A DNA stretch of 49,938 bases, from positions 1 through 49,938 of the IMG/VR virus record IMGVR_UViG_3300047301_000123; one strand, given 5' to 3'. Every line of letters begins with the position of its first letter. Position 1 is the first letter of the stretch. The notes beneath the pieces are model-generated. The model ran no database searches, had not been told where the DNA came from, and was given only the letters and a program-made list of their open reading frames with translations. The translations under genes and the position numbers were made by a program. Origin of the DNA: a virus (taxonomy: Duplodnaviria; Caudoviricetes). This document shows positions 1 through 49,938 of the stretch, in pieces.

Positions 1-2
1 CT

Positions 3-797
3 TCCGTTGAAATGATCATTTACCAACCGCGTATCGACAACTTTTCTGAATGGGAATGCTCAGTAGAAGAATTAGGCGTTTTTGCGGATAAGGCCAAAGC
101 CGCTGTCGATAGGAGCGAAGAAGCGCTGGGGGTCTTTGAGAGCGGGGACTACGACGTATATGTATGGGAAGAAACATACTTACGCCCGAGTGAAGAAGGC
201 TGTATGTGGTGTAAAGCCAAAGGTGTGTGCAACGCATACGCTAAAGACTCGATTACCACAATGGTGGCCGGTGCTGCAACGGGGGATGGTTTGGTCGATC
301 TGGATGACCACGATCTAGTATCCCACACCGTGGAGCAGGCTACTCGTAATTTACCGCGCATGACGTTTACCGAATTGGTAGCGTGTTATGCTGCCATCGG
401 TCAGATTCAAGAGTGGGTAAAGGGTGTGGAAGCACAGATGCTTACCGAAATGCTCAAGGGTAACAGGCACCCAAAGTTCAAGCTCATTAAAGGTCGAGCT
501 GGGAACCGGGCATGGATGGACGATGCGGAGGCTGCTATGAAGACTATGCGCTTCAAAGAGGCCGAAATGTACGACCGAAAGCTGGTCAGTGTAACGACAG
601 CGGAAAAAACCATCGCTAAAGCGCATCCAAGGCAGTGGAAAAAGCTTGAAGCCCTTATTTGTAGGAGCGAGGGGAAAGTATGCGTAGTGCCGACGGAACA
701 TAAAAGCCCGTCGATAAACCCATACGATGATGACTTGGCAATGTTGCCAGAACTGGCTCTGTTCGATCCGGATGATTTTATTGACACTTTATATTAG
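3..797 (+). CDS. DUF2800 family Cas4/PD-(D/E)XK-like exonuclease, 5'-truncated by the window edge
   Basis: IYQPR motif, CxWCKAKxxC cluster, KLIKGRAGNRAW; sits upstream of DUF2815 SSB and PolA as in APSE-like modules; the frame is open from the window start. Confidence 0.85.
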   Translation, partial: SVEMIIYQPRIDNFSEWECSVEELGVFADKAKAAVDRSEEALGVFESGDYDVYVWEETYLRPSEEGCMWCKAKGVCNAYAKDSITTMVAGAATGDGLVDLDDHDLVSHTVEQATRNLPRMTFTELVACYAAIGQIQEWVKGVEAQMLTEMLKGNRHPKFKLIKGRAGNRAWMDDAEAAMKTMRFKEAEMYDRKLVSVTTAEKTIAKAHPRQWKKLEALICRSEGKVCVVPTEHKSPSINPYDDDLAMLPELALFDPDDFIDTLY

Positions 798-809
798 GAA
801 AAATTAACC

Positions 810-1382
810 ATGGCTAAAATTATAATTCGTGATGCGCGTTTGGCTTTCCCAGATTTGTTTGTACCGGTGCAGTTCCAAAACGCAGGCCCGTTCAGTTACC
901 GAGCTACCTTTCTTATCGATACTGAAAATCCTGCAAAAAAAGAAATCGATGCTGCCCTTAAAGACGTAGCTAAAGAAAAGTGGGGGGCTAAAGCGGCCGC
1001 TATCCTGCCGACTATCCTGCCTATGTCCAACAAATGCTGTTTCGCAGATGGAAACACCAAGGCATATAACGGCTACGAAGGCAACTGGGCGCTGACTGCA
1101 ACTCGCGGCCAGGATTCCGGAAGACCGGTTACGGTTGGTCGCGGCGGGGCGAAAGACCCTATTACTGCCGAAGACGCTAAATTCTTCGCAGGCTGCTATG
1201 TAAACGCAGTCGTTGAGTTGTGGGCACAGGACAACAGCTTCGGTAAAGGTTTACGTGCAACGCTTAATAGCGTCCAGTTTGTCAGAGTCGGCGAATCCTT
1301 CGGCGGAGCTGCCCCAGCTACAGCGGCGGGCATAGACGATTTGGGTTACGACGAAGACGAAGACGAAGACGATATGTATTAA
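810..1382 (+). CDS. DUF2815 family single-stranded DNA-binding protein
   Basis: RLAFPDLF, FFAGCYVNA, NSFGKGLRATLNSVQF motifs; acidic C-terminal tail; AGGA RBS. Confidence 0.88.
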   Translation: MAKIIIRDARLAFPDLFVPVQFQNAGPFSYRATFLIDTENPAKKEIDAALKDVAKEKWGAKAAAILPTILPMSNKCCFADGNTKAYNGYEGNWALTATRGQDSGRPVTVGRGGAKDPITAEDAKFFAGCYVNAVVELWAQDNSFGKGLRATLNSVQFVRVGESFGGAAPATAAGIDDLGYDEDEDEDDMY

Positions 1383-1390
1383 GCTTTCGG

Positions 1391-1413
1391 ACCCCGCTTC
1401 GGCGGGGTTTTTT
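1391..1413 (+). terminator. Rho-independent terminator
   Basis: ACCCCGC-TTCG-GCGGGGT hairpin followed by a T run. Confidence 0.9.
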
Positions 1414-1428
1414 CAAAAACCAGGAACT

Positions 1429-1448
1429 GTATGAGCGACTCGTTATAC
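1429..1448 (-). mobile_element. attC-like half site (one L box, 5-nt spacer, R box)
   Basis: GTATGAGC-gactc-GTTATAC has the same spacing as GCTTGAAC-gcata-GTTATAC at 1779-1798; the partner arm is missing. Confidence 0.55.
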
Positions 1449-1461
1449 GGGGAGATTAAAA

Positions 1462-1707
1462 ATGACTGAACAAAACAAAGCAACCGACGCAGAATTCCTT
1501 TTACAGCCCCATGGCGGCTTGAACCAAGGGTTATACATGAAAACTAAAACAGGTACAGAACACAAAAGCTCTTCCGTAAGTGAAATGGCCGCAACATTAA
1601 AACATGCCGACCCTGACAGCACAGTAACCAACGAAAACGGTAAGCCTGTCTCTGCATATCTTGACGCTCTTAATAGAAGAATTACAATAGTTGAAGATGA
1701 TGTATAA
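1462..1707 (+). CDS. Hypothetical protein in cassette-like unit 1
   Basis: GGGAG RBS; the TAA stop lies inside the GTATAAC box of the attC-like site. Confidence 0.65.
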   Translation: MTEQNKATDAEFLLQPHGGLNQGLYMKTKTGTEHKSSSVSEMAATLKHADPDSTVTNENGKPVSAYLDALNRRITIVEDDV

Positions 1708-1798
1708 CGCCGTGTTAAGCGGAAAGCCGCCACACACGGAACTTTAATAAACTGAAATGCTCGGTGGGCGGCTTTTCCGCTTGAACGCATAGTTATAC
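1702..1798 (-). mobile_element. Complete integron attC-like recombination site (97 bp)
   Basis: Minus strand reads GTATAAC-tatgc-GTTCAAGC...GCTTAAC-acggc-GTTATAC: R''-5 nt-L'' (8 nt)...L' (7 nt)-5 nt-R' (GTTRRRY-like); long imperfect palindrome with unpaired G and T on the + strand. Confidence 0.8.
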
Positions 1799-1809
1799 TA
1801 AGGAACACA

Positions 1810-1998
1810 ATGAATTTATTTAAAGCCAAAGACGGAAGTTTAATTAACCCAAGCAATGTGAATTTAGTTCGTCGTTACAAAGAGGAGGGGTCTTGGGTAG
1901 TTAAATTTGACTTCGTATTCTCAGCCAGGGAAATTATTTTTAATTCCGAAAAGGATGCAAATGCAGAAATGGAAAGATTCGAGGCGCACTGTGCATAA
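1810..1998 (+). CDS. Hypothetical protein in cassette-like unit 2
   Basis: AAGGA RBS right after GTTATAC; the TAA stop lies inside a GCATAAC box. Confidence 0.7.
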   Translation: MNLFKAKDGSLINPSNVNLVRRYKEEGSWVVKFDFVFSAREIIFNSEKDANAEMERFEAHCA

Positions 1999-2040
1999 CG
2001 CAAAGTAGACGCCTGAAACGGTGCCTATCTTAACAACCAC

Positions 2041-2060
2041 CCCCGTTTAGGCGGGGTTTT
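2041..2060 (+). terminator. Rho-independent terminator
   Basis: CCCCGT-TTAG-GCGGGG hairpin plus TTTT. Confidence 0.75.
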
Positions 2061-2087
2061 CTAAAATATAAAGCCAGGAACGCACCG

Positions 2088-2258
2088 ATGATTAAATACG
2101 TAAAGTTTTGTGTAGCTGCTTTAGTCGCAGCAATGTTATCTGCGGCTATACCCCCCATGGTTTCAGCGCCTTCAGATGTATGGGCGATGTGTGGTTTTGC
2201 TTTACTTTCGACCACCCCCGCGATTTCATATTACTTAGCGAGATGGATACTAAAATGA
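2088..2258 (+). CDS. Small membrane protein (56 aa, two hydrophobic segments), not in the ORF track
   Basis: Translated by hand: MIKYVKFCVAALVAAMLSAAIPPMVSAPSDVWAMCGFALLSTTPAISYYLARWILK; AGGA RBS; ATGA overlap with the SPFH gene. Confidence 0.7.
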   Translation: MIKYVKFCVAALVAAMLSAAIPPMVSAPSDVWAMCGFALLSTTPAISYYLARWILK

Positions 2259-3097
2259 AAAAAATATTTTTGTTGCTTTTGTTATTAACGGGCTGCGGCA
2301 CCTACGTCGAACCAGGTTACGTAGGGGTTAAAGTATCGCTCATTGGAGGCGATAAAGGTGTCGATACCCTGGAAGTCGGGCCAGGTAGATACTGGATTGG
2401 ATGGAATGAAAATCTTTATACCTTCCCGACCTTTTCCCAAAGCATGGTTTGGGCCAAGGATAAAGCGGAAGGTTCGCTAAACGACGATTCAATGACCTTT
2501 CAGACCAAAGAAGGCATAGAGGTAAATACCGACATCGGTGTTACTTACGCCATCGACCCGAAAAAAGTCAGTATTATTTTTCAGAAATACCGTAAAGGGA
2601 TAGAGGAGATAACCTCTGTATACCTACGCAGTATGGTTCGGGATGCAATGATCACCGAAGGCTCTTCCAGAAACATGGAAACAGTTTATGGAGCAGGAAA
2701 AGCTGATTTTATAGCGGCAGTTCAAGCTAGAGTCATAGCCCAGACCGAAGAAATAGGCATTGTCGTCGAAAAGATTTACCTGGTTGGAGGGTTAAGACTC
2801 CCACCGGTTGTTACTGACGCGATAAACGCTAAAATAGGCGCAACGCAAAAGACCATTCAGCGAGAAAACGAGGTAGCGCAATCTAAAGCCGAGGCCGATA
2901 AAGCCGTGGCCGAGGCTAAAGGTAGAGCCGATTCTATGTTATTGGAAGCCGAGGCCGAAGCTAAAGCTATTGAGATAAAAGGTGAAGCGCTAAGCAAGAA
3001 CCCAAGACTGGTGGATTTAAGTGCCGTCGAAAAATGGGATGGTAAATTGCCGCAATACATGCTCGGAAACGGTACGCCGTTTATTGATCTTAAGTGA
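2255..3097 (+). CDS. SPFH/band 7 (prohibitin-like) lipoprotein
   Basis: Lipobox MKKIFLLLLLLTGC, VEPGYVGVKV, EAE-rich coiled coil, KWDGKLP; start reassigned to ATG 2255. Confidence 0.9.
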   Translation: MKKIFLLLLLLTGCGTYVEPGYVGVKVSLIGGDKGVDTLEVGPGRYWIGWNENLYTFPTFSQSMVWAKDKAEGSLNDDSMTFQTKEGIEVNTDIGVTYAIDPKKVSIIFQKYRKGIEEITSVYLRSMVRDAMITEGSSRNMETVYGAGKADFIAAVQARVIAQTEEIGIVVEKIYLVGGLRLPPVVTDAINAKIGATQKTIQRENEVAQSKAEADKAVAEAKGRADSMLLEAEAEAKAIEIKGEALSKNPRLVDLSAVEKWDGKLPQYMLGNGTPFIDLK

Positions 3098-3104
3098 TCA
3101 AACT

Positions 3105-3126
3105 CCCCGCTTCGGCGGGGTTTTTT
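3105..3126 (+). terminator. Rho-independent terminator
   Basis: CCCCGC-TTCG-GCGGGG plus T6; same hairpin as at 1392. Confidence 0.9.
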
Positions 3127-3145
3127 ACTTTCTGGGAGACAGAAA

Positions 3146-3358
3146 ATGCTTATTAAAAAAGAATTACACAGAACGACTTCTGCTATCAGGCCCATTATGA
3201 ACGGGGTGTTGGTAGAGCGCAAAGAAGGAACTATGTACAAAAATAAAGTCTGGGATGCAGTTTACGAAGAGCTAAGTAATTTGATAGAAGTCATGGACGC
3301 AGCAAAAACCAGCAGTAAACCGTTCCGGCTAACAATAATCATAGAGGAAGCGGAGTGA
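3146..3358 (+). CDS. Hypothetical protein
   Basis: GGGAG RBS; GTGA overlap with the polymerase gene. Confidence 0.65.
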   Translation: MLIKKELHRTTSAIRPIMNGVLVERKEGTMYKNKVWDAVYEELSNLIEVMDAAKTSSKPFRLTIIIEEAE

Positions 3359-5493
3359 AAAACCTCTACTTCGACACCGAAACATTCTCCGAGTGCGATC
3401 TGAAAACTGCGGGCACCCACGTTTATTCCAGGCATCCTTCAACGGACATTCAGCTCTTTTCTTATGGCCTGGAAGAAGGCGAGGTAAAGGTCTGGGACAG
3501 AACCAAAAACAAAAAGATGCCCAAAGACTTAGCCCTGTATTTTGAAAACCCAGAGATACTGTTTTGGGCGCACAATGTTTGGTTTGATAGAAATTTAATC
3601 GAAGGTGTACTGGGTAGTTATCTACCGTTAAACCGATACCGCTGTTCGATGGCAAAAGCTTTAGCGCATGGACTCCCTGCCGGTTTAGGCGATTTAGGTG
3701 CAGCCCTGGGTATCAGGGAGGATTTTCAGAAGGTCAAAGATGGGCGCCGGTTAGTGCTTAAATTTTGTAAAAAAGATAAGAACGGCAACATTAACGACCC
3801 CGCTGATCACCCAGAAGATTGGGCAAAGTACGTAGAATACTGCCGTATCGACACGATTTCTATGCGGGAAATAATCAAGAAGACCCCGAATTGGAATTAC
3901 CCGAGACAACAAGTAGAGCTCGATTACTGGTTGATGGATCAGGAAATAAACTCCAGAGGCATGCCCATTGATCTGGAGCTGGCTAATGCCGCTATGGAAG
4001 CGATAGCCATAGCCCAGACAGACCTCGCAGCTAAGACCAAGAAGATGACCAATGGCGAGGTTAATACCGCCGGTCAGCGCGATGAAATGATCAAACACAT
4101 CGCTAAAATATATGGTTATTACCTGCCAAACATGCAGAAAGGCACGATAGGTCGCATGGTCGATGACCCGCAAACTCCAGAACCGTTACGAGAGCTATTG
4201 GAAGTGCGTTTAAGCACGGCCACAACCGCCACGGCGAAATATAAACCTTTGGCCGCTATGACCAGTTTGGACGGGAGATTACGTGGTACCATACAATATG
4301 CCGGTGCGTCAAGAACTTTAAGAGATTCAGGACGTGGAGGATACCAATGTCAAAATCTCGCACGTCCTACCATGGAACACGACGATATTCTAGGCGGCAT
4401 AGACTCACTGAAGAACGGTACGGCAGCGATGGTAGGCTTCGACATTATGAAGCTATCATCGAGCGCTTTACGCTATGCGATCTGTGCCCCCGAAGGTAAA
4501 AAGTTCGTCATTTCAGACCTATCAAACATCGAAGGCCGCGCCCTGGCATACCTGGCAGGAGAAACCTGGAAGGTAAAAGCCTTCGCTGACTTCGACGCCG
4601 GTATCGGCCACGACCTATATAAAGTGGCCTATGCAAAAGCTTTCGGCGTTGATCCTGCAGACGTCACGAAGGAACAGCGGAACGCCGTTGGGAAAGTCTT
4701 AGAATTATCAATGGGTTACGCGGGAGGCGTAGGTGCGCTGTTAGTGTTCCTCAATTCTTTCGGGGTCGATCTGGAAGAGTTAGCGGAAACGGTAACCCCC
4801 TTAGTACCTCCGAAAATCCTTGCCGAAGCAGACAGCTTTTACGAGTGGATGGTCGGCATGGAAGTAACCGAAGCGAAGAAAAAAGCACTCGACCAAATGG
4901 TCGATTGGGAAACTATTTATGAAGCAAAACGTACCCACAAACTGCCTAAGCACGTACACATGGCGCTGGAAAGCCTAAAACGCCTTTGGCGCAAAGAACA
5001 CCCTGAAACAGTAGGTTTCTGGGCGGATGCCGAAGCCGCTGTTAGGAGTGCAATTTTCAGTCCAAAAGAGGACTTTTCTTTTGGTAACGGGTGTTCGGCT
5101 CGTAAAACAGGTAACTGGGTTCGCATTACGCTACCCAGCGGCCACGTACTGCCCTATCCAGGCATGAAAGTTAATAAGGACGGTAAGCTTTCCTTCTTAG
5201 GAATCAATCAGTTCACAAAGAAGTGGGGACAGATACAAACGACGGGAGGGAAGTTGGTGGAAAATGCCACCCAAGCTTTCAGCCGCGACATCTTTAAACA
5301 CGGGCAACTACTCGCTATGCAGGAAGGTTACAAGGTTGTTATGCCGCTTCATGATGAGCTAGTTTGTGAAGTACCCGACACGGAAGACTATACCCATCAA
5401 CGACTTGAAGAGCTAATGGCTACGGTACCAAGTTGGGCACCGGGTTTCCCCCTTGCCGCAGCGGGGTTCACGGCCTACAGGTACAGGAAGTAG
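3355..5493 (+). CDS. Family A DNA polymerase (APSE/Bcep-type) with 3'-5' exonuclease
   Basis: Exo I DTET, AHNVWFDR, motif A SDLSNIEGR, motif B KVLELSMGY, motif C LHDELV, ENATQA. Confidence 0.95.
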   Translation: MKNLYFDTETFSECDLKTAGTHVYSRHPSTDIQLFSYGLEEGEVKVWDRTKNKKMPKDLALYFENPEILFWAHNVWFDRNLIEGVLGSYLPLNRYRCSMAKALAHGLPAGLGDLGAALGIREDFQKVKDGRRLVLKFCKKDKNGNINDPADHPEDWAKYVEYCRIDTISMREIIKKTPNWNYPRQQVELDYWLMDQEINSRGMPIDLELANAAMEAIAIAQTDLAAKTKKMTNGEVNTAGQRDEMIKHIAKIYGYYLPNMQKGTIGRMVDDPQTPEPLRELLEVRLSTATTATAKYKPLAAMTSLDGRLRGTIQYAGASRTLRDSGRGGYQCQNLARPTMEHDDILGGIDSLKNGTAAMVGFDIMKLSSSALRYAICAPEGKKFVISDLSNIEGRALAYLAGETWKVKAFADFDAGIGHDLYKVAYAKAFGVDPADVTKEQRNAVGKVLELSMGYAGGVGALLVFLNSFGVDLEELAETVTPLVPPKILAEADSFYEWMVGMEVTEAKKKALDQMVDWETIYEAKRTHKLPKHVHMALESLKRLWRKEHPETVGFWADAEAAVRSAIFSPKEDFSFGNGCSARKTGNWVRITLPSGHVLPYPGMKVNKDGKLSFLGINQFTKKWGQIQTTGGKLVENATQAFSRDIFKHGQLLAMQEGYKVVMPLHDELVCEVPDTEDYTHQRLEELMATVPSWAPGFPLAAAGFTAYRYRK

Positions 5494-5494
5494 A

Positions 5495-6034
5495 ATGTCA
5501 AAACCAATAGCTATGCCGACGCAAGAGTACCTAAAGATTTGTTTTGAGTATGATAAGGGGGCAGGATGTTTAAAATGGAAGGGTAGACCGGTTTCGCATT
5601 TTAGCAACATAAAAGCGGCACATAGGCTAAACAGCAGAGACACAGGTAAAACAATAAACGGGATAGCGGTAAATGGCTATCTAAGGGTTAGGTTAGATGG
5701 CAAACTGTATTACGTACACAGAATAATATAGAAATTAGTGACGGGATCAGACCCCGTTAGTCTAATAGACCACATAGACGGTGTTAGGATTAACAACGCC
5801 TGGGACAATCTTAGGCAAGCCGCCAACGAAGAAAACGGGAGAAACAGGGGTGCATCAAGAAATAATACTTCAGGGTACAAAGGGGTTAGCTTTGACAAAA
5901 GGGCAGGTAGGTACGAAGCATACGTAAACATAGGGGGCCGAAAAAATAGCTTAGGTCTGTTTGAAACTGCGGAATTGGCTAACACCTCCAGACAAAAAGA
6001 GATACTTCTGTTGGGGCTACCTTTTATGCGATAG
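5495..6034 (+). pseudogene. HNH/AP2-type homing endonuclease interrupted by an in-frame TAG (5729-5731)
   Basis: The two track ORFs share one frame: YYVHRII*KLVTGSDP...IDHIDGVRINNAWDNLR...NTSGYKGV; the stop sits where Trp is conserved. Confidence 0.85.
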
Positions 6035-6050
6035 TACCATAAATAAAGGC

Positions 6051-6080
6051 TTGACAGTACATGAGTCAGATGACTATACT
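6051..6080 (+). promoter_or_regulatory. Sigma70-type promoter
   Basis: TTGACA-18 nt-TATACT upstream of GAGGAGG RBS and ATG 6108. Confidence 0.75.
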
Positions 6081-6107
6081 ACGCACAACTACTTAAGAGG
6101 AGGGTTT

Positions 6108-6449
6108 ATGAAAAGATACACAAAGGTTCTGGGTTGGCTAGAAGAGTGCAACACCGGTGATGTAATAAAAGCAGAAGATTTTCTGGAATACGAAAAGACA
6201 GTAGAAGCTACCTATTCTCGCTTCGGCGATGATCTGGTAGATCAGATAGAACTCGCTAGAAACCTGGAAGAAACCATCGCTTCGTTACGCGCAGATATGG
6301 ATCGTATTCGGCAAAATAGAAATGAATTCTCAAGCAGATGTGCAAGTTTACGCGATAGACTAAATTCTTCTCACCAGGCTAATCGGGTTTATCTTAAGGG
6401 GTTTCTAGTCGTTTCAGCTATCGCCATAGTCGCTCTGGCAGCTATCTAA
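6108..6449 (+). CDS. Hypothetical coiled-coil protein with C-terminal TM helix
   Basis: Strong RBS before ATG 6108; heptad region followed by GFLVVSAIAIVALAAI. Confidence 0.7.
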   Translation: MKRYTKVLGWLEECNTGDVIKAEDFLEYEKTVEATYSRFGDDLVDQIELARNLEETIASLRADMDRIRQNRNEFSSRCASLRDRLNSSHQANRVYLKGFLVVSAIAIVALAAI

Positions 6450-6673
6450 TGCCTGCCGTACTAAACCAGTCCGGTAACTGCTGCCTTTATGTTAAAGGGC
6501 CGAAGGATAACTCCCGGCACTACGTTTCAGAAAAGGCCCATAGCTTCCGCCGCAAAGAGATAACTAGCGACGAGGCATCAATCTTAGCTTCACTAAACGG
6601 CTTCTACTTTGAGACAGATGTTCTGGCTATCTTGGAAGACAAAACCGAAAATTATATGGAGACATCGTTATGA
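6449..6673 (+). CDS. Hypothetical protein
   Basis: Overlapping start and stop with both neighbours. Confidence 0.6.
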
Positions 6674-7530
6674 AACAATACCTAAACCTGCTGCAAGCTA
6701 TACGTGAAACTGGAGCCGAAAAAGGTGATCGCACCGGCACCGGAACCCTTTCAATATTTGGGCACCAGATGCGTTTCGATCTTCGGGAAGGTTTCCCGAT
6801 ACTGACCACAAAAAAGATGTTCTTAAAAGGCGTAATAACCGAACTTTTGTGGTTTATAAAAGGCGACACCAACACAAAGTTTTTGGAAGAAAACGGCGTC
6901 CATTTTTGGAAAGAGTGGGCAGACGATTATGGTGATCTGGGGCCTATTTACGGAAAGCAGTTACGACACCCATATTTTGTTCCTGACATGATAGCCGGGG
7001 AGTCGGTACTTCGACGTACCGATCAACTTAGTGAAGTCATCCGAGGCATTAAAACTAACCCAAACAGCCGCCGACATGTTGTCACTATGTGGCGCCCAGA
7101 GGATTTACCCTCCGAAAACCTATCTCCACAGCAAAATGTTGCCGCAGGGAAAATGGCTTTAGCTACTTGTCACGGCACGGTAATTCAGTTCTATGTATCC
7201 AATAGGGAGCTGTCTTGCTCAACGTACCAACGTAGCGCAGATGCTTTTCTGGGGTTGCCCGTAAACATAGCCTCTTACGCCTTATTAACGCACATGATAG
7301 CCCAACAATGCGGGTTGAATGTAGGGGAGCTTATCTACACGACCGGTGACACTCACCTTTATCTAAACCATTTGGAGCAGGTACAAGAGCAACTAACCCG
7401 ATCCCCGAAAGATTTACCGCCCCTGGTTCTTAACCGTAAACCAGAGTCAATTTTTGACTATAAAATAGAAGACTTCGGGCTTATTGGTTATGCTCCGTTG
7501 GCAGCTATAAAAGCAGAGGTTTCGGTATGA
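6670..7530 (+). CDS. thyA: Thymidylate synthase
   Basis: [23 protein letters not shown], catalytic [22 protein letters not shown]. Confidence 0.97.
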
Positions 7531-7727
7531 TAGTCCCAAGAATCGGCAGCGTTTGGAAGCACCGAACTACAGGAAATGTCTACGAGGTGTACGACCACAC
7601 TAATACTGAATCTACCCGCCCTGAAGAGTACCCACTACGCATCTCATACAAACGTCTGGGGGACGGAACTACCTGGTCAAGAAGTGCATCTTTATGGCAT
7701 GCCTCTTACATAGAGCTTCCCGAGTGA
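7527..7727 (+). CDS. DUF1653-like small protein
   Basis: [12 protein letters not shown]...ISYK...WSR pattern. Confidence 0.6.
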
Positions 7728-8260
7728 AAATAAACGTAATAATGGCCTGTGACCTGAATGGGGTCATAGGCATAAACGGTAAGTTACCCTGGAACATTCC
7801 TGAAGACCTTAAGCGCTTCAAAGAGCTTACCATGAACCATGCCGTAATAATGGGGCGTAAAACCTGGGAGTCTTTACCGGTAAAACCACTATCAGGGAGA
7901 GAGAATATTGTTGTGTGCTCTAGTTGTAACTACGGAATTATGTCTGGCGACAATTTCGTTGCCAGAGCTTCCCTCGCTTCTGCGCTCAGTGCGGCGAAAG
8001 CACTAGGGAAAAAAGAAGCCTTCGTGATCGGCGGATCGAGATTATTTGAAGAAGCCATGCTTATCGCTGATACCGTCTACGTAACTGTGGCCAACCATGA
8101 AGTCGATGTACAGCCTGGCGACGAGGCAGTATGTATCAACGAACCCGCATTAAGTAGCTGGAAGATGGTGAACTGCGTCCACCTTATCGACCACACCTTT
8201 TATGTTTTAAACCGCCGTCAGCCGGTCGCTGACACCATCAAAGAGAAATACCATGACTAA
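7724..8260 (+). CDS. folA: Dihydrofolate reductase
   Basis: GVIGINGKLPWNIPEDLKRFK, VIMGRKTWESL, VIGG; GTG start overlaps the upstream TGA. Confidence 0.95.
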   Translation: MKINVIMACDLNGVIGINGKLPWNIPEDLKRFKELTMNHAVIMGRKTWESLPVKPLSGRENIVVCSSCNYGIMSGDNFVARASLASALSAAKALGKKEAFVIGGSRLFEEAMLIADTVYVTVANHEVDVQPGDEAVCINEPALSSWKMVNCVHLIDHTFYVLNRRQPVADTIKEKYHD

Positions 8261-8525
8261 AAGTGAATTAATCGCGGCTATGTCGGCTAAAACTGACCTG
8301 CCAAAAACAAAAATATCGGCCGTTATTGATGCCCTTGTTGCCACAGTAACCGAAAGTCTGATCGTAGGCAATGAAGTTGCCATTAACGGCCTGGGTACCT
8401 TCAAAGTTAAACTACGTGCTGAACGCGAAGGTCGTAATCCCGCTACCGGGGACGCAATAACCATTGCTGCCTGTACAGTAGCAAGTTTCCAGGTATCTGC
8501 GACCTTGAAAAAAGCGGTAAAATAG
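8253..8525 (+). CDS. HU/IHF family DNA-binding protein
   Basis: MTKSELI, GLGTF, RAEREGRNPATG. Confidence 0.95.
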   Translation: MTKSELIAAMSAKTDLPKTKISAVIDALVATVTESLIVGNEVAINGLGTFKVKLRAEREGRNPATGDAITIAACTVASFQVSATLKKAVK

Positions 8526-8589
8526 TTCTAAAATTATTCTGGGTTTCTACGGGAGCCCAGAATTGTTTTGGACAGTGATGCGGCTCTCA

Positions 8590-8614
8590 GCCCCCGGAAA
8601 CGGGGGTCTTTTTT
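8590..8614 (+). terminator. Rho-independent terminator
   Basis: CCCCCG-GAAA-CGGGGG plus T-rich tail; a second hairpin (TTCTGGGTTTC...GAGCCCAGAA) lies just upstream at about 8537-8561. Confidence 0.85.
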
Positions 8615-8626
8615 AAGGTAAACACT

Positions 8627-8839
8627 ATGTATAATCTATCGAAAGAAGAACTGTTTTCTATCATGGGGAAGAAAAAACGCCTTTTAGTAGAGGACTCAAT
8701 AACTTTAGCTGAAGAAGTGGCACGTCTTCAGTCAGCACTTAACCGCACTAAAGCAATCAACCGACAGTTATTGGATGAAATAGATATGCTGGTGCAAAAA
8801 CTGCTGGATATAAACTCGGTCGCCTATTCTGAGGAATAG
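8627..8839 (+). CDS. Hypothetical coiled-coil protein
   Basis: AAGG RBS; ORF track. Confidence 0.6.
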   Translation: MYNLSKEELFSIMGKKKRLLVEDSITLAEEVARLQSALNRTKAINRQLLDEIDMLVQKLLDINSVAYSEE

Positions 8840-8870
8840 GCCCCGCAATCAAAACACCCTGGAGTAAAAA

Positions 8871-9050
8871 ATGAAAGCTCAAAAAATAACAGTGACAATA
8901 ACAGTAGAGTGCCTACACAGCAGCGTTGTACCGAGTTTAGTCGGTATCGCTATGGAAAACTTCGAGAACGAATTTGAGACAGGTACTTTGGCCGCTGAAG
9001 ATGGGGACAAAGTTACCTGGGAAATAGAAAGGAAAGAGATGGTTTTTTAG
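8871..9050 (+). CDS. Hypothetical protein (59 aa), not in the ORF track
   Basis: GGAG RBS; MKAQKITVTITVECLHSS...EMVF. Confidence 0.65.
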   Translation: MKAQKITVTITVECLHSSVVPSLVGIAMENFENEFETGTLAAEDGDKVTWEIERKEMVF

Positions 9051-9056
9051 TACAAA

Positions 9057-9341
9057 ATGTACCCTAAAGAGTCGATAATAGAGGCTTACTTCGTCAGGCA
9101 GATGAAGAAAGCCTTTCCACAAGCCCAAGTACACAAGTATGAGATACGACGCGGGGAACCGGATCGTATCTGCCTTTTACCTGGAGGCATAGCTTTGTTT
9201 GTGGAGTTAAAACGCCCAGGGGCTAAACCAAGACCTGAGCAAATAAGAGCACTGGATAGGTTGGATCGGTTAGGTTTTACCGCAGTGTGGCTTTCAACCA
9301 AAAAAGAAGTAGATTTATTCGTCGTGGAGCTAATTATATGA
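9057..9341 (+). CDS. VRR-NUC domain nuclease
   Basis: ESIIE, GEPDRI, FVELKRPG, PRPEQ motifs. Confidence 0.9.
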   Translation: MYPKESIIEAYFVRQMKKAFPQAQVHKYEIRRGEPDRICLLPGGIALFVELKRPGAKPRPEQIRALDRLDRLGFTAVWLSTKKEVDLFVVELII

Positions 9342-9571
9342 AAAACCCAGCTATCAACCCGCCAAATTTACTGAATGGCTTCACCGAGCAGTTACGGGAT
9401 AATTGCTCTTTAGGGGAAGGAGGCATGGCTAAAGTAATACTGAGGGATACCACCCACGAGTACGTTAAGTATGTGTTTGGGTTTGGATTCGAAACAAAAG
9501 GCAGGGTGTTATCATGGGGTAATGCCGGAATAAGCAAAAACGGGTATAGAAAAGATATGGCGGAATTATGA
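9338..9571 (+). CDS. Hypothetical protein, paralog A (MKNPA...)
   Basis: ATGA overlap with VRR-NUC; similar to the next ORF. Confidence 0.65.
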   Translation: MKNPAINPPNLLNGFTEQLRDNCSLGEGGMAKVILRDTTHEYVKYVFGFGFETKGRVLSWGNAGISKNGYRKDMAEL

Positions 9572-9801
9572 AAAACCCAGCTACGCAAATAACACCGCAA
9601 ATAAATAACTTCACCGAAAGGCTGAAGGAAATTAGCAAGGATAAACCGGTTTTATGTCAACTACGGGTAGGATTTTCGGAAGTGATGTATGTCCCAGAAG
9701 AAGACGGCTTACCGGAAGGCTTCCGTTTTAACGATAAATCCTGGTCCATCGACGGTTTAAGTCGTCAACGACCAGCACAAGATATTGTGAGAATAGTATG
9801 A
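9568..9801 (+). CDS. Hypothetical protein, paralog B (MKNPA...)
   Basis: ATGA overlaps on both sides; similar to the previous ORF. Confidence 0.65.
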   Translation: MKNPATQITPQINNFTERLKEISKDKPVLCQLRVGFSEVMYVPEEDGLPEGFRFNDKSWSIDGLSRQRPAQDIVRIV

Positions 9802-10226
9802 ACCCTTTAAAATTCATACCTGTAGCACAAGCATTGGCAAGCCTATCTAAAGACCCTTCAACCAAAGTTGGGGCGATGGCCTTCGATGCTAAAGGAAACG
9901 TCCTGAGCGTCGGGTTTAACGGCTTCCCTCGCGGCGTGGAAGATACTAAAGAGCGATACGAAAATCGTGCTGAAAAATTGCGTTTGGTCAGCCATGCGGA
10001 AGCAAATGTGATCGCACAGGCCGCTCGCGTCGGCGCTAAACTGGAAGGCGCCAGCCTGCTAGTCACCGCCTTATACCCCTGCTCCACTTGCGCTAAGTTG
10101 ATCATCCAGTCGGGCATAAAGAAGGTTTATGCCCCCGTAACGGAGAATGACAGCAAATGGTTCGAAGAGCGCGAGGTAGCGATGCTGCTGTTTAGTGAAG
10201 CAGAGGTAGAAGTCCATGAATACTAA
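9798..10226 (+). CDS. dCMP deaminase
   Basis: SKDPSTKVGA, GFNGFPRG, HAEAN, PCSTC zinc motifs. Confidence 0.95.
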   Translation: MNPLKFIPVAQALASLSKDPSTKVGAMAFDAKGNVLSVGFNGFPRGVEDTKERYENRAEKLRLVSHAEANVIAQAARVGAKLEGASLLVTALYPCSTCAKLIIQSGIKKVYAPVTENDSKWFEEREVAMLLFSEAEVEVHEY

Positions 10227-10346
10227 AAAAGAACAAAAACAAAAGTTGATGGAAGCTATCCAAGCCGCCATCAACAATGTGCAGGGTGACTACAAAGCTA
10301 AGATTAACAAGTCACCAGCTTTTATAAACTCTAGGAGTCCGAAGAT

Positions 10347-10466
10347 ATGAGCGACGGCGGAAAAGGCAGCAAACAACGGCCTACCAATCAGGAAAAATTT
10401 AATGCTAATTGGGAGCGTATATTCGGAGGGAAGAAAAAATGTCCAGACAACAAAAAGCCTGCGTAG
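10347..10466 (+). CDS. Tiny phage protein (39 aa, MSDGGKGSKQRP...NWERIFG)
   Basis: AGGAG RBS; translated by hand; resembles a recurrent small phage peptide. Confidence 0.55.
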   Translation: MSDGGKGSKQRPTNQEKFNANWERIFGGKKKCPDNKKPA

Positions 10467-10615
10467 TCATTATCGCTCTTGGTCTCGCCTTCACAGGCTA
10501 TGCCTATGACGTGATTGAAAAATACCCAACACCAGACATCGAGCAGTATTACAAACGCTACGGCGGTGGAGTGGTAAATACCGACAGGGGCATGATTGCC
10601 GGAGACATAGAATGA
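10439..10615 (+). CDS. Small protein with N-terminal signal or TM segment
   Basis: GGAGG RBS; ACVVIIALGLAFTGYA. Confidence 0.6.
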   Translation: MSRQQKACVVIIALGLAFTGYAYDVIEKYPTPDIEQYYKRYGGGVVNTDRGMIAGDIE

Positions 10616-10782
10616 ACTGTGAACATGTTTTTGATGACCGGGACATCTGCACGAAGTGTTTCATGACCGAAGCTGAAGTCCGTTGGTGGCCGACGTTGGA
10701 TGATATAAATAGGGCTACCATCATGAATCAGGTTAAGAACCGGACGCCGCGTAGGGTACCTACCGTGGACGAGTTGATATGA
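10612..10782 (+). CDS. DUF1289-like Cys-rich small protein (56 aa), not in the ORF track
   Basis: C...DDRDICTKCFMTEAEVRWWPTLDD pattern; GGAG RBS; ATGA overlaps. Confidence 0.6.
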   Translation: MNCEHVFDDRDICTKCFMTEAEVRWWPTLDDINRATIMNQVKNRTPRRVPTVDELI

Positions 10783-11282
10783 TTACTTTAATGCAGGGTG
10801 ACTGCTTGAGTGAAATGGCTAATATTCCTGATGGTAGCGTGTTTATCCGAATTTCAGGTAAAACTTCAGGGCGGGGTGTTAGACCGGATTTAATAGGTAG
10901 AGAAGCGGGGGCAAACACCAATAAGCGTTACCGGCGTATTATGGTGGATGGGGTTAGGTACCAAGCCCACAGGCTATCCTGGTTCTATGTATACGGCGTT
11001 TGGCCTAAAGGGGTAATAGACCATAAATTCCATGACACCCATGATAACAGGATGTCACGTATCAGGGATGTCACCGAATCTGAAAACTCTCAGAATAGAG
11101 TAAAAGGGTGGGGAACTGTAGATTTTTTAGGGGTAGATTTTCACACCCCACCCGGTAAATACAGGGCCAGGATAAAAGCAAACGGGGTTACTAAACTACT
11201 GGGACATTTTTCTACTCCTGAAGAAGCGTATGCTGTATGTGTAGTAGCTAAAAGAGAGTTGCACCCAACATGCATGTTATAG
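10779..11282 (+). CDS. Chimeric ORF: DNA methyltransferase N-terminal stub fused to an HNH endonuclease
   Basis: MITLMQGDCLSEMANIPDGSV followed by AHRLSWFYVYGVWP, IDH, DNR, EN.QN, LGHFSTPEEA. Confidence 0.75.
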   Translation: MITLMQGDCLSEMANIPDGSVFIRISGKTSGRGVRPDLIGREAGANTNKRYRRIMVDGVRYQAHRLSWFYVYGVWPKGVIDHKFHDTHDNRMSRIRDVTESENSQNRVKGWGTVDFLGVDFHTPPGKYRARIKANGVTKLLGHFSTPEEAYAVCVVAKRELHPTCML

Positions 11283-12706
11283 TAAGTAAGCCTTTTACGC
11301 CCAGAGGTGAATTTCAAACAGCCGGTACCCAATTCCTACTGCGTAACGACCGTGCCAATATGTTTGTAGAGATGGGTTTAGGGAAAACTATTATGGTGCT
11401 TAACGCTCTGGATGTGATGATTCGGTGTGGGGACGTGGAAAAGTTCCTGGTCATAGCTCCTCTACGGGTAGCCCGTACTACATGGATAGCAGAAACGAAG
11501 AAATGGGACCACTTAAACCACATAAAAATAGTGTCAATAACCGGTAACCAAAAAGAGCGTTTAGAAGCCCTTAAGACTGATGCTGACGGTTACTGCATAA
11601 ACTACGAGAATTTACCTTGGTTAGCAGGCCTGTTTCGAAACAAAAAATGGCCGTTCAAGACCATCATCGCCGATGAGTCCAGCAAGTTGAAGTCACATAG
11701 GTCGCATTGGAGAGCTTTAAAAACAGGGGGTAACAGCCTGGTATGTACTGGCGGTCTTAGAACCAGTTCTCTAGCCCCGTTTGCCTTCAAGAATACTCGG
11801 CGCTTCTGGAACCTAACAGGCACCCCAGCCAGCAAGGGGTTAGACGACCTTTGGGGGCAACAGTTTTTTATAGACGGTGGACAATCGCTAGGCAATACCT
11901 ATGGCGCTTTCGATTCCCGCTGGTTCAGGACTGATCCGTTTACGCGGATCAAAGAAATGTTTGCACATTCGGAAGGCGAGATAAGAAAAGCCATTGCGCC
12001 TACGACTTTTGCCTTACGAGCAAAAGACTACATGGAGTTGGGCGAGGAGCTAGTAAACACCATCTATGTTGATTTGCCCCCTAAAGCCCGTATGCAATAC
12101 AACCAAATGGAGGAGGAACTTTGTATTGAAATAGAAAATGGCGAAGTGGAAGCTTTCAATGCGGGTGCCAAAACCATGAAAGTCCACCAGATCGCTAACG
12201 GTTTTATAATACATGGTGAAGAAGGAGAGTGGGAAGCGTTACACGATGCAAAACTAGATGCTCTGGCCGATATAGTAGAAGAAGCAGCCGGTATGCCGAT
12301 CTTGGTTTGCTACACCTTTAAAGCAGACCTCGCAAGACTTAAAAAAGCCTTTCCACAAGGGGTGGCCTTCGATACCAAACCGAAGACTGAAGCTGCCTTT
12401 AAAGCGGGTAAAATACCCATCTTGTTTATACACCCTGCGAGTGGTGGACACGGCGTAGACGGATTTCAGGACGTTACTAACATAATCGTGTTCTTTTCTG
12501 TTGACTGGAGTTGGGAGCTTCATGCACAGGTTACAGCCAGAATTGGAGCAGTTAGACAGCTGCAGGCTGGGTTTAAAAGACCTGTATTCATACACCAAAT
12601 AATTGCCAAGGACACAGTTGATGAAGACATATTAAATAGGCTTGAATCTAAAATGACGATAGAAAATGCACTAAAACGTGGACTAGCAAAGAGAGGGTTA
12701 AAATAA
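11270..12706 (+). CDS. SNF2-family helicase
   Basis: EMGLGKT, IAPLRVA, DESS, LTGTP, HQIANG, HPASGGHG. Confidence 0.93.
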   Translation: MHVIVSKPFTPRGEFQTAGTQFLLRNDRANMFVEMGLGKTIMVLNALDVMIRCGDVEKFLVIAPLRVARTTWIAETKKWDHLNHIKIVSITGNQKERLEALKTDADGYCINYENLPWLAGLFRNKKWPFKTIIADESSKLKSHRSHWRALKTGGNSLVCTGGLRTSSLAPFAFKNTRRFWNLTGTPASKGLDDLWGQQFFIDGGQSLGNTYGAFDSRWFRTDPFTRIKEMFAHSEGEIRKAIAPTTFALRAKDYMELGEELVNTIYVDLPPKARMQYNQMEEELCIEIENGEVEAFNAGAKTMKVHQIANGFIIHGEEGEWEALHDAKLDALADIVEEAAGMPILVCYTFKADLARLKKAFPQGVAFDTKPKTEAAFKAGKIPILFIHPASGGHGVDGFQDVTNIIVFFSVDWSWELHAQVTARIGAVRQLQAGFKRPVFIHQIIAKDTVDEDILNRLESKMTIENALKRGLAKRGLK

Positions 12707-13515
12707 TGAATTCTAACGTACTTATCCTTCGGCACGGAAACTGTTCCGACGGAGCTGGCGCTGCCTATGCAGCATGGAAAAAGTTCGGCGACAGTGCCGA
12801 ATATGTCGAAGTCCACTATGGGAACCCCCCTCCCGATGTCACAGGGCGAGAGGTGTATATCCTGGACTTCAGCTATAAACGTGATGTCCTTATCGAGATG
12901 CACAGTAAGGCAAAAAGTTTGTTAGTCCTGGATCACCACCTTACCGCGCAAGCCGACTTGGAAGGTTTGGACTTCGCTGTTTTCGATATGGACCGTTCAG
13001 GTTGCGTCATGGCCTGGGAACACTTCCACCCTTACTCGCCAACCCCTTTAGGACTGGCACTGATCCAGGACCGTGATTTATGGCGTTTTATAGACCCATT
13101 GACGCGACCTTTCGGAGCAGCACTTAGGGCTTTTGTTACCAGCGATTTTAATGACTGGGACCGCAATATGTGGGCTGATGACGCTACCGTTTTGGCCGAT
13201 AGAGGGGGAGATTTACTCATGGTTGCCGACCAGGAAGTAGCGGCACTGGTAAAAAGGGCGCACCCTATAAACATAGATGGCTTTGTAGGATCGGCATGCA
13301 ATGCACCGACAAAACACGCTTCAGACCTTGGTAACGCCCTAGCTAAGCTGTCCGGTACTTTCGGCCTGGTCTATTCCTACGATGGAAATACGAAAGAGTG
13401 GCAGTATTCGCTTCGATCTATCGGCGATTTCGATGTTTCTGTGTTGGCTAAAGCCTACGGTGGGGGAGGGCATAAAAATGCGTCAGGGTTTTCTACTAAG
13501 GAGTTAGCAGCATGA
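12706..13515 (+). CDS. DHH/DHHA1 family phosphoesterase
   Basis: HGNCSDG, ILDFS, LDHH, QDRDLW, SLRS, GGGGHKNASGF. Confidence 0.92.
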   Translation: MNSNVLILRHGNCSDGAGAAYAAWKKFGDSAEYVEVHYGNPPPDVTGREVYILDFSYKRDVLIEMHSKAKSLLVLDHHLTAQADLEGLDFAVFDMDRSGCVMAWEHFHPYSPTPLGLALIQDRDLWRFIDPLTRPFGAALRAFVTSDFNDWDRNMWADDATVLADRGGDLLMVADQEVAALVKRAHPINIDGFVGSACNAPTKHASDLGNALAKLSGTFGLVYSYDGNTKEWQYSLRSIGDFDVSVLAKAYGGGGHKNASGFSTKELAA

Positions 13516-13937
13516 ATCCGGCAGATACTTGTAACGGCGGCATCTACGAGAAGGACAACCACAGTGGGCCAGACGGAATTTGTGATGGGTGCATATTCGC
13601 TCGCCCGAACAAAGAGTGTAGCAATGCTTATGCTGACAGGCCAAAAGGCATAAAAATGGCTGCACAAGAAGAACAGCCCCTCACCGAGCATAAATCCGCT
13701 TTTCAACCGAAGGAAACTAAGATGACCAAACCAGCACTCGGCGTACAAGAAGGCGGCGACCACTATAAGACTATGAAAATACAACCGGTGGAGTATATCC
13801 ATGCCAACGGACTAAGCTTTTGTGAAGGGTCGATTGTAAAATATGTGTCCAGGCACAAAGCCAAAAACGGTAAGCAGGACTTACTCAAAGCTCGCCACTT
13901 TATCGACTTGATTATTGAATTGGAGTACCCAGAGTGA
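13512..13937 (+). CDS. DUF3310 domain protein (T7 gp1.7-like nucleotide kinase family)
   Basis: QEGGDHY, IQPVEYI, FCEGSIVKYVSR, KNGKQDLLKA. Confidence 0.8.
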   Translation: MNPADTCNGGIYEKDNHSGPDGICDGCIFARPNKECSNAYADRPKGIKMAAQEEQPLTEHKSAFQPKETKMTKPALGVQEGGDHYKTMKIQPVEYIHANGLSFCEGSIVKYVSRHKAKNGKQDLLKARHFIDLIIELEYPE

Positions 13938-14158
13938 TCGCACAACTACATATACATTTTAAAACCGGGCCGGCTTTAACCTGGGAAGCTAAGGATGAAG
14001 CACGTAACGACAGTATTAGAGTAGTCGCTGACGGGTTACGAGCATGGATGCGGGATACGGAAGATGAATATTTTCTGGCCGAAGCCCAGGATGGACAGTG
14101 GACGCTGATCATGCGTCGTGAAATAAAACTGATAGAGTTTATCTATGCCGAAGATTGA
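13934..14158 (+). CDS. Hypothetical protein
   Basis: GGAG RBS; GTGA overlap. Confidence 0.6.
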   Translation: MIAQLHIHFKTGPALTWEAKDEARNDSIRVVADGLRAWMRDTEDEYFLAEAQDGQWTLIMRREIKLIEFIYAED

Positions 14159-14585
14159 TAAGAAAATAGTAAGCTATAGGGTAAAAACAGAAAACCCACC
14201 CGCCGTGTACATAGGCATGCACGAAGGCGTCAAACGGTCTGATAAGTTACTGGGAGTCACTTATAAAATTAAAACACCTAAATCAGATCACGCCCTATAC
14301 GTGACCATAAACAATATCGAAATAGAGGGTGTTCAGTACCCTTTCGAGATATTTATAAGCTCAAAAAACATGGATCAGTTCCAGTGGATCATAGCTATTA
14401 CTCGTGTTATGTCAGCCACCTTCCGAAAAGGAGGCGACGTGTCCTTCCTGGTAGAAGAAATGAAGTCTGTTTTTGACCCAGCAGGCGGCTATTTCAAAAA
14501 AGGCGGCCGGTATATGAACTCCACAGTGGCTGAAATAGGCTACATCATTGAGGAACACCTGAATGAAATACATAAGACAACTTAA
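14145..14585 (+). CDS. NrdJb/TSCPD-domain protein (C-terminal part of class II ribonucleotide reductase)
   Basis: KIDKKIVSY, TYKIKTP..HALYVTIN, PFEIFI.SKN, SATFRKGGDV.FLVEE.KSVFDP.GGY. Confidence 0.8.
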   Translation: MPKIDKKIVSYRVKTENPPAVYIGMHEGVKRSDKLLGVTYKIKTPKSDHALYVTINNIEIEGVQYPFEIFISSKNMDQFQWIIAITRVMSATFRKGGDVSFLVEEMKSVFDPAGGYFKKGGRYMNSTVAEIGYIIEEHLNEIHKTT

Positions 14586-14811
14586 CCTGGCAAATCCAGC
14601 ACGGCTATTTGAACTGCAAACAGCGATGATCGAGGCCAGCCTCGCTTTTGAACTAGGCTCTAATTGGAGAACTCCGTTTAGAAAACTGATGAACAAGTAT
14701 CCCGTAGGCTACATGCACCGTGTATCTAGGATGCTGGCCAACACGGATAAAGAGCAAATAAATCGCTTATCTGCAGCTATGGCACTTGACACGGCTAAGC
14801 TACCTATATAG
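14563..14811 (+). CDS. Hypothetical protein
   Basis: GAGGA RBS; ORF track. Confidence 0.55.
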   Translation: MKYIRQLNLANPARLFELQTAMIEASLAFELGSNWRTPFRKLMNKYPVGYMHRVSRMLANTDKEQINRLSAAMALDTAKLPI

Positions 14812-14814
14812 AAT
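14786..14814 (+). promoter_or_regulatory. Near-consensus sigma70 promoter for the non-coding RNA cluster
   Basis: TTGACA-17 nt-TAGAAT; predicted +1 near 14821. Confidence 0.85.
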
Positions 14815-14822
14815 GTTAAGCA

Positions 14823-14917
14823 ACAGTTAGGGAGGCCGGTGCCACCTCGGACCGAAAAAAGGCGGGGGTTGACAAAATTTAACTAAGGGTAAAAAGTTAG
14901 CCTCCTTAACTGTACCA
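14823..14917 (+). ncRNA. Candidate small structured RNA with 14-bp terminal stem and 3' ACCA
   Basis: ACAGTTAGGGAGGC (14823-36) pairs with GCCTCCTTAACTGT (14900-13), then ACCA; starts at the predicted TSS. Confidence 0.55.
14834..14869 (+). repeat. 36-nt direct repeat, copy 1
   Basis: GGCCGGTGCCACCTCGGACCGAAAAAAGGCGGGGGT; 35/36 identical to 15522-15557. Confidence 0.95.
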
Positions 14918-14920
14918 AAT

Positions 14921-15322
14921 CCAGCTCCCTGAGCTTAGAAAGGGGGGTTGGCTACGTGCTCTATACGTAGTAGCAAGGTTTCCGGTGCTATAACCAGGAA
15001 ACACGGTCGAGCCGCCAACTCGCAGCGACATAGCTGAAGATAGGGAATCGCGCACCATTTCCACTCGTAAGGTGGCTAACGCTTAGGACTATCGAATATG
15101 CCTAAAACAGAGAACTGCGGGGACGTAGGACGGACTGATGAAACACGGCTGCTACCCGCCGTCCCAAACTTGGGTAGCACGATCTTTCACCGATGACCCG
15201 AAAGGATCGGAATACTGACATATATCGGTAACTGTCAGGCTAGTGCAGTAGTGACTTCAAAGAAGATTGCGGAGAAGTAAAAAGGGCTGTAACCCACATA
15301 TTCTGACAGCCGGAAAGACGGC
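14921..15322 (+). ncRNA. Candidate large multi-pseudoknot ncRNA (about 400 nt), family unassigned
   Basis: No ORF of 60 aa or more; dense hairpins with G-U pairs; three hairpin loops complementary to upstream segments. Confidence 0.6.
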
Positions 15323-15437
15323 ACCTAATTAAAAGCTTCTGAAGCTCACGGTTGACCTAGTAATTAGGAGCCAACCATTAAGATCGGCTCGATACTGAAA
15401 ATTCAGATGACCGTCAGGAAAGACTGACAACAAATAC

Positions 15438-15511
15438 GCGGGGTTGGCCGAGCGGTTAGGCTTCGGATTTCCAATCCGACCACAGGGTTTCGACTACCCT
15501 ACCCCGCTCCA
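15438..15511 (+). tRNA. tRNA-Gly (anticodon TCC) with encoded CCA
   Basis: Acceptor GCGGGGT/ACCCCGC, U73, CCA; D arm GCCG/AGGC; anticodon arm TCGGA-TTTCCAA-TCCGA; T arm AGGGT-TTCGACT-ACCCT. Confidence 0.95.
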
Positions 15512-15521
15512 AGAACACCAG

Positions 15522-15557
15522 GGCCGGTGCCACCTCGGACCGTAAAAAGGCGGGGGT
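15522..15557 (+). repeat. 36-nt direct repeat, copy 2
   Basis: GGCCGGTGCCACCTCGGACCGTAAAAAGGCGGGGGT, 10 nt after the tRNA CCA. Confidence 0.95.
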
Positions 15558-15700
15558 AGAAATTATCTCGAAATATTTTTTCGTGAAAATGTAAAGATCA
15601 GTCTAGGTAGTGATTTTTAGGCAGAGTTTATGAAGATTTCTCTGCCGATGCCCTGAGGTTGACATTGCTGGAAAGACAGCTAAATTAACGGAGATACACT

Positions 15701-16039
15701 ATGTATTATTTCATGCGTAAAATGGATTCCAATATGGACCTTGTTTTACATAAACTTTCAAAACTGGAGAAAAATATGTCTATTGTTTCTGAGGCTTTAA
15801 AAGCGGCTCACGCCGAACAAGATTTGATCGTCGCTGCGGTTACTTCAATTAACACAATGGTAGCCTCTATCCAAGCTAGCTTGGCAAATGGAGATACTGA
15901 AGCCGCTAGTGCATTGTTGGCGGAAATCCAAGTTAACAGCGAAGCTTTAGTCGCTGCTACCCTGGCCGGAACTGATGCTGCACATCTGGTTGACCCAGTT
16001 GTGGCTGCTCAAGTAGCTGAAGCTGTAGCTGCTGAATAA
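15701..16039 (+). CDS. Ala-rich helical hypothetical protein
   Basis: GGAG RBS before 15701; a second GGAG RBS precedes ATG 15776, a possible internal start. Confidence 0.75.
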   Translation: MYYFMRKMDSNMDLVLHKLSKLEKNMSIVSEALKAAHAEQDLIVAAVTSINTMVASIQASLANGDTEAASALLAEIQVNSEALVAATLAGTDAAHLVDPVVAAQVAEAVAAE

Positions 16040-16320
16040 ACACCTTCTCCCGGTGGTAATACGGCCTTCTTTACGGAGGCGCTGGATAACGTAACCAGCA
16101 CCTACAATAAAGCGCTTTGCTCGTCGGACTTAGAACCGTATATTCAGTTTTCAATTATGACTGCGACATAGTTTTCTCTTGTGGGTTTCCGATTAAACTT
16201 GTGTTCCGGCAGAAATGCGATTTATATACGGGAACGCTCTGATCTTTCGGCCATGCTTGAGCCGGATGCGGAAACGTGGTTTACCGGTGGCCTACAACCC
16301 TAACAAAACGGGAGAAAATA

Positions 16321-16419
16321 ATGAAAGAATACTTAATGGCGGCAGCTATAGTAGCGCTGTACGCGGTATTCGTTGTTTACAACGAAGAGTTCATACACAA
16401 ACTGGTGGATTACCTATGA
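16321..16419 (+). CDS. Small single-TM protein (32 aa), not in the ORF track
   Basis: GGGAG RBS; MKEYLMAAAIVALYAVFVVYNEEFIHKLVDYL; ATGA overlap with the next gene. Confidence 0.65.
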   Translation: MKEYLMAAAIVALYAVFVVYNEEFIHKLVDYL

Positions 16420-16916
16420 GTTTTTTCAAAACGAGCGCCCCTGAATCTGGGGCGGCGGTGCGTAAATTTTTAGCTGATATGGGTGACCTCGTAGCGCATG
16501 CAGAAGCTTTCGCGGAACGCTTCGGCGTAGGTAAACCCGTGTATGCACACAGCAATTCGGAGGCGCGACTGTACGGGATAAAGTTCGGTGAAAAGTTAGA
16601 CAATAGGTTCTGGACAAAGCCGGATAAACAAGCTGGAACGCAATCTCCGCGAAAAAACGTAACTGGGACTAAAGACGAAAAAGCCGGCCAAAAGGCGCTT
16701 TATGACCTTTGGGTCAAGCTATTTCCGAGAGAGAAGGCGTGTAAGGAAGCTATCTACGCAAGCCTGGGCATAACTTGGGCGGATACTATTTTTAGCGGTT
16801 TGTCCTGGTTTTGGCACGATGAAACCTTGTACGTAAGCACGGAGTTAAAAATTAACGCTACAGAAATATTTGGCAGTGAGTACGAAGCCGCAAAAGGGAG
16901 TACGATGAGTGAATAA
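16416..16916 (+). CDS. Hypothetical protein
   Basis: Start reassigned to ATG 16416 (MSFFKTS) on the basis of translational coupling. Confidence 0.75.
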   Translation: MSFFKTSAPESGAAVRKFLADMGDLVAHAEAFAERFGVGKPVYAHSNSEARLYGIKFGEKLDNRFWTKPDKQAGTQSPRKNVTGTKDEKAGQKALYDLWVKLFPREKACKEAIYASLGITWADTIFSGLSWFWHDETLYVSTELKINATEIFGSEYEAAKGSTMSE

Positions 16917-17211
16917 GATATACATGGGCTATGATAAAGCCGCCGGTTCGCATGAAGGCGCCATACTAATTTTTGCAGCCTCTTCAAAAGATGCCAGAAA
17001 ATTGGGCTGGGGCACCATGAAAGTGCTCCACAGCACTGCTTGGGTCGATATGGCTGTACGCTTGATGCGTAAGAATACTGAGTTCCTGGCCTTGGAAGCA
17101 ACTAGCGATAAACCGCACGTCATTACTGATATGCGGTCATGCCCCCAATGTGAATTGTGGGGAGAAGAATATAACATAAGCCACTGTGGGTATTGCGATG
17201 AGCAAGCGTAA
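16909..17211 (+). CDS. Hypothetical protein with C-terminal CxxC...CxxC zinc motif
   Basis: CPQCELWG...HCGYC; GGGAG RBS. Confidence 0.7.
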   Translation: MNKIYMGYDKAAGSHEGAILIFAASSKDARKLGWGTMKVLHSTAWVDMAVRLMRKNTEFLALEATSDKPHVITDMRSCPQCELWGEEYNISHCGYCDEQA

Positions 17212-17356
17212 AATAATCCAACTGGTAGCCGATGGCGCCGATCAGGATAACAACCCAGAACTGTATGCTTTATGTGACGACGGTTCGGTATGGATGAAGG
17301 TTACGCCTAGCAGTAGCTGGGTGAAGGTCGACGTTTCGGAGATAGAAAATGGGTAG
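17198..17356 (+). CDS. Hypothetical protein (52 aa), not in the ORF track
   Basis: MSKRKIIQL...LYALCDDGSVW; fills the gap between two ORFs. Confidence 0.65.
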   Translation: MSKRKIIQLVADGADQDNNPELYALCDDGSVWMKVTPSSSWVKVDVSEIENG

Positions 17357-17630
17357 CCCTCCTATGCCCCGAGTCGTAGTTTGCGCGGCCAACCGTAACC
17401 AGGCTGGCTCAATAGTCTGCGGGGCTAGACATTACGACGACATAATGCGGGCCCAGATTGCGGCTTCCACCGAAAACTGGAGGGTAAACCAAGTAGAGCA
17501 AGGATTCATAGACCAACGCGGCACATTTATGTCCCGTGAAGAAGCCTGGAAAGTGGCTTGTGATCAGGGTCAAATAGTTCGCCGTGTCGGCGGAGATAAT
17601 AGTTGTTTATACTCGGAGAACCTGTACTGA
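17349..17630 (+). CDS. Conserved phage hypothetical protein
   Basis: VVCAANR...GARH...EQGFIDQ.G.F.SREEA...LYSENLY pattern. Confidence 0.75.
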   Translation: MGSPPMPRVVVCAANRNQAGSIVCGARHYDDIMRAQIAASTENWRVNQVEQGFIDQRGTFMSREEAWKVACDQGQIVRRVGGDNSCLYSENLY

Positions 17631-17860
17631 TGACAAAACTAAAAGTAGTTAATTTCAACCGCGAGCGGACTGATAGCTTCGCCCCTAAAGCACTATTGAC
17701 TGAAGCCGCAGAAAGCGACTTGGAAGTCGTGCTTATTTTGGGGGAGGGGCCAGAAGGAGCCTACATTGCCAGCTCTACAACAGATATTGGCCGTATGTTG
17801 CTGCTCGTAGAGGCTTTCAAATTTGACCTGCTCGCTGGTAGTTTAGGCGACGCAGAATAG
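17630..17860 (+). CDS. Hypothetical protein
   Basis: TGATG overlap; GGAG RBS. Confidence 0.65.
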   Translation: MTKLKVVNFNRERTDSFAPKALLTEAAESDLEVVLILGEGPEGAYIASSTTDIGRMLLLVEAFKFDLLAGSLGDAE

Positions 17861-17900
17861 TTTTTTCCTTGGGATTACGATACACGGAAGTACACATTTA

Positions 17901-17925
17901 TCCCGGCTTGCGCCGGGACTTTTTT
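17901..17925 (+). terminator. Rho-independent terminator between convergent genes
   Basis: TCCCGGC-TTGC-GCCGGGA plus T run. Confidence 0.8.
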
Positions 17926-17930
17926 GCTTG

Positions 17931-18617
17931 TTAATCCAGATAGGCGATTGTAGCCTCCTTACAAAACCCGGAACGGACAATATCCTCGACGGAAAATTCG
18001 ACGACGTTGACGTTCGGAGAATCCCCCATTCGGCGTATCAACTCCGCTAAACCAGACTCCTGGTTAATAAACTTCTGTCCTAAATCCCCATCTACAATTA
18101 CCGTGGCGTTGTCGCCCACGCGAGTAATGAAATTTTTCATCTGTTTTCGGGTCGTATTTTCAGCCTCATCAAGCAGAATCCAACAATCTCTGAGTGTCCT
18201 ACCTTGCATATACGCAAAAGGGACCGCTTCGATCTTGCCGTGAGTTAGGCAGTATTCGGCGAAAGTTTTACCTAGCCGGTCATTGAACACTTCTACGTAA
18301 GGCACCAGGTAGGGGGATATTTTTTCAGCTACCGTTCCTGGCAGGAAACCCAGTTTTTCATCCGCTTCAACTAGCGGCCGGCAAATGTAAATCTTGTTTA
18401 TTCGCTTCTCACGCAACATATCGGCAGCTATCGCTGCAGCCAGGAAGGTCTTACCCGTACCAGGGGGCCCAATACCTATCGTGCAGACATACTTAAGCAT
18501 ACTGTTCATGTACTCTCGTTGCCTATCGTTTAAAGCACGAACCGGCTGTATGACCCTGATTTCTACTGGTTTTTCATACTCTGCTATGGGCTGTCTGCGT
18601 TCACGTTTCTTCGCCAT
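17931..18617 (-). CDS. phoH: PhoH family ATPase
   Basis: GPPGTGKT, RPLVEA.EKLGFLPG, YMQGRT, LLDEAEN, GDLGQ, DIVRS; TAAGGAG RBS before ATG 18617. Confidence 0.95.
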   Translation of the reverse strand: MAKKRERRQPIAEYEKPVEIRVIQPVRALNDRQREYMNSMLKYVCTIGIGPPGTGKTFLAAAIAADMLREKRINKIYICRPLVEADEKLGFLPGTVAEKISPYLVPYVEVFNDRLGKTFAEYCLTHGKIEAVPFAYMQGRTLRDCWILLDEAENTTRKQMKNFITRVGDNATVIVDGDLGQKFINQESGLAELIRRMGDSPNVNVVEFSVEDIVRSGFCKEATIAYLD

Positions 18618-18661
18618 TTGAAACTCCTTATTAAGTGAGGTTCGACTATAGCACATAGCAC

Positions 18662-18691
18662 TTGACACGTAGGTGTTTTTACCTATAAAAT
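18662..18691 (+). promoter_or_regulatory. Probable sigma70 promoter, divergent from phoH
   Basis: TTGACA followed by TATAAAAT at 16-18 nt. Confidence 0.55.
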
Positions 18692-18715
18692 ACAACCTCA
18701 CTTTGGGAGAAGAAA

Positions 18716-18901
18716 ATGAAATGGCCACTGCTGTTATTCCCTAGCGTTAACCTACCGGTTATCGGCATGGACACCACCTTCCTGCCCGATGCCGACTGCG
18801 AAAATTGCAAGTATGGCGGGGAGTTCGAAGACCAACACTGTTATATGTTCGAAGACAAGCCGGGCGATAAGTGCGGCCAATTCAAAAAGGTGACCCCATG
18901 A
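18716..18901 (+). CDS. Cys-rich hypothetical protein
   Basis: GGGAG RBS; CxxC...C...C. Confidence 0.6.
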   Translation: MKWPLLLFPSVNLPVIGMDTTFLPDADCENCKYGGEFEDQHCYMFEDKPGDKCGQFKKVTP

Positions 18902-19092
18902 TAAAAAAAGTAAGAGTGTTACTTGGGAAAATATTTCCTCCGAAAGAAACCCCCTTTGAACGAGGGTATGTCTGGGCTAAAGGTATGTTCGAGAGTGGGA
19001 TATACACGGAAGCAGAGGTAGAAGCCTGCTTGAACGGCAGCGATGCCTTTGATAAAGGTGCTGCCGCCTTCCTGCGAGAACGCCATGAGTGA
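18898..19092 (+). CDS. Hypothetical protein
   Basis: ATGA overlap; FERGYVWA...FDKGA. Confidence 0.6.
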   Translation: MIKKVRVLLGKIFPPKETPFERGYVWAKGMFESGIYTEAEVEACLNGSDAFDKGAAAFLRERHE

Positions 19093-19135
19093 TACTTTTG
19101 ATCACGAAGCAGACGCCTCGAAGAGGAGTTAGAAA

Positions 19136-19327
19136 ATGAGCATAAAACAAAACTTGCATGATTGCGGAGTAAATGTTTTTGCGATCGATCTTTTATGCGA
19201 GTCATACCTAAAAAGCCCGATCATAGGCGTTTTAGTAAAGCCCCTGGCGTTTGAGTACCCGATAGTGCGCGAGGACTGCAAAAAGTGGGCGGGCGTTAAG
19301 ATAACCTTAGAAGGAATCCCAAGATGA
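19136..19327 (+). CDS. Hypothetical protein
   Basis: GAGGAG RBS. Confidence 0.6.
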   Translation: MSIKQNLHDCGVNVFAIDLLCESYLKSPIIGVLVKPLAFEYPIVREDCKKWAGVKITLEGIPR

Positions 19328-19533
19328 AGAACGTAAATTTTTATACTGAACCACGAAACGGAAAAATATCGCTCTGGGTAGAGATTGACGCCCAAAGGTG
19401 GAACATTACCGACCTTCCGAAAGAACAGGCCGCCCCCAGCGTCCTCCGAGCCATAGCCTATGCTTTCGAGCGAGGCTACAAAGCCGCAGAGGTAGAACGG
19501 AGCAACATAAACATGGATTGGGATATTAAGTAG
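19324..19533 (+). CDS. Hypothetical protein
   Basis: ATGA overlap; AAGGA RBS. Confidence 0.6.
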   Translation: MKNVNFYTEPRNGKISLWVEIDAQRWNITDLPKEQAAPSVLRAIAYAFERGYKAAEVERSNINMDWDIK

Positions 19534-19597
19534 TCATACCTATGGTCAAATGACGCGTAAGTAGTATTCTATAGTCCTACCTCAACTGGAGACTATC

Positions 19598-19813
19598 ATG
19601 AAACAGATTAACGCATACCAAGCCACAGACGGAACAATATTTATGGACGAGATTGAATGCCAACTATATGAATTACCCGAAAAGTTCGGGGAGCAAGTCG
19701 ACGCCTTCATAGCGTCTGATCAGAACACCTACAAAAACGGCGCCCAGATAACGGTGATCAGAAAGTCACTGTTGGCCTGGGAAGTTTACAAAATGAAGAA
19801 AAGCAAACATTAA
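19598..19813 (+). CDS. Hypothetical protein
   Basis: GGAG RBS; AYQATDGTIF...EC..YE motif common in phage ORFs. Confidence 0.7.
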   Translation: MKQINAYQATDGTIFMDEIECQLYELPEKFGEQVDAFIASDQNTYKNGAQITVIRKSLLAWEVYKMKKSKH

Positions 19814-19827
19814 CCGGAAGAAAAATT

Positions 19828-21660
19828 ATGAACGAACAAGAACTTCAAGCCTATTTAGGAGCAGCCAATGTCGCATACCGGGCCGGAACACCCACGCTAT
19901 CTGACAACGACTATGACGGCATGATGGAAGACGGCAGAGAGCTGTTCCCTGATAACCCGTGGTTTAACCAACAAGAGGTTGAGCCCGAGGCGGTGGCCGG
20001 CAAAACTGTGCCGCTGCCGGCCAGGATGTTGTCTACCAACAAAGCTTACTCGATCAAGGAAATTGAAAAGTGGGCAAACGATGTATTGGCGGTAGGCAGG
20101 CAGATGCGCATGGGGGAAAGTGAAGTCTTTTTTATGGTCACACCGAAGCTGGACGGCTTTGCCGCTTATGACGACGGTGAAAAACTTTACACTCGGGGTG
20201 ACGGCAGAAGCGGTACCGATATAAGCCGAGCAATCGACAATGGGTTGAGCGTAGACGGCAGAGGTAAAGGGCCGGGGGAAATAGTGGTCGATAAGTTTTA
20301 CTTCGAGCAACATCTGGCACACTTGTATGATAACTCCCGAAACATCATTGCTGGGGTTATCAAAGAGGGCGATCTCGACGTAGAAATCAAGGACGCAATT
20401 ATACACGGAGCCGTATGTTTTCAGCCTTTCGCCGGAATAGGTCTTGAACGACAAACAGTAACGAAAAACATCTTACTATTTGGCATTGAAACATTGTTTG
20501 ACACGATGCAACGTAATTGCATCTTTGATACCGACGGTCTGGTGATCGAAGCTATTCACCCAGCTATCAAAGAAGAGATGGGTGCCACAAACCATCATCA
20601 CCGCTGGCAGATTGCTTATAAGAAAAATACCGAGTACCACAACATTCGGGTTACCGGTCTGGTGTGGCAAACATCAAAAAATGGGCGACTGACACCGGTT
20701 GTGCAACTTGAACCCACCAAAGTATCGGGGGTAACAATCAGCAAGGCCACTGGGCATAACTACGGAAACGTAGTTAAGTCTGGTATAGAGCGTGGAGCGA
20801 TCGTCCGGGTATGTCGATCAGGCTTGGTTATCCCGTACATCGAGAGCGTTGTAAAAAGAGCGCCAATGGGCGCGTTATCCCCGGCGCAATGTTTAAGCTG
20901 CGGGGAAGATACTATAGTTGACGGTGATAATTTACTCTGCACTAATACCGAAACCTGCCCAGCGCAAATCGAGGGGGCGATTGAGTTTTTCTTTAAAACG
21001 CTGGGCAGCTGCGACGGGTTTGGTCCGAAAGTGATAGAAAAACTCGTAGGTGAAGGTGTTGACACCGTACTGGAAGTTTATAGGTGCGATGAATATATTT
21101 TTGAAGATCACGGTTTTAGAGAAAAAACAGCGTTAAATCTTGCAACCGAACTCGCCATTAGTCGTCAGCGCCCCACTGAAGATTGGCGATTCCTGGCCGC
21201 ATTCTCCATCCACAACGTCGGCAAGGGGGGTTGTGAGAAACTTCTCAAGCACCATAGGCTGGCTGATGTATTTAACTTAAAGATAGATGAAATTATGCGC
21301 ATTGATGGGTTTGCCGTAAAGACAGCCAGTAGCCTTGTTAATTCATTGGCAAACATCAAGCCTCAGTTCGATGCTTTGATGAAATTAGGGTTCAATCTCA
21401 CAGAGACTCCTATCGGCGTAACCGTTGTGGGCAACCTGTCGGGCAAGACCGTGGTATTCACAGGCTCAATGCAGAAAGGCGGGCGATCAGATATGGAAAA
21501 GCAGGCCAAGTTTCTTGGAGCTAAAGTCGGCAGCTCGGTCTCTTCTAAAACAGACTACTTAATCTGCGGTGCCGATGTCGGTGCCGCAAAAACCACAGCC
21601 GCTAAGAGGCATGGCGTGACTGTATTAACCGAAGATCAATATCTGGAGATGGCGGGATGA
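19828..21660 (+). CDS. ligA: NAD-dependent DNA ligase
   Basis: AYRAG...SDNDYD, MLS..K, KLDG, TRGDG, DGLVI, AYK, OB fold, C4 zinc finger, HhH repeats, BRCT (VVFTG...SVSSKTDYL). Confidence 0.93.
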   Translation: MNEQELQAYLGAANVAYRAGTPTLSDNDYDGMMEDGRELFPDNPWFNQQEVEPEAVAGKTVPLPARMLSTNKAYSIKEIEKWANDVLAVGRQMRMGESEVFFMVTPKLDGFAAYDDGEKLYTRGDGRSGTDISRAIDNGLSVDGRGKGPGEIVVDKFYFEQHLAHLYDNSRNIIAGVIKEGDLDVEIKDAIIHGAVCFQPFAGIGLERQTVTKNILLFGIETLFDTMQRNCIFDTDGLVIEAIHPAIKEEMGATNHHHRWQIAYKKNTEYHNIRVTGLVWQTSKNGRLTPVVQLEPTKVSGVTISKATGHNYGNVVKSGIERGAIVRVCRSGLVIPYIESVVKRAPMGALSPAQCLSCGEDTIVDGDNLLCTNTETCPAQIEGAIEFFFKTLGSCDGFGPKVIEKLVGEGVDTVLEVYRCDEYIFEDHGFREKTALNLATELAISRQRPTEDWRFLAAFSIHNVGKGGCEKLLKHHRLADVFNLKIDEIMRIDGFAVKTASSLVNSLANIKPQFDALMKLGFNLTETPIGVTVVGNLSGKTVVFTGSMQKGGRSDMEKQAKFLGAKVGSSVSSKTDYLICGADVGAAKTTAAKRHGVTVLTEDQYLEMAG

Positions 21661-21812
21661 GATACAAATACATAGTCCTCAAGAAAGGCCCTGATGGTAA
21701 CAATGTTTACGTGGTCTATTTAAAGAGCGATGCGGAACTTGCGGAGCATATACGTGCCACATTCGAGGCTACCGATCACACAATAATCAGCGTTACTAAT
21801 ATAGGCACCTAA
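21657..21812 (+). CDS. Hypothetical protein (51 aa), not in the ORF track
   Basis: ATGA overlap with the ligase; ends 1 nt before the endolysin. Confidence 0.55.
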   Translation: MRYKYIVLKKGPDGNNVYVVYLKSDAELAEHIRATFEATDHTIISVTNIGT

Positions 21813-21813
21813 T

Positions 21814-22140
21814 ATGACACTAAGAGAAAAACAATCAAAATTTGCACGAATGGTGGCTGATTTAATCATACACGCGTATAGCCTGGGCTATGAAATAACG
21901 CTAGGTGACGCATTTAGAGACCCGCGACTGCACGGCGATATGAACATTAAAAAAGGATATGGCGCCGCGAACTCATTCCACAAACAGAGATTGGCGGTTG
22001 ATCTGAATCTGTTTAGAGACGGGAAATATTTAGAAGGAACAGAAGCCCATAAGCCCCTCGGAGAATGGTGGGAAAGCCAAGGCGGAACATGGGGCGGAAG
22101 ATTTCGTGACGGAAACCACTATTCACTCGGAGAGGGTTAG
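21814..22140 (+). CDS. Endolysin, peptidase M15 family (L-Ala-D-Glu peptidase-like)
   Basis: GDAFRD, SFHKQRLAVDLN, WGGRF.DGNHYS. Confidence 0.88.
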   Translation: MTLREKQSKFARMVADLIIHAYSLGYEITLGDAFRDPRLHGDMNIKKGYGAANSFHKQRLAVDLNLFRDGKYLEGTEAHKPLGEWWESQGGTWGGRFRDGNHYSLGEG

Positions 22141-22142
22141 GT

Positions 22143-22325
22143 ATGAATATCGGTGGAAATTATAATTGGCAACACGCAAAGTACGACAAGTTGATCTATC
22201 TAGGAAAGAAAGGAAGTTGGCATCAATTTAAGAAGATCGGCGACCCCAGAGAGGTATGGTGTGAGGTACTTGACGAAGACCTGTGCCTGTTCGAAGAAAC
22301 TATGCCACCAGCGGGTCTGAGTTGA
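22143..22325 (+). CDS. Hypothetical protein
   Basis: GAGGG RBS; LIYLGKKGSWHQF...VWCEV. Confidence 0.65.
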   Translation: MNIGGNYNWQHAKYDKLIYLGKKGSWHQFKKIGDPREVWCEVLDEDLCLFEETMPPAGLS

Positions 22326-22339
22326 ATGACTGGTTATAC
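22320..22339 (-). mobile_element. attC-like half site
   Basis: AGTTGAAT-gactg-GTTATAC matches the box pattern at 1779-1798 and 1429-1448. Confidence 0.55.
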
Positions 22340-22636
22340 ACGACCGCACCGGGCGAAAGCATAATGGGAATAGCGCTTAGGCAGCTTGGCGATGATCGCC
22401 GCTGGCAAGAAATAAGGGCGCTAAACGCCGACCAGTTCCCTGACATTTTGCCGCACGACTATTACCCTGTCGGAACTGTTTTGAATATGCCGCCAAAAGA
22501 TGGACGTGATTCCGAAGACCAGGACTTGAACAATGAAACAGAAATACGTAATTTGCCCTGGCATAGTGCCCAGCAAGACAGATGGGAAGCGGCATTACGT
22601 TGGCCCCATGCAGTTGATGCAACTGTACGGGGTTAA
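22322..22636 (+). CDS. LysM/tail protein X-like domain ORF, start uncertain, possibly a remnant
   Basis: YTTAPGESIMGIALRQLGDDRRWQEIRALN...YPVGTVLNMP. Confidence 0.55.
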   Translation: MNDWLYTTAPGESIMGIALRQLGDDRRWQEIRALNADQFPDILPHDYYPVGTVLNMPPKDGRDSEDQDLNNETEIRNLPWHSAQQDRWEAALRWPHAVDATVRG

Positions 22637-22775
22637 TCTGAGCGAGTGCGAGATTCACGAACCGGCGTCCTGGTGGACAGAATCCTACTACCGAATGGCT
22701 GAAGAACGGCAGCGCGGAATGCCAAGACTTGCACCGCGCTACGATGGCAATTACGAACTGCCTAGCACGAAATAA
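22533..22775 (+). CDS. Hypothetical protein
   Basis: AGGA RBS; PG.V.SKTDG.RHYV...L..LYGV...L.PR.DGNY pattern. Confidence 0.7.
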   Translation: MKQKYVICPGIVPSKTDGKRHYVGPMQLMQLYGVNLSECEIHEPASWWTESYYRMAEERQRGMPRLAPRYDGNYELPSTK

Positions 22776-22776
22776 A

Positions 22777-22801
22777 GAAAAGGGCCGCGAGACCCTTTTT
22801 T
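22777..22801. terminator. Bidirectional terminator at the convergence of the two arms
   Basis: GAAAAGGG-ccgcgaga-CCCTTTTT with A and T runs on either side. Confidence 0.75.
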
Positions 22802-22802
22802 A

Positions 22803-25800
22803 TTACTCGTCGTCTTCCGAGGTACTGTAATCCGGCACGTAATCCGGCACATAGTAGCCTTTCGAACCGCGCTTTTTCTCTTCCCTCTTAGAAGCGGCAA
22901 TCGAGTTTGCTACATCGGTTGGCAATATAGGCTTTAGCGGGTACTTCACATTCCACTCCCGCCATTCCTCGCTAGGGATTTCCTCATGTTCCGTTTTTGC
23001 ATTAGCGATCCGGTGCAACAATACTGTCCTTGCCTCCTCAATATGCTTCTTATCGGCAAATGCATAGCCGCGATCATCATATTTGTTGGCCAAGTCCGAA
23101 CTTCCAATACCGAATATCTGCAAAAACACCTCGCCAGGACTCATATCTTTTAATTTGTCACCCTTGGTTCCTTCACGGATACTCGTCGCACCAGCAGCGG
23201 CAAACCGGGCTGATTTCAGCGGATCGCCCAGTGCTTTAGGTAGTAGTTGCTCCGCCGCCCGTTCAAATTCACCTTCGCCGGCTAACTTGGCACCTTCAAA
23301 AACTTTTTGCATTAACCCACCGGTCGGCCCGAACAACGAAACTAGAAGCTGAGTAGCTTGGTCACGACCTTCCAGTTCTTGTTTCCCCTCACGAAACTTG
23401 ATGTCCGCGATACCTAATCGGCCACCTAGATCAGCAGGAGTAACAGCATTGAAGAAACCTTTCGTCATTGCAGTAGCAAACTCTTCTCCGCCTAAATCGA
23501 ATAACCACATTCGGGCTTCTTTTTTAGTATCCCAAGGATCGTCGTCATCGGTTAATGCGGCCCCAATCATGTTCAGGAGCATGACGGTAGCGCCCATGAG
23601 CGGCATTCCGAAAGCCCCTGCTACCGTAAACTGCGTTATAGCCAGCCCAATTAACCGACTACCCGCTTCTTTGGCTTCAGCCATCACTGCATCGCGTTCA
23701 GCGCCGGCTGGCATTTTCTTCCACCCGTTGAACGTATCCTGGAAAGCCGAACCCCAGGCATAGTACATAAGGTGCGGGTACTTACCAAATTGCAGCGCGA
23801 TACCTGCTGGCCAGCCACGGAATATCCGAGCTGCATTCTCGGCGTTATAGTCTCCGTGACCGATATGGGTGGCTTTCTCCGCGTACTGCTGAGCTTCTTC
23901 CAAGGTACTGTCACGCATCCCACCGCGACCATCCGAAACCTTACTATCACGCATCAATCGGTAGGCCGCTAACAGAGTAACTTCGCGGTTAACACGCTCC
24001 CCGTGGTGGAACATCCAGCCCATGCTCTTGTTTATCTCTTGTAGCTTGCCGCCCTCAATGTCGCCACGCTGACTTAAACCGATAACATCCTGCATCTGGG
24101 TTCGGGCTGTTTCCCCCTGACTCTTGATGTATTGCATAAATTTCACATCAGACTCTGTTTCTTTGTAAGCTGCCGTGCCTCGGGTGAGCGTTCTCAATCT
24201 TCGTTCCAAGACTACTGAAATAGAAGCGTTACCGTCCTCATCTACGGAATCTGGATCGTTGCGCTTCGCCAGTTTTATGGCCGCCATGAATTCACCGTAA
24301 GTCTTATTGAAAGCTGAAACCGTTTTCCCGAAACCGAACTTGCTGGCCACTACTGGCATGGCGACAATAGGTGTCTGCAGTAAGTTCATCAACCCTGTGG
24401 ATACGCCGTACCCTAACATCCAGATAAAACTGGCCTGGCGTATGTCGGAAGCGATCTTATCCAGGTCTGAACTTTGGGTATTGACCATGGCATCGAAGGA
24501 TTTTTTAATCTCATCCGCCACTTCGCCCGCCGCTATCTGTAACTTTTGATCCTTGAGCATCCGTGAATGGTCGATGGTCGTGTTTAACTTTACCGAAAAC
24601 CGTTCCAGAGCATCGTAAGCATCAACTTCAGGTAGGTGTCCAAACTTTCTCCGTAAAGTAAGGGCTTCTTTCCAGATAGCGTTATCTGGATCGGCGGCCT
24701 GCTCGGCCTCTAAGTGCCCTGGCGCGGTCAGGGTAGCCCAGTCATCCTGAAGCATTTCTGCCGCCTCGACCTGTATTTCTGCTTCCCGACGGCGGAAGTT
24801 TCCGGTAATGTTTCCGGCTGCATCGTGCTCATCATCCATAGCCATCGTCACGGTATCCCGCATAGCTTTAGCAGCTTCAGCCATGTTTCGGCCTTCCGTC
24901 ATGTTACCCAACTGCGAGGCGCCGTGGTGAATATGGAATGTGAACGACCGGATAGCATCCTTGTCAAAACCCAGTACGCCTTTACGGTGTTGAGCGCTGT
25001 GCCTGGCCGAAACATCGGGCAAAGACTGCAAGTACATTTGGTAGATAGCATCCTGCAGGGCGCGGGCTTCGGCATCGTCGGAGACATTTTCGTGAATCTT
25101 GTCACGTACATCGAGCATGAAAGCATCGGTAGCCGCCAAATCGTCATGGATGCTCTGCATTTTCTTTCCGGATTTTATGTTCTTACCCCCGTCGGCTCGA
25201 AAAACGGCTTCCGCAGCTTTCATCTTTTTCAACGAGTCGAAGGATGAAAACACCGGTTGTCCTGCGCTATTCTTACCGTAAAACCAGTAGTCACCGAACC
25301 GTTGTAGCGGCGTGTAGTACCACTCAAGAGAACCGGCTTCCATGTTCTTTCTCAACTCTGAAATCATCTGGCTTCGGATTCGACCATCATCGATGGCTCT
25401 TTCTATCTGCATTTCAATAGCGTGTAGCCTAGCATTAGCGAGTGCATTTAGGGTTTCGTTTGAGTCTTTATAGACTCCTTGGGCTTCCGCCGTCAGTGCG
25501 GCGTACTTAGCTTGTAGCTTGGGAAGTGCAGTTTTACGAGTGCCGTTTTCAGGCTTATGTCCGAGCCTGGTTTGGATAGCTTCCTCGTTATTCAACATAT
25601 TCAGGAACACATCCGCGTCAACCCTATCCAAGAAATAGGCTTGTTTATAGAAATCTCCAGTAGTAACAGAGTTTTGGTAGCCCATACCTAACGTAAGTTT
25701 AGCCTTACTGGTGGCAGTGAACTTAGCCTGCGAGTGTACGCGGAATAGACCCTTCTCCTTCGTAACCCCACTCCAGGCCTGTGATGCATCGACATCCGGC

Positions 25801-28800
25801 AAAGTTGAGTCTTGCATCAAATTGCTGACTGCAACTTTGTCTTTCAGTTTTTGCCACACAGATGTGATCCGATCAGACTGGCGGTACCAATCCTCGACGA
25901 CTACACGGCGAGCTTTCATGGCTTTTACGTAGTTTTTGATCTGTGGTAGGTATTTATGCGTCCGTTCCGCCATTTGCTGTACCGACAGGAACACCCAGCG
26001 GTTGCTCTTTATCCGGCCTAATGTGGTATCCGCATTGGCCAGTGCTTGGTCACGCGCATTTCGGATAGAGTGCATAGACCCGCCATTCCCACTATCTATC
26101 GTCTGCAAATGATCCGCCCTGTCTTGGGTTTCACTGGGCGGAGTGTTTCTGCGCTGCTCTTCTGAATAGTCGTTACGGGTTTGCGTGTTCCTAGCCTCTA
26201 CTTCCCCCGCCAACCTTTTATACTTCTCGAAAGCCCAGTCATAAGGAGTTAGTTTTTTATTCGCGGCTATCTCATCCATCAAAGCCATTCTTCTATTGAA
26301 TATTTCACTCTTTTTAACAGGATCGGATTCCGCTCGGTAAGCGGCCAGTAAAGCTGGAAGTTCTTCGTAAGTCTGCCTCTTAAATTCATCGTTGCGCTCT
26401 CGCATGATGAGGTCGTGGTTGAACTCCTCGGCATTTCCACCGAGAGCGAATTTTTCCTTGAACTGTATTACGTGCTGTATTTCATGTAGTAGCGAACCTT
26501 TAGCATCACCGCCTAAAGAGGGGTTTATCTCCATATAAATCTCATTCTTACCTGGCGAATAATGCCCGTTTTCGCTGTGTAGAAAAGCGTTGGATTCACG
26601 TAGGGTAACCTGAACATTGGCAAGGTCTGGATAGGCTTTGAATAAGTCCGTGTCAGTAACCAACCCTTCTTGAAAAGTTTCTTTTTTACCGAGTCTTTCG
26701 GCTGTTATAGCCCCAAGTTTGTGCCACCTATCCCCTAAGTTTCCTATCAGTTTACGACCAGGAACCCCGTCTATTTCTTCTAAGTCTTTACCCCAAGCAT
26801 TTTCTTTCAGCTTAAACTTGCTGTCGTCGATCTCAAAACGCCATTTCCCGTCTACAGTTCCTTTAAACCACCCCGTTTCTTTCCGGACTTGCTCAGGGTT
26901 TTCACCATTATCTAGTTTGGCTTTAGCGGAGGTTAGATTTTCAAGGTTAGCTATTTTTGACTTTTCTCCAGCAAAACTGTGCATCGGTGCTTGATTACCT
27001 GGAATTTCACTAACTTCCTCAAGTAAACCTGGGTATTCGGCTATTACGCTGCTCGGTACCGGTTGGCCTTCATAAAGTGCTCGCCTAACCACGCCACGGT
27101 GCGAAAGCTTCTGTGCGGCATTCTGATCAACATGGACGCCTTCGCGCTGCTCTATGGCGGGTTCTATCCAGGGATGAACCGCTTCGTAGGCTTTCCAGAC
27201 ATACCGGTTACCGTCGGCATCTTGGGTAAATCTCAGGATTGGGTCGCCATTACCAGGTACCCCATACTCCTTCGCCGCCTCCTTACGCATATCAGACTGA
27301 TCAGCGTTCGAAGGGTTCCGGATTACTTCTACTTTACCCACGTAGAAAGACTCCTGCGGCTTGAGTTCCGCTGGGGCATTGTATTCGGCTGCGGATTTCT
27401 GCCAGGGTTCACGGATAGAGTGCCGAATATCGTTGTCTTCAGGTGAGAACGCACCGTTGTTGCCGATAGCGGATTTGGCTTGCGTAGACTCGAAGACTGC
27501 TACTGCGGTTTTCCCATCCCCCTCTTTAACTATTATGCCGTCATATCCTGCATCCATTGCTGCCCATTTTACTTCCTCCCCTTTTATGTGTCTCCAGGCG
27601 GTAGTCTCTGGGTATCCTTGAGCGTCTTCGGGAAGGCTAACATTTTTAGAACCTAAAAAATCTCTGAACTCTTTGTCAGATAAAGATTTTTCTCCGAAAT
27701 GCGTTAAGTCAAGGGGGTTCTTTACCGCTAGGTATACGGGGTACACTTGCGATCCCTCGCTATTCCCCGCGTATTTACTGGCATATTCATGGCTATCTGT
27801 AAAGTATGCGTAGCCGCCCGCACCACGCATGAACAGTTTTATGTCTGCGGTTGAACCGTGATAGTAAACTTTAGGCTCGTCATTCTCATCTATCGCCTTG
27901 CTATCCCCGAACCAGGCTTTAAATTCAGGTGTTCGAACTTGTGCTTGTTGTCCAGCATTAAGGTTGGAGGGCTTACCGTTCGGTGCCAGGCGCTGTTTTT
28001 CTTTGTTGGTAGAGAACAATGGCATGCCCTCGGACTGAATCTTGGCTTTCATTTCCGGAGTGATGATCAAGGCCGGTTGAGTTGTCCAGTCTTCGCCCGT
28101 TAACAGTTCCTGCGAACCTATCTTACCGCCCATCTTGCGGGCTATGTCGCCAGCGGCTTGCAGAATCAGGGATGGTTTGCCTTGGGCATTCATGCCGTTT
28201 CCGTCACCGTACATAGCCGAAACCCATTGGGGTTTGACACTCAGGTCAAGACCAGACAAAACACGGTGTGACAGACCTTCAGAGTCTTCCGCTTCCCACC
28301 CAACCGCACCATCCGATACCTTACCTTCGCCGTTTAGTATTTTGTTAACGGCGTCCTTTCCCACAAGCTCTTCAATTTGTTTAGGTGTTTGAGCGTAAGC
28401 TTCATGCACATTTTGCCCATCTAAGTTAAACACAGACAAGTCAAAAGTGCCGGTAGGTACATAGGTTTTAGGGTCGAGAACTTCTTCGTACTCAATTCGG
28501 TCTATTTGCTTCGCTAAACTGTAGCGATCAGCCTGTTGATCGCCCGTAGTCCAGGTCACTGAGTCGTGGCCACCGTCTATCGCAGAACTTACGGCTTTCT
28601 TCAATAGAAGCGTAATGTAAGCGTTCGTAGACTTGTTGTTTGAGTCAGTGACGAAAGGTGCAGGAGGTACTGTACCTGTACGTAAAGCTTTTATTGCTTT
28701 TTTAGTAGCACCTTCTAACGAATAATCAGCTACCGTCCCGTACTCTCCAAGAAGCGTTGCGTACTCCCCGTTAGCATCTAATTCATTTTTATTAACTGGA

Positions 28801-31800
28801 TAAAATCGAGCTCCCCTTTTCTGTATTATCCAGTTATCAGGAAGCGCTTTAGGTATGTTAATAAACCCCTCTGTCCTACCGGCTTGCGACCGCTGACTTT
28901 GGACTTCTTCCAGGAACAAAGTCTTGTTTCCATCAATATCGGTACGGGTATTGTGGCGAATCCAGGCGATCTGTTTACCTTTTCCTTCCCTCCCAAAATG
29001 AGTTTCATCGCTTTCGTTATAGGCTTCCGTAGTCGGTATGGTAACGATCAATTCTTTGTAGTCTACGCCGCCGGGGAGTTCCAAGTTACCCCCACCATGT
29101 CTTGATTCCGGGATGTTAAGAGCGGCACCCATTTTCAATAGCCCTTCTTGACTAAATTTTTCTTTCTCTTCTTTTAGGCGAGCCATTTCTGACACTATAG
29201 CGGTGTGTCCTTCTTTCCAGACAGCTATCGCTTCTGGAGTTAAAGAATCTGGTTCACCTAGCACCATTATTTGCCTGTGTTCTTCTTCCCGCAGAGCGCG
29301 GATGTTTTTATCGAACTCAGCTAGGCCGGTTTCCCTGCTAGCCTTAGCTTTATCCCATTCTGCGTGGGGGTTTCCAGACACCACATCCTCGACCTGAACG
29401 CCGTTGAAGTTAACCATGTCGGTTTTAGTGACTTTGCCTTCCTGCATATCCAACAAGTTAAGAATCCCCGACCAATAAATTTCGTCCTTCTTGACATCGT
29501 ATTTGGCCGCGTTGCCCAACAACCAGGCTTTTACCTGTGCTGGGTTTCCAAAGACTTTTTCTGGGGACGCAATAAACATATTGCGTAAGGCGGAATAGAA
29601 GCGTGGGGCTTGTTCGGTAGAAGCCATAGCCTCCCCGCCGATAAACATCGGTTCCGTAGCTCTGCCAGCCGCACTTTTAAGACTGGATACCAGTAACTGG
29701 TGCATATCGTCCCCGGTAAAGGTTCCGTTAACGAAACCACGGGCGATACCATGTCTCATCAAAAAGGCTTTGATTTGAGTGATCAGTCTGCGGTACCAGG
29801 GTTGATTCTTTTCGCCTAGTTTGGCGATCACTTCAGCGACGAATTGTTTGCTGCCTACTTTTACGTGTGGATAGAGTCTAGCAACGTCATTCCAGACTCT
29901 ATTCTCCAGTGAGCCAGTTCTTTCGGCGCGGTTTTTTATCTGCGCCTGAAGTGATTCATAAACCTGGGTGCCAATCATTTTTTCCAGGCCGAAATGCTCG
30001 CCTATTTCATGTAGGAGCACAGATTTCATGCGTTCTTTGGTGGTGTTATTCAGGTCGACCCAGATGTTGCCCTGGTAATAAACCCCTTCGGCATTCGGGT
30101 GGCGCGCCACTTCCGGCCAGGACTCTTGCCCATGGGTAAAGTTCAGAGGTAGACGCGACACACCTTTGCCGAACAGGTCTTCAGCGTGGGTTTGGGCTTC
30201 TTCTATGGAAGCAAAAAGATCGCCTTTAGCTTCGTTGGAGATACTGAATAACAAGTCTTTAAACGACTTAAGGGCCGCGCTTCTGTCGCCGTTACGATCA
30301 TAGCGCGCTATCTTGGTGATTCCTTTCCTCTTCAGAAGCTCGATTGCAGGTTCGTATTCTTTGCCTTTTGGCACTATGGCTCCCGAGAACTCACCAATAT
30401 CTACGGAACGGCCTATCTTGCCTTCGAAGTAATGGGTCGGCATGTTGCGTAGTTTACCCAGGAACTCGGCGATTTTTGCCATAGTTTCGACCGGGACACC
30501 TTCGTAATACTCGTTGAATTCACGAATACCTTTCTCGGCGAATCCTGCCAGGGCTTCGGCAGCTTGTGGCCGCTCAAATTTACTGTACTCGTTCAACTCA
30601 GACTCTATTTCTGAAAAGTCCTGGTTGACCTCTTCCTTCAGGGTGTCCATCTCTGCTTCGGAAACAATGCTGTCCCGATCCTGCTGCATGGCTTTGACAG
30701 TTTTAAACTGCTTTGCCGCGTGGGCTCTGATAGAGGGTACGCCGTAGCTGAAGTTTTCTCCGCCTTGGACTTTCTTGGTCAGAATTTTGACCACAGTATC
30801 CAGGTTGTGGGGTAGGTATTTACGGTTACCAGAATACGTAAATCCGTCGAAAATTTTCTCCGAACTAACCAGATTGGCATGTTCCGTCCGTAGCCAGTAC
30901 TCGAACTCCTGTTGATTCAGCTTGCTACGAACCTTTTTCCCTAGTTCCGAAATATCTATTTCGTTGCTTTTCACGTAAGTAAGCGCCGGTGCTTTCCCTT
31001 TGTTTTCCAGGTAGTGGTATTGGACGGCCAGATTATGACCAAGCCCTTTTACCACGCCGTCATCTACGTCTATTACGCCGTTATAGCCGAGTTGTTTTTG
31101 AAGGGCTTTAACGCGCTCAGAAAATGATTTTTCCAGGCTATCGATCTTTTTTCGGTCGGGGAAAGAGGTCACGTTCGGGTACCGTGGCGAGTAAATATCG
31201 GCATTGAAATACCGGTTTTTACTACTCGCTTCGGGACCCAGTTGATCCTTGTCTCCAACTAGGGTTATTTCGCCGAAGTTGCCCATCGTGTGGTTACTGT
31301 TGGTAACTGCCACACTAGGTACCGCGATACCGCCCATCTTGTCGGCATGCATCAGGTTGACCAAAGACAAGTTATGGGTTATCGCTAAGCTGTTTTCAGG
31401 TAGACTAAACATTGGCTCACCGAACAGATCATCCGTGCGGCCTTTATCCGTAAACATCTCGTCGTAGAGCGAATCTACGCTGGAGTCAGACTCCGCTTTG
31501 TTCTTAGCAGCTAATTCTCGGGCGGCAAGGTCTTTGGCTCGTTGCTTTTGTTCTCGTTCTCTGGCATCGAGGTCGGTTTGGTCATAGGAGTCGAGTTCTC
31601 CTTGATCCTCTCCGACATCCTCTGCGATATTTCCTTCGCTCTTTGATCCGATATTGTCATTTAGTTCATCCCAAAATTCGTTGATGTTTAGAGGTGTTAT
31701 CCCACCCTGTGCCATTATATACTCAAGCGAGGGTAACTGCTCTGGATCGTATTCTGCGGTCTGATTGTGCAGGTTCTGCAGGTCGAAAGCAAACTTGGCT

Positions 31801-34800
31801 TCTTCCTCATCGAACCGCTCGGCACTAGCCAGTTTTTCAATACCTGCGTAGCCTTCTGCAGTATAAATTTTATCTCCTCTAAGCGCATTGTCCAACAATT
31901 CTAACAATACGTTAGGGTCGTAAGTTCCTTCTTGACCATTTAGGTCAAAATGCACACCGTCCAACAAACCGGCAATTTCATCGAATGTTTTTCCGCCCTT
32001 CGCCGGGAAAACAGAGAAATGGCTACCAGAAGGGGTGCCAAAGGCGGCGGGGTCAATACCTTGTCTTTTAGCGGATTCTCGGCTTAACCCTCCTACTTTG
32101 GCAATTACCGTTAGAAGATGGTCGGAAGACTTAACAGTCTTGGACGGGGATTTTCTGGTTTTTACTTCTATCGCGGCTGGTTCACCGGTAACCCACTCTT
32201 TTAAAAGCCTGGGTCTTTTTAATTCGGTTGTCGCTGCTTGCCCTTCGCTGCTAGGCGTTTCGCTAGGGCTATCTCCAATATTGCTATCTTCTCGTTGGAC
32301 TCCCTTATTGTTTTCTGATCCGGTGTTTCCTTCGACATATTCTACTCCCGTTTTACCTGCGTTAAGTTCGGCTGCTGCTCGGGCAGAAATATCTGCCAGC
32401 GTCATGCCGGGTACCATAGGGCTAAAGCCCACGTAAAGGCCTGTACCTGGGACTTTTCCTGGTCCGGTTTTAAGGTGTGGGATTGTGTCCAACCCTTGTT
32501 CTTTAGCCCAGGCCAAAGATTTCTCCCTGGCAGAATTCATAGCTTCTTTTATTCTCGCATCTGTACCGCCGAGAATAACGGCACTGATTTCATCACCGCC
32601 GTGGTGGATAAAAACTTCATGCGTACCCACTTGTCGCAAGGCGTTAGCGAAAATGTCCCCTAACTGCTTTATATATGGGTTTACGATAGCATGGTTGTCG
32701 CCGAAAAAAGCGTTCATGCCTCCCAGATTTGCTATATCGGCTTCTACAAAATGTGCTGTGGTTCCGGTTTCTTCTACAATTTCCAGTGCTTCGAGGATAA
32801 TCGGGTCTTTTTCTGTGGCCTGCTCAAAACCGGTTATAAAGTGTTTTTTCTCCTGGGGCACGATTTGCTCTAAAGCACTTTGGTCCGTTACGCCATGCTC
32901 TTTTGCGAGGTTTCTTCTTTCGTTTACTCGACGTTCGCTAGGAGGGATAAAACTAATATCCGTATTCTGCCGGCGATCCTGTTTTCTGGCTTCCGTTTTC
33001 GCTGCCGGTAACTTCGCCGCGTCACTATGGACCCAGGTTTTAAAGTCGGCCATCGGCATTGCGGTAATTGCACCGAAACCTTTCCAGTCTGGAGCGTAGT
33101 TTCTGGAATATACCGCTTTAGCTTCTTCTGGACTGGCTACCCCGAGGATGACCTTAACTTCGTCGAACAAACCGGTTTTCGGGTCTACCTGATCAATTAC
33201 ATAGGCGTTCTGCGTAGAATCGATCTGAGCGCGAGTTAAGCCTGCGGGTATAAAAGTGTCTACCGCATCGCCGTCCGCGCCTTCACCGGCTTTAATCTCG
33301 CCGTAATGGTCTTGCATAGTGGTTTCCCACTTCTCGCCTTCTGGACTGGTGCCTGAGCGAACCGAACCGACAGGATTTTCTATGGCTATGTGCAGGTCTT
33401 GGAAGTTTACCGCCGCTTTCTTAGTGTCTTCTGGTTTGCCGGCTACTTGGTAGGTATTGGCATCCGACAACGGGTGTTCTCTTGCTATTGCTTCATCTAT
33501 CGGTGCTTCTGTATGGGTACGGACGGCAGCCAACATTTGTTCCGGGGTACGTGAACTGTCATACACCCCTAAGTCCTGGGCTGATTTTCTCAGTGCCGCT
33601 GGTACCGTACCCATAACACCATTAGCGGCTACGCTGGAGTCGATTCCAGCGACTACTTTCCGTGCTGTTTCGGCGGCACCCTCTTGCGTGGCTGGGTCTT
33701 GGCTTTGGTCAATAACCTGATCACTTCCGGGTGCAGCCGCACTTGTTCCGGATGTTGTTGGTCCTGTGGGTGTAGCTGTTTCAGTGTCTTTAGCATCTGG
33801 CAGTTCGTAGTCATCTATTTGGTTGTTGTGAATGATACCGAAACCTCCTTCTGGAAGTTTTACGGTGGTGTGCTCGCTGGAAGGCTTGCCGTTCATCATG
33901 CGACTGAGGAAGTTGTTTGCTTCCCCGGCGGTAGAATAGGGCGTACCGTCCGTGCGGGTTATCGGGCGCTCTTTAGCCGCCGCTATTTGGGGTTCGGTTG
34001 TACCCGCTACTACAGCGGCTTTAACGGCTTTGGATACCGTGCTTCCCGTAGGATTAGCGGCGATATGGGCATCCAAAGTTTCAGTCAGATCGGCAGTTAC
34101 GGCTTCAACTCTGGCTTTTGGCTGTGCATAAACGGCAGCTTGTAACTCGGCGAAAGCCTCAGCGGGCGGTTTAGCGGGGTCTATTACGATACCCGCTGCA
34201 TTCAGAGCGGTGCTGAAGCCTTTTGAATAGGTATTAGGGGCAACGCCAGCGTTAACAAAATGGTCAACAAAGGGTTTTGCCTGCATCGGGTCTGGAGCTT
34301 CGGGTGCTGGAGCCTGAGCTTCGGTTACTGGAGCCTGAGCTTCGGTTACTGGAGCCTGAGCTTCGGTTACTGGAGCCTGAGCTTCGGGTGCAGGAACTTG
34401 AACCACAGTTGGGGTGACTGCCGCCATGCCTCCGCCCATACCTGCACCGGCTACGGCACCGATGGCGGCGGCATTCCCTACCCCTTCCATGACCGGTTTA
34501 TCTAGTGCCAAGTTGGTAGCAGCTTGCTCCTGTCCAGACTGAAGTGTTTCTTGCCCTGCTTCGATCAGGCCTTCTTCTCCGACTCTTCTCGGTAAGCTTT
34601 TACCGGCTGCTGCTGCGGGTCTGCCTAAAAATGCGGTGTTGACATCACCTACACCCAGTTTATTGGCAATCTTTCCAAAACCGTGGGTGATGCCCCCTGT
34701 TAAAGCCCCGCTGCCAGCGGTAAGCAGGGCCTGTTTTGGTGTCAATAGTTGGTCTGGAGTCTGCTGACGTACTTGTTCCGCGTTCTGACCTGCTGTAACC

Positions 34801-35312
34801 GCGCCTTCGCCAATAGCTCCAGCAACTAACGGTGCGATCTTCGGGGCATTTTTTAAAACCTGTTTGGCGATAGCTTGGCCACCTAACATTGATGGTGCCG
34901 ATTCGGCTATGGTCTGAACAGCTGTGGATGGGTTTTCAGCTACCGCTTTTAGTGTAGGTAGGAACCCTTCAGCTTGTTGTACCTTGGCATTAGCTTCCTG
35001 TTGCTCTGGAGAATACCCCGAGTCCAGAATCTGTTTGGTGCGAGCGAAGTCTACCCCAGCGTCTTTAGCCAGTTTTCCTGCATGCCCTCCTGTAACCAGG
35101 TCGGCTAATCCTACGGCAGTCTCTGGAACACCGACAATACCTTTTGCTAAGGAAATTCCAGTATCGCCTAGTGCTCTCCTGGCGATACTGGAGGGTGCCT
35201 TTTCTTCTTTCGGACTCTCCCCGTACTCGTTTCGTATCGTGTCTAAAACCCCTGCTTTTTGTTCTGTTGGGTAATCGTTTCTGATCGTATCGAGTACAGT
35301 TTGATCTGGCAT
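22803..35312 (-). CDS. Giant polyvalent virion/ejection protein (4169 aa): InPase, GGDEF-like, zincin metallopeptidases, ART-PolyVal, LPD23-like, PLxRFG
   Basis: IENPVGS...DHYGEI...GADGDAVD (InPase); GGDEI; LLHEIGEH; YHGS...YPVYL..KNP...GYDG (ART); TGWFKG.DGKWRFEIDD with LHEIQH and GEVEAR; YTPLQRFG. Confidence 0.85.
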   Translation of the reverse strand: MPDQTVLDTIRNDYPTEQKAGVLDTIRNEYGESPKEEKAPSSIARRALGDTGISLAKGIVGVPETAVGLADLVTGGHAGKLAKDAGVDFARTKQILDSGYSPEQQEANAKVQQAEGFLPTLKAVAENPSTAVQTIAESAPSMLGGQAIAKQVLKNAPKIAPLVAGAIGEGAVTAGQNAEQVRQQTPDQLLTPKQALLTAGSGALTGGITHGFGKIANKLGVGDVNTAFLGRPAAAAGKSLPRRVGEEGLIEAGQETLQSGQEQAATNLALDKPVMEGVGNAAAIGAVAGAGMGGGMAAVTPTVVQVPAPEAQAPVTEAQAPVTEAQAPVTEAQAPAPEAPDPMQAKPFVDHFVNAGVAPNTYSKGFSTALNAAGIVIDPAKPPAEAFAELQAAVYAQPKARVEAVTADLTETLDAHIAANPTGSTVSKAVKAAVVAGTTEPQIAAAKERPITRTDGTPYSTAGEANNFLSRMMNGKPSSEHTTVKLPEGGFGIIHNNQIDDYELPDAKDTETATPTGPTTSGTSAAAPGSDQVIDQSQDPATQEGAAETARKVVAGIDSSVAANGVMGTVPAALRKSAQDLGVYDSSRTPEQMLAAVRTHTEAPIDEAIAREHPLSDANTYQVAGKPEDTKKAAVNFQDLHIAIENPVGSVRSGTSPEGEKWETTMQDHYGEIKAGEGADGDAVDTFIPAGLTRAQIDSTQNAYVIDQVDPKTGLFDEVKVILGVASPEEAKAVYSRNYAPDWKGFGAITAMPMADFKTWVHSDAAKLPAAKTEARKQDRRQNTDISFIPPSERRVNERRNLAKEHGVTDQSALEQIVPQEKKHFITGFEQATEKDPIILEALEIVEETGTTAHFVEADIANLGGMNAFFGDNHAIVNPYIKQLGDIFANALRQVGTHEVFIHHGGDEISAVILGGTDARIKEAMNSAREKSLAWAKEQGLDTIPHLKTGPGKVPGTGLYVGFSPMVPGMTLADISARAAAELNAGKTGVEYVEGNTGSENNKGVQREDSNIGDSPSETPSSEGQAATTELKRPRLLKEWVTGEPAAIEVKTRKSPSKTVKSSDHLLTVIAKVGGLSRESAKRQGIDPAAFGTPSGSHFSVFPAKGGKTFDEIAGLLDGVHFDLNGQEGTYDPNVLLELLDNALRGDKIYTAEGYAGIEKLASAERFDEEEAKFAFDLQNLHNQTAEYDPEQLPSLEYIMAQGGITPLNINEFWDELNDNIGSKSEGNIAEDVGEDQGELDSYDQTDLDAREREQKQRAKDLAARELAAKNKAESDSSVDSLYDEMFTDKGRTDDLFGEPMFSLPENSLAITHNLSLVNLMHADKMGGIAVPSVAVTNSNHTMGNFGEITLVGDKDQLGPEASSKNRYFNADIYSPRYPNVTSFPDRKKIDSLEKSFSERVKALQKQLGYNGVIDVDDGVVKGLGHNLAVQYHYLENKGKAPALTYVKSNEIDISELGKKVRSKLNQQEFEYWLRTEHANLVSSEKIFDGFTYSGNRKYLPHNLDTVVKILTKKVQGGENFSYGVPSIRAHAAKQFKTVKAMQQDRDSIVSEAEMDTLKEEVNQDFSEIESELNEYSKFERPQAAEALAGFAEKGIREFNEYYEGVPVETMAKIAEFLGKLRNMPTHYFEGKIGRSVDIGEFSGAIVPKGKEYEPAIELLKRKGITKIARYDRNGDRSAALKSFKDLLFSISNEAKGDLFASIEEAQTHAEDLFGKGVSRLPLNFTHGQESWPEVARHPNAEGVYYQGNIWVDLNNTTKERMKSVLLHEIGEHFGLEKMIGTQVYESLQAQIKNRAERTGSLENRVWNDVARLYPHVKVGSKQFVAEVIAKLGEKNQPWYRRLITQIKAFLMRHGIARGFVNGTFTGDDMHQLLVSSLKSAAGRATEPMFIGGEAMASTEQAPRFYSALRNMFIASPEKVFGNPAQVKAWLLGNAAKYDVKKDEIYWSGILNLLDMQEGKVTKTDMVNFNGVQVEDVVSGNPHAEWDKAKASRETGLAEFDKNIRALREEEHRQIMVLGEPDSLTPEAIAVWKEGHTAIVSEMARLKEEKEKFSQEGLLKMGAALNIPESRHGGGNLELPGGVDYKELIVTIPTTEAYNESDETHFGREGKGKQIAWIRHNTRTDIDGNKTLFLEEVQSQRSQAGRTEGFINIPKALPDNWIIQKRGARFYPVNKNELDANGEYATLLGEYGTVADYSLEGATKKAIKALRTGTVPPAPFVTDSNNKSTNAYITLLLKKAVSSAIDGGHDSVTWTTGDQQADRYSLAKQIDRIEYEEVLDPKTYVPTGTFDLSVFNLDGQNVHEAYAQTPKQIEELVGKDAVNKILNGEGKVSDGAVGWEAEDSEGLSHRVLSGLDLSVKPQWVSAMYGDGNGMNAQGKPSLILQAAGDIARKMGGKIGSQELLTGEDWTTQPALIITPEMKAKIQSEGMPLFSTNKEKQRLAPNGKPSNLNAGQQAQVRTPEFKAWFGDSKAIDENDEPKVYYHGSTADIKLFMRGAGGYAYFTDSHEYASKYAGNSEGSQVYPVYLAVKNPLDLTHFGEKSLSDKEFRDFLGSKNVSLPEDAQGYPETTAWRHIKGEEVKWAAMDAGYDGIIVKEGDGKTAVAVFESTQAKSAIGNNGAFSPEDNDIRHSIREPWQKSAAEYNAPAELKPQESFYVGKVEVIRNPSNADQSDMRKEAAKEYGVPGNGDPILRFTQDADGNRYVWKAYEAVHPWIEPAIEQREGVHVDQNAAQKLSHRGVVRRALYEGQPVPSSVIAEYPGLLEEVSEIPGNQAPMHSFAGEKSKIANLENLTSAKAKLDNGENPEQVRKETGWFKGTVDGKWRFEIDDSKFKLKENAWGKDLEEIDGVPGRKLIGNLGDRWHKLGAITAERLGKKETFQEGLVTDTDLFKAYPDLANVQVTLRESNAFLHSENGHYSPGKNEIYMEINPSLGGDAKGSLLHEIQHVIQFKEKFALGGNAEEFNHDLIMRERNDEFKRQTYEELPALLAAYRAESDPVKKSEIFNRRMALMDEIAANKKLTPYDWAFEKYKRLAGEVEARNTQTRNDYSEEQRRNTPPSETQDRADHLQTIDSGNGGSMHSIRNARDQALANADTTLGRIKSNRWVFLSVQQMAERTHKYLPQIKNYVKAMKARRVVVEDWYRQSDRITSVWQKLKDKVAVSNLMQDSTLPDVDASQAWSGVTKEKGLFRVHSQAKFTATSKAKLTLGMGYQNSVTTGDFYKQAYFLDRVDADVFLNMLNNEEAIQTRLGHKPENGTRKTALPKLQAKYAALTAEAQGVYKDSNETLNALANARLHAIEMQIERAIDDGRIRSQMISELRKNMEAGSLEWYYTPLQRFGDYWFYGKNSAGQPVFSSFDSLKKMKAAEAVFRADGGKNIKSGKKMQSIHDDLAATDAFMLDVRDKIHENVSDDAEARALQDAIYQMYLQSLPDVSARHSAQHRKGVLGFDKDAIRSFTFHIHHGASQLGNMTEGRNMAEAAKAMRDTVTMAMDDEHDAAGNITGNFRRREAEIQVEAAEMLQDDWATLTAPGHLEAEQAADPDNAIWKEALTLRRKFGHLPEVDAYDALERFSVKLNTTIDHSRMLKDQKLQIAAGEVADEIKKSFDAMVNTQSSDLDKIASDIRQASFIWMLGYGVSTGLMNLLQTPIVAMPVVASKFGFGKTVSAFNKTYGEFMAAIKLAKRNDPDSVDEDGNASISVVLERRLRTLTRGTAAYKETESDVKFMQYIKSQGETARTQMQDVIGLSQRGDIEGGKLQEINKSMGWMFHHGERVNREVTLLAAYRLMRDSKVSDGRGGMRDSTLEEAQQYAEKATHIGHGDYNAENAARIFRGWPAGIALQFGKYPHLMYYAWGSAFQDTFNGWKKMPAGAERDAVMAEAKEAGSRLIGLAITQFTVAGAFGMPLMGATVMLLNMIGAALTDDDDPWDTKKEARMWLFDLGGEEFATAMTKGFFNAVTPADLGGRLGIADIKFREGKQELEGRDQATQLLVSLFGPTGGLMQKVFEGAKLAGEGEFERAAEQLLPKALGDPLKSARFAAAGATSIREGTKGDKLKDMSPGEVFLQIFGIGSSDLANKYDDRGYAFADKKHIEEARTVLLHRIANAKTEHEEIPSEEWREWNVKYPLKPILPTDVANSIAASKREEKKRGSKGYYVPDYVPDYSTSEDDE
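34307..34387. repeat. 21-bp tandem repeat (about 3.9 copies) encoding EAQAPVT
   Basis: CTGGAGCCTGAGCTTCGGTTA three times plus a partial fourth copy. Confidence 0.95.
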
Positions 35313-35323
35313 GTGAGATAATC

Positions 35324-38300
35324 CTATTTGTTATTAGCCATTTGGCTACGGGCTTCTGCTATTTGTTCAGGCGTATACTTACCCGAAGCTTCGGCGGCTG
35401 CTATCGCTTTAGCATCGGAGTCCGCAGTGTGTACGGTTGATTTTACACTACTAGCCGGTGCCATACCCAATTTTGTTCTAGCCTCTTGCTCGGTAGGCTT
35501 ACCGAAAAACCCGCTTTTCTTTTCCACATACGCGTCGACAGCGGCCTGTTCTCTGGCCGGTTTTTCAGTGGCGTATTGTTCGGCTTGTTCTGTCGTGCCA
35601 ATACGTTTCGTCCCATCATCCGCCATGTATTCCCGTGGCTTATTTGCATCATTTCCCACTTTACGATCATATTCTTTTTGTGCCAATCCTTGGGTTGCTT
35701 CGTGCTGAGCTTTCAGTTCCGCACGTTGGTTGGCATTGGCTTCCGCAGCCGTTTTGTTTTGAGCGGCTTGAATGTCCTGCCCTCTAGCGGTAAGCGCATT
35801 TTGGGCACCCGCGTGGATACCGGTTTGAGCCAACCCTTGACGTCTCAGATCATTGTCGATACCGTTTTGGGTAGCTGCAGCGCGACGGTTATTGGCATCA
35901 GAAGCGGTTTTGTTCGCGCTATCCTGCAAATTGGTCAACGAAGCTAGCTTACGCTCTGCTGCCTGCCGGGTATGTTTGGCCGCTATTCTATCGTCGAAAC
36001 TGGAAGCACTGCCTTCGGTATTAAGCTCCTGCTGCGCGGCCGCTATGGCTCCAGAGAAGTCTGGAGCTTGATAGTCTTGCTGTGCCTGCTGAACCTGAAC
36101 CGGTTTATTAGCTTCATCGAAGGCCGCTGCACGATCATGGCGACCTTGTACGATAGCCGCCTGCTCTGCTCGGTAGCCGTCGGAGTTTACCGGGTAGGAT
36201 GAACTTGAACCTGCCCCAGAGCCTGCATGGATACCCTGTTTGGCAATGTCCGCCATCTTCCGCATGGATTCGGCACTGCGCGGGTTTTTAGAGTTAACCC
36301 CAATGAAATCCCCGTTATCGCTAACCGATATTCTTTGCTCCGAGTAGGGTGCTGCTTTGCCATCCGGAGTAAAATGGTGGTTGTTATCAACGGTGCTTAG
36401 ATCAGCATTCTTGGCTTGCCCAGACTGGGTAGGGTCAACGTCAGTACCGTCGCGGGTATCCGCCGTTTTCTCCTTAGTGGTAGGAGTGTTGTCTGGCGTT
36501 CTGGCCACTTTTGCATCCGACAAATCAGTAAGCATCGGTGAGACAGGGATGTTATCGGCGTTCATATCCGCTACATGGCCGTATTCTCTTAGTGAACCGG
36601 CGTCAGCATGGGGTTGAGCGGGGCCATTCCATACTGTATTTGCGGTATCAGCTAAACTGGAAGCTCCTTTTGAAACAGCATCGGAAACAGAATTAGCCAG
36701 GGCCCCGTTTGCATCAGCAACCATATCGTATTCGTGCCCCAATACTCCTTTAACACCTTTGGTTCTATAGATTCCCGCGAGTTGTTTACCCCTGTCAAGG
36801 TCGCTCTGAGAGTTGCCTGTCATAGCGTCTATGGCACTTGGTAAGGACAGTGCCCCTAGCGATTTACCTGCTATACCTGCTGCTTTTCCAGCCGTATCTA
36901 GAAACTCACTTGTTTCAGTCGAAACCTTCCCGTTTTCTGGAACTCCTTTGGGGGTTCCAGCCTCTTTAAAAGAAGCATCCTGCCGCGCTTGCTCTGCTGC
37001 GAAGTTTTCAGCCTCTTTACTGGCGAAAGGCCGGGGTACGTTTTCGTTAACCATAGGTTGCGCTCGGGTAGCCAAACCTTTCTGCTCAAATGGAGTTAAG
37101 TTTTTACCTTCGGCGATAGGCTCCGCCCCGTGTACGTTCATTTCCGCCGACCGGTTGCTTACTCTATCGGCATGGGGAGGTTCTACGGGTGCTGCTAGTG
37201 GAGACTGCGTAGTGACGAGTTGCTTGGCCTTATCTATGCTACCGACCGCTATCCCCGAATGTATGTTCGCGGCCCCGGAAGTGCCGGGAATCTCGATAGC
37301 TGGCTTAGGCGCTATTTCATTTAGTGGTGGGGCGGGGTTAAAGGGCGCCATAGCAAAAGGTTTGGCTTCTGGGCCTGCTAAGCTTAGGTTTGACTTAGGT
37401 GTTACGCCTGGGGTCATGCCGGGTGCCGCTATAGGCACTCGGGGCGGATTGGCTATGCTTTTTTCAGCCCCTGATAACGCTTGTAACGGCTTGCCCATAC
37501 CAATGCTTTCATTAGGGCCTAGTTTTTGGCCTGCTATGTCTCCAGCGGTCGGTGTAAAAGTTGAAACTTTGGCTGTCACTGCTTCTGGAGCAGGAGCTTT
37601 AACCGGGCTCTGCAATCCAGGTAACTTTTCCGCGCTTGGTCCGGCTGCGCTGACTTCGCTTGAGGTCGGGGTGAACGAACCGGTGCTGGCACTTCCGCCC
37701 GTTGTTTTTAATTGTCCCGCGACTGGGGGCTGTTGGACTGGCATCGGTGCTATTTCAGCGGGTCCTTGCGAGGCAGCTTTTAAAGCTTGGTCGTCGGGGA
37801 TATAACCGCCAGCCGCATATACCACCCCATCCAGAACTTTAGAAACCACGCCTTTATGGGCATGCTCTGCGTTGAACTGCTCGATTGTTTTGTCTCCTAG
37901 CATTTTCTGCAGAGCTAAAACAGCATTGGAGTTAAGTACCGCTTCTCCCTTCGAGAGTTTTGCTGGTATGCTGTCTGAAGTCGTCGTTCCGGGGCCTTTA
38001 AGTACGCCGCTGCCTTGGGCATAGTGACCAGTTTCTGCATATTGTTTAGCATTTTCCGCAGACTCTGAATTGGAAGCGTCCATTTTTTCGCCTGTGCCGT
38101 AAGCCGAAGCACCACTGCCTATTTTCTGCTCAGTAGTGGCGGTATTCGCCTGCACGTTGTCCACCGCCCCACGCACCTCGCTAGAAGTTGCTGGTGCAGA
38201 AAGAATGCTTGCCTTTTTAGCGGCATTTATCTCCATCTGCGACATCTGGTGGCCGTCGGCGGCGAACTGTTTAGCTCTTTTAGGGGCGTTGATTTGGTTT

Positions 38301-38335
38301 ATAGCGGCGGCACGTTGTTGGTCTAAAGTTTCCAT
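35324..38335 (-). CDS. Putative internal virion/ejection protein (1003 aa, low complexity)
   Basis: GPGTTTSDSIPAKLSKGEAVL motif known from tape-measure and pilot proteins; rich in Ala, Pro and Gln; adjacent to the giant protein. Confidence 0.65.
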   Translation of the reverse strand: METLDQQRAAAINQINAPKRAKQFAADGHQMSQMEINAAKKASILSAPATSSEVRGAVDNVQANTATTEQKIGSGASAYGTGEKMDASNSESAENAKQYAETGHYAQGSGVLKGPGTTTSDSIPAKLSKGEAVLNSNAVLALQKMLGDKTIEQFNAEHAHKGVVSKVLDGVVYAAGGYIPDDQALKAASQGPAEIAPMPVQQPPVAGQLKTTGGSASTGSFTPTSSEVSAAGPSAEKLPGLQSPVKAPAPEAVTAKVSTFTPTAGDIAGQKLGPNESIGMGKPLQALSGAEKSIANPPRVPIAAPGMTPGVTPKSNLSLAGPEAKPFAMAPFNPAPPLNEIAPKPAIEIPGTSGAANIHSGIAVGSIDKAKQLVTTQSPLAAPVEPPHADRVSNRSAEMNVHGAEPIAEGKNLTPFEQKGLATRAQPMVNENVPRPFASKEAENFAAEQARQDASFKEAGTPKGVPENGKVSTETSEFLDTAGKAAGIAGKSLGALSLPSAIDAMTGNSQSDLDRGKQLAGIYRTKGVKGVLGHEYDMVADANGALANSVSDAVSKGASSLADTANTVWNGPAQPHADAGSLREYGHVADMNADNIPVSPMLTDLSDAKVARTPDNTPTTKEKTADTRDGTDVDPTQSGQAKNADLSTVDNNHHFTPDGKAAPYSEQRISVSDNGDFIGVNSKNPRSAESMRKMADIAKQGIHAGSGAGSSSSYPVNSDGYRAEQAAIVQGRHDRAAAFDEANKPVQVQQAQQDYQAPDFSGAIAAAQQELNTEGSASSFDDRIAAKHTRQAAERKLASLTNLQDSANKTASDANNRRAAATQNGIDNDLRRQGLAQTGIHAGAQNALTARGQDIQAAQNKTAAEANANQRAELKAQHEATQGLAQKEYDRKVGNDANKPREYMADDGTKRIGTTEQAEQYATEKPAREQAAVDAYVEKKSGFFGKPTEQEARTKLGMAPASSVKSTVHTADSDAKAIAAAEASGKYTPEQIAEARSQMANNK

Positions 38336-38347
38336 TTATATTCCTGT

Positions 38348-40267
38348 TTAGGCAGATGCGGATATGGCGCTAGAAGCGACGGTATTTAGTGATCCAAGAG
38401 CGGACGAAGCCATGGATTGATATGCACTTACCGAAGCAGCGGCTGCTTGCTCCGATATTTGCAGTTTCTGGACATCGATTTCCGCTTCTTTCAAAGCGGT
38501 CTGAACTTTCAGTTCATATTCCTTGATCAAGGCTTCCAACATTATCTTTGGGATTTCAAGATTAGCCTTGAAGGAGTCGATTGCGTTATTCAGTTCGGTC
38601 GAATATACCGATTGCGCCAGCTTCTTGACATCGGCATATGCGGTGAACTTTTGTAACGCCGCTTCGACATCCAGTTTATAGACCTCAGCCCCTGATTTGA
38701 AGACTTCGATTTTTGCATTGTTGGAAGTAGTCACCGCTTCCATGCCTTTAATCTGCGAGTCTAAGCGCAAGGTATCGATGTTAATTTGGCTTTCAAACGC
38801 GGTCAATTTAGCCAGTTCCCCTTGCAGTTTAGCTTTATCTCCCTCAATGGCTGACCGATACACCTCAAATCCAGCAACTTTAGCCTGGGTCTGTGCTTTG
38901 AAAACATCCGCTCGAATGGAGTAGCCTTTCATCTTCAGTTCTTCGATCTGGCCTTTTCTGGCTACCGCCTCAATTACCGCAGAAAACCGTTTTACCGCTA
39001 ATTCCTGTACCGCTATGTTGGCCTCTACCAGTTTGATCTGGGACATCTCAATGTCCTTTTTCATTTTTTCAGCTTCGAGTTCAAGCTTGTAGCCATCCAG
39101 TGCAGATAACGCCGATTTAAGCTGTATCTCGTATTGCTCACCGACGACTTTTAGAACCGATATAGATAGTTCCGCCCTCGCCAATAGGTGGTCGAACACT
39201 TTTTCCAGTTTCTCAGCAATGCTGTTCGCGTAGCCTACCGCCTGCTGCATCGTGTTGCCTAGTACTCCAGCGTAAGCTATCGCAGTGCCACGAACGCTTT
39301 GTATTTGTGCTGATGCTAAACCCATAACCAGTTGTACGTGTTGTATCTCTGTTTTACGGCGCTCGATGTAAATATCCGTGGCTTGGTTGGCCAGGGCATC
39401 GGCACCTTTCAACCGTGCGATAAAACGCGCCGATAGCATGGCACCTGGCGGAGCTATAAACCCACTCTTAGCAAAAGACTCCAGGTAACTGTCTTCGGCT
39501 GCCGTGAACTCTCGTTCGGTTCTGCCTTGGGCACGATTAAACATTCCAGCTTCGAACTGATCGGGAAGTATCCCGCCGTCCATTCCGGTGCTTACTTTAG
39601 CTTGTAGTTGCGTTAACCAGGGTTGGTATTCAGGTGCGTATTGCGCGATCCACAGTGACATTTTATCGTCGATGAAAGCTTGCATCTCTGGCAACATGCG
39701 GTTGTACGTGCTATCCATGGCGGTAGCGTAATCTACGGGGTCACGGATCGCGTCGGGTACCGGTGGGGCGTCGTAAACTGGGATGTTGAGTATCGGCGCT
39801 GATCCTATGCTAAACGGCGTAAGCACGGGCATGTCGATAGCTTGTATTGAAGGTAGCGCCAGGGCATTCATCTCCGCTACCAAGGCGTCGATCTGCATAT
39901 CGGGGGCGGCTTCATTGAAGTCAGGCAGGTTGCTGGACGGCGCTACTTGGGCAAATAAACCCGCAGTAGCTATAATTGGTATCGTCCGGTCTGGGGGCAG
40001 TGTTATCGGGCTTATGCCTGTCAGCTCTGGAGCACTAGGTAAGATAGACAAAGGGGGCTCATAGACCGGCATAGCCACGGCATCTTTGACCGGGGCAACA
40101 TACGCCGGTAAATCAGCGTGGGTTAAATCCAGTTCTACGCCGGTTATGATAGTCGGATCGTAGGCTCTGACTAAGTTCATCAACTCCCCGACCAGGAAAC
40201 CCGTGGTACTGGCGTAGCTGGCTGACCTAATCTCTGCGTTTTGAATAAGTGTATCTACGGAAGCCAT
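38348..40267 (-). CDS. Putative virion structural protein, long coiled coil
   Basis: Pro-rich N-terminus followed by extended heptads; position in the structural arm. Confidence 0.6.
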   Translation of the reverse strand: MASVDTLIQNAEIRSASYASTTGFLVGELMNLVRAYDPTIITGVELDLTHADLPAYVAPVKDAVAMPVYEPPLSILPSAPELTGISPITLPPDRTIPIIATAGLFAQVAPSSNLPDFNEAAPDMQIDALVAEMNALALPSIQAIDMPVLTPFSIGSAPILNIPVYDAPPVPDAIRDPVDYATAMDSTYNRMLPEMQAFIDDKMSLWIAQYAPEYQPWLTQLQAKVSTGMDGGILPDQFEAGMFNRAQGRTEREFTAAEDSYLESFAKSGFIAPPGAMLSARFIARLKGADALANQATDIYIERRKTEIQHVQLVMGLASAQIQSVRGTAIAYAGVLGNTMQQAVGYANSIAEKLEKVFDHLLARAELSISVLKVVGEQYEIQLKSALSALDGYKLELEAEKMKKDIEMSQIKLVEANIAVQELAVKRFSAVIEAVARKGQIEELKMKGYSIRADVFKAQTQAKVAGFEVYRSAIEGDKAKLQGELAKLTAFESQINIDTLRLDSQIKGMEAVTTSNNAKIEVFKSGAEVYKLDVEAALQKFTAYADVKKLAQSVYSTELNNAIDSFKANLEIPKIMLEALIKEYELKVQTALKEAEIDVQKLQISEQAAAASVSAYQSMASSALGSLNTVASSAISASA

Positions 40268-42024
40268 TATTTAACCCTGCGTTGTTTTTGTTCAGGAAGA
40301 AGTTCTAAACCTTCTATTTTCACCACATTCTCTACACGGAACCGCCAGTATCGACCTTCTAAGCCCCTGGCTATTTTTATCTTTCGGCCTCCGAAAGAGC
40401 TTAAATAGCGTGGTTTTTGCACCGCATCGACAAACGGTATTGCTACTGTGGGTGTATCGGATTGCAAGTACACGTAGGGTATGTATTTGGCTTGGGTGGT
40501 TCCTAGGTCGGTTTCTTTAGTGGCGATTGTACCATTGATTGCAACCGTTGCATCGGTCGTTCCTTCAAGTAAGTACAGTCCGTCCGGTTTGACTCCGTAA
40601 TGCTTGCCCGCTAGAGCGATAACATGGCTAAAACCGAAGTTCGAATATTTAGTGGACTCAGTAGTCTTCACATTCATAACATAGGCCAGTGCATTGCTTA
40701 TGTTGGTATTCAGTTCGGCATGCAGACTGAAAGTGGGTCCAGCCAGGGCGATATTGTTGTAGCTTAAGTAGGAGTCGAAGAAACCTAAAGTGATATTTCC
40801 GCGCTGCTGGTAGGTTCCGGTCGCAGCAATGCTCAGTGTGGGGAAACCCAGGCTTGCGTTGGCTCTGTCTGGGGCGACTCCAGAAGCGGAGACAGAGAAG
40901 CTCGGGGAACTTATTGCTACATTCGCTCCTCCTCTCGCAGTCAGGGTTGAGCTTACAAAACCTAAGTTGATGTTGCTTTCGGCCGCTACCGTGGCACTCG
41001 CCGATAAGGTCGAGGTGAACAGGGTCAAGCTTGCGGCCATCGTGTCCGGCACCGTACCTGTCGATACCAGTGTCGGCAGTGTGAAAGCTGCGGACGTGTT
41101 GGCTCCACCCCTGACCGATAGCGTGGTGTTGAACAGGTCGGCGGTTATGCTGTTGGGTATGTTTGTGTGGCTTGTGGCATACAGGCCGAAGACTGGGGCG
41201 GGTAAATCCGTATTCCATGCGCCTAGTATTACTAAGGTAGTATTTATGAAGTCCGCTGCGATGGTACCAGTCTCGTTTCGGCCACGCAGAAAGGTGCCTG
41301 AAGCAACCGATATGGTTAAGGTCGCCGCTCCAGCCAAGGTATTCGTGGTGTGGAGTGGGTCGTCAAAAGCCGCTACGGGGGGCGTGAAATTGGCGGTGTA
41401 ACGGGCTATTCCCTCCGTAACCCGTATCTCGTCCATATACCCGATAAAGGTATTTCCGCCCGGAAGACTGTAAGCATTAGCCCCTATAACTGGCCCGGAA
41501 CCCCCTATGGCATAATTTACGGAATCAGAATACGTGCCCCCTTTCTGCACACCGTCCTGAAAAAGTTTTGTAGAGGTTCCTGATCGGGTCAGGGCGATGT
41601 GGTACCAAGTGTTAGCTGATAATGCAGAAGCAGATTGTATTATAACCGCAGCGTTAACGCGAACCGCCAAGGTGTTGCTAGGGTCTATGTAAATTGAGGC
41701 ATAGCCCCCATCTCCGCTTCCTCCCCGCGCATCGTAAATAAATTTGCTGATGCCGTTTACAACGGTGGGGTATACCCAGAACTCGATAGTAAAATCGCCG
41801 GTAGCAAAAGCAAATTCACTAGAGCCATCAAGGGTTAAATAATCTCCGGTCCCATCAAAATATGCACTCGCCCCCCCGAATTTACTTACGGCCGTAGAAA
41901 TTTTAGCGCCTCCAACCGGGGTAACCGTGTGTGGGTTAAAAGACGTGTCCGTAAAAACGGTGGTGTTATCGCCCCCGTCACAGTGTAGTAACAGCTTGGT
42001 GCTGCTTTGGTATAAATCGGCCAT
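40267..42024 (-). CDS. Tail-associated protein with LamG/concanavalin A-like domain
   Basis: LLLHCDG, SKFGGASAYFDGTGDYL, DFTIEFW, WYHIALTR, GYMDEIRVT.GIARYTANFTPP. Confidence 0.8.
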   Translation of the reverse strand: MADLYQSSTKLLLHCDGGDNTTVFTDTSFNPHTVTPVGGAKISTAVSKFGGASAYFDGTGDYLTLDGSSEFAFATGDFTIEFWVYPTVVNGISKFIYDARGGSGDGGYASIYIDPSNTLAVRVNAAVIIQSASALSANTWYHIALTRSGTSTKLFQDGVQKGGTYSDSVNYAIGGSGPVIGANAYSLPGGNTFIGYMDEIRVTEGIARYTANFTPPVAAFDDPLHTTNTLAGAATLTISVASGTFLRGRNETGTIAADFINTTLVILGAWNTDLPAPVFGLYATSHTNIPNSITADLFNTTLSVRGGANTSAAFTLPTLVSTGTVPDTMAASLTLFTSTLSASATVAAESNINLGFVSSTLTARGGANVAISSPSFSVSASGVAPDRANASLGFPTLSIAATGTYQQRGNITLGFFDSYLSYNNIALAGPTFSLHAELNTNISNALAYVMNVKTTESTKYSNFGFSHVIALAGKHYGVKPDGLYLLEGTTDATVAINGTIATKETDLGTTQAKYIPYVYLQSDTPTVAIPFVDAVQKPRYLSSFGGRKIKIARGLEGRYWRFRVENVVKIEGLELLPEQKQRRVK

Positions 42025-42034
42025 ATTAGTCGCT

Positions 42035-42442
42035 CTACGCTAGAGTTATGGTCGGGGTTATAACATATGTGTCCCCGGAAGTAATCGCGTACTGTCCAGC
42101 AGGGTCTATTTCAATAGCTATAAGACGTGGGGTAGCCCCCTTAGTAATGATGAAATACCCATAGACAGCAGCAGAGAAACTACCACCGTCTCCTATAAAT
42201 GCTTGGGGGGCGTAGCTGGCAACACTACCAGTTATCGCCCAGGAAGCATCGGTTAAAGTCTTCATAGCATACCCCCCAGCGCCGGTGGGCTGAGTTACGC
42301 TCGCCGCCGTAAGAGCGTTGGTAACCCCTGATGCGTTCGTAAATAACCCCAAATACATATCTGCGGCCCTATCTACAGATGCACCTTTGAATAAAAAGGT
42401 AGCTGATACATTCAGCCCTTCTGTCGCTATAATTCCTGCCAT
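42035..42442 (-). CDS. Putative tail structural protein
   Basis: YLGLFT...GY...W...VYGYF pattern. Confidence 0.6.
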   Translation of the reverse strand: MAGIIATEGLNVSATFLFKGASVDRAADMYLGLFTNASGVTNALTAASVTQPTGAGGYAMKTLTDASWAITGSVASYAPQAFIGDGGSFSAAVYGYFIITKGATPRLIAIEIDPAGQYAITSGDTYVITPTITLA

Positions 42443-42463
42443 ATCCGTATCCTATCTGTAAGT

Positions 42464-44746
42464 TTAAGCCCAGCCAACGGCTGCACGATAATCGAAATGT
42501 CTAGTATGTGACGCTAAAGAAGCCTGGTAGAAAGCTAGATATGACCCTTGTATAGATTGCACCGTGGAGATAGAAGGGATGTCCTCCAAGCCCGTAACCC
42601 ATGGGTAGAAAAGAGCTCTTAGTACAGGATCAGTTAATCCGTCAATAGTGGTGTTGGTTTCAATAAGGTCTACTCCAGCGTCGCCACCCGCCATATATAC
42701 CTTAAGCTGATGGGTCTGGACTGGTGGGGTATCAACGTTGGTACTCGATAGCTGCTCATGGAAGCTATAATTCGTATTGAAGGTACGGGGGTCGTATAGG
42801 GACGGGGCCGAACCTGACGGGCCGTGATGGAAAACAGCCGCTACCTCAGAGATTATTTTGGAATCATTTAAAATGTCAACGGACTGATACGAAGCAGACG
42901 TGTTGTGCCTATAATCATATATAAGCACCGCTGAAGCGTCTTTATCCGGTATGCAGATAGCTTGGGCTGCGTAACTAGACGGTCTCACTTCTGTGAACGT
43001 GCTAAATGTGTCTAGGAATGTGCCATATAAAGCGGAATACTCGTCCGCAGTATTTTCGTTATTGAAATACTTCTCCGAGGCACTATAACCTGTAATACCT
43101 CCGGCAATAAGTCCGGGGCCAATCCCAACAGCATTAGCTGATGTTGGATTAGTTGCAGGCCTACCCTCTGCAATTATCCGAACTCCTTGCGTAGCCCCTC
43201 CATTGCTCCACGTACCGGAGATTGTGTCCAAGCCAACTGATATACTTGCCCCACCCACCATCAAACCCCCTGAGGAATGCGTGACATCCGTAAGTATTGT
43301 CACGGTTTCTACCCCCGTTATAGGTGCGGTTGTGTATTCTGGGGTAACTAGTAGTGCGGGGGATGTAATCCCTTGGGTTAAGGTTACATCCACGGCTGTG
43401 TTTTTGTCGAAATAGGCGTAAACTACGGCTGATCCACTGCTTACCTGGCCAGCATTTGGGGTTTGTCCGGCAGGGATGTGACCTGCTAACCACTGTACTT
43501 TTCCTCTATGCGGTGTGGATATGTGGATATTGGTCAGGAAGGTAGAAATTGACCCAGTGCTTGTCTCAGAAGCCGTTGCAGTAACTTCTAGGATAGAATC
43601 ATTGAATATCCAGGCTATCTCTAGTTCCGCTTTAGTGAAGGTAGTATTGAATGAATTTACTCCCTCACCGGTATAAAGCACCATGACTCCTTTCGTACCG
43701 TCATTACTAAACTTCCAACTATAGTTTAACGGGGTGCCAGCCGTGGGTGGGTTTACTATAGGCGTCCAATCTAGCAGAATATTGCCTACAACACAGGTTG
43801 ATAGCACAAACGATTGTATTTTTTGCAACTCCACCGGATCAGTAAAAGACGCATATTCTTTGAGTAACTTGTTAGCCAAAGGATTAGTTGACACTAATTC
43901 CCTCACCTGAAAAGTCTGGGTTTCTACAATCATTATCGCTATGCTGTATGTCCCCATGTTATTTAAAAAAACTACATTATACCCGAACGTGTAAGGGCGT
44001 AGTGGTAGTGTGGAATTGAACTCTGTCCATAGTTTTTCTATTAGTGGTATTTCTATCCCTATGTAATTAAAGTCCTGATCAATGCTTATGTGTAGGTCAT
44101 TGCGATCTGAACCATAGATTGATTGGATGAACAGTTTAGCCATCCCCGTAAACATAGACCCTGGGAACAAACTCATGAGTGTTTTTTTCTCGGAGTAGTC
44201 GGTTTTATTGTAACCCTTAACTACTTCTGGGAAACTTAGAGGTAGCTCTCCTGTTTCTGCTATATCCACAAGGTCTATATACATATTACCGGTAGCACAA
44301 GAGAGGGTTCCTTCGGGAATATCCGCGCTGCTTATCTTATGTGCGTCTACGTACACTGGTGGAGTAAGTATTAAGTCCCAGTAATTTAAAGCTTTTTGCC
44401 GTAGAACTTCTCCTGTATAACTGATCAGCCCATTCAGTTTATTAGTTGGTAGATAAAAGGATGTGTGGAACGTCCCCGGCATGTAGTATTCCTGGCTTAA
44501 TATAGCCGTAGAAAAGTCTATGATCCCGCACTCCATATAAATATGACCTCCCCCAACATAAATCCACGCCTGCGGCTGTCCGGCCACCATCTTCACGAAT
44601 ATCTTTACCCCATCCTTGGGGAAGTGCCACTCCTGCATGAACGCATTGTTGATGGCGTAGCGTTGGGCAAGCACCCGCTTGTACCAGTCGGCTTGCGACC
44701 ACCAGACCGCACCAGCGGCTATGTCACCCATGATGATGGTGGACAT
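42464..44746 (-). CDS. Putative tail/receptor-binding protein (760 aa)
   Basis: Beta-rich, T/S/G-rich; located in the structural arm. Confidence 0.5.
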   Translation of the reverse strand: MSTIIMGDIAAGAVWWSQADWYKRVLAQRYAINNAFMQEWHFPKDGVKIFVKMVAGQPQAWIYVGGGHIYMECGIIDFSTAILSQEYYMPGTFHTSFYLPTNKLNGLISYTGEVLRQKALNYWDLILTPPVYVDAHKISSADIPEGTLSCATGNMYIDLVDIAETGELPLSFPEVVKGYNKTDYSEKKTLMSLFPGSMFTGMAKLFIQSIYGSDRNDLHISIDQDFNYIGIEIPLIEKLWTEFNSTLPLRPYTFGYNVVFLNNMGTYSIAIMIVETQTFQVRELVSTNPLANKLLKEYASFTDPVELQKIQSFVLSTCVVGNILLDWTPIVNPPTAGTPLNYSWKFSNDGTKGVMVLYTGEGVNSFNTTFTKAELEIAWIFNDSILEVTATASETSTGSISTFLTNIHISTPHRGKVQWLAGHIPAGQTPNAGQVSSGSAVVYAYFDKNTAVDVTLTQGITSPALLVTPEYTTAPITGVETVTILTDVTHSSGGLMVGGASISVGLDTISGTWSNGGATQGVRIIAEGRPATNPTSANAVGIGPGLIAGGITGYSASEKYFNNENTADEYSALYGTFLDTFSTFTEVRPSSYAAQAICIPDKDASAVLIYDYRHNTSASYQSVDILNDSKIISEVAAVFHHGPSGSAPSLYDPRTFNTNYSFHEQLSSTNVDTPPVQTHQLKVYMAGGDAGVDLIETNTTIDGLTDPVLRALFYPWVTGLEDIPSISTVQSIQGSYLAFYQASLASHTRHFDYRAAVGWA

Positions 44747-45217
44747 TTAGGCGGCGGTTATCACGAAACTATCGATCGTTGCCGTGGACCCGATAGCTGA
44801 TGTAACGTTTGTGACTCGTAAGTCACCAGTCGTTATTCCAATCGAACCATCGATACGGACCAGGCTTGTGCTCAGTGAATCGTTGTCCACTGCGTTGGCT
44901 TGAAAACGAAACCAGCCCATCGTGCCGGCCGCTACACCAGTATATGTCCAGCCCGAAGCGGCCTTAGAAACTGTTCTTCCGACTGGGGCTAATAGCTGCA
45001 AGCCGCCCGTTGGTGACCCCTCTGTGAATGCCAAACCTGCGGTGGTAATGCTCCCCAATAAAGTACCTGTTGGGGCATCGTTTGCACTGGCAGGCTGTGC
45101 TCCAGAATATACTCTGATCACGCCGTTTTTCATTAAGCCTTTAAGGCCGTTAGCGCCGGTTTCTACGCCTTGCTCACCAAAAAGAGCTGTTATAAGTCCG
45201 TCCGAATATTGTACCAT
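44747..45217 (-). CDS. Putative virion structural protein
   Basis: IRVYSGAQPASANDA.TGTLL, GTMGWFR, RIDGSIG. Confidence 0.65.
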   Translation of the reverse strand: MVQYSDGLITALFGEQGVETGANGLKGLMKNGVIRVYSGAQPASANDAPTGTLLGSITTAGLAFTEGSPTGGLQLLAPVGRTVSKAASGWTYTGVAAGTMGWFRFQANAVDNDSLSTSLVRIDGSIGITTGDLRVTNVTSAIGSTATIDSFVITAA

Positions 45218-45240
45218 TTGTAACCCCTTGATTTATATAG

Positions 45241-46338
45241 TTAATATCTTGCATTGAAAGCCTTACCGGAACCATCCGATAAAGCGAGAAATTTAATCAA
45301 GCCGTCCTGATTTACGACGGCGGTACTGCATTGCGCTCCAGCTGGAAAGCTGGCTTTCTTTTCGGTTAGATTTGAAAATAGAGGTGCCGTACAGACACCA
45401 CGTTTTGTCCATACCAGTACCGAACCATCCGGAACTCGAACCATTGATCGACCAGGGACTACCCCGTAGCCAGCCAACAGGAGCAAAGTGTCAGAATAGG
45501 AGTACAGCGCGGCATCGGTGCCGATCACCAATCCTTGTGGTGTTCCGACCATATCTTCGACTTTACCTGGGACGATGATGTAGTCCTTAACGTAGTCGAA
45601 CAGGTGGTAGTGGAATGCGCTGCTAAAAAATATGACGGAACTGCCGTTGTCCAGGGACTGACTGCACCATAATTTTCCCGCGTAGAAAGCTACTTTTTCA
45701 GTGTTTTCGGGGAAGGAGTTGGCTAAAACTTGAACCGGCGCCAGTTGGATTCCCGAGGCATCGTAATACACCGTGCCGTTGGCATCGGTCAAGTAAATGA
45801 TTGCTGTATAGCCCACAGGAGCTTGGATGGGTGCGATCTGAACCCCGCCTTCGGTAAGCAGTTCGATAGAGCCTACGGGGGATGACCCAGATTCAAGTCC
45901 GGAAGCGGCTCGAAAGCAGTACATAGCACTGTAAACACCCGCTGGCATAGGGCCTTGGATGACGCTAAGTTGCGGGGCGTAGTTTGGGGCTTGTATCTTT
46001 AAATCGGTCGCTATGCCATCTTCAACTTTATGCCCGTCGTTTGTGAATAAAACACCGCCGAAATCGCAAAAATTTTTAGCTGTAGAGGCTGTAATTGGGA
46101 CTAAGCTAAGATCGGGCAGGAGTTTATTTAAAACGCCGCCCGTGACGATATAGGCTTCTTGGTCAAGCGTGGAGTATGCGGTGGTGTTGGTTGCCGAGAG
46201 CGAAAGGGTGTATCCGTTTCTTCGGGTTATCGCACCTTCATCGGATATATCGACATCGGTGGCTTCAGACAAAGCGCTGTTAGGAATCGACCGTATAGGT
46301 TCAGCATTTCTAATTCCTAAAAAGGCATTTATTAGCAC
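45241..46338 (-). CDS. Putative tail tube/stabilization-like structural protein
   Basis: FLGIRN, ATDVDISDEG.I.RRNGY N-terminus, beta-propeller-like sequence. Confidence 0.6.
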   Translation of the reverse strand: MLINAFLGIRNAEPIRSIPNSALSEATDVDISDEGAITRRNGYTLSLSATNTTAYSTLDQEAYIVTGGVLNKLLPDLSLVPITASTAKNFCDFGGVLFTNDGHKVEDGIATDLKIQAPNYAPQLSVIQGPMPAGVYSAMYCFRAASGLESGSSPVGSIELLTEGGVQIAPIQAPVGYTAIIYLTDANGTVYYDASGIQLAPVQVLANSFPENTEKVAFYAGKLWCSQSLDNGSSVIFFSSAFHYHLFDYVKDYIIVPGKVEDMVGTPQGLVIGTDAALYSYSDTLLLLAGYGVVPGRSMVRVPDGSVLVWTKRGVCTAPLFSNLTEKKASFPAGAQCSTAVVNQDGLIKFLALSDGSGKAFNARY

Positions 46339-46383
46339 GATGTCTTATCCATCTAGTTGATTTTTGGGTACTATAGCACGTTT

Positions 46384-46884
46384 TCAGCGTTCGGCTACCT
46401 TAAAATACAGGGTGACATCTTCCTCTTCCCCATTGCTTTTTACGGTGTGGTTTGTGATGGTGAACGAGTTTACGCCTGTTGGAACCGCACTGATCATTAC
46501 CTGGGTGGTACCCGCAGTAAAAGTAGGTATGGTTAAGGTAACGCCATCTGTAGCCACAAAGGTCGAAGTAACAATCGATTCAGTAGGTAACATCAAATTG
46601 TAGGCTACTGCTTCAAAAGTTGGCCCTGAAACCACCGCTTCTCCGACTGTGGTCGGCCATACCGGTTCGGTAGCTCCTGTTTTCCCAGGATTTGTCACTT
46701 TGTAATACATCCCGGCGAATACCGTTGGGATCACTATGTCGTAGTCATCGGCATTTCGTGCGTAGTACACGGTGTTCGCCGCCCAGGTGCTGGGCTTATA
46801 GACGATTCCGATTACTTTTTTACTGTCAGGGTCGTGATACCCGGCTACTTTATAGGGGCCTTTTGCTGTCGCTGAATAAATCAT
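46384..46884 (-). CDS. Putative structural protein
   Basis: HDPDS, WAANTVY, GKTGATEPVWPT motifs. Confidence 0.55.
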   Translation of the reverse strand: MIYSATAKGPYKVAGYHDPDSKKVIGIVYKPSTWAANTVYYARNADDYDIVIPTVFAGMYYKVTNPGKTGATEPVWPTTVGEAVVSGPTFEAVAYNLMLPTESIVTSTFVATDGVTLTIPTFTAGTTQVMISAVPTGVNSFTITNHTVKSNGEEEDVTLYFKVAER

Positions 46885-47861
46885 ATTATGAGTTCCTTAC
46901 CGGGTGTTTGTGAAATTATCTGTTGTTTGGTTACTTCTGCTACGATTGTGTTTGAAATTTGCTCCGCCAAGGTGCTAACAGCGTTCTTTTCTACGGTAAT
47001 CGTCCTTCCGAAGCTGGAACATACTACCTGATTTGATAGCGTTTCTACGATTACCCAGTCTATCTCGTCTGGTTTTACAGAAACCGATATTCTACTAGCA
47101 TAGATCGTTAATAGCGTACCGTTTAGTCGTACCGTGGTGGCTATGGTGGCCTGGCCGACACTACCTAATGTAGACGTACCTTGTAACAGCGGTGTTAACG
47201 CTGCTTTTAGCTGCCCCTCTGCTGCTCCGAACCCGCTGCCTGCCACGGCTTTAGCCAGTACGGCCGACACACTTTGCTGCAGGGAACCGAGTGCAGTTCC
47301 GGTTAAGGCTACGTTAGCGTCATTGTTGTAGAAAGATACCGCGCCGTTTACGGGGGTTATGCTTACGCCGTTAAGTATGCCAGAAGCATCGGTTCTCAGT
47401 AGTCCGTCGAAACTGTTGGTCGAAACCCCCGCAATGGCTTTATCGAAAGTTGCCTGAAGACTGGACTGGACTGTTGTGCTCGATTGACCGATCAGTCCGA
47501 CAGTGGAAGAGGATACCTTGGATACGACACCGAGGGCACTGGCCAGCGAAACGCCTATCAGTTGCGCGGTAACGCCGACGAATGGGGTTACCGTTCCGGA
47601 AAGCGACGTAGCAATTACACTCAGTATCCCAAGAGCATTGTTCGGAGTTGTTACGCCTTGAGAACTGTTTGCCTGTTGTCCTGCGACAGCTGCAATAGTC
47701 GCTGAACCTACGGCTCCCGCGCTCAGTGGTATAGCCGCCCCGGATGCTGCCGAAGATACCGAAACTGTGGCCGCGCCCGCTACAGAGACAAAGGTCACCC
47801 CTCCCAAAGCGACTGTGGTGGTGCTATTTTGAGCGTTAAGCTGAAATAGCGTGGTTAACAT
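46881..47861 (-). CDS. Putative tail fibre-like protein (G/V/S/T/A-rich repeats)
   Basis: Recurrent L.G.S...G.V units. Confidence 0.55.
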   Translation of the reverse strand: MLTTLFQLNAQNSTTTVALGGVTFVSVAGAATVSVSSAASGAAIPLSAGAVGSATIAAVAGQQANSSQGVTTPNNALGILSVIATSLSGTVTPFVGVTAQLIGVSLASALGVVSKVSSSTVGLIGQSSTTVQSSLQATFDKAIAGVSTNSFDGLLRTDASGILNGVSITPVNGAVSFYNNDANVALTGTALGSLQQSVSAVLAKAVAGSGFGAAEGQLKAALTPLLQGTSTLGSVGQATIATTVRLNGTLLTIYASRISVSVKPDEIDWVIVETLSNQVVCSSFGRTITVEKNAVSTLAEQISNTIVAEVTKQQIISQTPGKELII

Positions 47862-48224
47862 TTAAAACAGCGTCAAATCCAGCGCTACGCCGACATAGAC
47901 CAGATAATTCAGACCGTCGATAGTGCGCTGATCGTCAAGATTGATGGTTGTTCGGGTCAGCATATCAAACACTATCCGCCGCACTACGATGTCACTGCTC
48001 TGCAAATCTAAGATCTGATCGCGCTGGGTATCAGTAAATTTAGCGTTAAATTCTGTGGTTGTTATATCTCTAGTGTTTGGTGGTAAAGGCGCTGGTATCC
48101 TGCTCCTCATTGCCGCCGCGACTAATAGCTTATTGCGCCCTAATAATTGCTCAATCGTGCCGCCTGTAACTCCGTCAATGAAAAACTCAGTGCCGCCATC
48201 TGCTGTTATTGCTATAGTAATCAT
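47862..48224 (-). CDS. Putative tail fibre-associated protein
   Basis: IT..EF..KFT..QR...INLDD.R...GL.YL pattern; directly follows a fibre gene. Confidence 0.5.
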   Translation of the reverse strand: MITIAITADGGTEFFIDGVTGGTIEQLLGRNKLLVAAAMRSRIPAPLPPNTRDITTTEFNAKFTDTQRDQILDLQSSDIVVRRIVFDMLTRTTINLDDQRTIDGLNYLVYVGVALDLTLF

Positions 48225-49186
48225 GATTTTATCTCACACGAAATTATACTTGCCGCCCAAAATACCGTAGTTCCCACCGCCGCAGCAGGAGCCGTTATAT
48301 TTATGCCCCCAGACGTTACGTCGGCAGAGTTAAGTGAATCAGGAATATTTGATATTGCAGTAATATTGGCAGCTACGAAAACCGGCAAAACCGCGATATT
48401 GCTCGAAATTAATGTAACTGTAGGCGTTCCAATTAACGATGCTGTACCTGTAGTATCAACACTAAATAGCCCCGTTACTCGCCATGCTGCTGCTGTTCCA
48501 ACAGATGATTTAGCGATAACAAATATCTCAAACACTGCGGAACTTAAATTCAATAGACAAAATGTTGTTGAGTTGTCATACGCCCCTATGTCATAAATTC
48601 CATTAGCTGACAGTATAGCTGGCCCGGTGTCGTCGGCTGTGACGCTAATAGGCGTTATTCCAGCGGCCAAACCGCTAGTGCCAAATTGATCCCCAAGTGA
48701 CTGCACTGATAATTTGTTTTGCCCTATTTGCGTTGCGAAGCCACCGCCGAATGCTGCTGAATAGCTCCCCTGATTGGTAAGTACTCCAAAGTTTACTGTG
48801 CTAGTCCCCATAGAAAACCCTGCTGCAAAATTAATCGCACCTTGCCCCGATGCAGTTCCACCAAAGCCAAAGTTGATTGCGTTTCCGCCAGATGCAGTTC
48901 CGCCATTGGCAAAATTTAACGATTTAGCGCCCGATGCTGAACTGCCATAAATAAGCCCTAGATTTAGGGCCTGATCTCCTAGCGGAAATAAGGTGCTCGG
49001 AAAAATACATGAAATACCGCCTGCGCCTTTGGGCAACAGTAACAAATGCGCGTTAGTCGTCGGCGCAACTGCTTGAATACCGGCTGCATTGATTATGTTG
49101 TTTGGTGCGGCGTTGTCGAAAACTTCGGCAATACTATTTAGTGTAAATGCATCAGACCCAGCCTTAGTAACAACGGTAGCGCCCAT
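48221..49186 (-). CDS. Putative tail fibre with YadA-head-like 14-aa repeats
   Basis: ASGAKSLNFANGGT / ASGGNAINFGFGGT / ASGQGAINFAAG. Confidence 0.6.
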   Translation of the reverse strand: MGATVVTKAGSDAFTLNSIAEVFDNAAPNNIINAAGIQAVAPTTNAHLLLLPKGAGGISCIFPSTLFPLGDQALNLGLIYGSSASGAKSLNFANGGTASGGNAINFGFGGTASGQGAINFAAGFSMGTSTVNFGVLTNQGSYSAAFGGGFATQIGQNKLSVQSLGDQFGTSGLAAGITPISVTADDTGPAILSANGIYDIGAYDNSTTFCLLNLSSAVFEIFVIAKSSVGTAAAWRVTGLFSVDTTGTASLIGTPTVTLISSNIAVLPVFVAANITAISNIPDSLNSADVTSGGINITAPAAAVGTTVFWAASIISCEIKS

Positions 49187-49662
49187 CAGTACGCCACCGA
49201 CGCACTAACAGTTGCAGCTGTGCCGGTAATCAGCGAGACAATGCAGTATAGATAAGGCCATTCGGCGGGAATGTCCGCCCCGCTTTGGTCGGTGGTGGTG
49301 CCCGTAAGGGTAGTCGTGGCTATCCCAACCCCGTTAGTGGTCGAATTGGTGTTGTTTCCGTACCATGTAATCACAGCCGAAACTGTACCCGTACCTGTAA
49401 CCGATGCCTGTATAGTTTTCCTGGATGCTGGAAAAGCGGCTACGCCAGAAGTCTGGTTAGTGGTGACCGCGCTTAGTAAAGCGGTTACCACTTTTGCTCG
49501 GGGGGTTTCCACCATAGGTAGTGGGTTACTCCCACTAACCAGTGTTTGGGTGCCGGTCGTGCCTTGTGCCAGTTTCACGATCTGGTATTTAACCCCAGCC
49601 TGATCTTCGGTGGCGATTGTGTCGCCACCGGTTCCTGGATTTAAGACGGTGTTAGCTGTCAT
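49186..49662 (-). CDS. Putative virion structural protein
   Basis: NPGTGGDTIAT...KYQIVKL..G...VSGSNPLP; Thr-rich. Confidence 0.6.
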   Translation of the reverse strand: MTANTVLNPGTGGDTIATEDQAGVKYQIVKLAQGTTGTQTLVSGSNPLPMVETPRAKVVTALLSAVTTNQTSGVAAFPASRKTIQASVTGTGTVSAVITWYGNNTNSTTNGVGIATTTLTGTTTDQSGADIPAEWPYLYCIVSLITGTAATVSASVAY

Positions 49663-49663
49663 A

Positions 49664-49938
49664 TCAATTCAGCCTAATCAAACCCGTGGAACTATCATTG
49701 GTAGGCATCGTCAGCGAGAAGTTGCCTGCAGTTACCGTTTGACTACCGAAAGTAAACACGCCTACCGCGTTTTTACCAGCGGAGGTGTCGTTGTAAATAA
49801 GCAAAGCATCGAATGCCGTCGCCAATGTCACTGTTGTCCACGCTAATGAAGCACTGGGAGTCCAGAACGCAGTCGTACCTGTGGCGGCCGGGGCCGTAGC
49901 ATTGGTTACGGCAGCACCGGCCGCAGTATAACCGGTAC
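49664..49938 (-). CDS. Putative virion structural protein, 5'-truncated by the window edge
   Basis: Open frame ...GYTAAGAAVTN...ALLIYNDT...AVGVFTFGSQTVTAGNFSLTMP...GLIRLN, ending at TGA 49664. Confidence 0.7.
   Translation of the reverse strand, partial: TGYTAAGAAVTNATAPAATGTTAFWTPSASLAWTTVTLATAFDALLIYNDTSAGKNAVGVFTFGSQTVTAGNFSLTMPTNDSSTGLIRLN

What the first reader, a model, noticed from the sequence alone, without database searches (positions are those of the whole stretch)
1429..2011. Integron-style attC cassette array inside a phage replication module, with ORFs inverted and no integrase in view
Seen: 1702-1798 is a 97-bp imperfect palindrome. On the minus strand it reads GTATAAC-N5-GTTCAAGC...GCTTAAC-N5-GTTATAC. 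Aligning the arms (GTT-AAGCGGAAA-GCCGCC vs GGCGGCTTTTCCGCTTGAAC) leaves one unpaired G and one unpaired T on the + strand. Matching half-sites lie at 1429-1448 (GTATGAGC-N5-GTTATAC) and 1993-2011 (GCATAAC-N5-GTAGACG). Each small ORF starts 11-13 nt after a GTTATAC box and has its TAA inside a TAAC box. Established: this R''/L''/L'/R' spacing with extrahelical G and T is the substrate architecture of integron integrase IntI. In normal cassettes the ORF is co-oriented with the top strand; here both ORFs run the opposite way. Inference: the phage carries excisable single-gene cassettes shuffled by a host IntI or an unidentified ssDNA-hairpin recombinase, which would be a phage accessory-gene capture system. 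The block lies between two terminators.
Basis: partly seen in the sequence, partly recalled or inferred. Interest (0 to 1): 0.9.

Follow-up and report, generated by a model that had tools for sequence, protein, structure and literature searches.

The report
Phage integron array with flipped genes
A freshwater phage carries a bacterial-type gene-capture site (attI) and a gene cassette whose gene faces the opposite way to those in bacterial integrons; the same flipped layout recurs in dozens of other phage contigs, so phages likely use integron integrase, here probably the host's, to swap their own small accessory genes.

Summary
Confirmed and extended. 1702-1798 is an integron attC: a model built only from host attC sites scores it 40.6 bits, and it is 88/97 identical to an attC in a complete Methylobacter integron. 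The block is attI, one intact 291-bp cassette and two eroded ones; a third half-site (1517-1536) was missed. No integrase lies in this 54%-complete contig or in a complete relative, which has the empty site. Gene inversion is systematic: ribosome-binding site plus ATG follows attC on the bottom strand at 81 and on the top at 2 of 198 viral sites, against 5 and 46 of 136 chromosomal sites. Gene swaps between phages break at the R boxes. Some temperate phages encode their own IntI beside such arrays. Phage attC arrays are published (Qi 2023); I found no paper on reversed polarity. This scan noted reversed arrays before in at least 34 other genomes. Recombination itself is untested.

The parts
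1993..2031 (-). attI-type site (R box 1993-1999, 5-nt spacer, L box, then a short inverted repeat); predicted crossover between 1998 and 1999
   Evidence: Top window hit of an HMM from 19 chromosomal sites lying 95-170 nt upstream of intI: 11.4 bits, E 0.027, best of 20 shuffles 7.6. The same motif closes inverted arrays in other phages; the first 23 nt are identical in L382.
1810..1998 (+). Cassette A gene, 62 aa, no known family; its stop codon lies in the attI R box
   Evidence: 92% aa identical to a cassette gene in the inverted array of a P2-like prophage, L051; homologues at 79% and 76%; no Pfam/PHROG hit; Atlas model pTM 0.78, no family named.
1702..1798 (-). Complete 97-bp attC; top strand = minus, recombining (bottom) strand = plus = coding strand; predicted crossover between 1707 and 1708
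   Evidence: 88/97 identical to L125 1722-1817.
1708..1998 (.). Cassette A, 291 bp (attC body in front of its gene), the only intact unit
   Evidence: Inferred from the two R boxes and the IntI cleavage rule (PMC5027507 passages).
1537..1707 (+). Cassette B gene, 56 aa, unknown; also readable as an 81-aa frame from 1462
   Evidence: 53% identical over 51 aa to an ORF in L254 that also follows a degenerate attC of the 97-bp family; no other homologue.
1510..1536 (-). Truncated attC of cassette B: one arm only, 8 nt shorter than family members; cannot form the hairpin
   Evidence: comparison with L136, L143, L151.
1429..1509 (.). Remnant C: attC half-site 1429-1448, then a ribosome-binding site and gene start (1462) fused to cassette B
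   Evidence: Direct reading; remnant status is inference.
1392..1433 (+). Left terminator-like hairpin followed by CCAGGAAC and ATG; imperfect direct repeat of 2041-2090
   Evidence: (D1, 86% over 22 nt).
2041..2090 (+). Right terminator-like hairpin, CCAGGAAC and start of the 56-aa membrane gene
810..1382 (+). ssDNA-binding protein gene (left neighbour); abuts the membrane gene in the empty-site relative
   Evidence: PF10991 / phrog_112.

Best explanation
The block is an integrase-less integron platform, an attI plus cassettes whose genes lie on the attC bottom strand, that is likely loaded and unloaded by an integron integrase supplied in trans, most likely by a Methylobacter-type host. Shown: the site anatomy, the reversed polarity across many phages, swap points at R boxes, and the empty site in a relative. 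Inferred mechanism: the + strand folds at 1702-1798 when single-stranded, IntI cuts at AA|C, and each unit (attC body, ribosome-binding site, gene, stop inside the next R box) would enter at attI, the downstream end of the row; older units are pushed upstream and erode. Inferred reason for the reversal: in temperate phages with their own intI, the fixed intI-attI-attC geometry points the attC top strand against the early operon, so only bottom-strand genes would be read. The platform itself probably arrived as one piece by non-IntI recombination near the duplicated terminator.
For: attC. attI. An attI-type pattern hit 31 viral loci: 23 of 31 have attC upstream in this geometry, 41 sites upstream vs 5 downstream (all in L380), RBS+ATG bottom 26, top 0, no IntI hit in any locus (4 had under 150 nt downstream). 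Polarity with patterns taken from canonical host sites: bottom 81, top 2 of 198 viral sites vs 5 and 46 of 136 chromosomal sites, Fisher p 1e-27. Bottom-strand ORFs are real genes: 27 of 89 hit PHROGs, 10 as DNA methyltransferases. Swap points among 276 site records: same upstream gene, different downstream, 6 of 6 change site after the AAC; same downstream gene, 6 of 10 keep the site. Contigs from other genomes in freshwater runs diverge from the window at 1697-1706 and 1990-1996, and one ORF1-like contig runs on into a different attC at 1710. A host integron (L125; IntI 383 bits, cut-off 265) holds both polarities. Phage IntI beside reversed arrays: L257 429 bits; 33 upstream sites in 32 loci, bottom 19, top 0. 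IntI1 recombines 5 of 6 phage attC sites (PMC9892861). Empty site and no PF00589 in complete relative G353.
Against: No joint from 1707 to 1999 (clean excision) in five runs, though contigs drop rare variants. Only one intact cassette, and the left end is eroded. Four of 10 'same downstream gene' pairs, and the ORF2 pair window/L051 (interior 89%, both flanking bodies 55-56%), have different upstream attC bodies, which bottom-strand exchange alone does not explain; top-strand crossover is known but usually rarer. Three of the 6 'site kept' pairs come from one trio of loci. The stop-in-box count separates polarity poorly in the viral set (bottom 76, top 54), and 18 of 135 cassettes were called canonical and 66 unclear. 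Some contigs also occur. 46% of this genome is missing. No promoter signal above chance, and the row sits behind a terminator-like hairpin. The host is inferred from site similarity only.
Confidence: 0.66

Rival explanations
1. Inert fossil: an attI-plus-cassette fragment was copied once from another phage or prophage as a moron and has only decayed since; the sites are real but no longer used in this lineage.
For: Empty sites in G353 and in one depth-2 contig joining 1413 to 2083, with junctions away from GTT boxes. Two of three units are eroded. No excision joint was seen.
Against: The attI and the attC next to it are intact (0 box mismatches, 88/97 to a host site) while distal sites are eroded, the gradient expected with turnover at attI. 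attI without intI recurs in 31 viral loci with differing cargo.
Confidence: 0.22
2. The array is served by the phage's own recombinase (an IntI or a short Xer-type enzyme) encoded in the unassembled part of the genome.
For: The record is 54% complete. Other phages encode IntI beside reversed arrays. Earlier scan notes (unchecked) describe short Xer-type enzymes beside such arrays in Bacteroidota phages.
Against: intI normally starts about 110-135 nt from this attI type, and here a terminator and a membrane gene follow. Complete relative G353 has no PF00589 match. 20 of 26 viral records picked for these attC sites have none, and 0 of 5 tested pass TIGR02249 (the sixth, G023, was not tested).
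Confidence: 0.08
3. The palindrome is an RNA element (terminator, processing or stability hairpin) between early genes, and the integron likeness is incidental.
For: It lies between co-transcribed genes; attC hairpins have been discussed as weak terminators (PMC8876359 passage).
Against: No Rfam hit, no T run after the stem, near identity to an attC in a complete integron, an attI at the expected position, and gene swaps at R boxes. A secondary RNA role is not excluded.
Confidence: 0.04

Closest known systems
Phage-borne CALINs and integrons (Qi et al. 2023, PMC9892861; main text and part 1 of 2 of the supplement read, figures and Dryad file not seen)
   Same: attC sites in phage genomes without integrase; recombined by IntI1; cargo includes orphan DNA methyltransferases.
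   Different: The text does not remark on ORF polarity relative to attC strands or on attI without intI in lytic-type phages. My check of three of their phages: TJE1 canonical; MW202573 and PH101 reversed; P12002L not checked.
Sedentary chromosomal integrons of the family of G028 (Methylobacter MAG)
   Same: Same attC families (up to about 93% identity) and same attI motif.
   Different: They have intI, and their cassette genes are on the top strand (69 canonical, 4 reversed, 32 unclear of 105). The phage block lacks intI and has reversed, shorter genes (median 93 vs 158 aa).
Inverted-integrase integrons (Cury 2016, PMC4889954; PMC13323075; passages only)
   Same: Cassette genes and intI are read in the same direction.
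   Different: There intI and attC lie on the same strand. In the IntI-bearing phages here intI and attC lie on opposite strands as usual, and only the genes are reversed.
Cassettes inserted backwards by top-strand recombination (Nivina 2016, PMC5027507; passages)
   Same: Gives a gene opposite to the array direction.
   Different: That inverts the whole cassette, gene and attC together. Here all sites share one orientation and the genes are reversed relative to their own attC.

Membership tests
Integron attC site | R''/R' and L''/L' inverted boxes with 5-6 nt spacers | tested here: met
   0 mismatches in both box pairs, spacers of 5 nt
Integron attC site | Extrahelical G and T on the bottom strand, on the arm opposite the cleaved AAC | tested here: met
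   + strand fold and arm pairing; positions comparable to G16 and T23/T24
Integron attC site | Covariance-model hit | tested here: met
   Own model from 23 host sites with hand-set structure: 40.6 bits, E 1e-7, next best 13.5. IntegronFinder's own model was not available.
Integron attC site | Recombination by IntI with bottom-strand preference | not testable with these tools
   Indirect only: breakpoints
Complete integron | intI next to attI | tested here: not met
   No PF00589 in the window record or in 59 ORFs; record 54% complete, but the place next to attI is occupied by other genes
Complete integron | attI at one end of the array | tested here: met
Complete integron | Cassette genes on the attC top strand, read from Pc at attI | tested here: not met
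   Both ORFs are on the bottom strand; promoter scan at chance level
CALIN | Two or more attC sites on one strand without integrase | tested here: not met
   One complete attC plus two half-sites; relatives carry multi-site arrays
Inverted-integrase integron | [quoted passage not shown] | tested here: not met
   In IntI-bearing phage loci the upstream sites are top = minus with intI on plus, bar one weak call
Intrinsic terminator or known structured RNA | Hairpin followed by a U run, or Rfam match | tested here: not met

The most novel reading that the evidence does not exclude
Phages run their own reversed-polarity integron network. Temperate phages carry a dedicated IntI clade in the early operon, lytic-type phages keep only attI and borrow the enzyme, and the cassettes are made from phage genes (methyltransferases, RNA ligase, small unknowns). 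Because they face away from Pc, reversed cassettes can be parked silently in host chromosomal integrons (as in L125) and picked up again, making the host's integron a gene library for its phages and phages a birthplace of cassettes.
Probability: 0.4. Interest if true: 0.92.

Novelty: new variant of a known kind. Interest (0 to 1): 0.74.

Why it matters
Integrons are treated as bacterial tools, lately as stores of anti-phage genes. A reversed cassette class concentrated in phages, with attI sites and in some phages a full IntI, would mean that phages use the same machinery to shuffle accessory and counter-defence genes such as orphan methyltransferases, with swaps at exact gene borders. It offers a testable source of phage genome mosaicism and a handle on how cassettes are made, an open question by my recollection. 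Pipelines that look for the gene on the top strand before attC would mis-assign these cassettes. This locus is a small, eroded example, but its sites match a cultivable host group, so the test is simple.

Tried and rejected
Rfam: only a tRNA. blastn of the block against cultured phages: terminator-level matches only; the closest cultured polymerases are 41-45% identical. SSB relatives in IMG/VR were distant (at most 49%) and had no array. SSB not found in 301 genomes of the order of G028, so the host is not confirmed by a prophage. The block's DNA matched only the attC in 2 of 301 of those genomes, plus 7 terminator-level hits. The first covariance model with automatic structure had 5 pairs and was discarded. 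No cassette interior was found in opposite polarity between host and phage among 281 units, so direct flipping of host cassettes is not shown. PHROG hit rate does not separate the cargo sets (27 of 89 vs 13 of 64, p 0.19); DNA methyltransferases do (10 of 89 vs 0 of 64, p 0.005). IntI tree: quick method only; 18 of 20 viral rows form one group (SH-aLRT 98), but they were sampled by likeness to L257 and compared only with one host family plus one other genome, so a phage-specific clade is not established. Atlas gave no function for either ORF. No RNA holder listed. The origin of the 730-nt record behind P0003 remains unknown. Literature searches found no paper on reversed-ORF cassettes or attI-only arrays in phages; subscription journals are largely not covered. 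Passages in PMC11551772, PMC8876359 and PMC8618304 said nothing on it. Scan look-ups by place and by host words returned nothing.

Full report
Setting. The window is a whole virus record of 49,938 bases, linear and about 54% complete. It is a podophage-like genome with exonuclease, SSB, PolA, helicase, thyA/dfr and a 4169-aa polyvalent virion protein; identical or near-identical DNA is in freshwater metagenomes. The finding lies between the SSB gene (810-1382) and a 56-aa membrane gene (2088). No tyrosine recombinase is found in the record.

The observation. The 97-bp site is real and far from chance (z -5.0; 0 equal sites in 30 shuffled windows). Its boxes pair perfectly with an unpaired G and T on the + strand, so + is the attC bottom strand and also the coding strand of both ORFs. 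A covariance model built from 23 host chromosomal attC sites, with a hand-set structure and leaving out the closest family member, hits 1702-1798 on minus at 40.6 bits, next best 13.5. The site is 88/97 identical to an attC in a Methylobacter MAG contig (L125) that carries an integron integrase above the TIGR02249 cut-off and ten detected attC sites.

Two corrections to the anatomy. First, 1993-2031 is an attI. I fetched the DNA beside 39 IntI genes, picked by hand (favouring long contigs) from the matches in 73 of 121 genomes of the family of G028. Nineteen of 39 have an RYYYAAC 95-170 nt upstream of intI, and an HMM of these puts its best window hit at 1993-2031 (11.4 bits, E 0.027; best of 20 shuffles 7.6). 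The score is modest, but the place and strand are those that integron geometry predicts. Second, a half-site at 1517-1536 precedes ATG 1537. It is one arm of a 97-bp-family attC with an 8-nt deletion, and the L254 homologue of this ORF also follows a degenerate site of that family. The block therefore reads: attI, intact cassette A (1708-1998), cassette B with a broken attC, remnant C.

The reversal is a rule in phages. With patterns like the window's site, viral loci gave 29 reversed, 3 canonical and 15 unclear cassettes (after removing L051, L124, L126 and L131 from the printed totals). The host stretches gave 4 reversed, 69 canonical and 32 unclear (L125 removed). To remove the bias, I scanned IMG/VR with the two commonest motifs of canonical host sites: 75 of 107 loci had sites, cassettes were 51 reversed, 18 canonical and 66 unclear, and RBS+ATG followed the site on the bottom strand at 81 and the top at 2 of 198 sites, against 5 and 46 of 136 in chromosomes. 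The stop-in-box count was less clean (76 vs 54), and some contigs overlap the first set. The reversed ORFs are real: 27 of 89 match PHROGs, ten as DNA methyltransferases, others as RNA ligase or PAPS reductase. An attI-type pattern found 31 further viral loci, 23 with attC upstream in the same geometry and none with an IntI hit. Of three published phage CALINs that I checked, TJE1 is canonical and MW202573 and PH101 are reversed.

Evidence of exchange. ORF2 sits at 92% aa identity in the reversed array of an unrelated P2-like prophage (L051). Among 276 site records, pairs that share the upstream gene but not the downstream one always change site after the AAC (6 of 6). Pairs that share the downstream gene keep the site from the AAC onward in 6 of 10; three of these six come from one trio of loci. 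This is the unit predicted by bottom-strand cleavage in R' (PMC5027507). The other four, and the window/L051 pair, have different attC bodies; in three of the four identity begins at the far GTT box, which suggests top-strand crossovers (inference) and is not fully explained. In lake contigs, other genomes diverge from the window at 1697-1706 and 1990-1996, and one ORF1-like contig enters a different attC at 1710; no clean excision joint was listed.

The enzyme. None of five tested tyrosine recombinases in array-bearing viral records is an IntI, and 20 of 26 records have none. One contig, L257, has reversed cassettes, then an attI-like site, then a 369-aa IntI at 429 bits. It led to 32 viral loci; about 18, by eye, share the attI-like motif just before intI, and 33 upstream sites give RBS+ATG on the bottom strand 19 times and on the top never. 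In three of five loci printed, intI is followed by a phage integrase-like gene, in at least two of them via a small excisionase-like gene (labels recalled, not tested). This suggests why polarity is reversed: intI sits at the end of an early operon, so genes must lie on the bottom strand to be read (inference). For the window's phage, the complete syntenic relative G353 (87.8 kb, 64-74% nucleotide identity in seven segments) has SSB abutting the membrane gene, no attC hit and no PF00589 hit; one depth-2 contig also skips 1414-2082. So the platform is an insertion, flanked by an imperfect repeat of terminator plus CCAGGAAC, and the enzyme most likely comes in trans. L125 shows the bridge: attI-proximal cassettes canonical, distal ones mostly reversed, including the near-copy of the window's attC. 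That contig is a MAG fragment, so its chromosomal status is likely but not proven.

Comparison and verdict. attC sites in phages and their use by IntI1 are published (PMC9892861; figures and Dryad file not seen, and the figures may show strand arrows). Known integron types are regular and inverted-integrase; neither has genes reversed against their own attC as a rule. Ten searches found no paper on it. This scan has noted reversed phage arrays in at least 34 other genomes (read after my own tests; unchecked notes, not used as support); they tie Bacteroidota cases to a short Xer-type enzyme, whereas here the sites and enzymes are ordinary IntI-type. The block works like an integron but is not a complete integron or a strict CALIN: a new variant of a known kind. 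Recombination, expression, cargo function and host are inferred, not shown.

Noticed in passing
L257 2224-4558 (same contig as L337); L326-L357: Temperate phages with a full integron integrase and attI-like site at the end of a reversed cassette row, upstream of excisionase- and integrase-like genes.
   Followed up: partly
L125 677-7048: Methylobacter MAG integron with both canonical and reversed cassettes in one array.
   Followed up: partly
window 22803-35312 (-): 4169-aa polyvalent virion protein with InPase, PBECR5, ART-PolyVal, LPD23, LPD39 and DarB-like regions.
   Followed up: no
window 5453-6034: HNH endonuclease gene in two consecutive ORFs matching adjacent halves of phrog_99; probably broken.
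   Followed up: no
window 17931-18728 (-): PhoH-like gene on the minus strand amid plus-strand early genes.
   Followed up: no
window 6670-10226, 15438-15508, 19828-21660: thyA, dfr, HU-like protein, dCMP deaminase, one tRNA and an NAD-dependent ligase.
   Followed up: no
window 1350-1373: GACGAA repeats in the acidic SSB tail; contigs of runs X1 and X6 lack 6 nt here.
   Followed up: no
L380: attI-like site with attC sites on both sides (7 upstream, 5 downstream), the only such case in 31 loci.
   Followed up: no
L051 4869-9150: P2-like prophage with at least seven reversed-type attC sites spread over 4 kb after the primase, ending in an attI like the window's.
   Followed up: partly
L175 (MW202573) 2069-3760: More attC-like boxes between early genes than my scanner called, all with the bottom strand coding.
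   Followed up: partly

What the first reader, a model, noticed from the sequence alone, without database searches (positions are those of the whole stretch)
14921..15322. Candidate large ncRNA (about 400 nt) built from serial pseudoknots, beside a tRNA
Seen: an ORF-free stretch in an otherwise gene-dense genome, downstream of a near-consensus promoter. Hairpins include CCAGCTCCCT/AGGGGGGTTGG, CTACGT/ACGTAG, GTTTCC-GGT/ACC-A-GGAAAC and CCAC/GTGG. Three consecutive hairpins have loops complementary to an upstream segment. TTAGG/CCTAA has loop CTATC (15089-93), pairing with GATAG (15039-43). TGCTACCC/GGGTAGCA has loop CCGTCCC (15159-65), pairing with GGGACG or GGACGG (15120-33). CTGACA/TGTCAG has loop ATCGGT (15224-29), pairing with ACCGAT (15189-94). 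Established: large ornate RNAs such as GOLLD and ROOL occur next to phage tRNAs. I could not recognise hallmarks of tmRNA, RNase P or group I/II introns. Inference: a divergent or undescribed large structured RNA.
Basis: partly seen in the sequence, partly recalled or inferred. Interest (0 to 1): 0.85.

Follow-up and report, generated by a model that had tools for sequence, protein, structure and literature searches.

The report
Swappable structured-RNA cassette in freshwater phage
A freshwater phage carries, behind a predicted strong promoter and ahead of a tRNA gene, a stretch with no long protein gene built of small predicted folded-RNA units that close relatives swap in and out, among them a conserved 176-base predicted double-pseudoknot unit matching no Rfam family, and these units likely work as separate accessory RNA genes rather than as one large RNA.

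Summary
The named stems and loop complements are all present, and they exceed chance. The promoter (14786-14814) and tRNA-Gly (15438-15511) are there; Rfam gives nothing else. The single 400-nt RNA is not supported. A strain 98.9% identical over 4.8 kb diverges exactly at 15180, and a more distant relative shares only 15005-15180, so the third pseudoknot belongs to a separate, replaceable unit. The 3' end (15303-15322) is a small hairpin found in unrelated phages. What holds up is a modular non-coding cassette behind an early-type promoter. Its 176-nt core, with two predicted pseudoknots, has 4 changes in 159 columns while neighbouring silent sites are about 50% diverged. A 39-nt pseudoknot-like repeat brackets the cassette and recurs in three other phages. 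All 38 predicted core pairs are invariant in the two versions, so covariation is untestable. One strain variant deletes one strand of pseudoknot 1. No transcript data were obtained. Most likely one leader transcript is processed into small stable accessory RNAs; a cis-acting leader is the main rival. Real and uncatalogued, but narrowly distributed and functionally untested.

The parts
14786..14814 (+). sigma-70-type promoter, 11 of 12 consensus matches (predicted); start site inferred near 14821
   Evidence: one of three 11/12 sites in 1-20000; both hexamers kept in L001
14823..14913 (+). Module A: 14-bp closing stem around a 39-nt near-invariant pseudoknot-like core (14834-14872)
   Evidence: core in L001, L002, L005, L006; closing stem has 2 pairs with changes on both sides in 5 sequences, inner helices invariant; fold z -3.25
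14918..15004 (+). Module B: three hairpins; the first has a loop motif shared with L001 and L002, the others vary or are replaced
   Evidence: fold z -3.55 on +, -0.31 on -; diverged copy in run X4 and a joint 14904 to 15005
15005..15180 (+). Module C, the conserved core: predicted pseudoknot 1 (15039-43/15089-93 with 15083-87/15101-05), predicted pseudoknot 2 (15128-33/15159-64 with 15150-57/15172-79), predicted helix 15019-25/15115-21, and a variable hairpin at 15061-15077
   Evidence: 92.6% to L001; 4 changes in 159 columns outside the hairpin, 10 in 17 inside; 38 of 38 pairs invariant; four-fold sites of flanking genes 50-55% identical
15181..15300 (+). Module D: replaceable unit with predicted pseudoknot 3 (15189-94/15224-29 with 15215-20/15233-38) and small hairpins
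   Evidence: absent from L001 and L003/L145, which carry other elements from this point; joint 15180 to 16043 in run X2; competing hairpin; z -0.14
15303..15322 (+). small hairpin with a GAAAGA loop; further copies at 15408-15428 and 15660-15680 with different stems; widespread in phages
   Evidence: 3 copies in the window, all on +, all between 15300 and 15680; in 5 of 5 inspected GenBank phage loci; weak partial likeness to Rfam Zeta-pan, E 6.6, 14 bits against a cut-off of 56.7
15320..15372 (+). 12-bp stem (one mismatch) enclosing a short loop motif also seen in L005 and L006
15438..15511 (+). tRNA-Gly (anticodon TCC) with encoded CCA
15522..15560 (+). second copy of the 39-nt module A core (95% identical), 11 nt after the tRNA
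   Evidence: removed in a strain variant by joint 15514 to 16040

Best explanation
The stretch is the middle of a mosaic non-coding cassette whose units are exchanged between related phages; it is likely transcribed as one leader from the predicted promoter at 14786-14814 and likely cut by host nucleases into small stable RNAs, among them tRNA-Gly and a predicted double-pseudoknot RNA at 15005-15180, which would act in trans as accessory genes, most likely as decoys or supplements against host RNA-directed defences or regulators. Shown: the mosaic boundaries, the conservation of the core and of module A, the tRNA, and the absence of Rfam matches. Predicted: promoter, helices and pseudoknots. 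Inferred and untested: transcription, processing (RNase P at the tRNA, RNase III-type cuts at the long closing stems; from established knowledge), action in trans, and the counter-defence role.
For: Breakpoints at 15005 and 15180 in L001, L003/L145 and runs X2, X4, X6. A strain 98.9% identical over 4,805 nt carries different content from 15181, as accessory genes do. The core has 4 changes in 159 columns against 10 in 17 in its inner hairpin (Fisher p 3e-9), and that hairpin is rebuilt with compensatory changes (read by eye); this fits selection better than a recent block transfer. What replaces module D in L001 and L145 is a tRNA-shaped element inside a long closing stem, with many stem changes between the two. 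Four helicase relatives have ORF-poor stretches in the same part of the genome with other predicted hairpin modules, two of them directly behind a similar promoter; some modules are duplicated or shared. No intrinsic terminator was predicted on + in 13500-16500. Phage tRNAs made from strong promoters defeat tRNA-cutting defences (PMC11555353, passages).
Against: No transcript or processing evidence exists. Covariation in the core is zero because the two versions are identical at all 38 pairs; that the 4 changes avoid the stems is weak (p 0.07). Nested folding of the core is not better than shuffles (z -0.33). A 62-nt coding stretch is 100% identical between the window and L146, so recent exchange does occur and could explain part of the conservation. 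One X4 contig keeps modules B, C and D in order. Position right behind a promoter fits a cis role equally well. Nothing here links the core to any host target.
Confidence: 0.45

Rival explanations
1. The modules are cis-acting leader elements that fold on the nascent transcript and make RNA polymerase resist pausing or termination (like HK022 put), or stabilise the downstream early mRNA.
For: The cassette starts just behind an 11/12 promoter and runs into genes with no predicted terminator. Module A lies behind a promoter in the window and in the cassettes of L001, L002 and L005. put RNAs lie just downstream of PL and about 270 nt downstream of PR (PMC9378689, passages). One bacterial look-alike of module A lies 35 nt before a sodC gene.
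Against: Modules are replaced wholesale among close strains and differ entirely in the four more distant relatives. A tRNA and tRNA-shaped elements are among them. A second copy of module A lies 700 nt from the promoter. The sodC case is 1 of 22 sodC loci. put is about 70 nt with two stem-loops, unlike the core.
Confidence: 0.25
2. Modules B, C and D form one ornate RNA of 330-400 nt with a conserved core and variable peripheral domains, comparable in role to GOLLD or ROOL.
For: One X4 contig is colinear over 14918-15044, 15089-15145 and from 15181. L001 also has the first hairpin and variable hairpins before the core. [quoted passage not shown]
Against: Clean loss of everything after 15180 in a 98.9%-identical strain. 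No conserved helix joining B, C and D was found. The 3' hairpin is a free-standing widespread motif. ROOL averages 581 nt with six multistem junctions (PMC5737381, passages). No GOLLD or ROOL score (the ROOL control did not ring).
Confidence: 0.15
3. One or more modules (the repeat A that brackets the cassette, or the core) is a self-cleaving ribozyme of an undescribed class that cuts the leader into its units.
For: Module A stands at both ends, is compact, predicted pseudoknotted and nearly invariant, and is scattered among unrelated phages and one bacterial genome, as small ribozymes often are (recalled). Theta ribozymes process phage tRNA 3' ends (PMC10879173, passages).
Against: No Rfam ribozyme family scored at E up to 10. 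Copy 2 starts 11 nt after the tRNA, outside the 5-nt limit used for theta ribozymes. A loose HDV-type descriptor gave no long-stem hit in these modules. The two CUGANGA words lack the hammerhead stems (read by eye).
Confidence: 0.1
4. The stretch is a recombination hot spot that collects inverted-repeat DNA, and the pseudoknots are chance.
For: The core has no thermodynamic signal and no covariation. The minus strand also scores on the pseudoknot scan. The scan thresholds were set after the fact.
Against: Strand-asymmetric folding of module B, compensatory changes in module A and in the core's inner hairpin, and strong conservation against silent sites.
Confidence: 0.05

Closest known systems
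GOLLD (RF02032) and ROOL (RF03087) RNAs
   Same: Phage-borne, near a tRNA, predicted pseudoknots, function unknown.
   Different: No score to either model. The conserved unit is 176 nt, not 580-800+ nt. Its neighbours are exchanged among strains. It was found in only one small phage lineage.
T5-type tRNA-rich accessory regions used against tRNA-cutting defences
   Same: Variable region, strong promoter, tRNA cargo (PMC11555353).
   Different: One true tRNA only; most of the cargo here is non-tRNA structured RNA; no defence link was tested.
HK022 put RNA
   Same: Structured non-coding element downstream of a phage promoter (PMC9378689).
   Different: put is about 70 nt with two stem-loops; here there are several larger modules with predicted pseudoknots and a tRNA; no activity was tested.
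Theta / HDV-like ribozymes
   Same: Compact pseudoknot-like element after a phage tRNA.
   Different: Starts 11 nt after the CCA, not within 5 nt; no long-stem HDV-type fit.
Zeta-pan RNA (RF03111)
   Same: The first 24 of 50 model positions resemble 15307-15330.
   Different: 14 bits against a cut-off of 56.7; no match at E up to 1 in the whole-genome search. It concerns only the small 3' hairpin.

Membership tests
GOLLD | match to the family model (conserved 3' region) | tested here: not met
   no match at E up to 1; the control rang weakly in 1 of 14 genomes, none over the cut-off
ROOL | match to the family model | tested here: inconclusive
   no match, but nothing rang in the 14 controls
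ROOL / GOLLD | one conserved RNA of about 580 nt or more with several multistem junctions | tested here: not met
   conserved unit 176 nt; sizes
ROOL / GOLLD | location near phage tRNA genes | tested here: met
   tRNA-Gly at 15438; but L001, which shares the core, has no called tRNA in its locus
ROOL / GOLLD | abundant RNA that forms RNA-only multimers | not testable with these tools
   needs expression data and cryo-EM or sizing
tmRNA | tRNA-like domain with T-arm and alanine acceptor, plus tag frame | tested here: not met
   ARAGORN found none; no Rfam score; recalled 5' and T-arm words absent
RNase P RNA | the two conserved regions that form helix P4 | tested here: not met
   recalled CR-I and CR-V words absent; no Rfam score. 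Words like recalled CR-II and CR-III occur at 15107 and 15139, but a viral scan for that pair found no new homolog (2 of 13 loci were the known relatives)
Group I / II introns | P7 elements in order, or domain V; Rfam catalytic models | tested here: not met
   an R-like word at 15087 has no S partner on that strand; no domain V word inside the finding
Hammerhead ribozyme | CUGANGA followed by stem II, GAAA, stem III and stem I | tested here: not met
   two CUGANGA words (15034, 15135) lack the full set of stems (read by eye); no Rfam score
Theta (HDV-like) ribozyme | cleavage site within 5 nt of the tRNA 3' end | tested here: not met
   the repeat starts 11 nt after the CCA; criterion from PMC10879173
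Theta (HDV-like) ribozyme | HDV nested double pseudoknot with catalytic C | tested here: inconclusive
   own loose descriptor from recall: 9 hits on +, the only long-stem ones start inside the tRNA; short-stem hits were not inspected
put-type antiterminator | cis-acting suppression of pausing and termination | not testable with these tools
   needs transcription assays
Zeta-pan | score over the family cut-off along the whole model | tested here: not met

The most novel reading that the evidence does not exclude
These phages keep a hypervariable locus of RNA-only accessory genes: interchangeable structured RNAs (a new double-pseudoknot class of about 175 nt, tRNA mimics, and a small pseudoknot shared with a host genome) that are shuffled like protein morons and act as decoys against host defences or regulators in freshwater methanotrophs.
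Probability: 0.3. Interest if true: 0.8.

Novelty: new variant of a known kind. Interest (0 to 1): 0.5.

Why it matters
Phage accessory and counter-defence genes are catalogued almost entirely as proteins and tRNAs (own knowledge). A locus where near-identical strains swap whole structured RNAs gives natural alleles with which to ask what non-tRNA RNAs beside phage tRNAs do, the open question also for GOLLD and ROOL. The 176-nt core and the 90-nt module A are small enough to transcribe, probe and solve directly. If it proves to be only a folded leader, it adds two or three motifs to a long list of uncharacterised phage RNAs.

Tried and rejected
Homologs of the core beyond the window's lineage were not found. 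Viral pattern scans returned only the two known relatives: 2 of 2 loci, 2 of 12, 1 of 7, 2 of 13. The metagenome scan gave 0 of 120 loci but covered only 25 of 64 parts and used one exact 16-mer. BLAST found nothing in GenBank phages or plasmids, in 0 of 401 genomes of the order of G006, or in 0 of 400 scored genomes of its class (one more was not scored). The two-sequence model R1 hit 1 of 50 viral records, which is the one it was built from, and 0 of 151 genomes. nhmmer found no core match in 78 helicase loci, 1.12 Mb, or in 11 further stretches. The module A pattern found 0 in GTDB. Expression: no RNA holder listed, and nothing was laid from the one RNA run; this is no evidence either way. 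A paired T-loop reading of 15109-15143 (recalled RNase P / T-box motif) found no support. A twister reading of module A (recalled) was dropped: no Rfam score and the spacing is not kept in the window or L001. Module A as a conserved sodC leader was rejected: 1 of 22 loci. Coding: the only ATG with a possible ribosome site in the core (15138) is lost in L001, and the core differs by 2 nt in length. Print: no paper held the hairpin word or 'Zeta-pan'; one search on phage leader RNAs returned none. The readable supplements of PMC10690425 held none of the motifs tried, but its two large PDFs and three archives could not be searched, and the supplement of PMC5737381 was unreadable, so these modules may already be listed there. 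Earlier scan notes: none.

Full report
Setting. The window is a 49.9-kb virus record, about 54% complete, with DNA polymerase, helicase, ligase and endolysin genes and a 4,169-aa polyvalent protein. Its polymerase is at best about 46% identical to those of named phages. All nine runs that hold part of the stretch are freshwater or lake metagenomes. The host is probably a methanotroph of the Methylococcales. This is inference: a phage sharing module A has an SSB 69-79% identical to those of 5 of 5 Methylobacter genomes tried.

Observation. A scan for hairpins whose loop complements an upstream segment found 5 in the stretch, against 0 of 1000 shuffles at that level and 13 of 1000 at three. The core alone has 2 (2 of 500 shuffles). 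The thresholds were set after seeing the sequence, and the minus strand scores 3 (5 of 500). Nested folding is not exceptional for the whole stretch (z -1.29), for 15005-15180 (-0.33) or for 15181-15300 (-0.14); it is for 14918-15004, on the + strand only (-3.55 against -0.31). Rfam finds only tRNA-Gly in the window at gathering scores and nothing credible at E up to 10. The promoter at 14786-14814 matches 11 of 12 positions, and no + strand terminator is predicted up to 16500.

The stretch is a mosaic. L003/L145 is 98.9% identical to the window over 4,805 nt and diverges exactly at 15180. L001/L146 has the same upstream genes and shares only 14780-14913 and 15005-15180 of the cassette, then rejoins near 16040. 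Contigs from lake runs show the same joints: 15180 to 16043 in X2, loose ends at 15180 in X4 and X6, 14904 to 15005 in X4, and 15514 to 16040 in X4 and X6. Pseudoknot 3 therefore lies in a unit that two relatives lack, and its upstream strand has a competing local partner. The last 20 nt of the finding are a hairpin with a GAAAGA loop. It occurs three times in the window with three different stems, and in 5 of 5 unrelated GenBank phage loci inspected out of 22 records hit.

The core, 15005-15180. It is 92.6% identical in L001, whereas four-fold degenerate sites of four flanking genes are 50-55% identical. Ten of the 14 differences fall in one 17-column hairpin that is rebuilt with compensatory changes; 4 fall in the other 159 columns, none in the 76 paired ones (Fisher p 3e-9; p 0.07 for avoiding the stems). 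This fits purifying selection, though a 62-nt coding stretch that is 100% identical shows that recent exchange also happens. All 38 predicted pairs are invariant, so covariation cannot be tested. One X4 contig, laid at 80% likeness, skips 15045-15088 with five letters between. This turns 15039-43/15089-93 into a plain hairpin and removes the 15083-87 strand: it supports that helix and shows that pseudoknot 1 is not obligatory. The same contig skips 15146-15180 with unknown letters between, and resumes at 15181. That colinearity is the best argument left for a longer RNA. No distant homolog was found in any collection (counts under Tried and rejected).

The surroundings. A 39-nt repeat brackets the cassette. 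It recurs almost unchanged in L001 and in three phages with different neighbouring genes (5 of 6 loci, one of them the near-identical strain; L004 is a chance match). Its closing stem shows 2 pairs changed on both sides in 5 sequences (6 of 500 shuffles reach the covariation score); its inner helices never vary. A model of it hit 1 of 151 methanotroph-family genomes strongly (E 1.8e-7), 35 nt before a sodC gene, with three weak hits I judge chance; it was in only 1 of 22 sodC loci. In place of module D, L001 and L145 carry a tRNA-shaped element in a long closing stem. The four closest helicase relatives (58-60% identity) have ORF-poor stretches in the same region holding other predicted hairpin modules; L247 and L249 share modules, some duplicated, and L246 shares one with L001 (E 4e-6). 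None scored in Rfam. Serial pseudoknots are not general there: the scan was clearly above chance in none of the four, L247 being borderline at 18 of 500.

Mechanism. I commit to a single leader transcript that host nucleases cut into small stable RNAs acting in trans as accessory genes, most likely decoys or supplements against host defences or regulators (0.45). The modularity and the tRNA are shown; promoter and folds are predicted; transcription, processing and function are inferred. The analogy is the T5 tRNA-rich region (PMC11555353, passages seen). Rivals are a cis-acting put-like leader (0.25; PMC9378689, passages), one ornate RNA (0.15; 10.1101/2024.12.08.627333 and PMC5737381, passages), a new self-cleaving ribozyme (0.10; PMC10879173, passages) and chance (0.05).

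Novelty. No module reaches any Rfam cut-off, and I found no description in the searches named above. PMC10690425 (listing, start of abstract and part of the supplements seen) reports over ten thousand candidate viral RNAs, and its alignments could not be read, so a prior listing is possible. Consensus words for tmRNA, RNase P, introns and ribozymes used are recalled. Verdict: a real, uncatalogued structured region; not one 400-nt RNA; a new variant of the phage tRNA-adjacent non-coding region; interest 0.5.

Noticed in passing
L001:1768-1860 and L145:4812-4895: A tRNA-shaped element (closing stem, hairpin, T-arm-like hairpin) inside a long perfect stem replaces window 15181 onward; the two versions differ at many stem positions; not called by ARAGORN or Rfam.
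   Followed up: partly
L352:1501-1584 (G370): A diverged look-alike of module A lies 35 nt before a chromosomal sodC gene in one methanotroph-family genome (E 1.8e-7); not found at 21 other sodC loci.
   Followed up: yes
L249:14830-15290 and 15682-16021; L247:10284-11007; L243:15432-15890 and 16177-16530; L246:13240-13600: Related 80-94 kb phages have non-coding stretches of other predicted structured modules, some duplicated or shared, none in Rfam; each is a candidate RNA motif in its own right.
   Followed up: partly
L002:1060-1500, L005 and L006 around the module A match: Three other phages carry module A in a chain of further conserved hairpins, including a stem with compensatory changes and a conserved loop just upstream (read by eye).
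   Followed up: partly
L330:1485-1601 (-), record G407: A tRNA of 117 nt with about 45 extra bases in the anticodon arm scores 48 bits in Rfam but is not called by ARAGORN; possible intron or insertion.
   Followed up: no
window 15659-15686: A second promoter-like site (10 of 12) overlaps the third GAAAGA hairpin, ahead of the 112-aa ORF 15701-16039, which has no family and no relative but itself in the protein search and is lost in some strains.
   Followed up: partly
window 15438-15511: A second allele of the tRNA-Gly with at least five substitutions and a different upstream neighbour occurs in runs X1, X4 and X6.
   Followed up: no
window 22803-35312 (-): 4,169-aa polyvalent protein with InPase, PBECR5, ART-PolyVal, LPD23 and LPD39 domains, holding a 21-nt tandem repeat near 34330-34372.
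   Followed up: no
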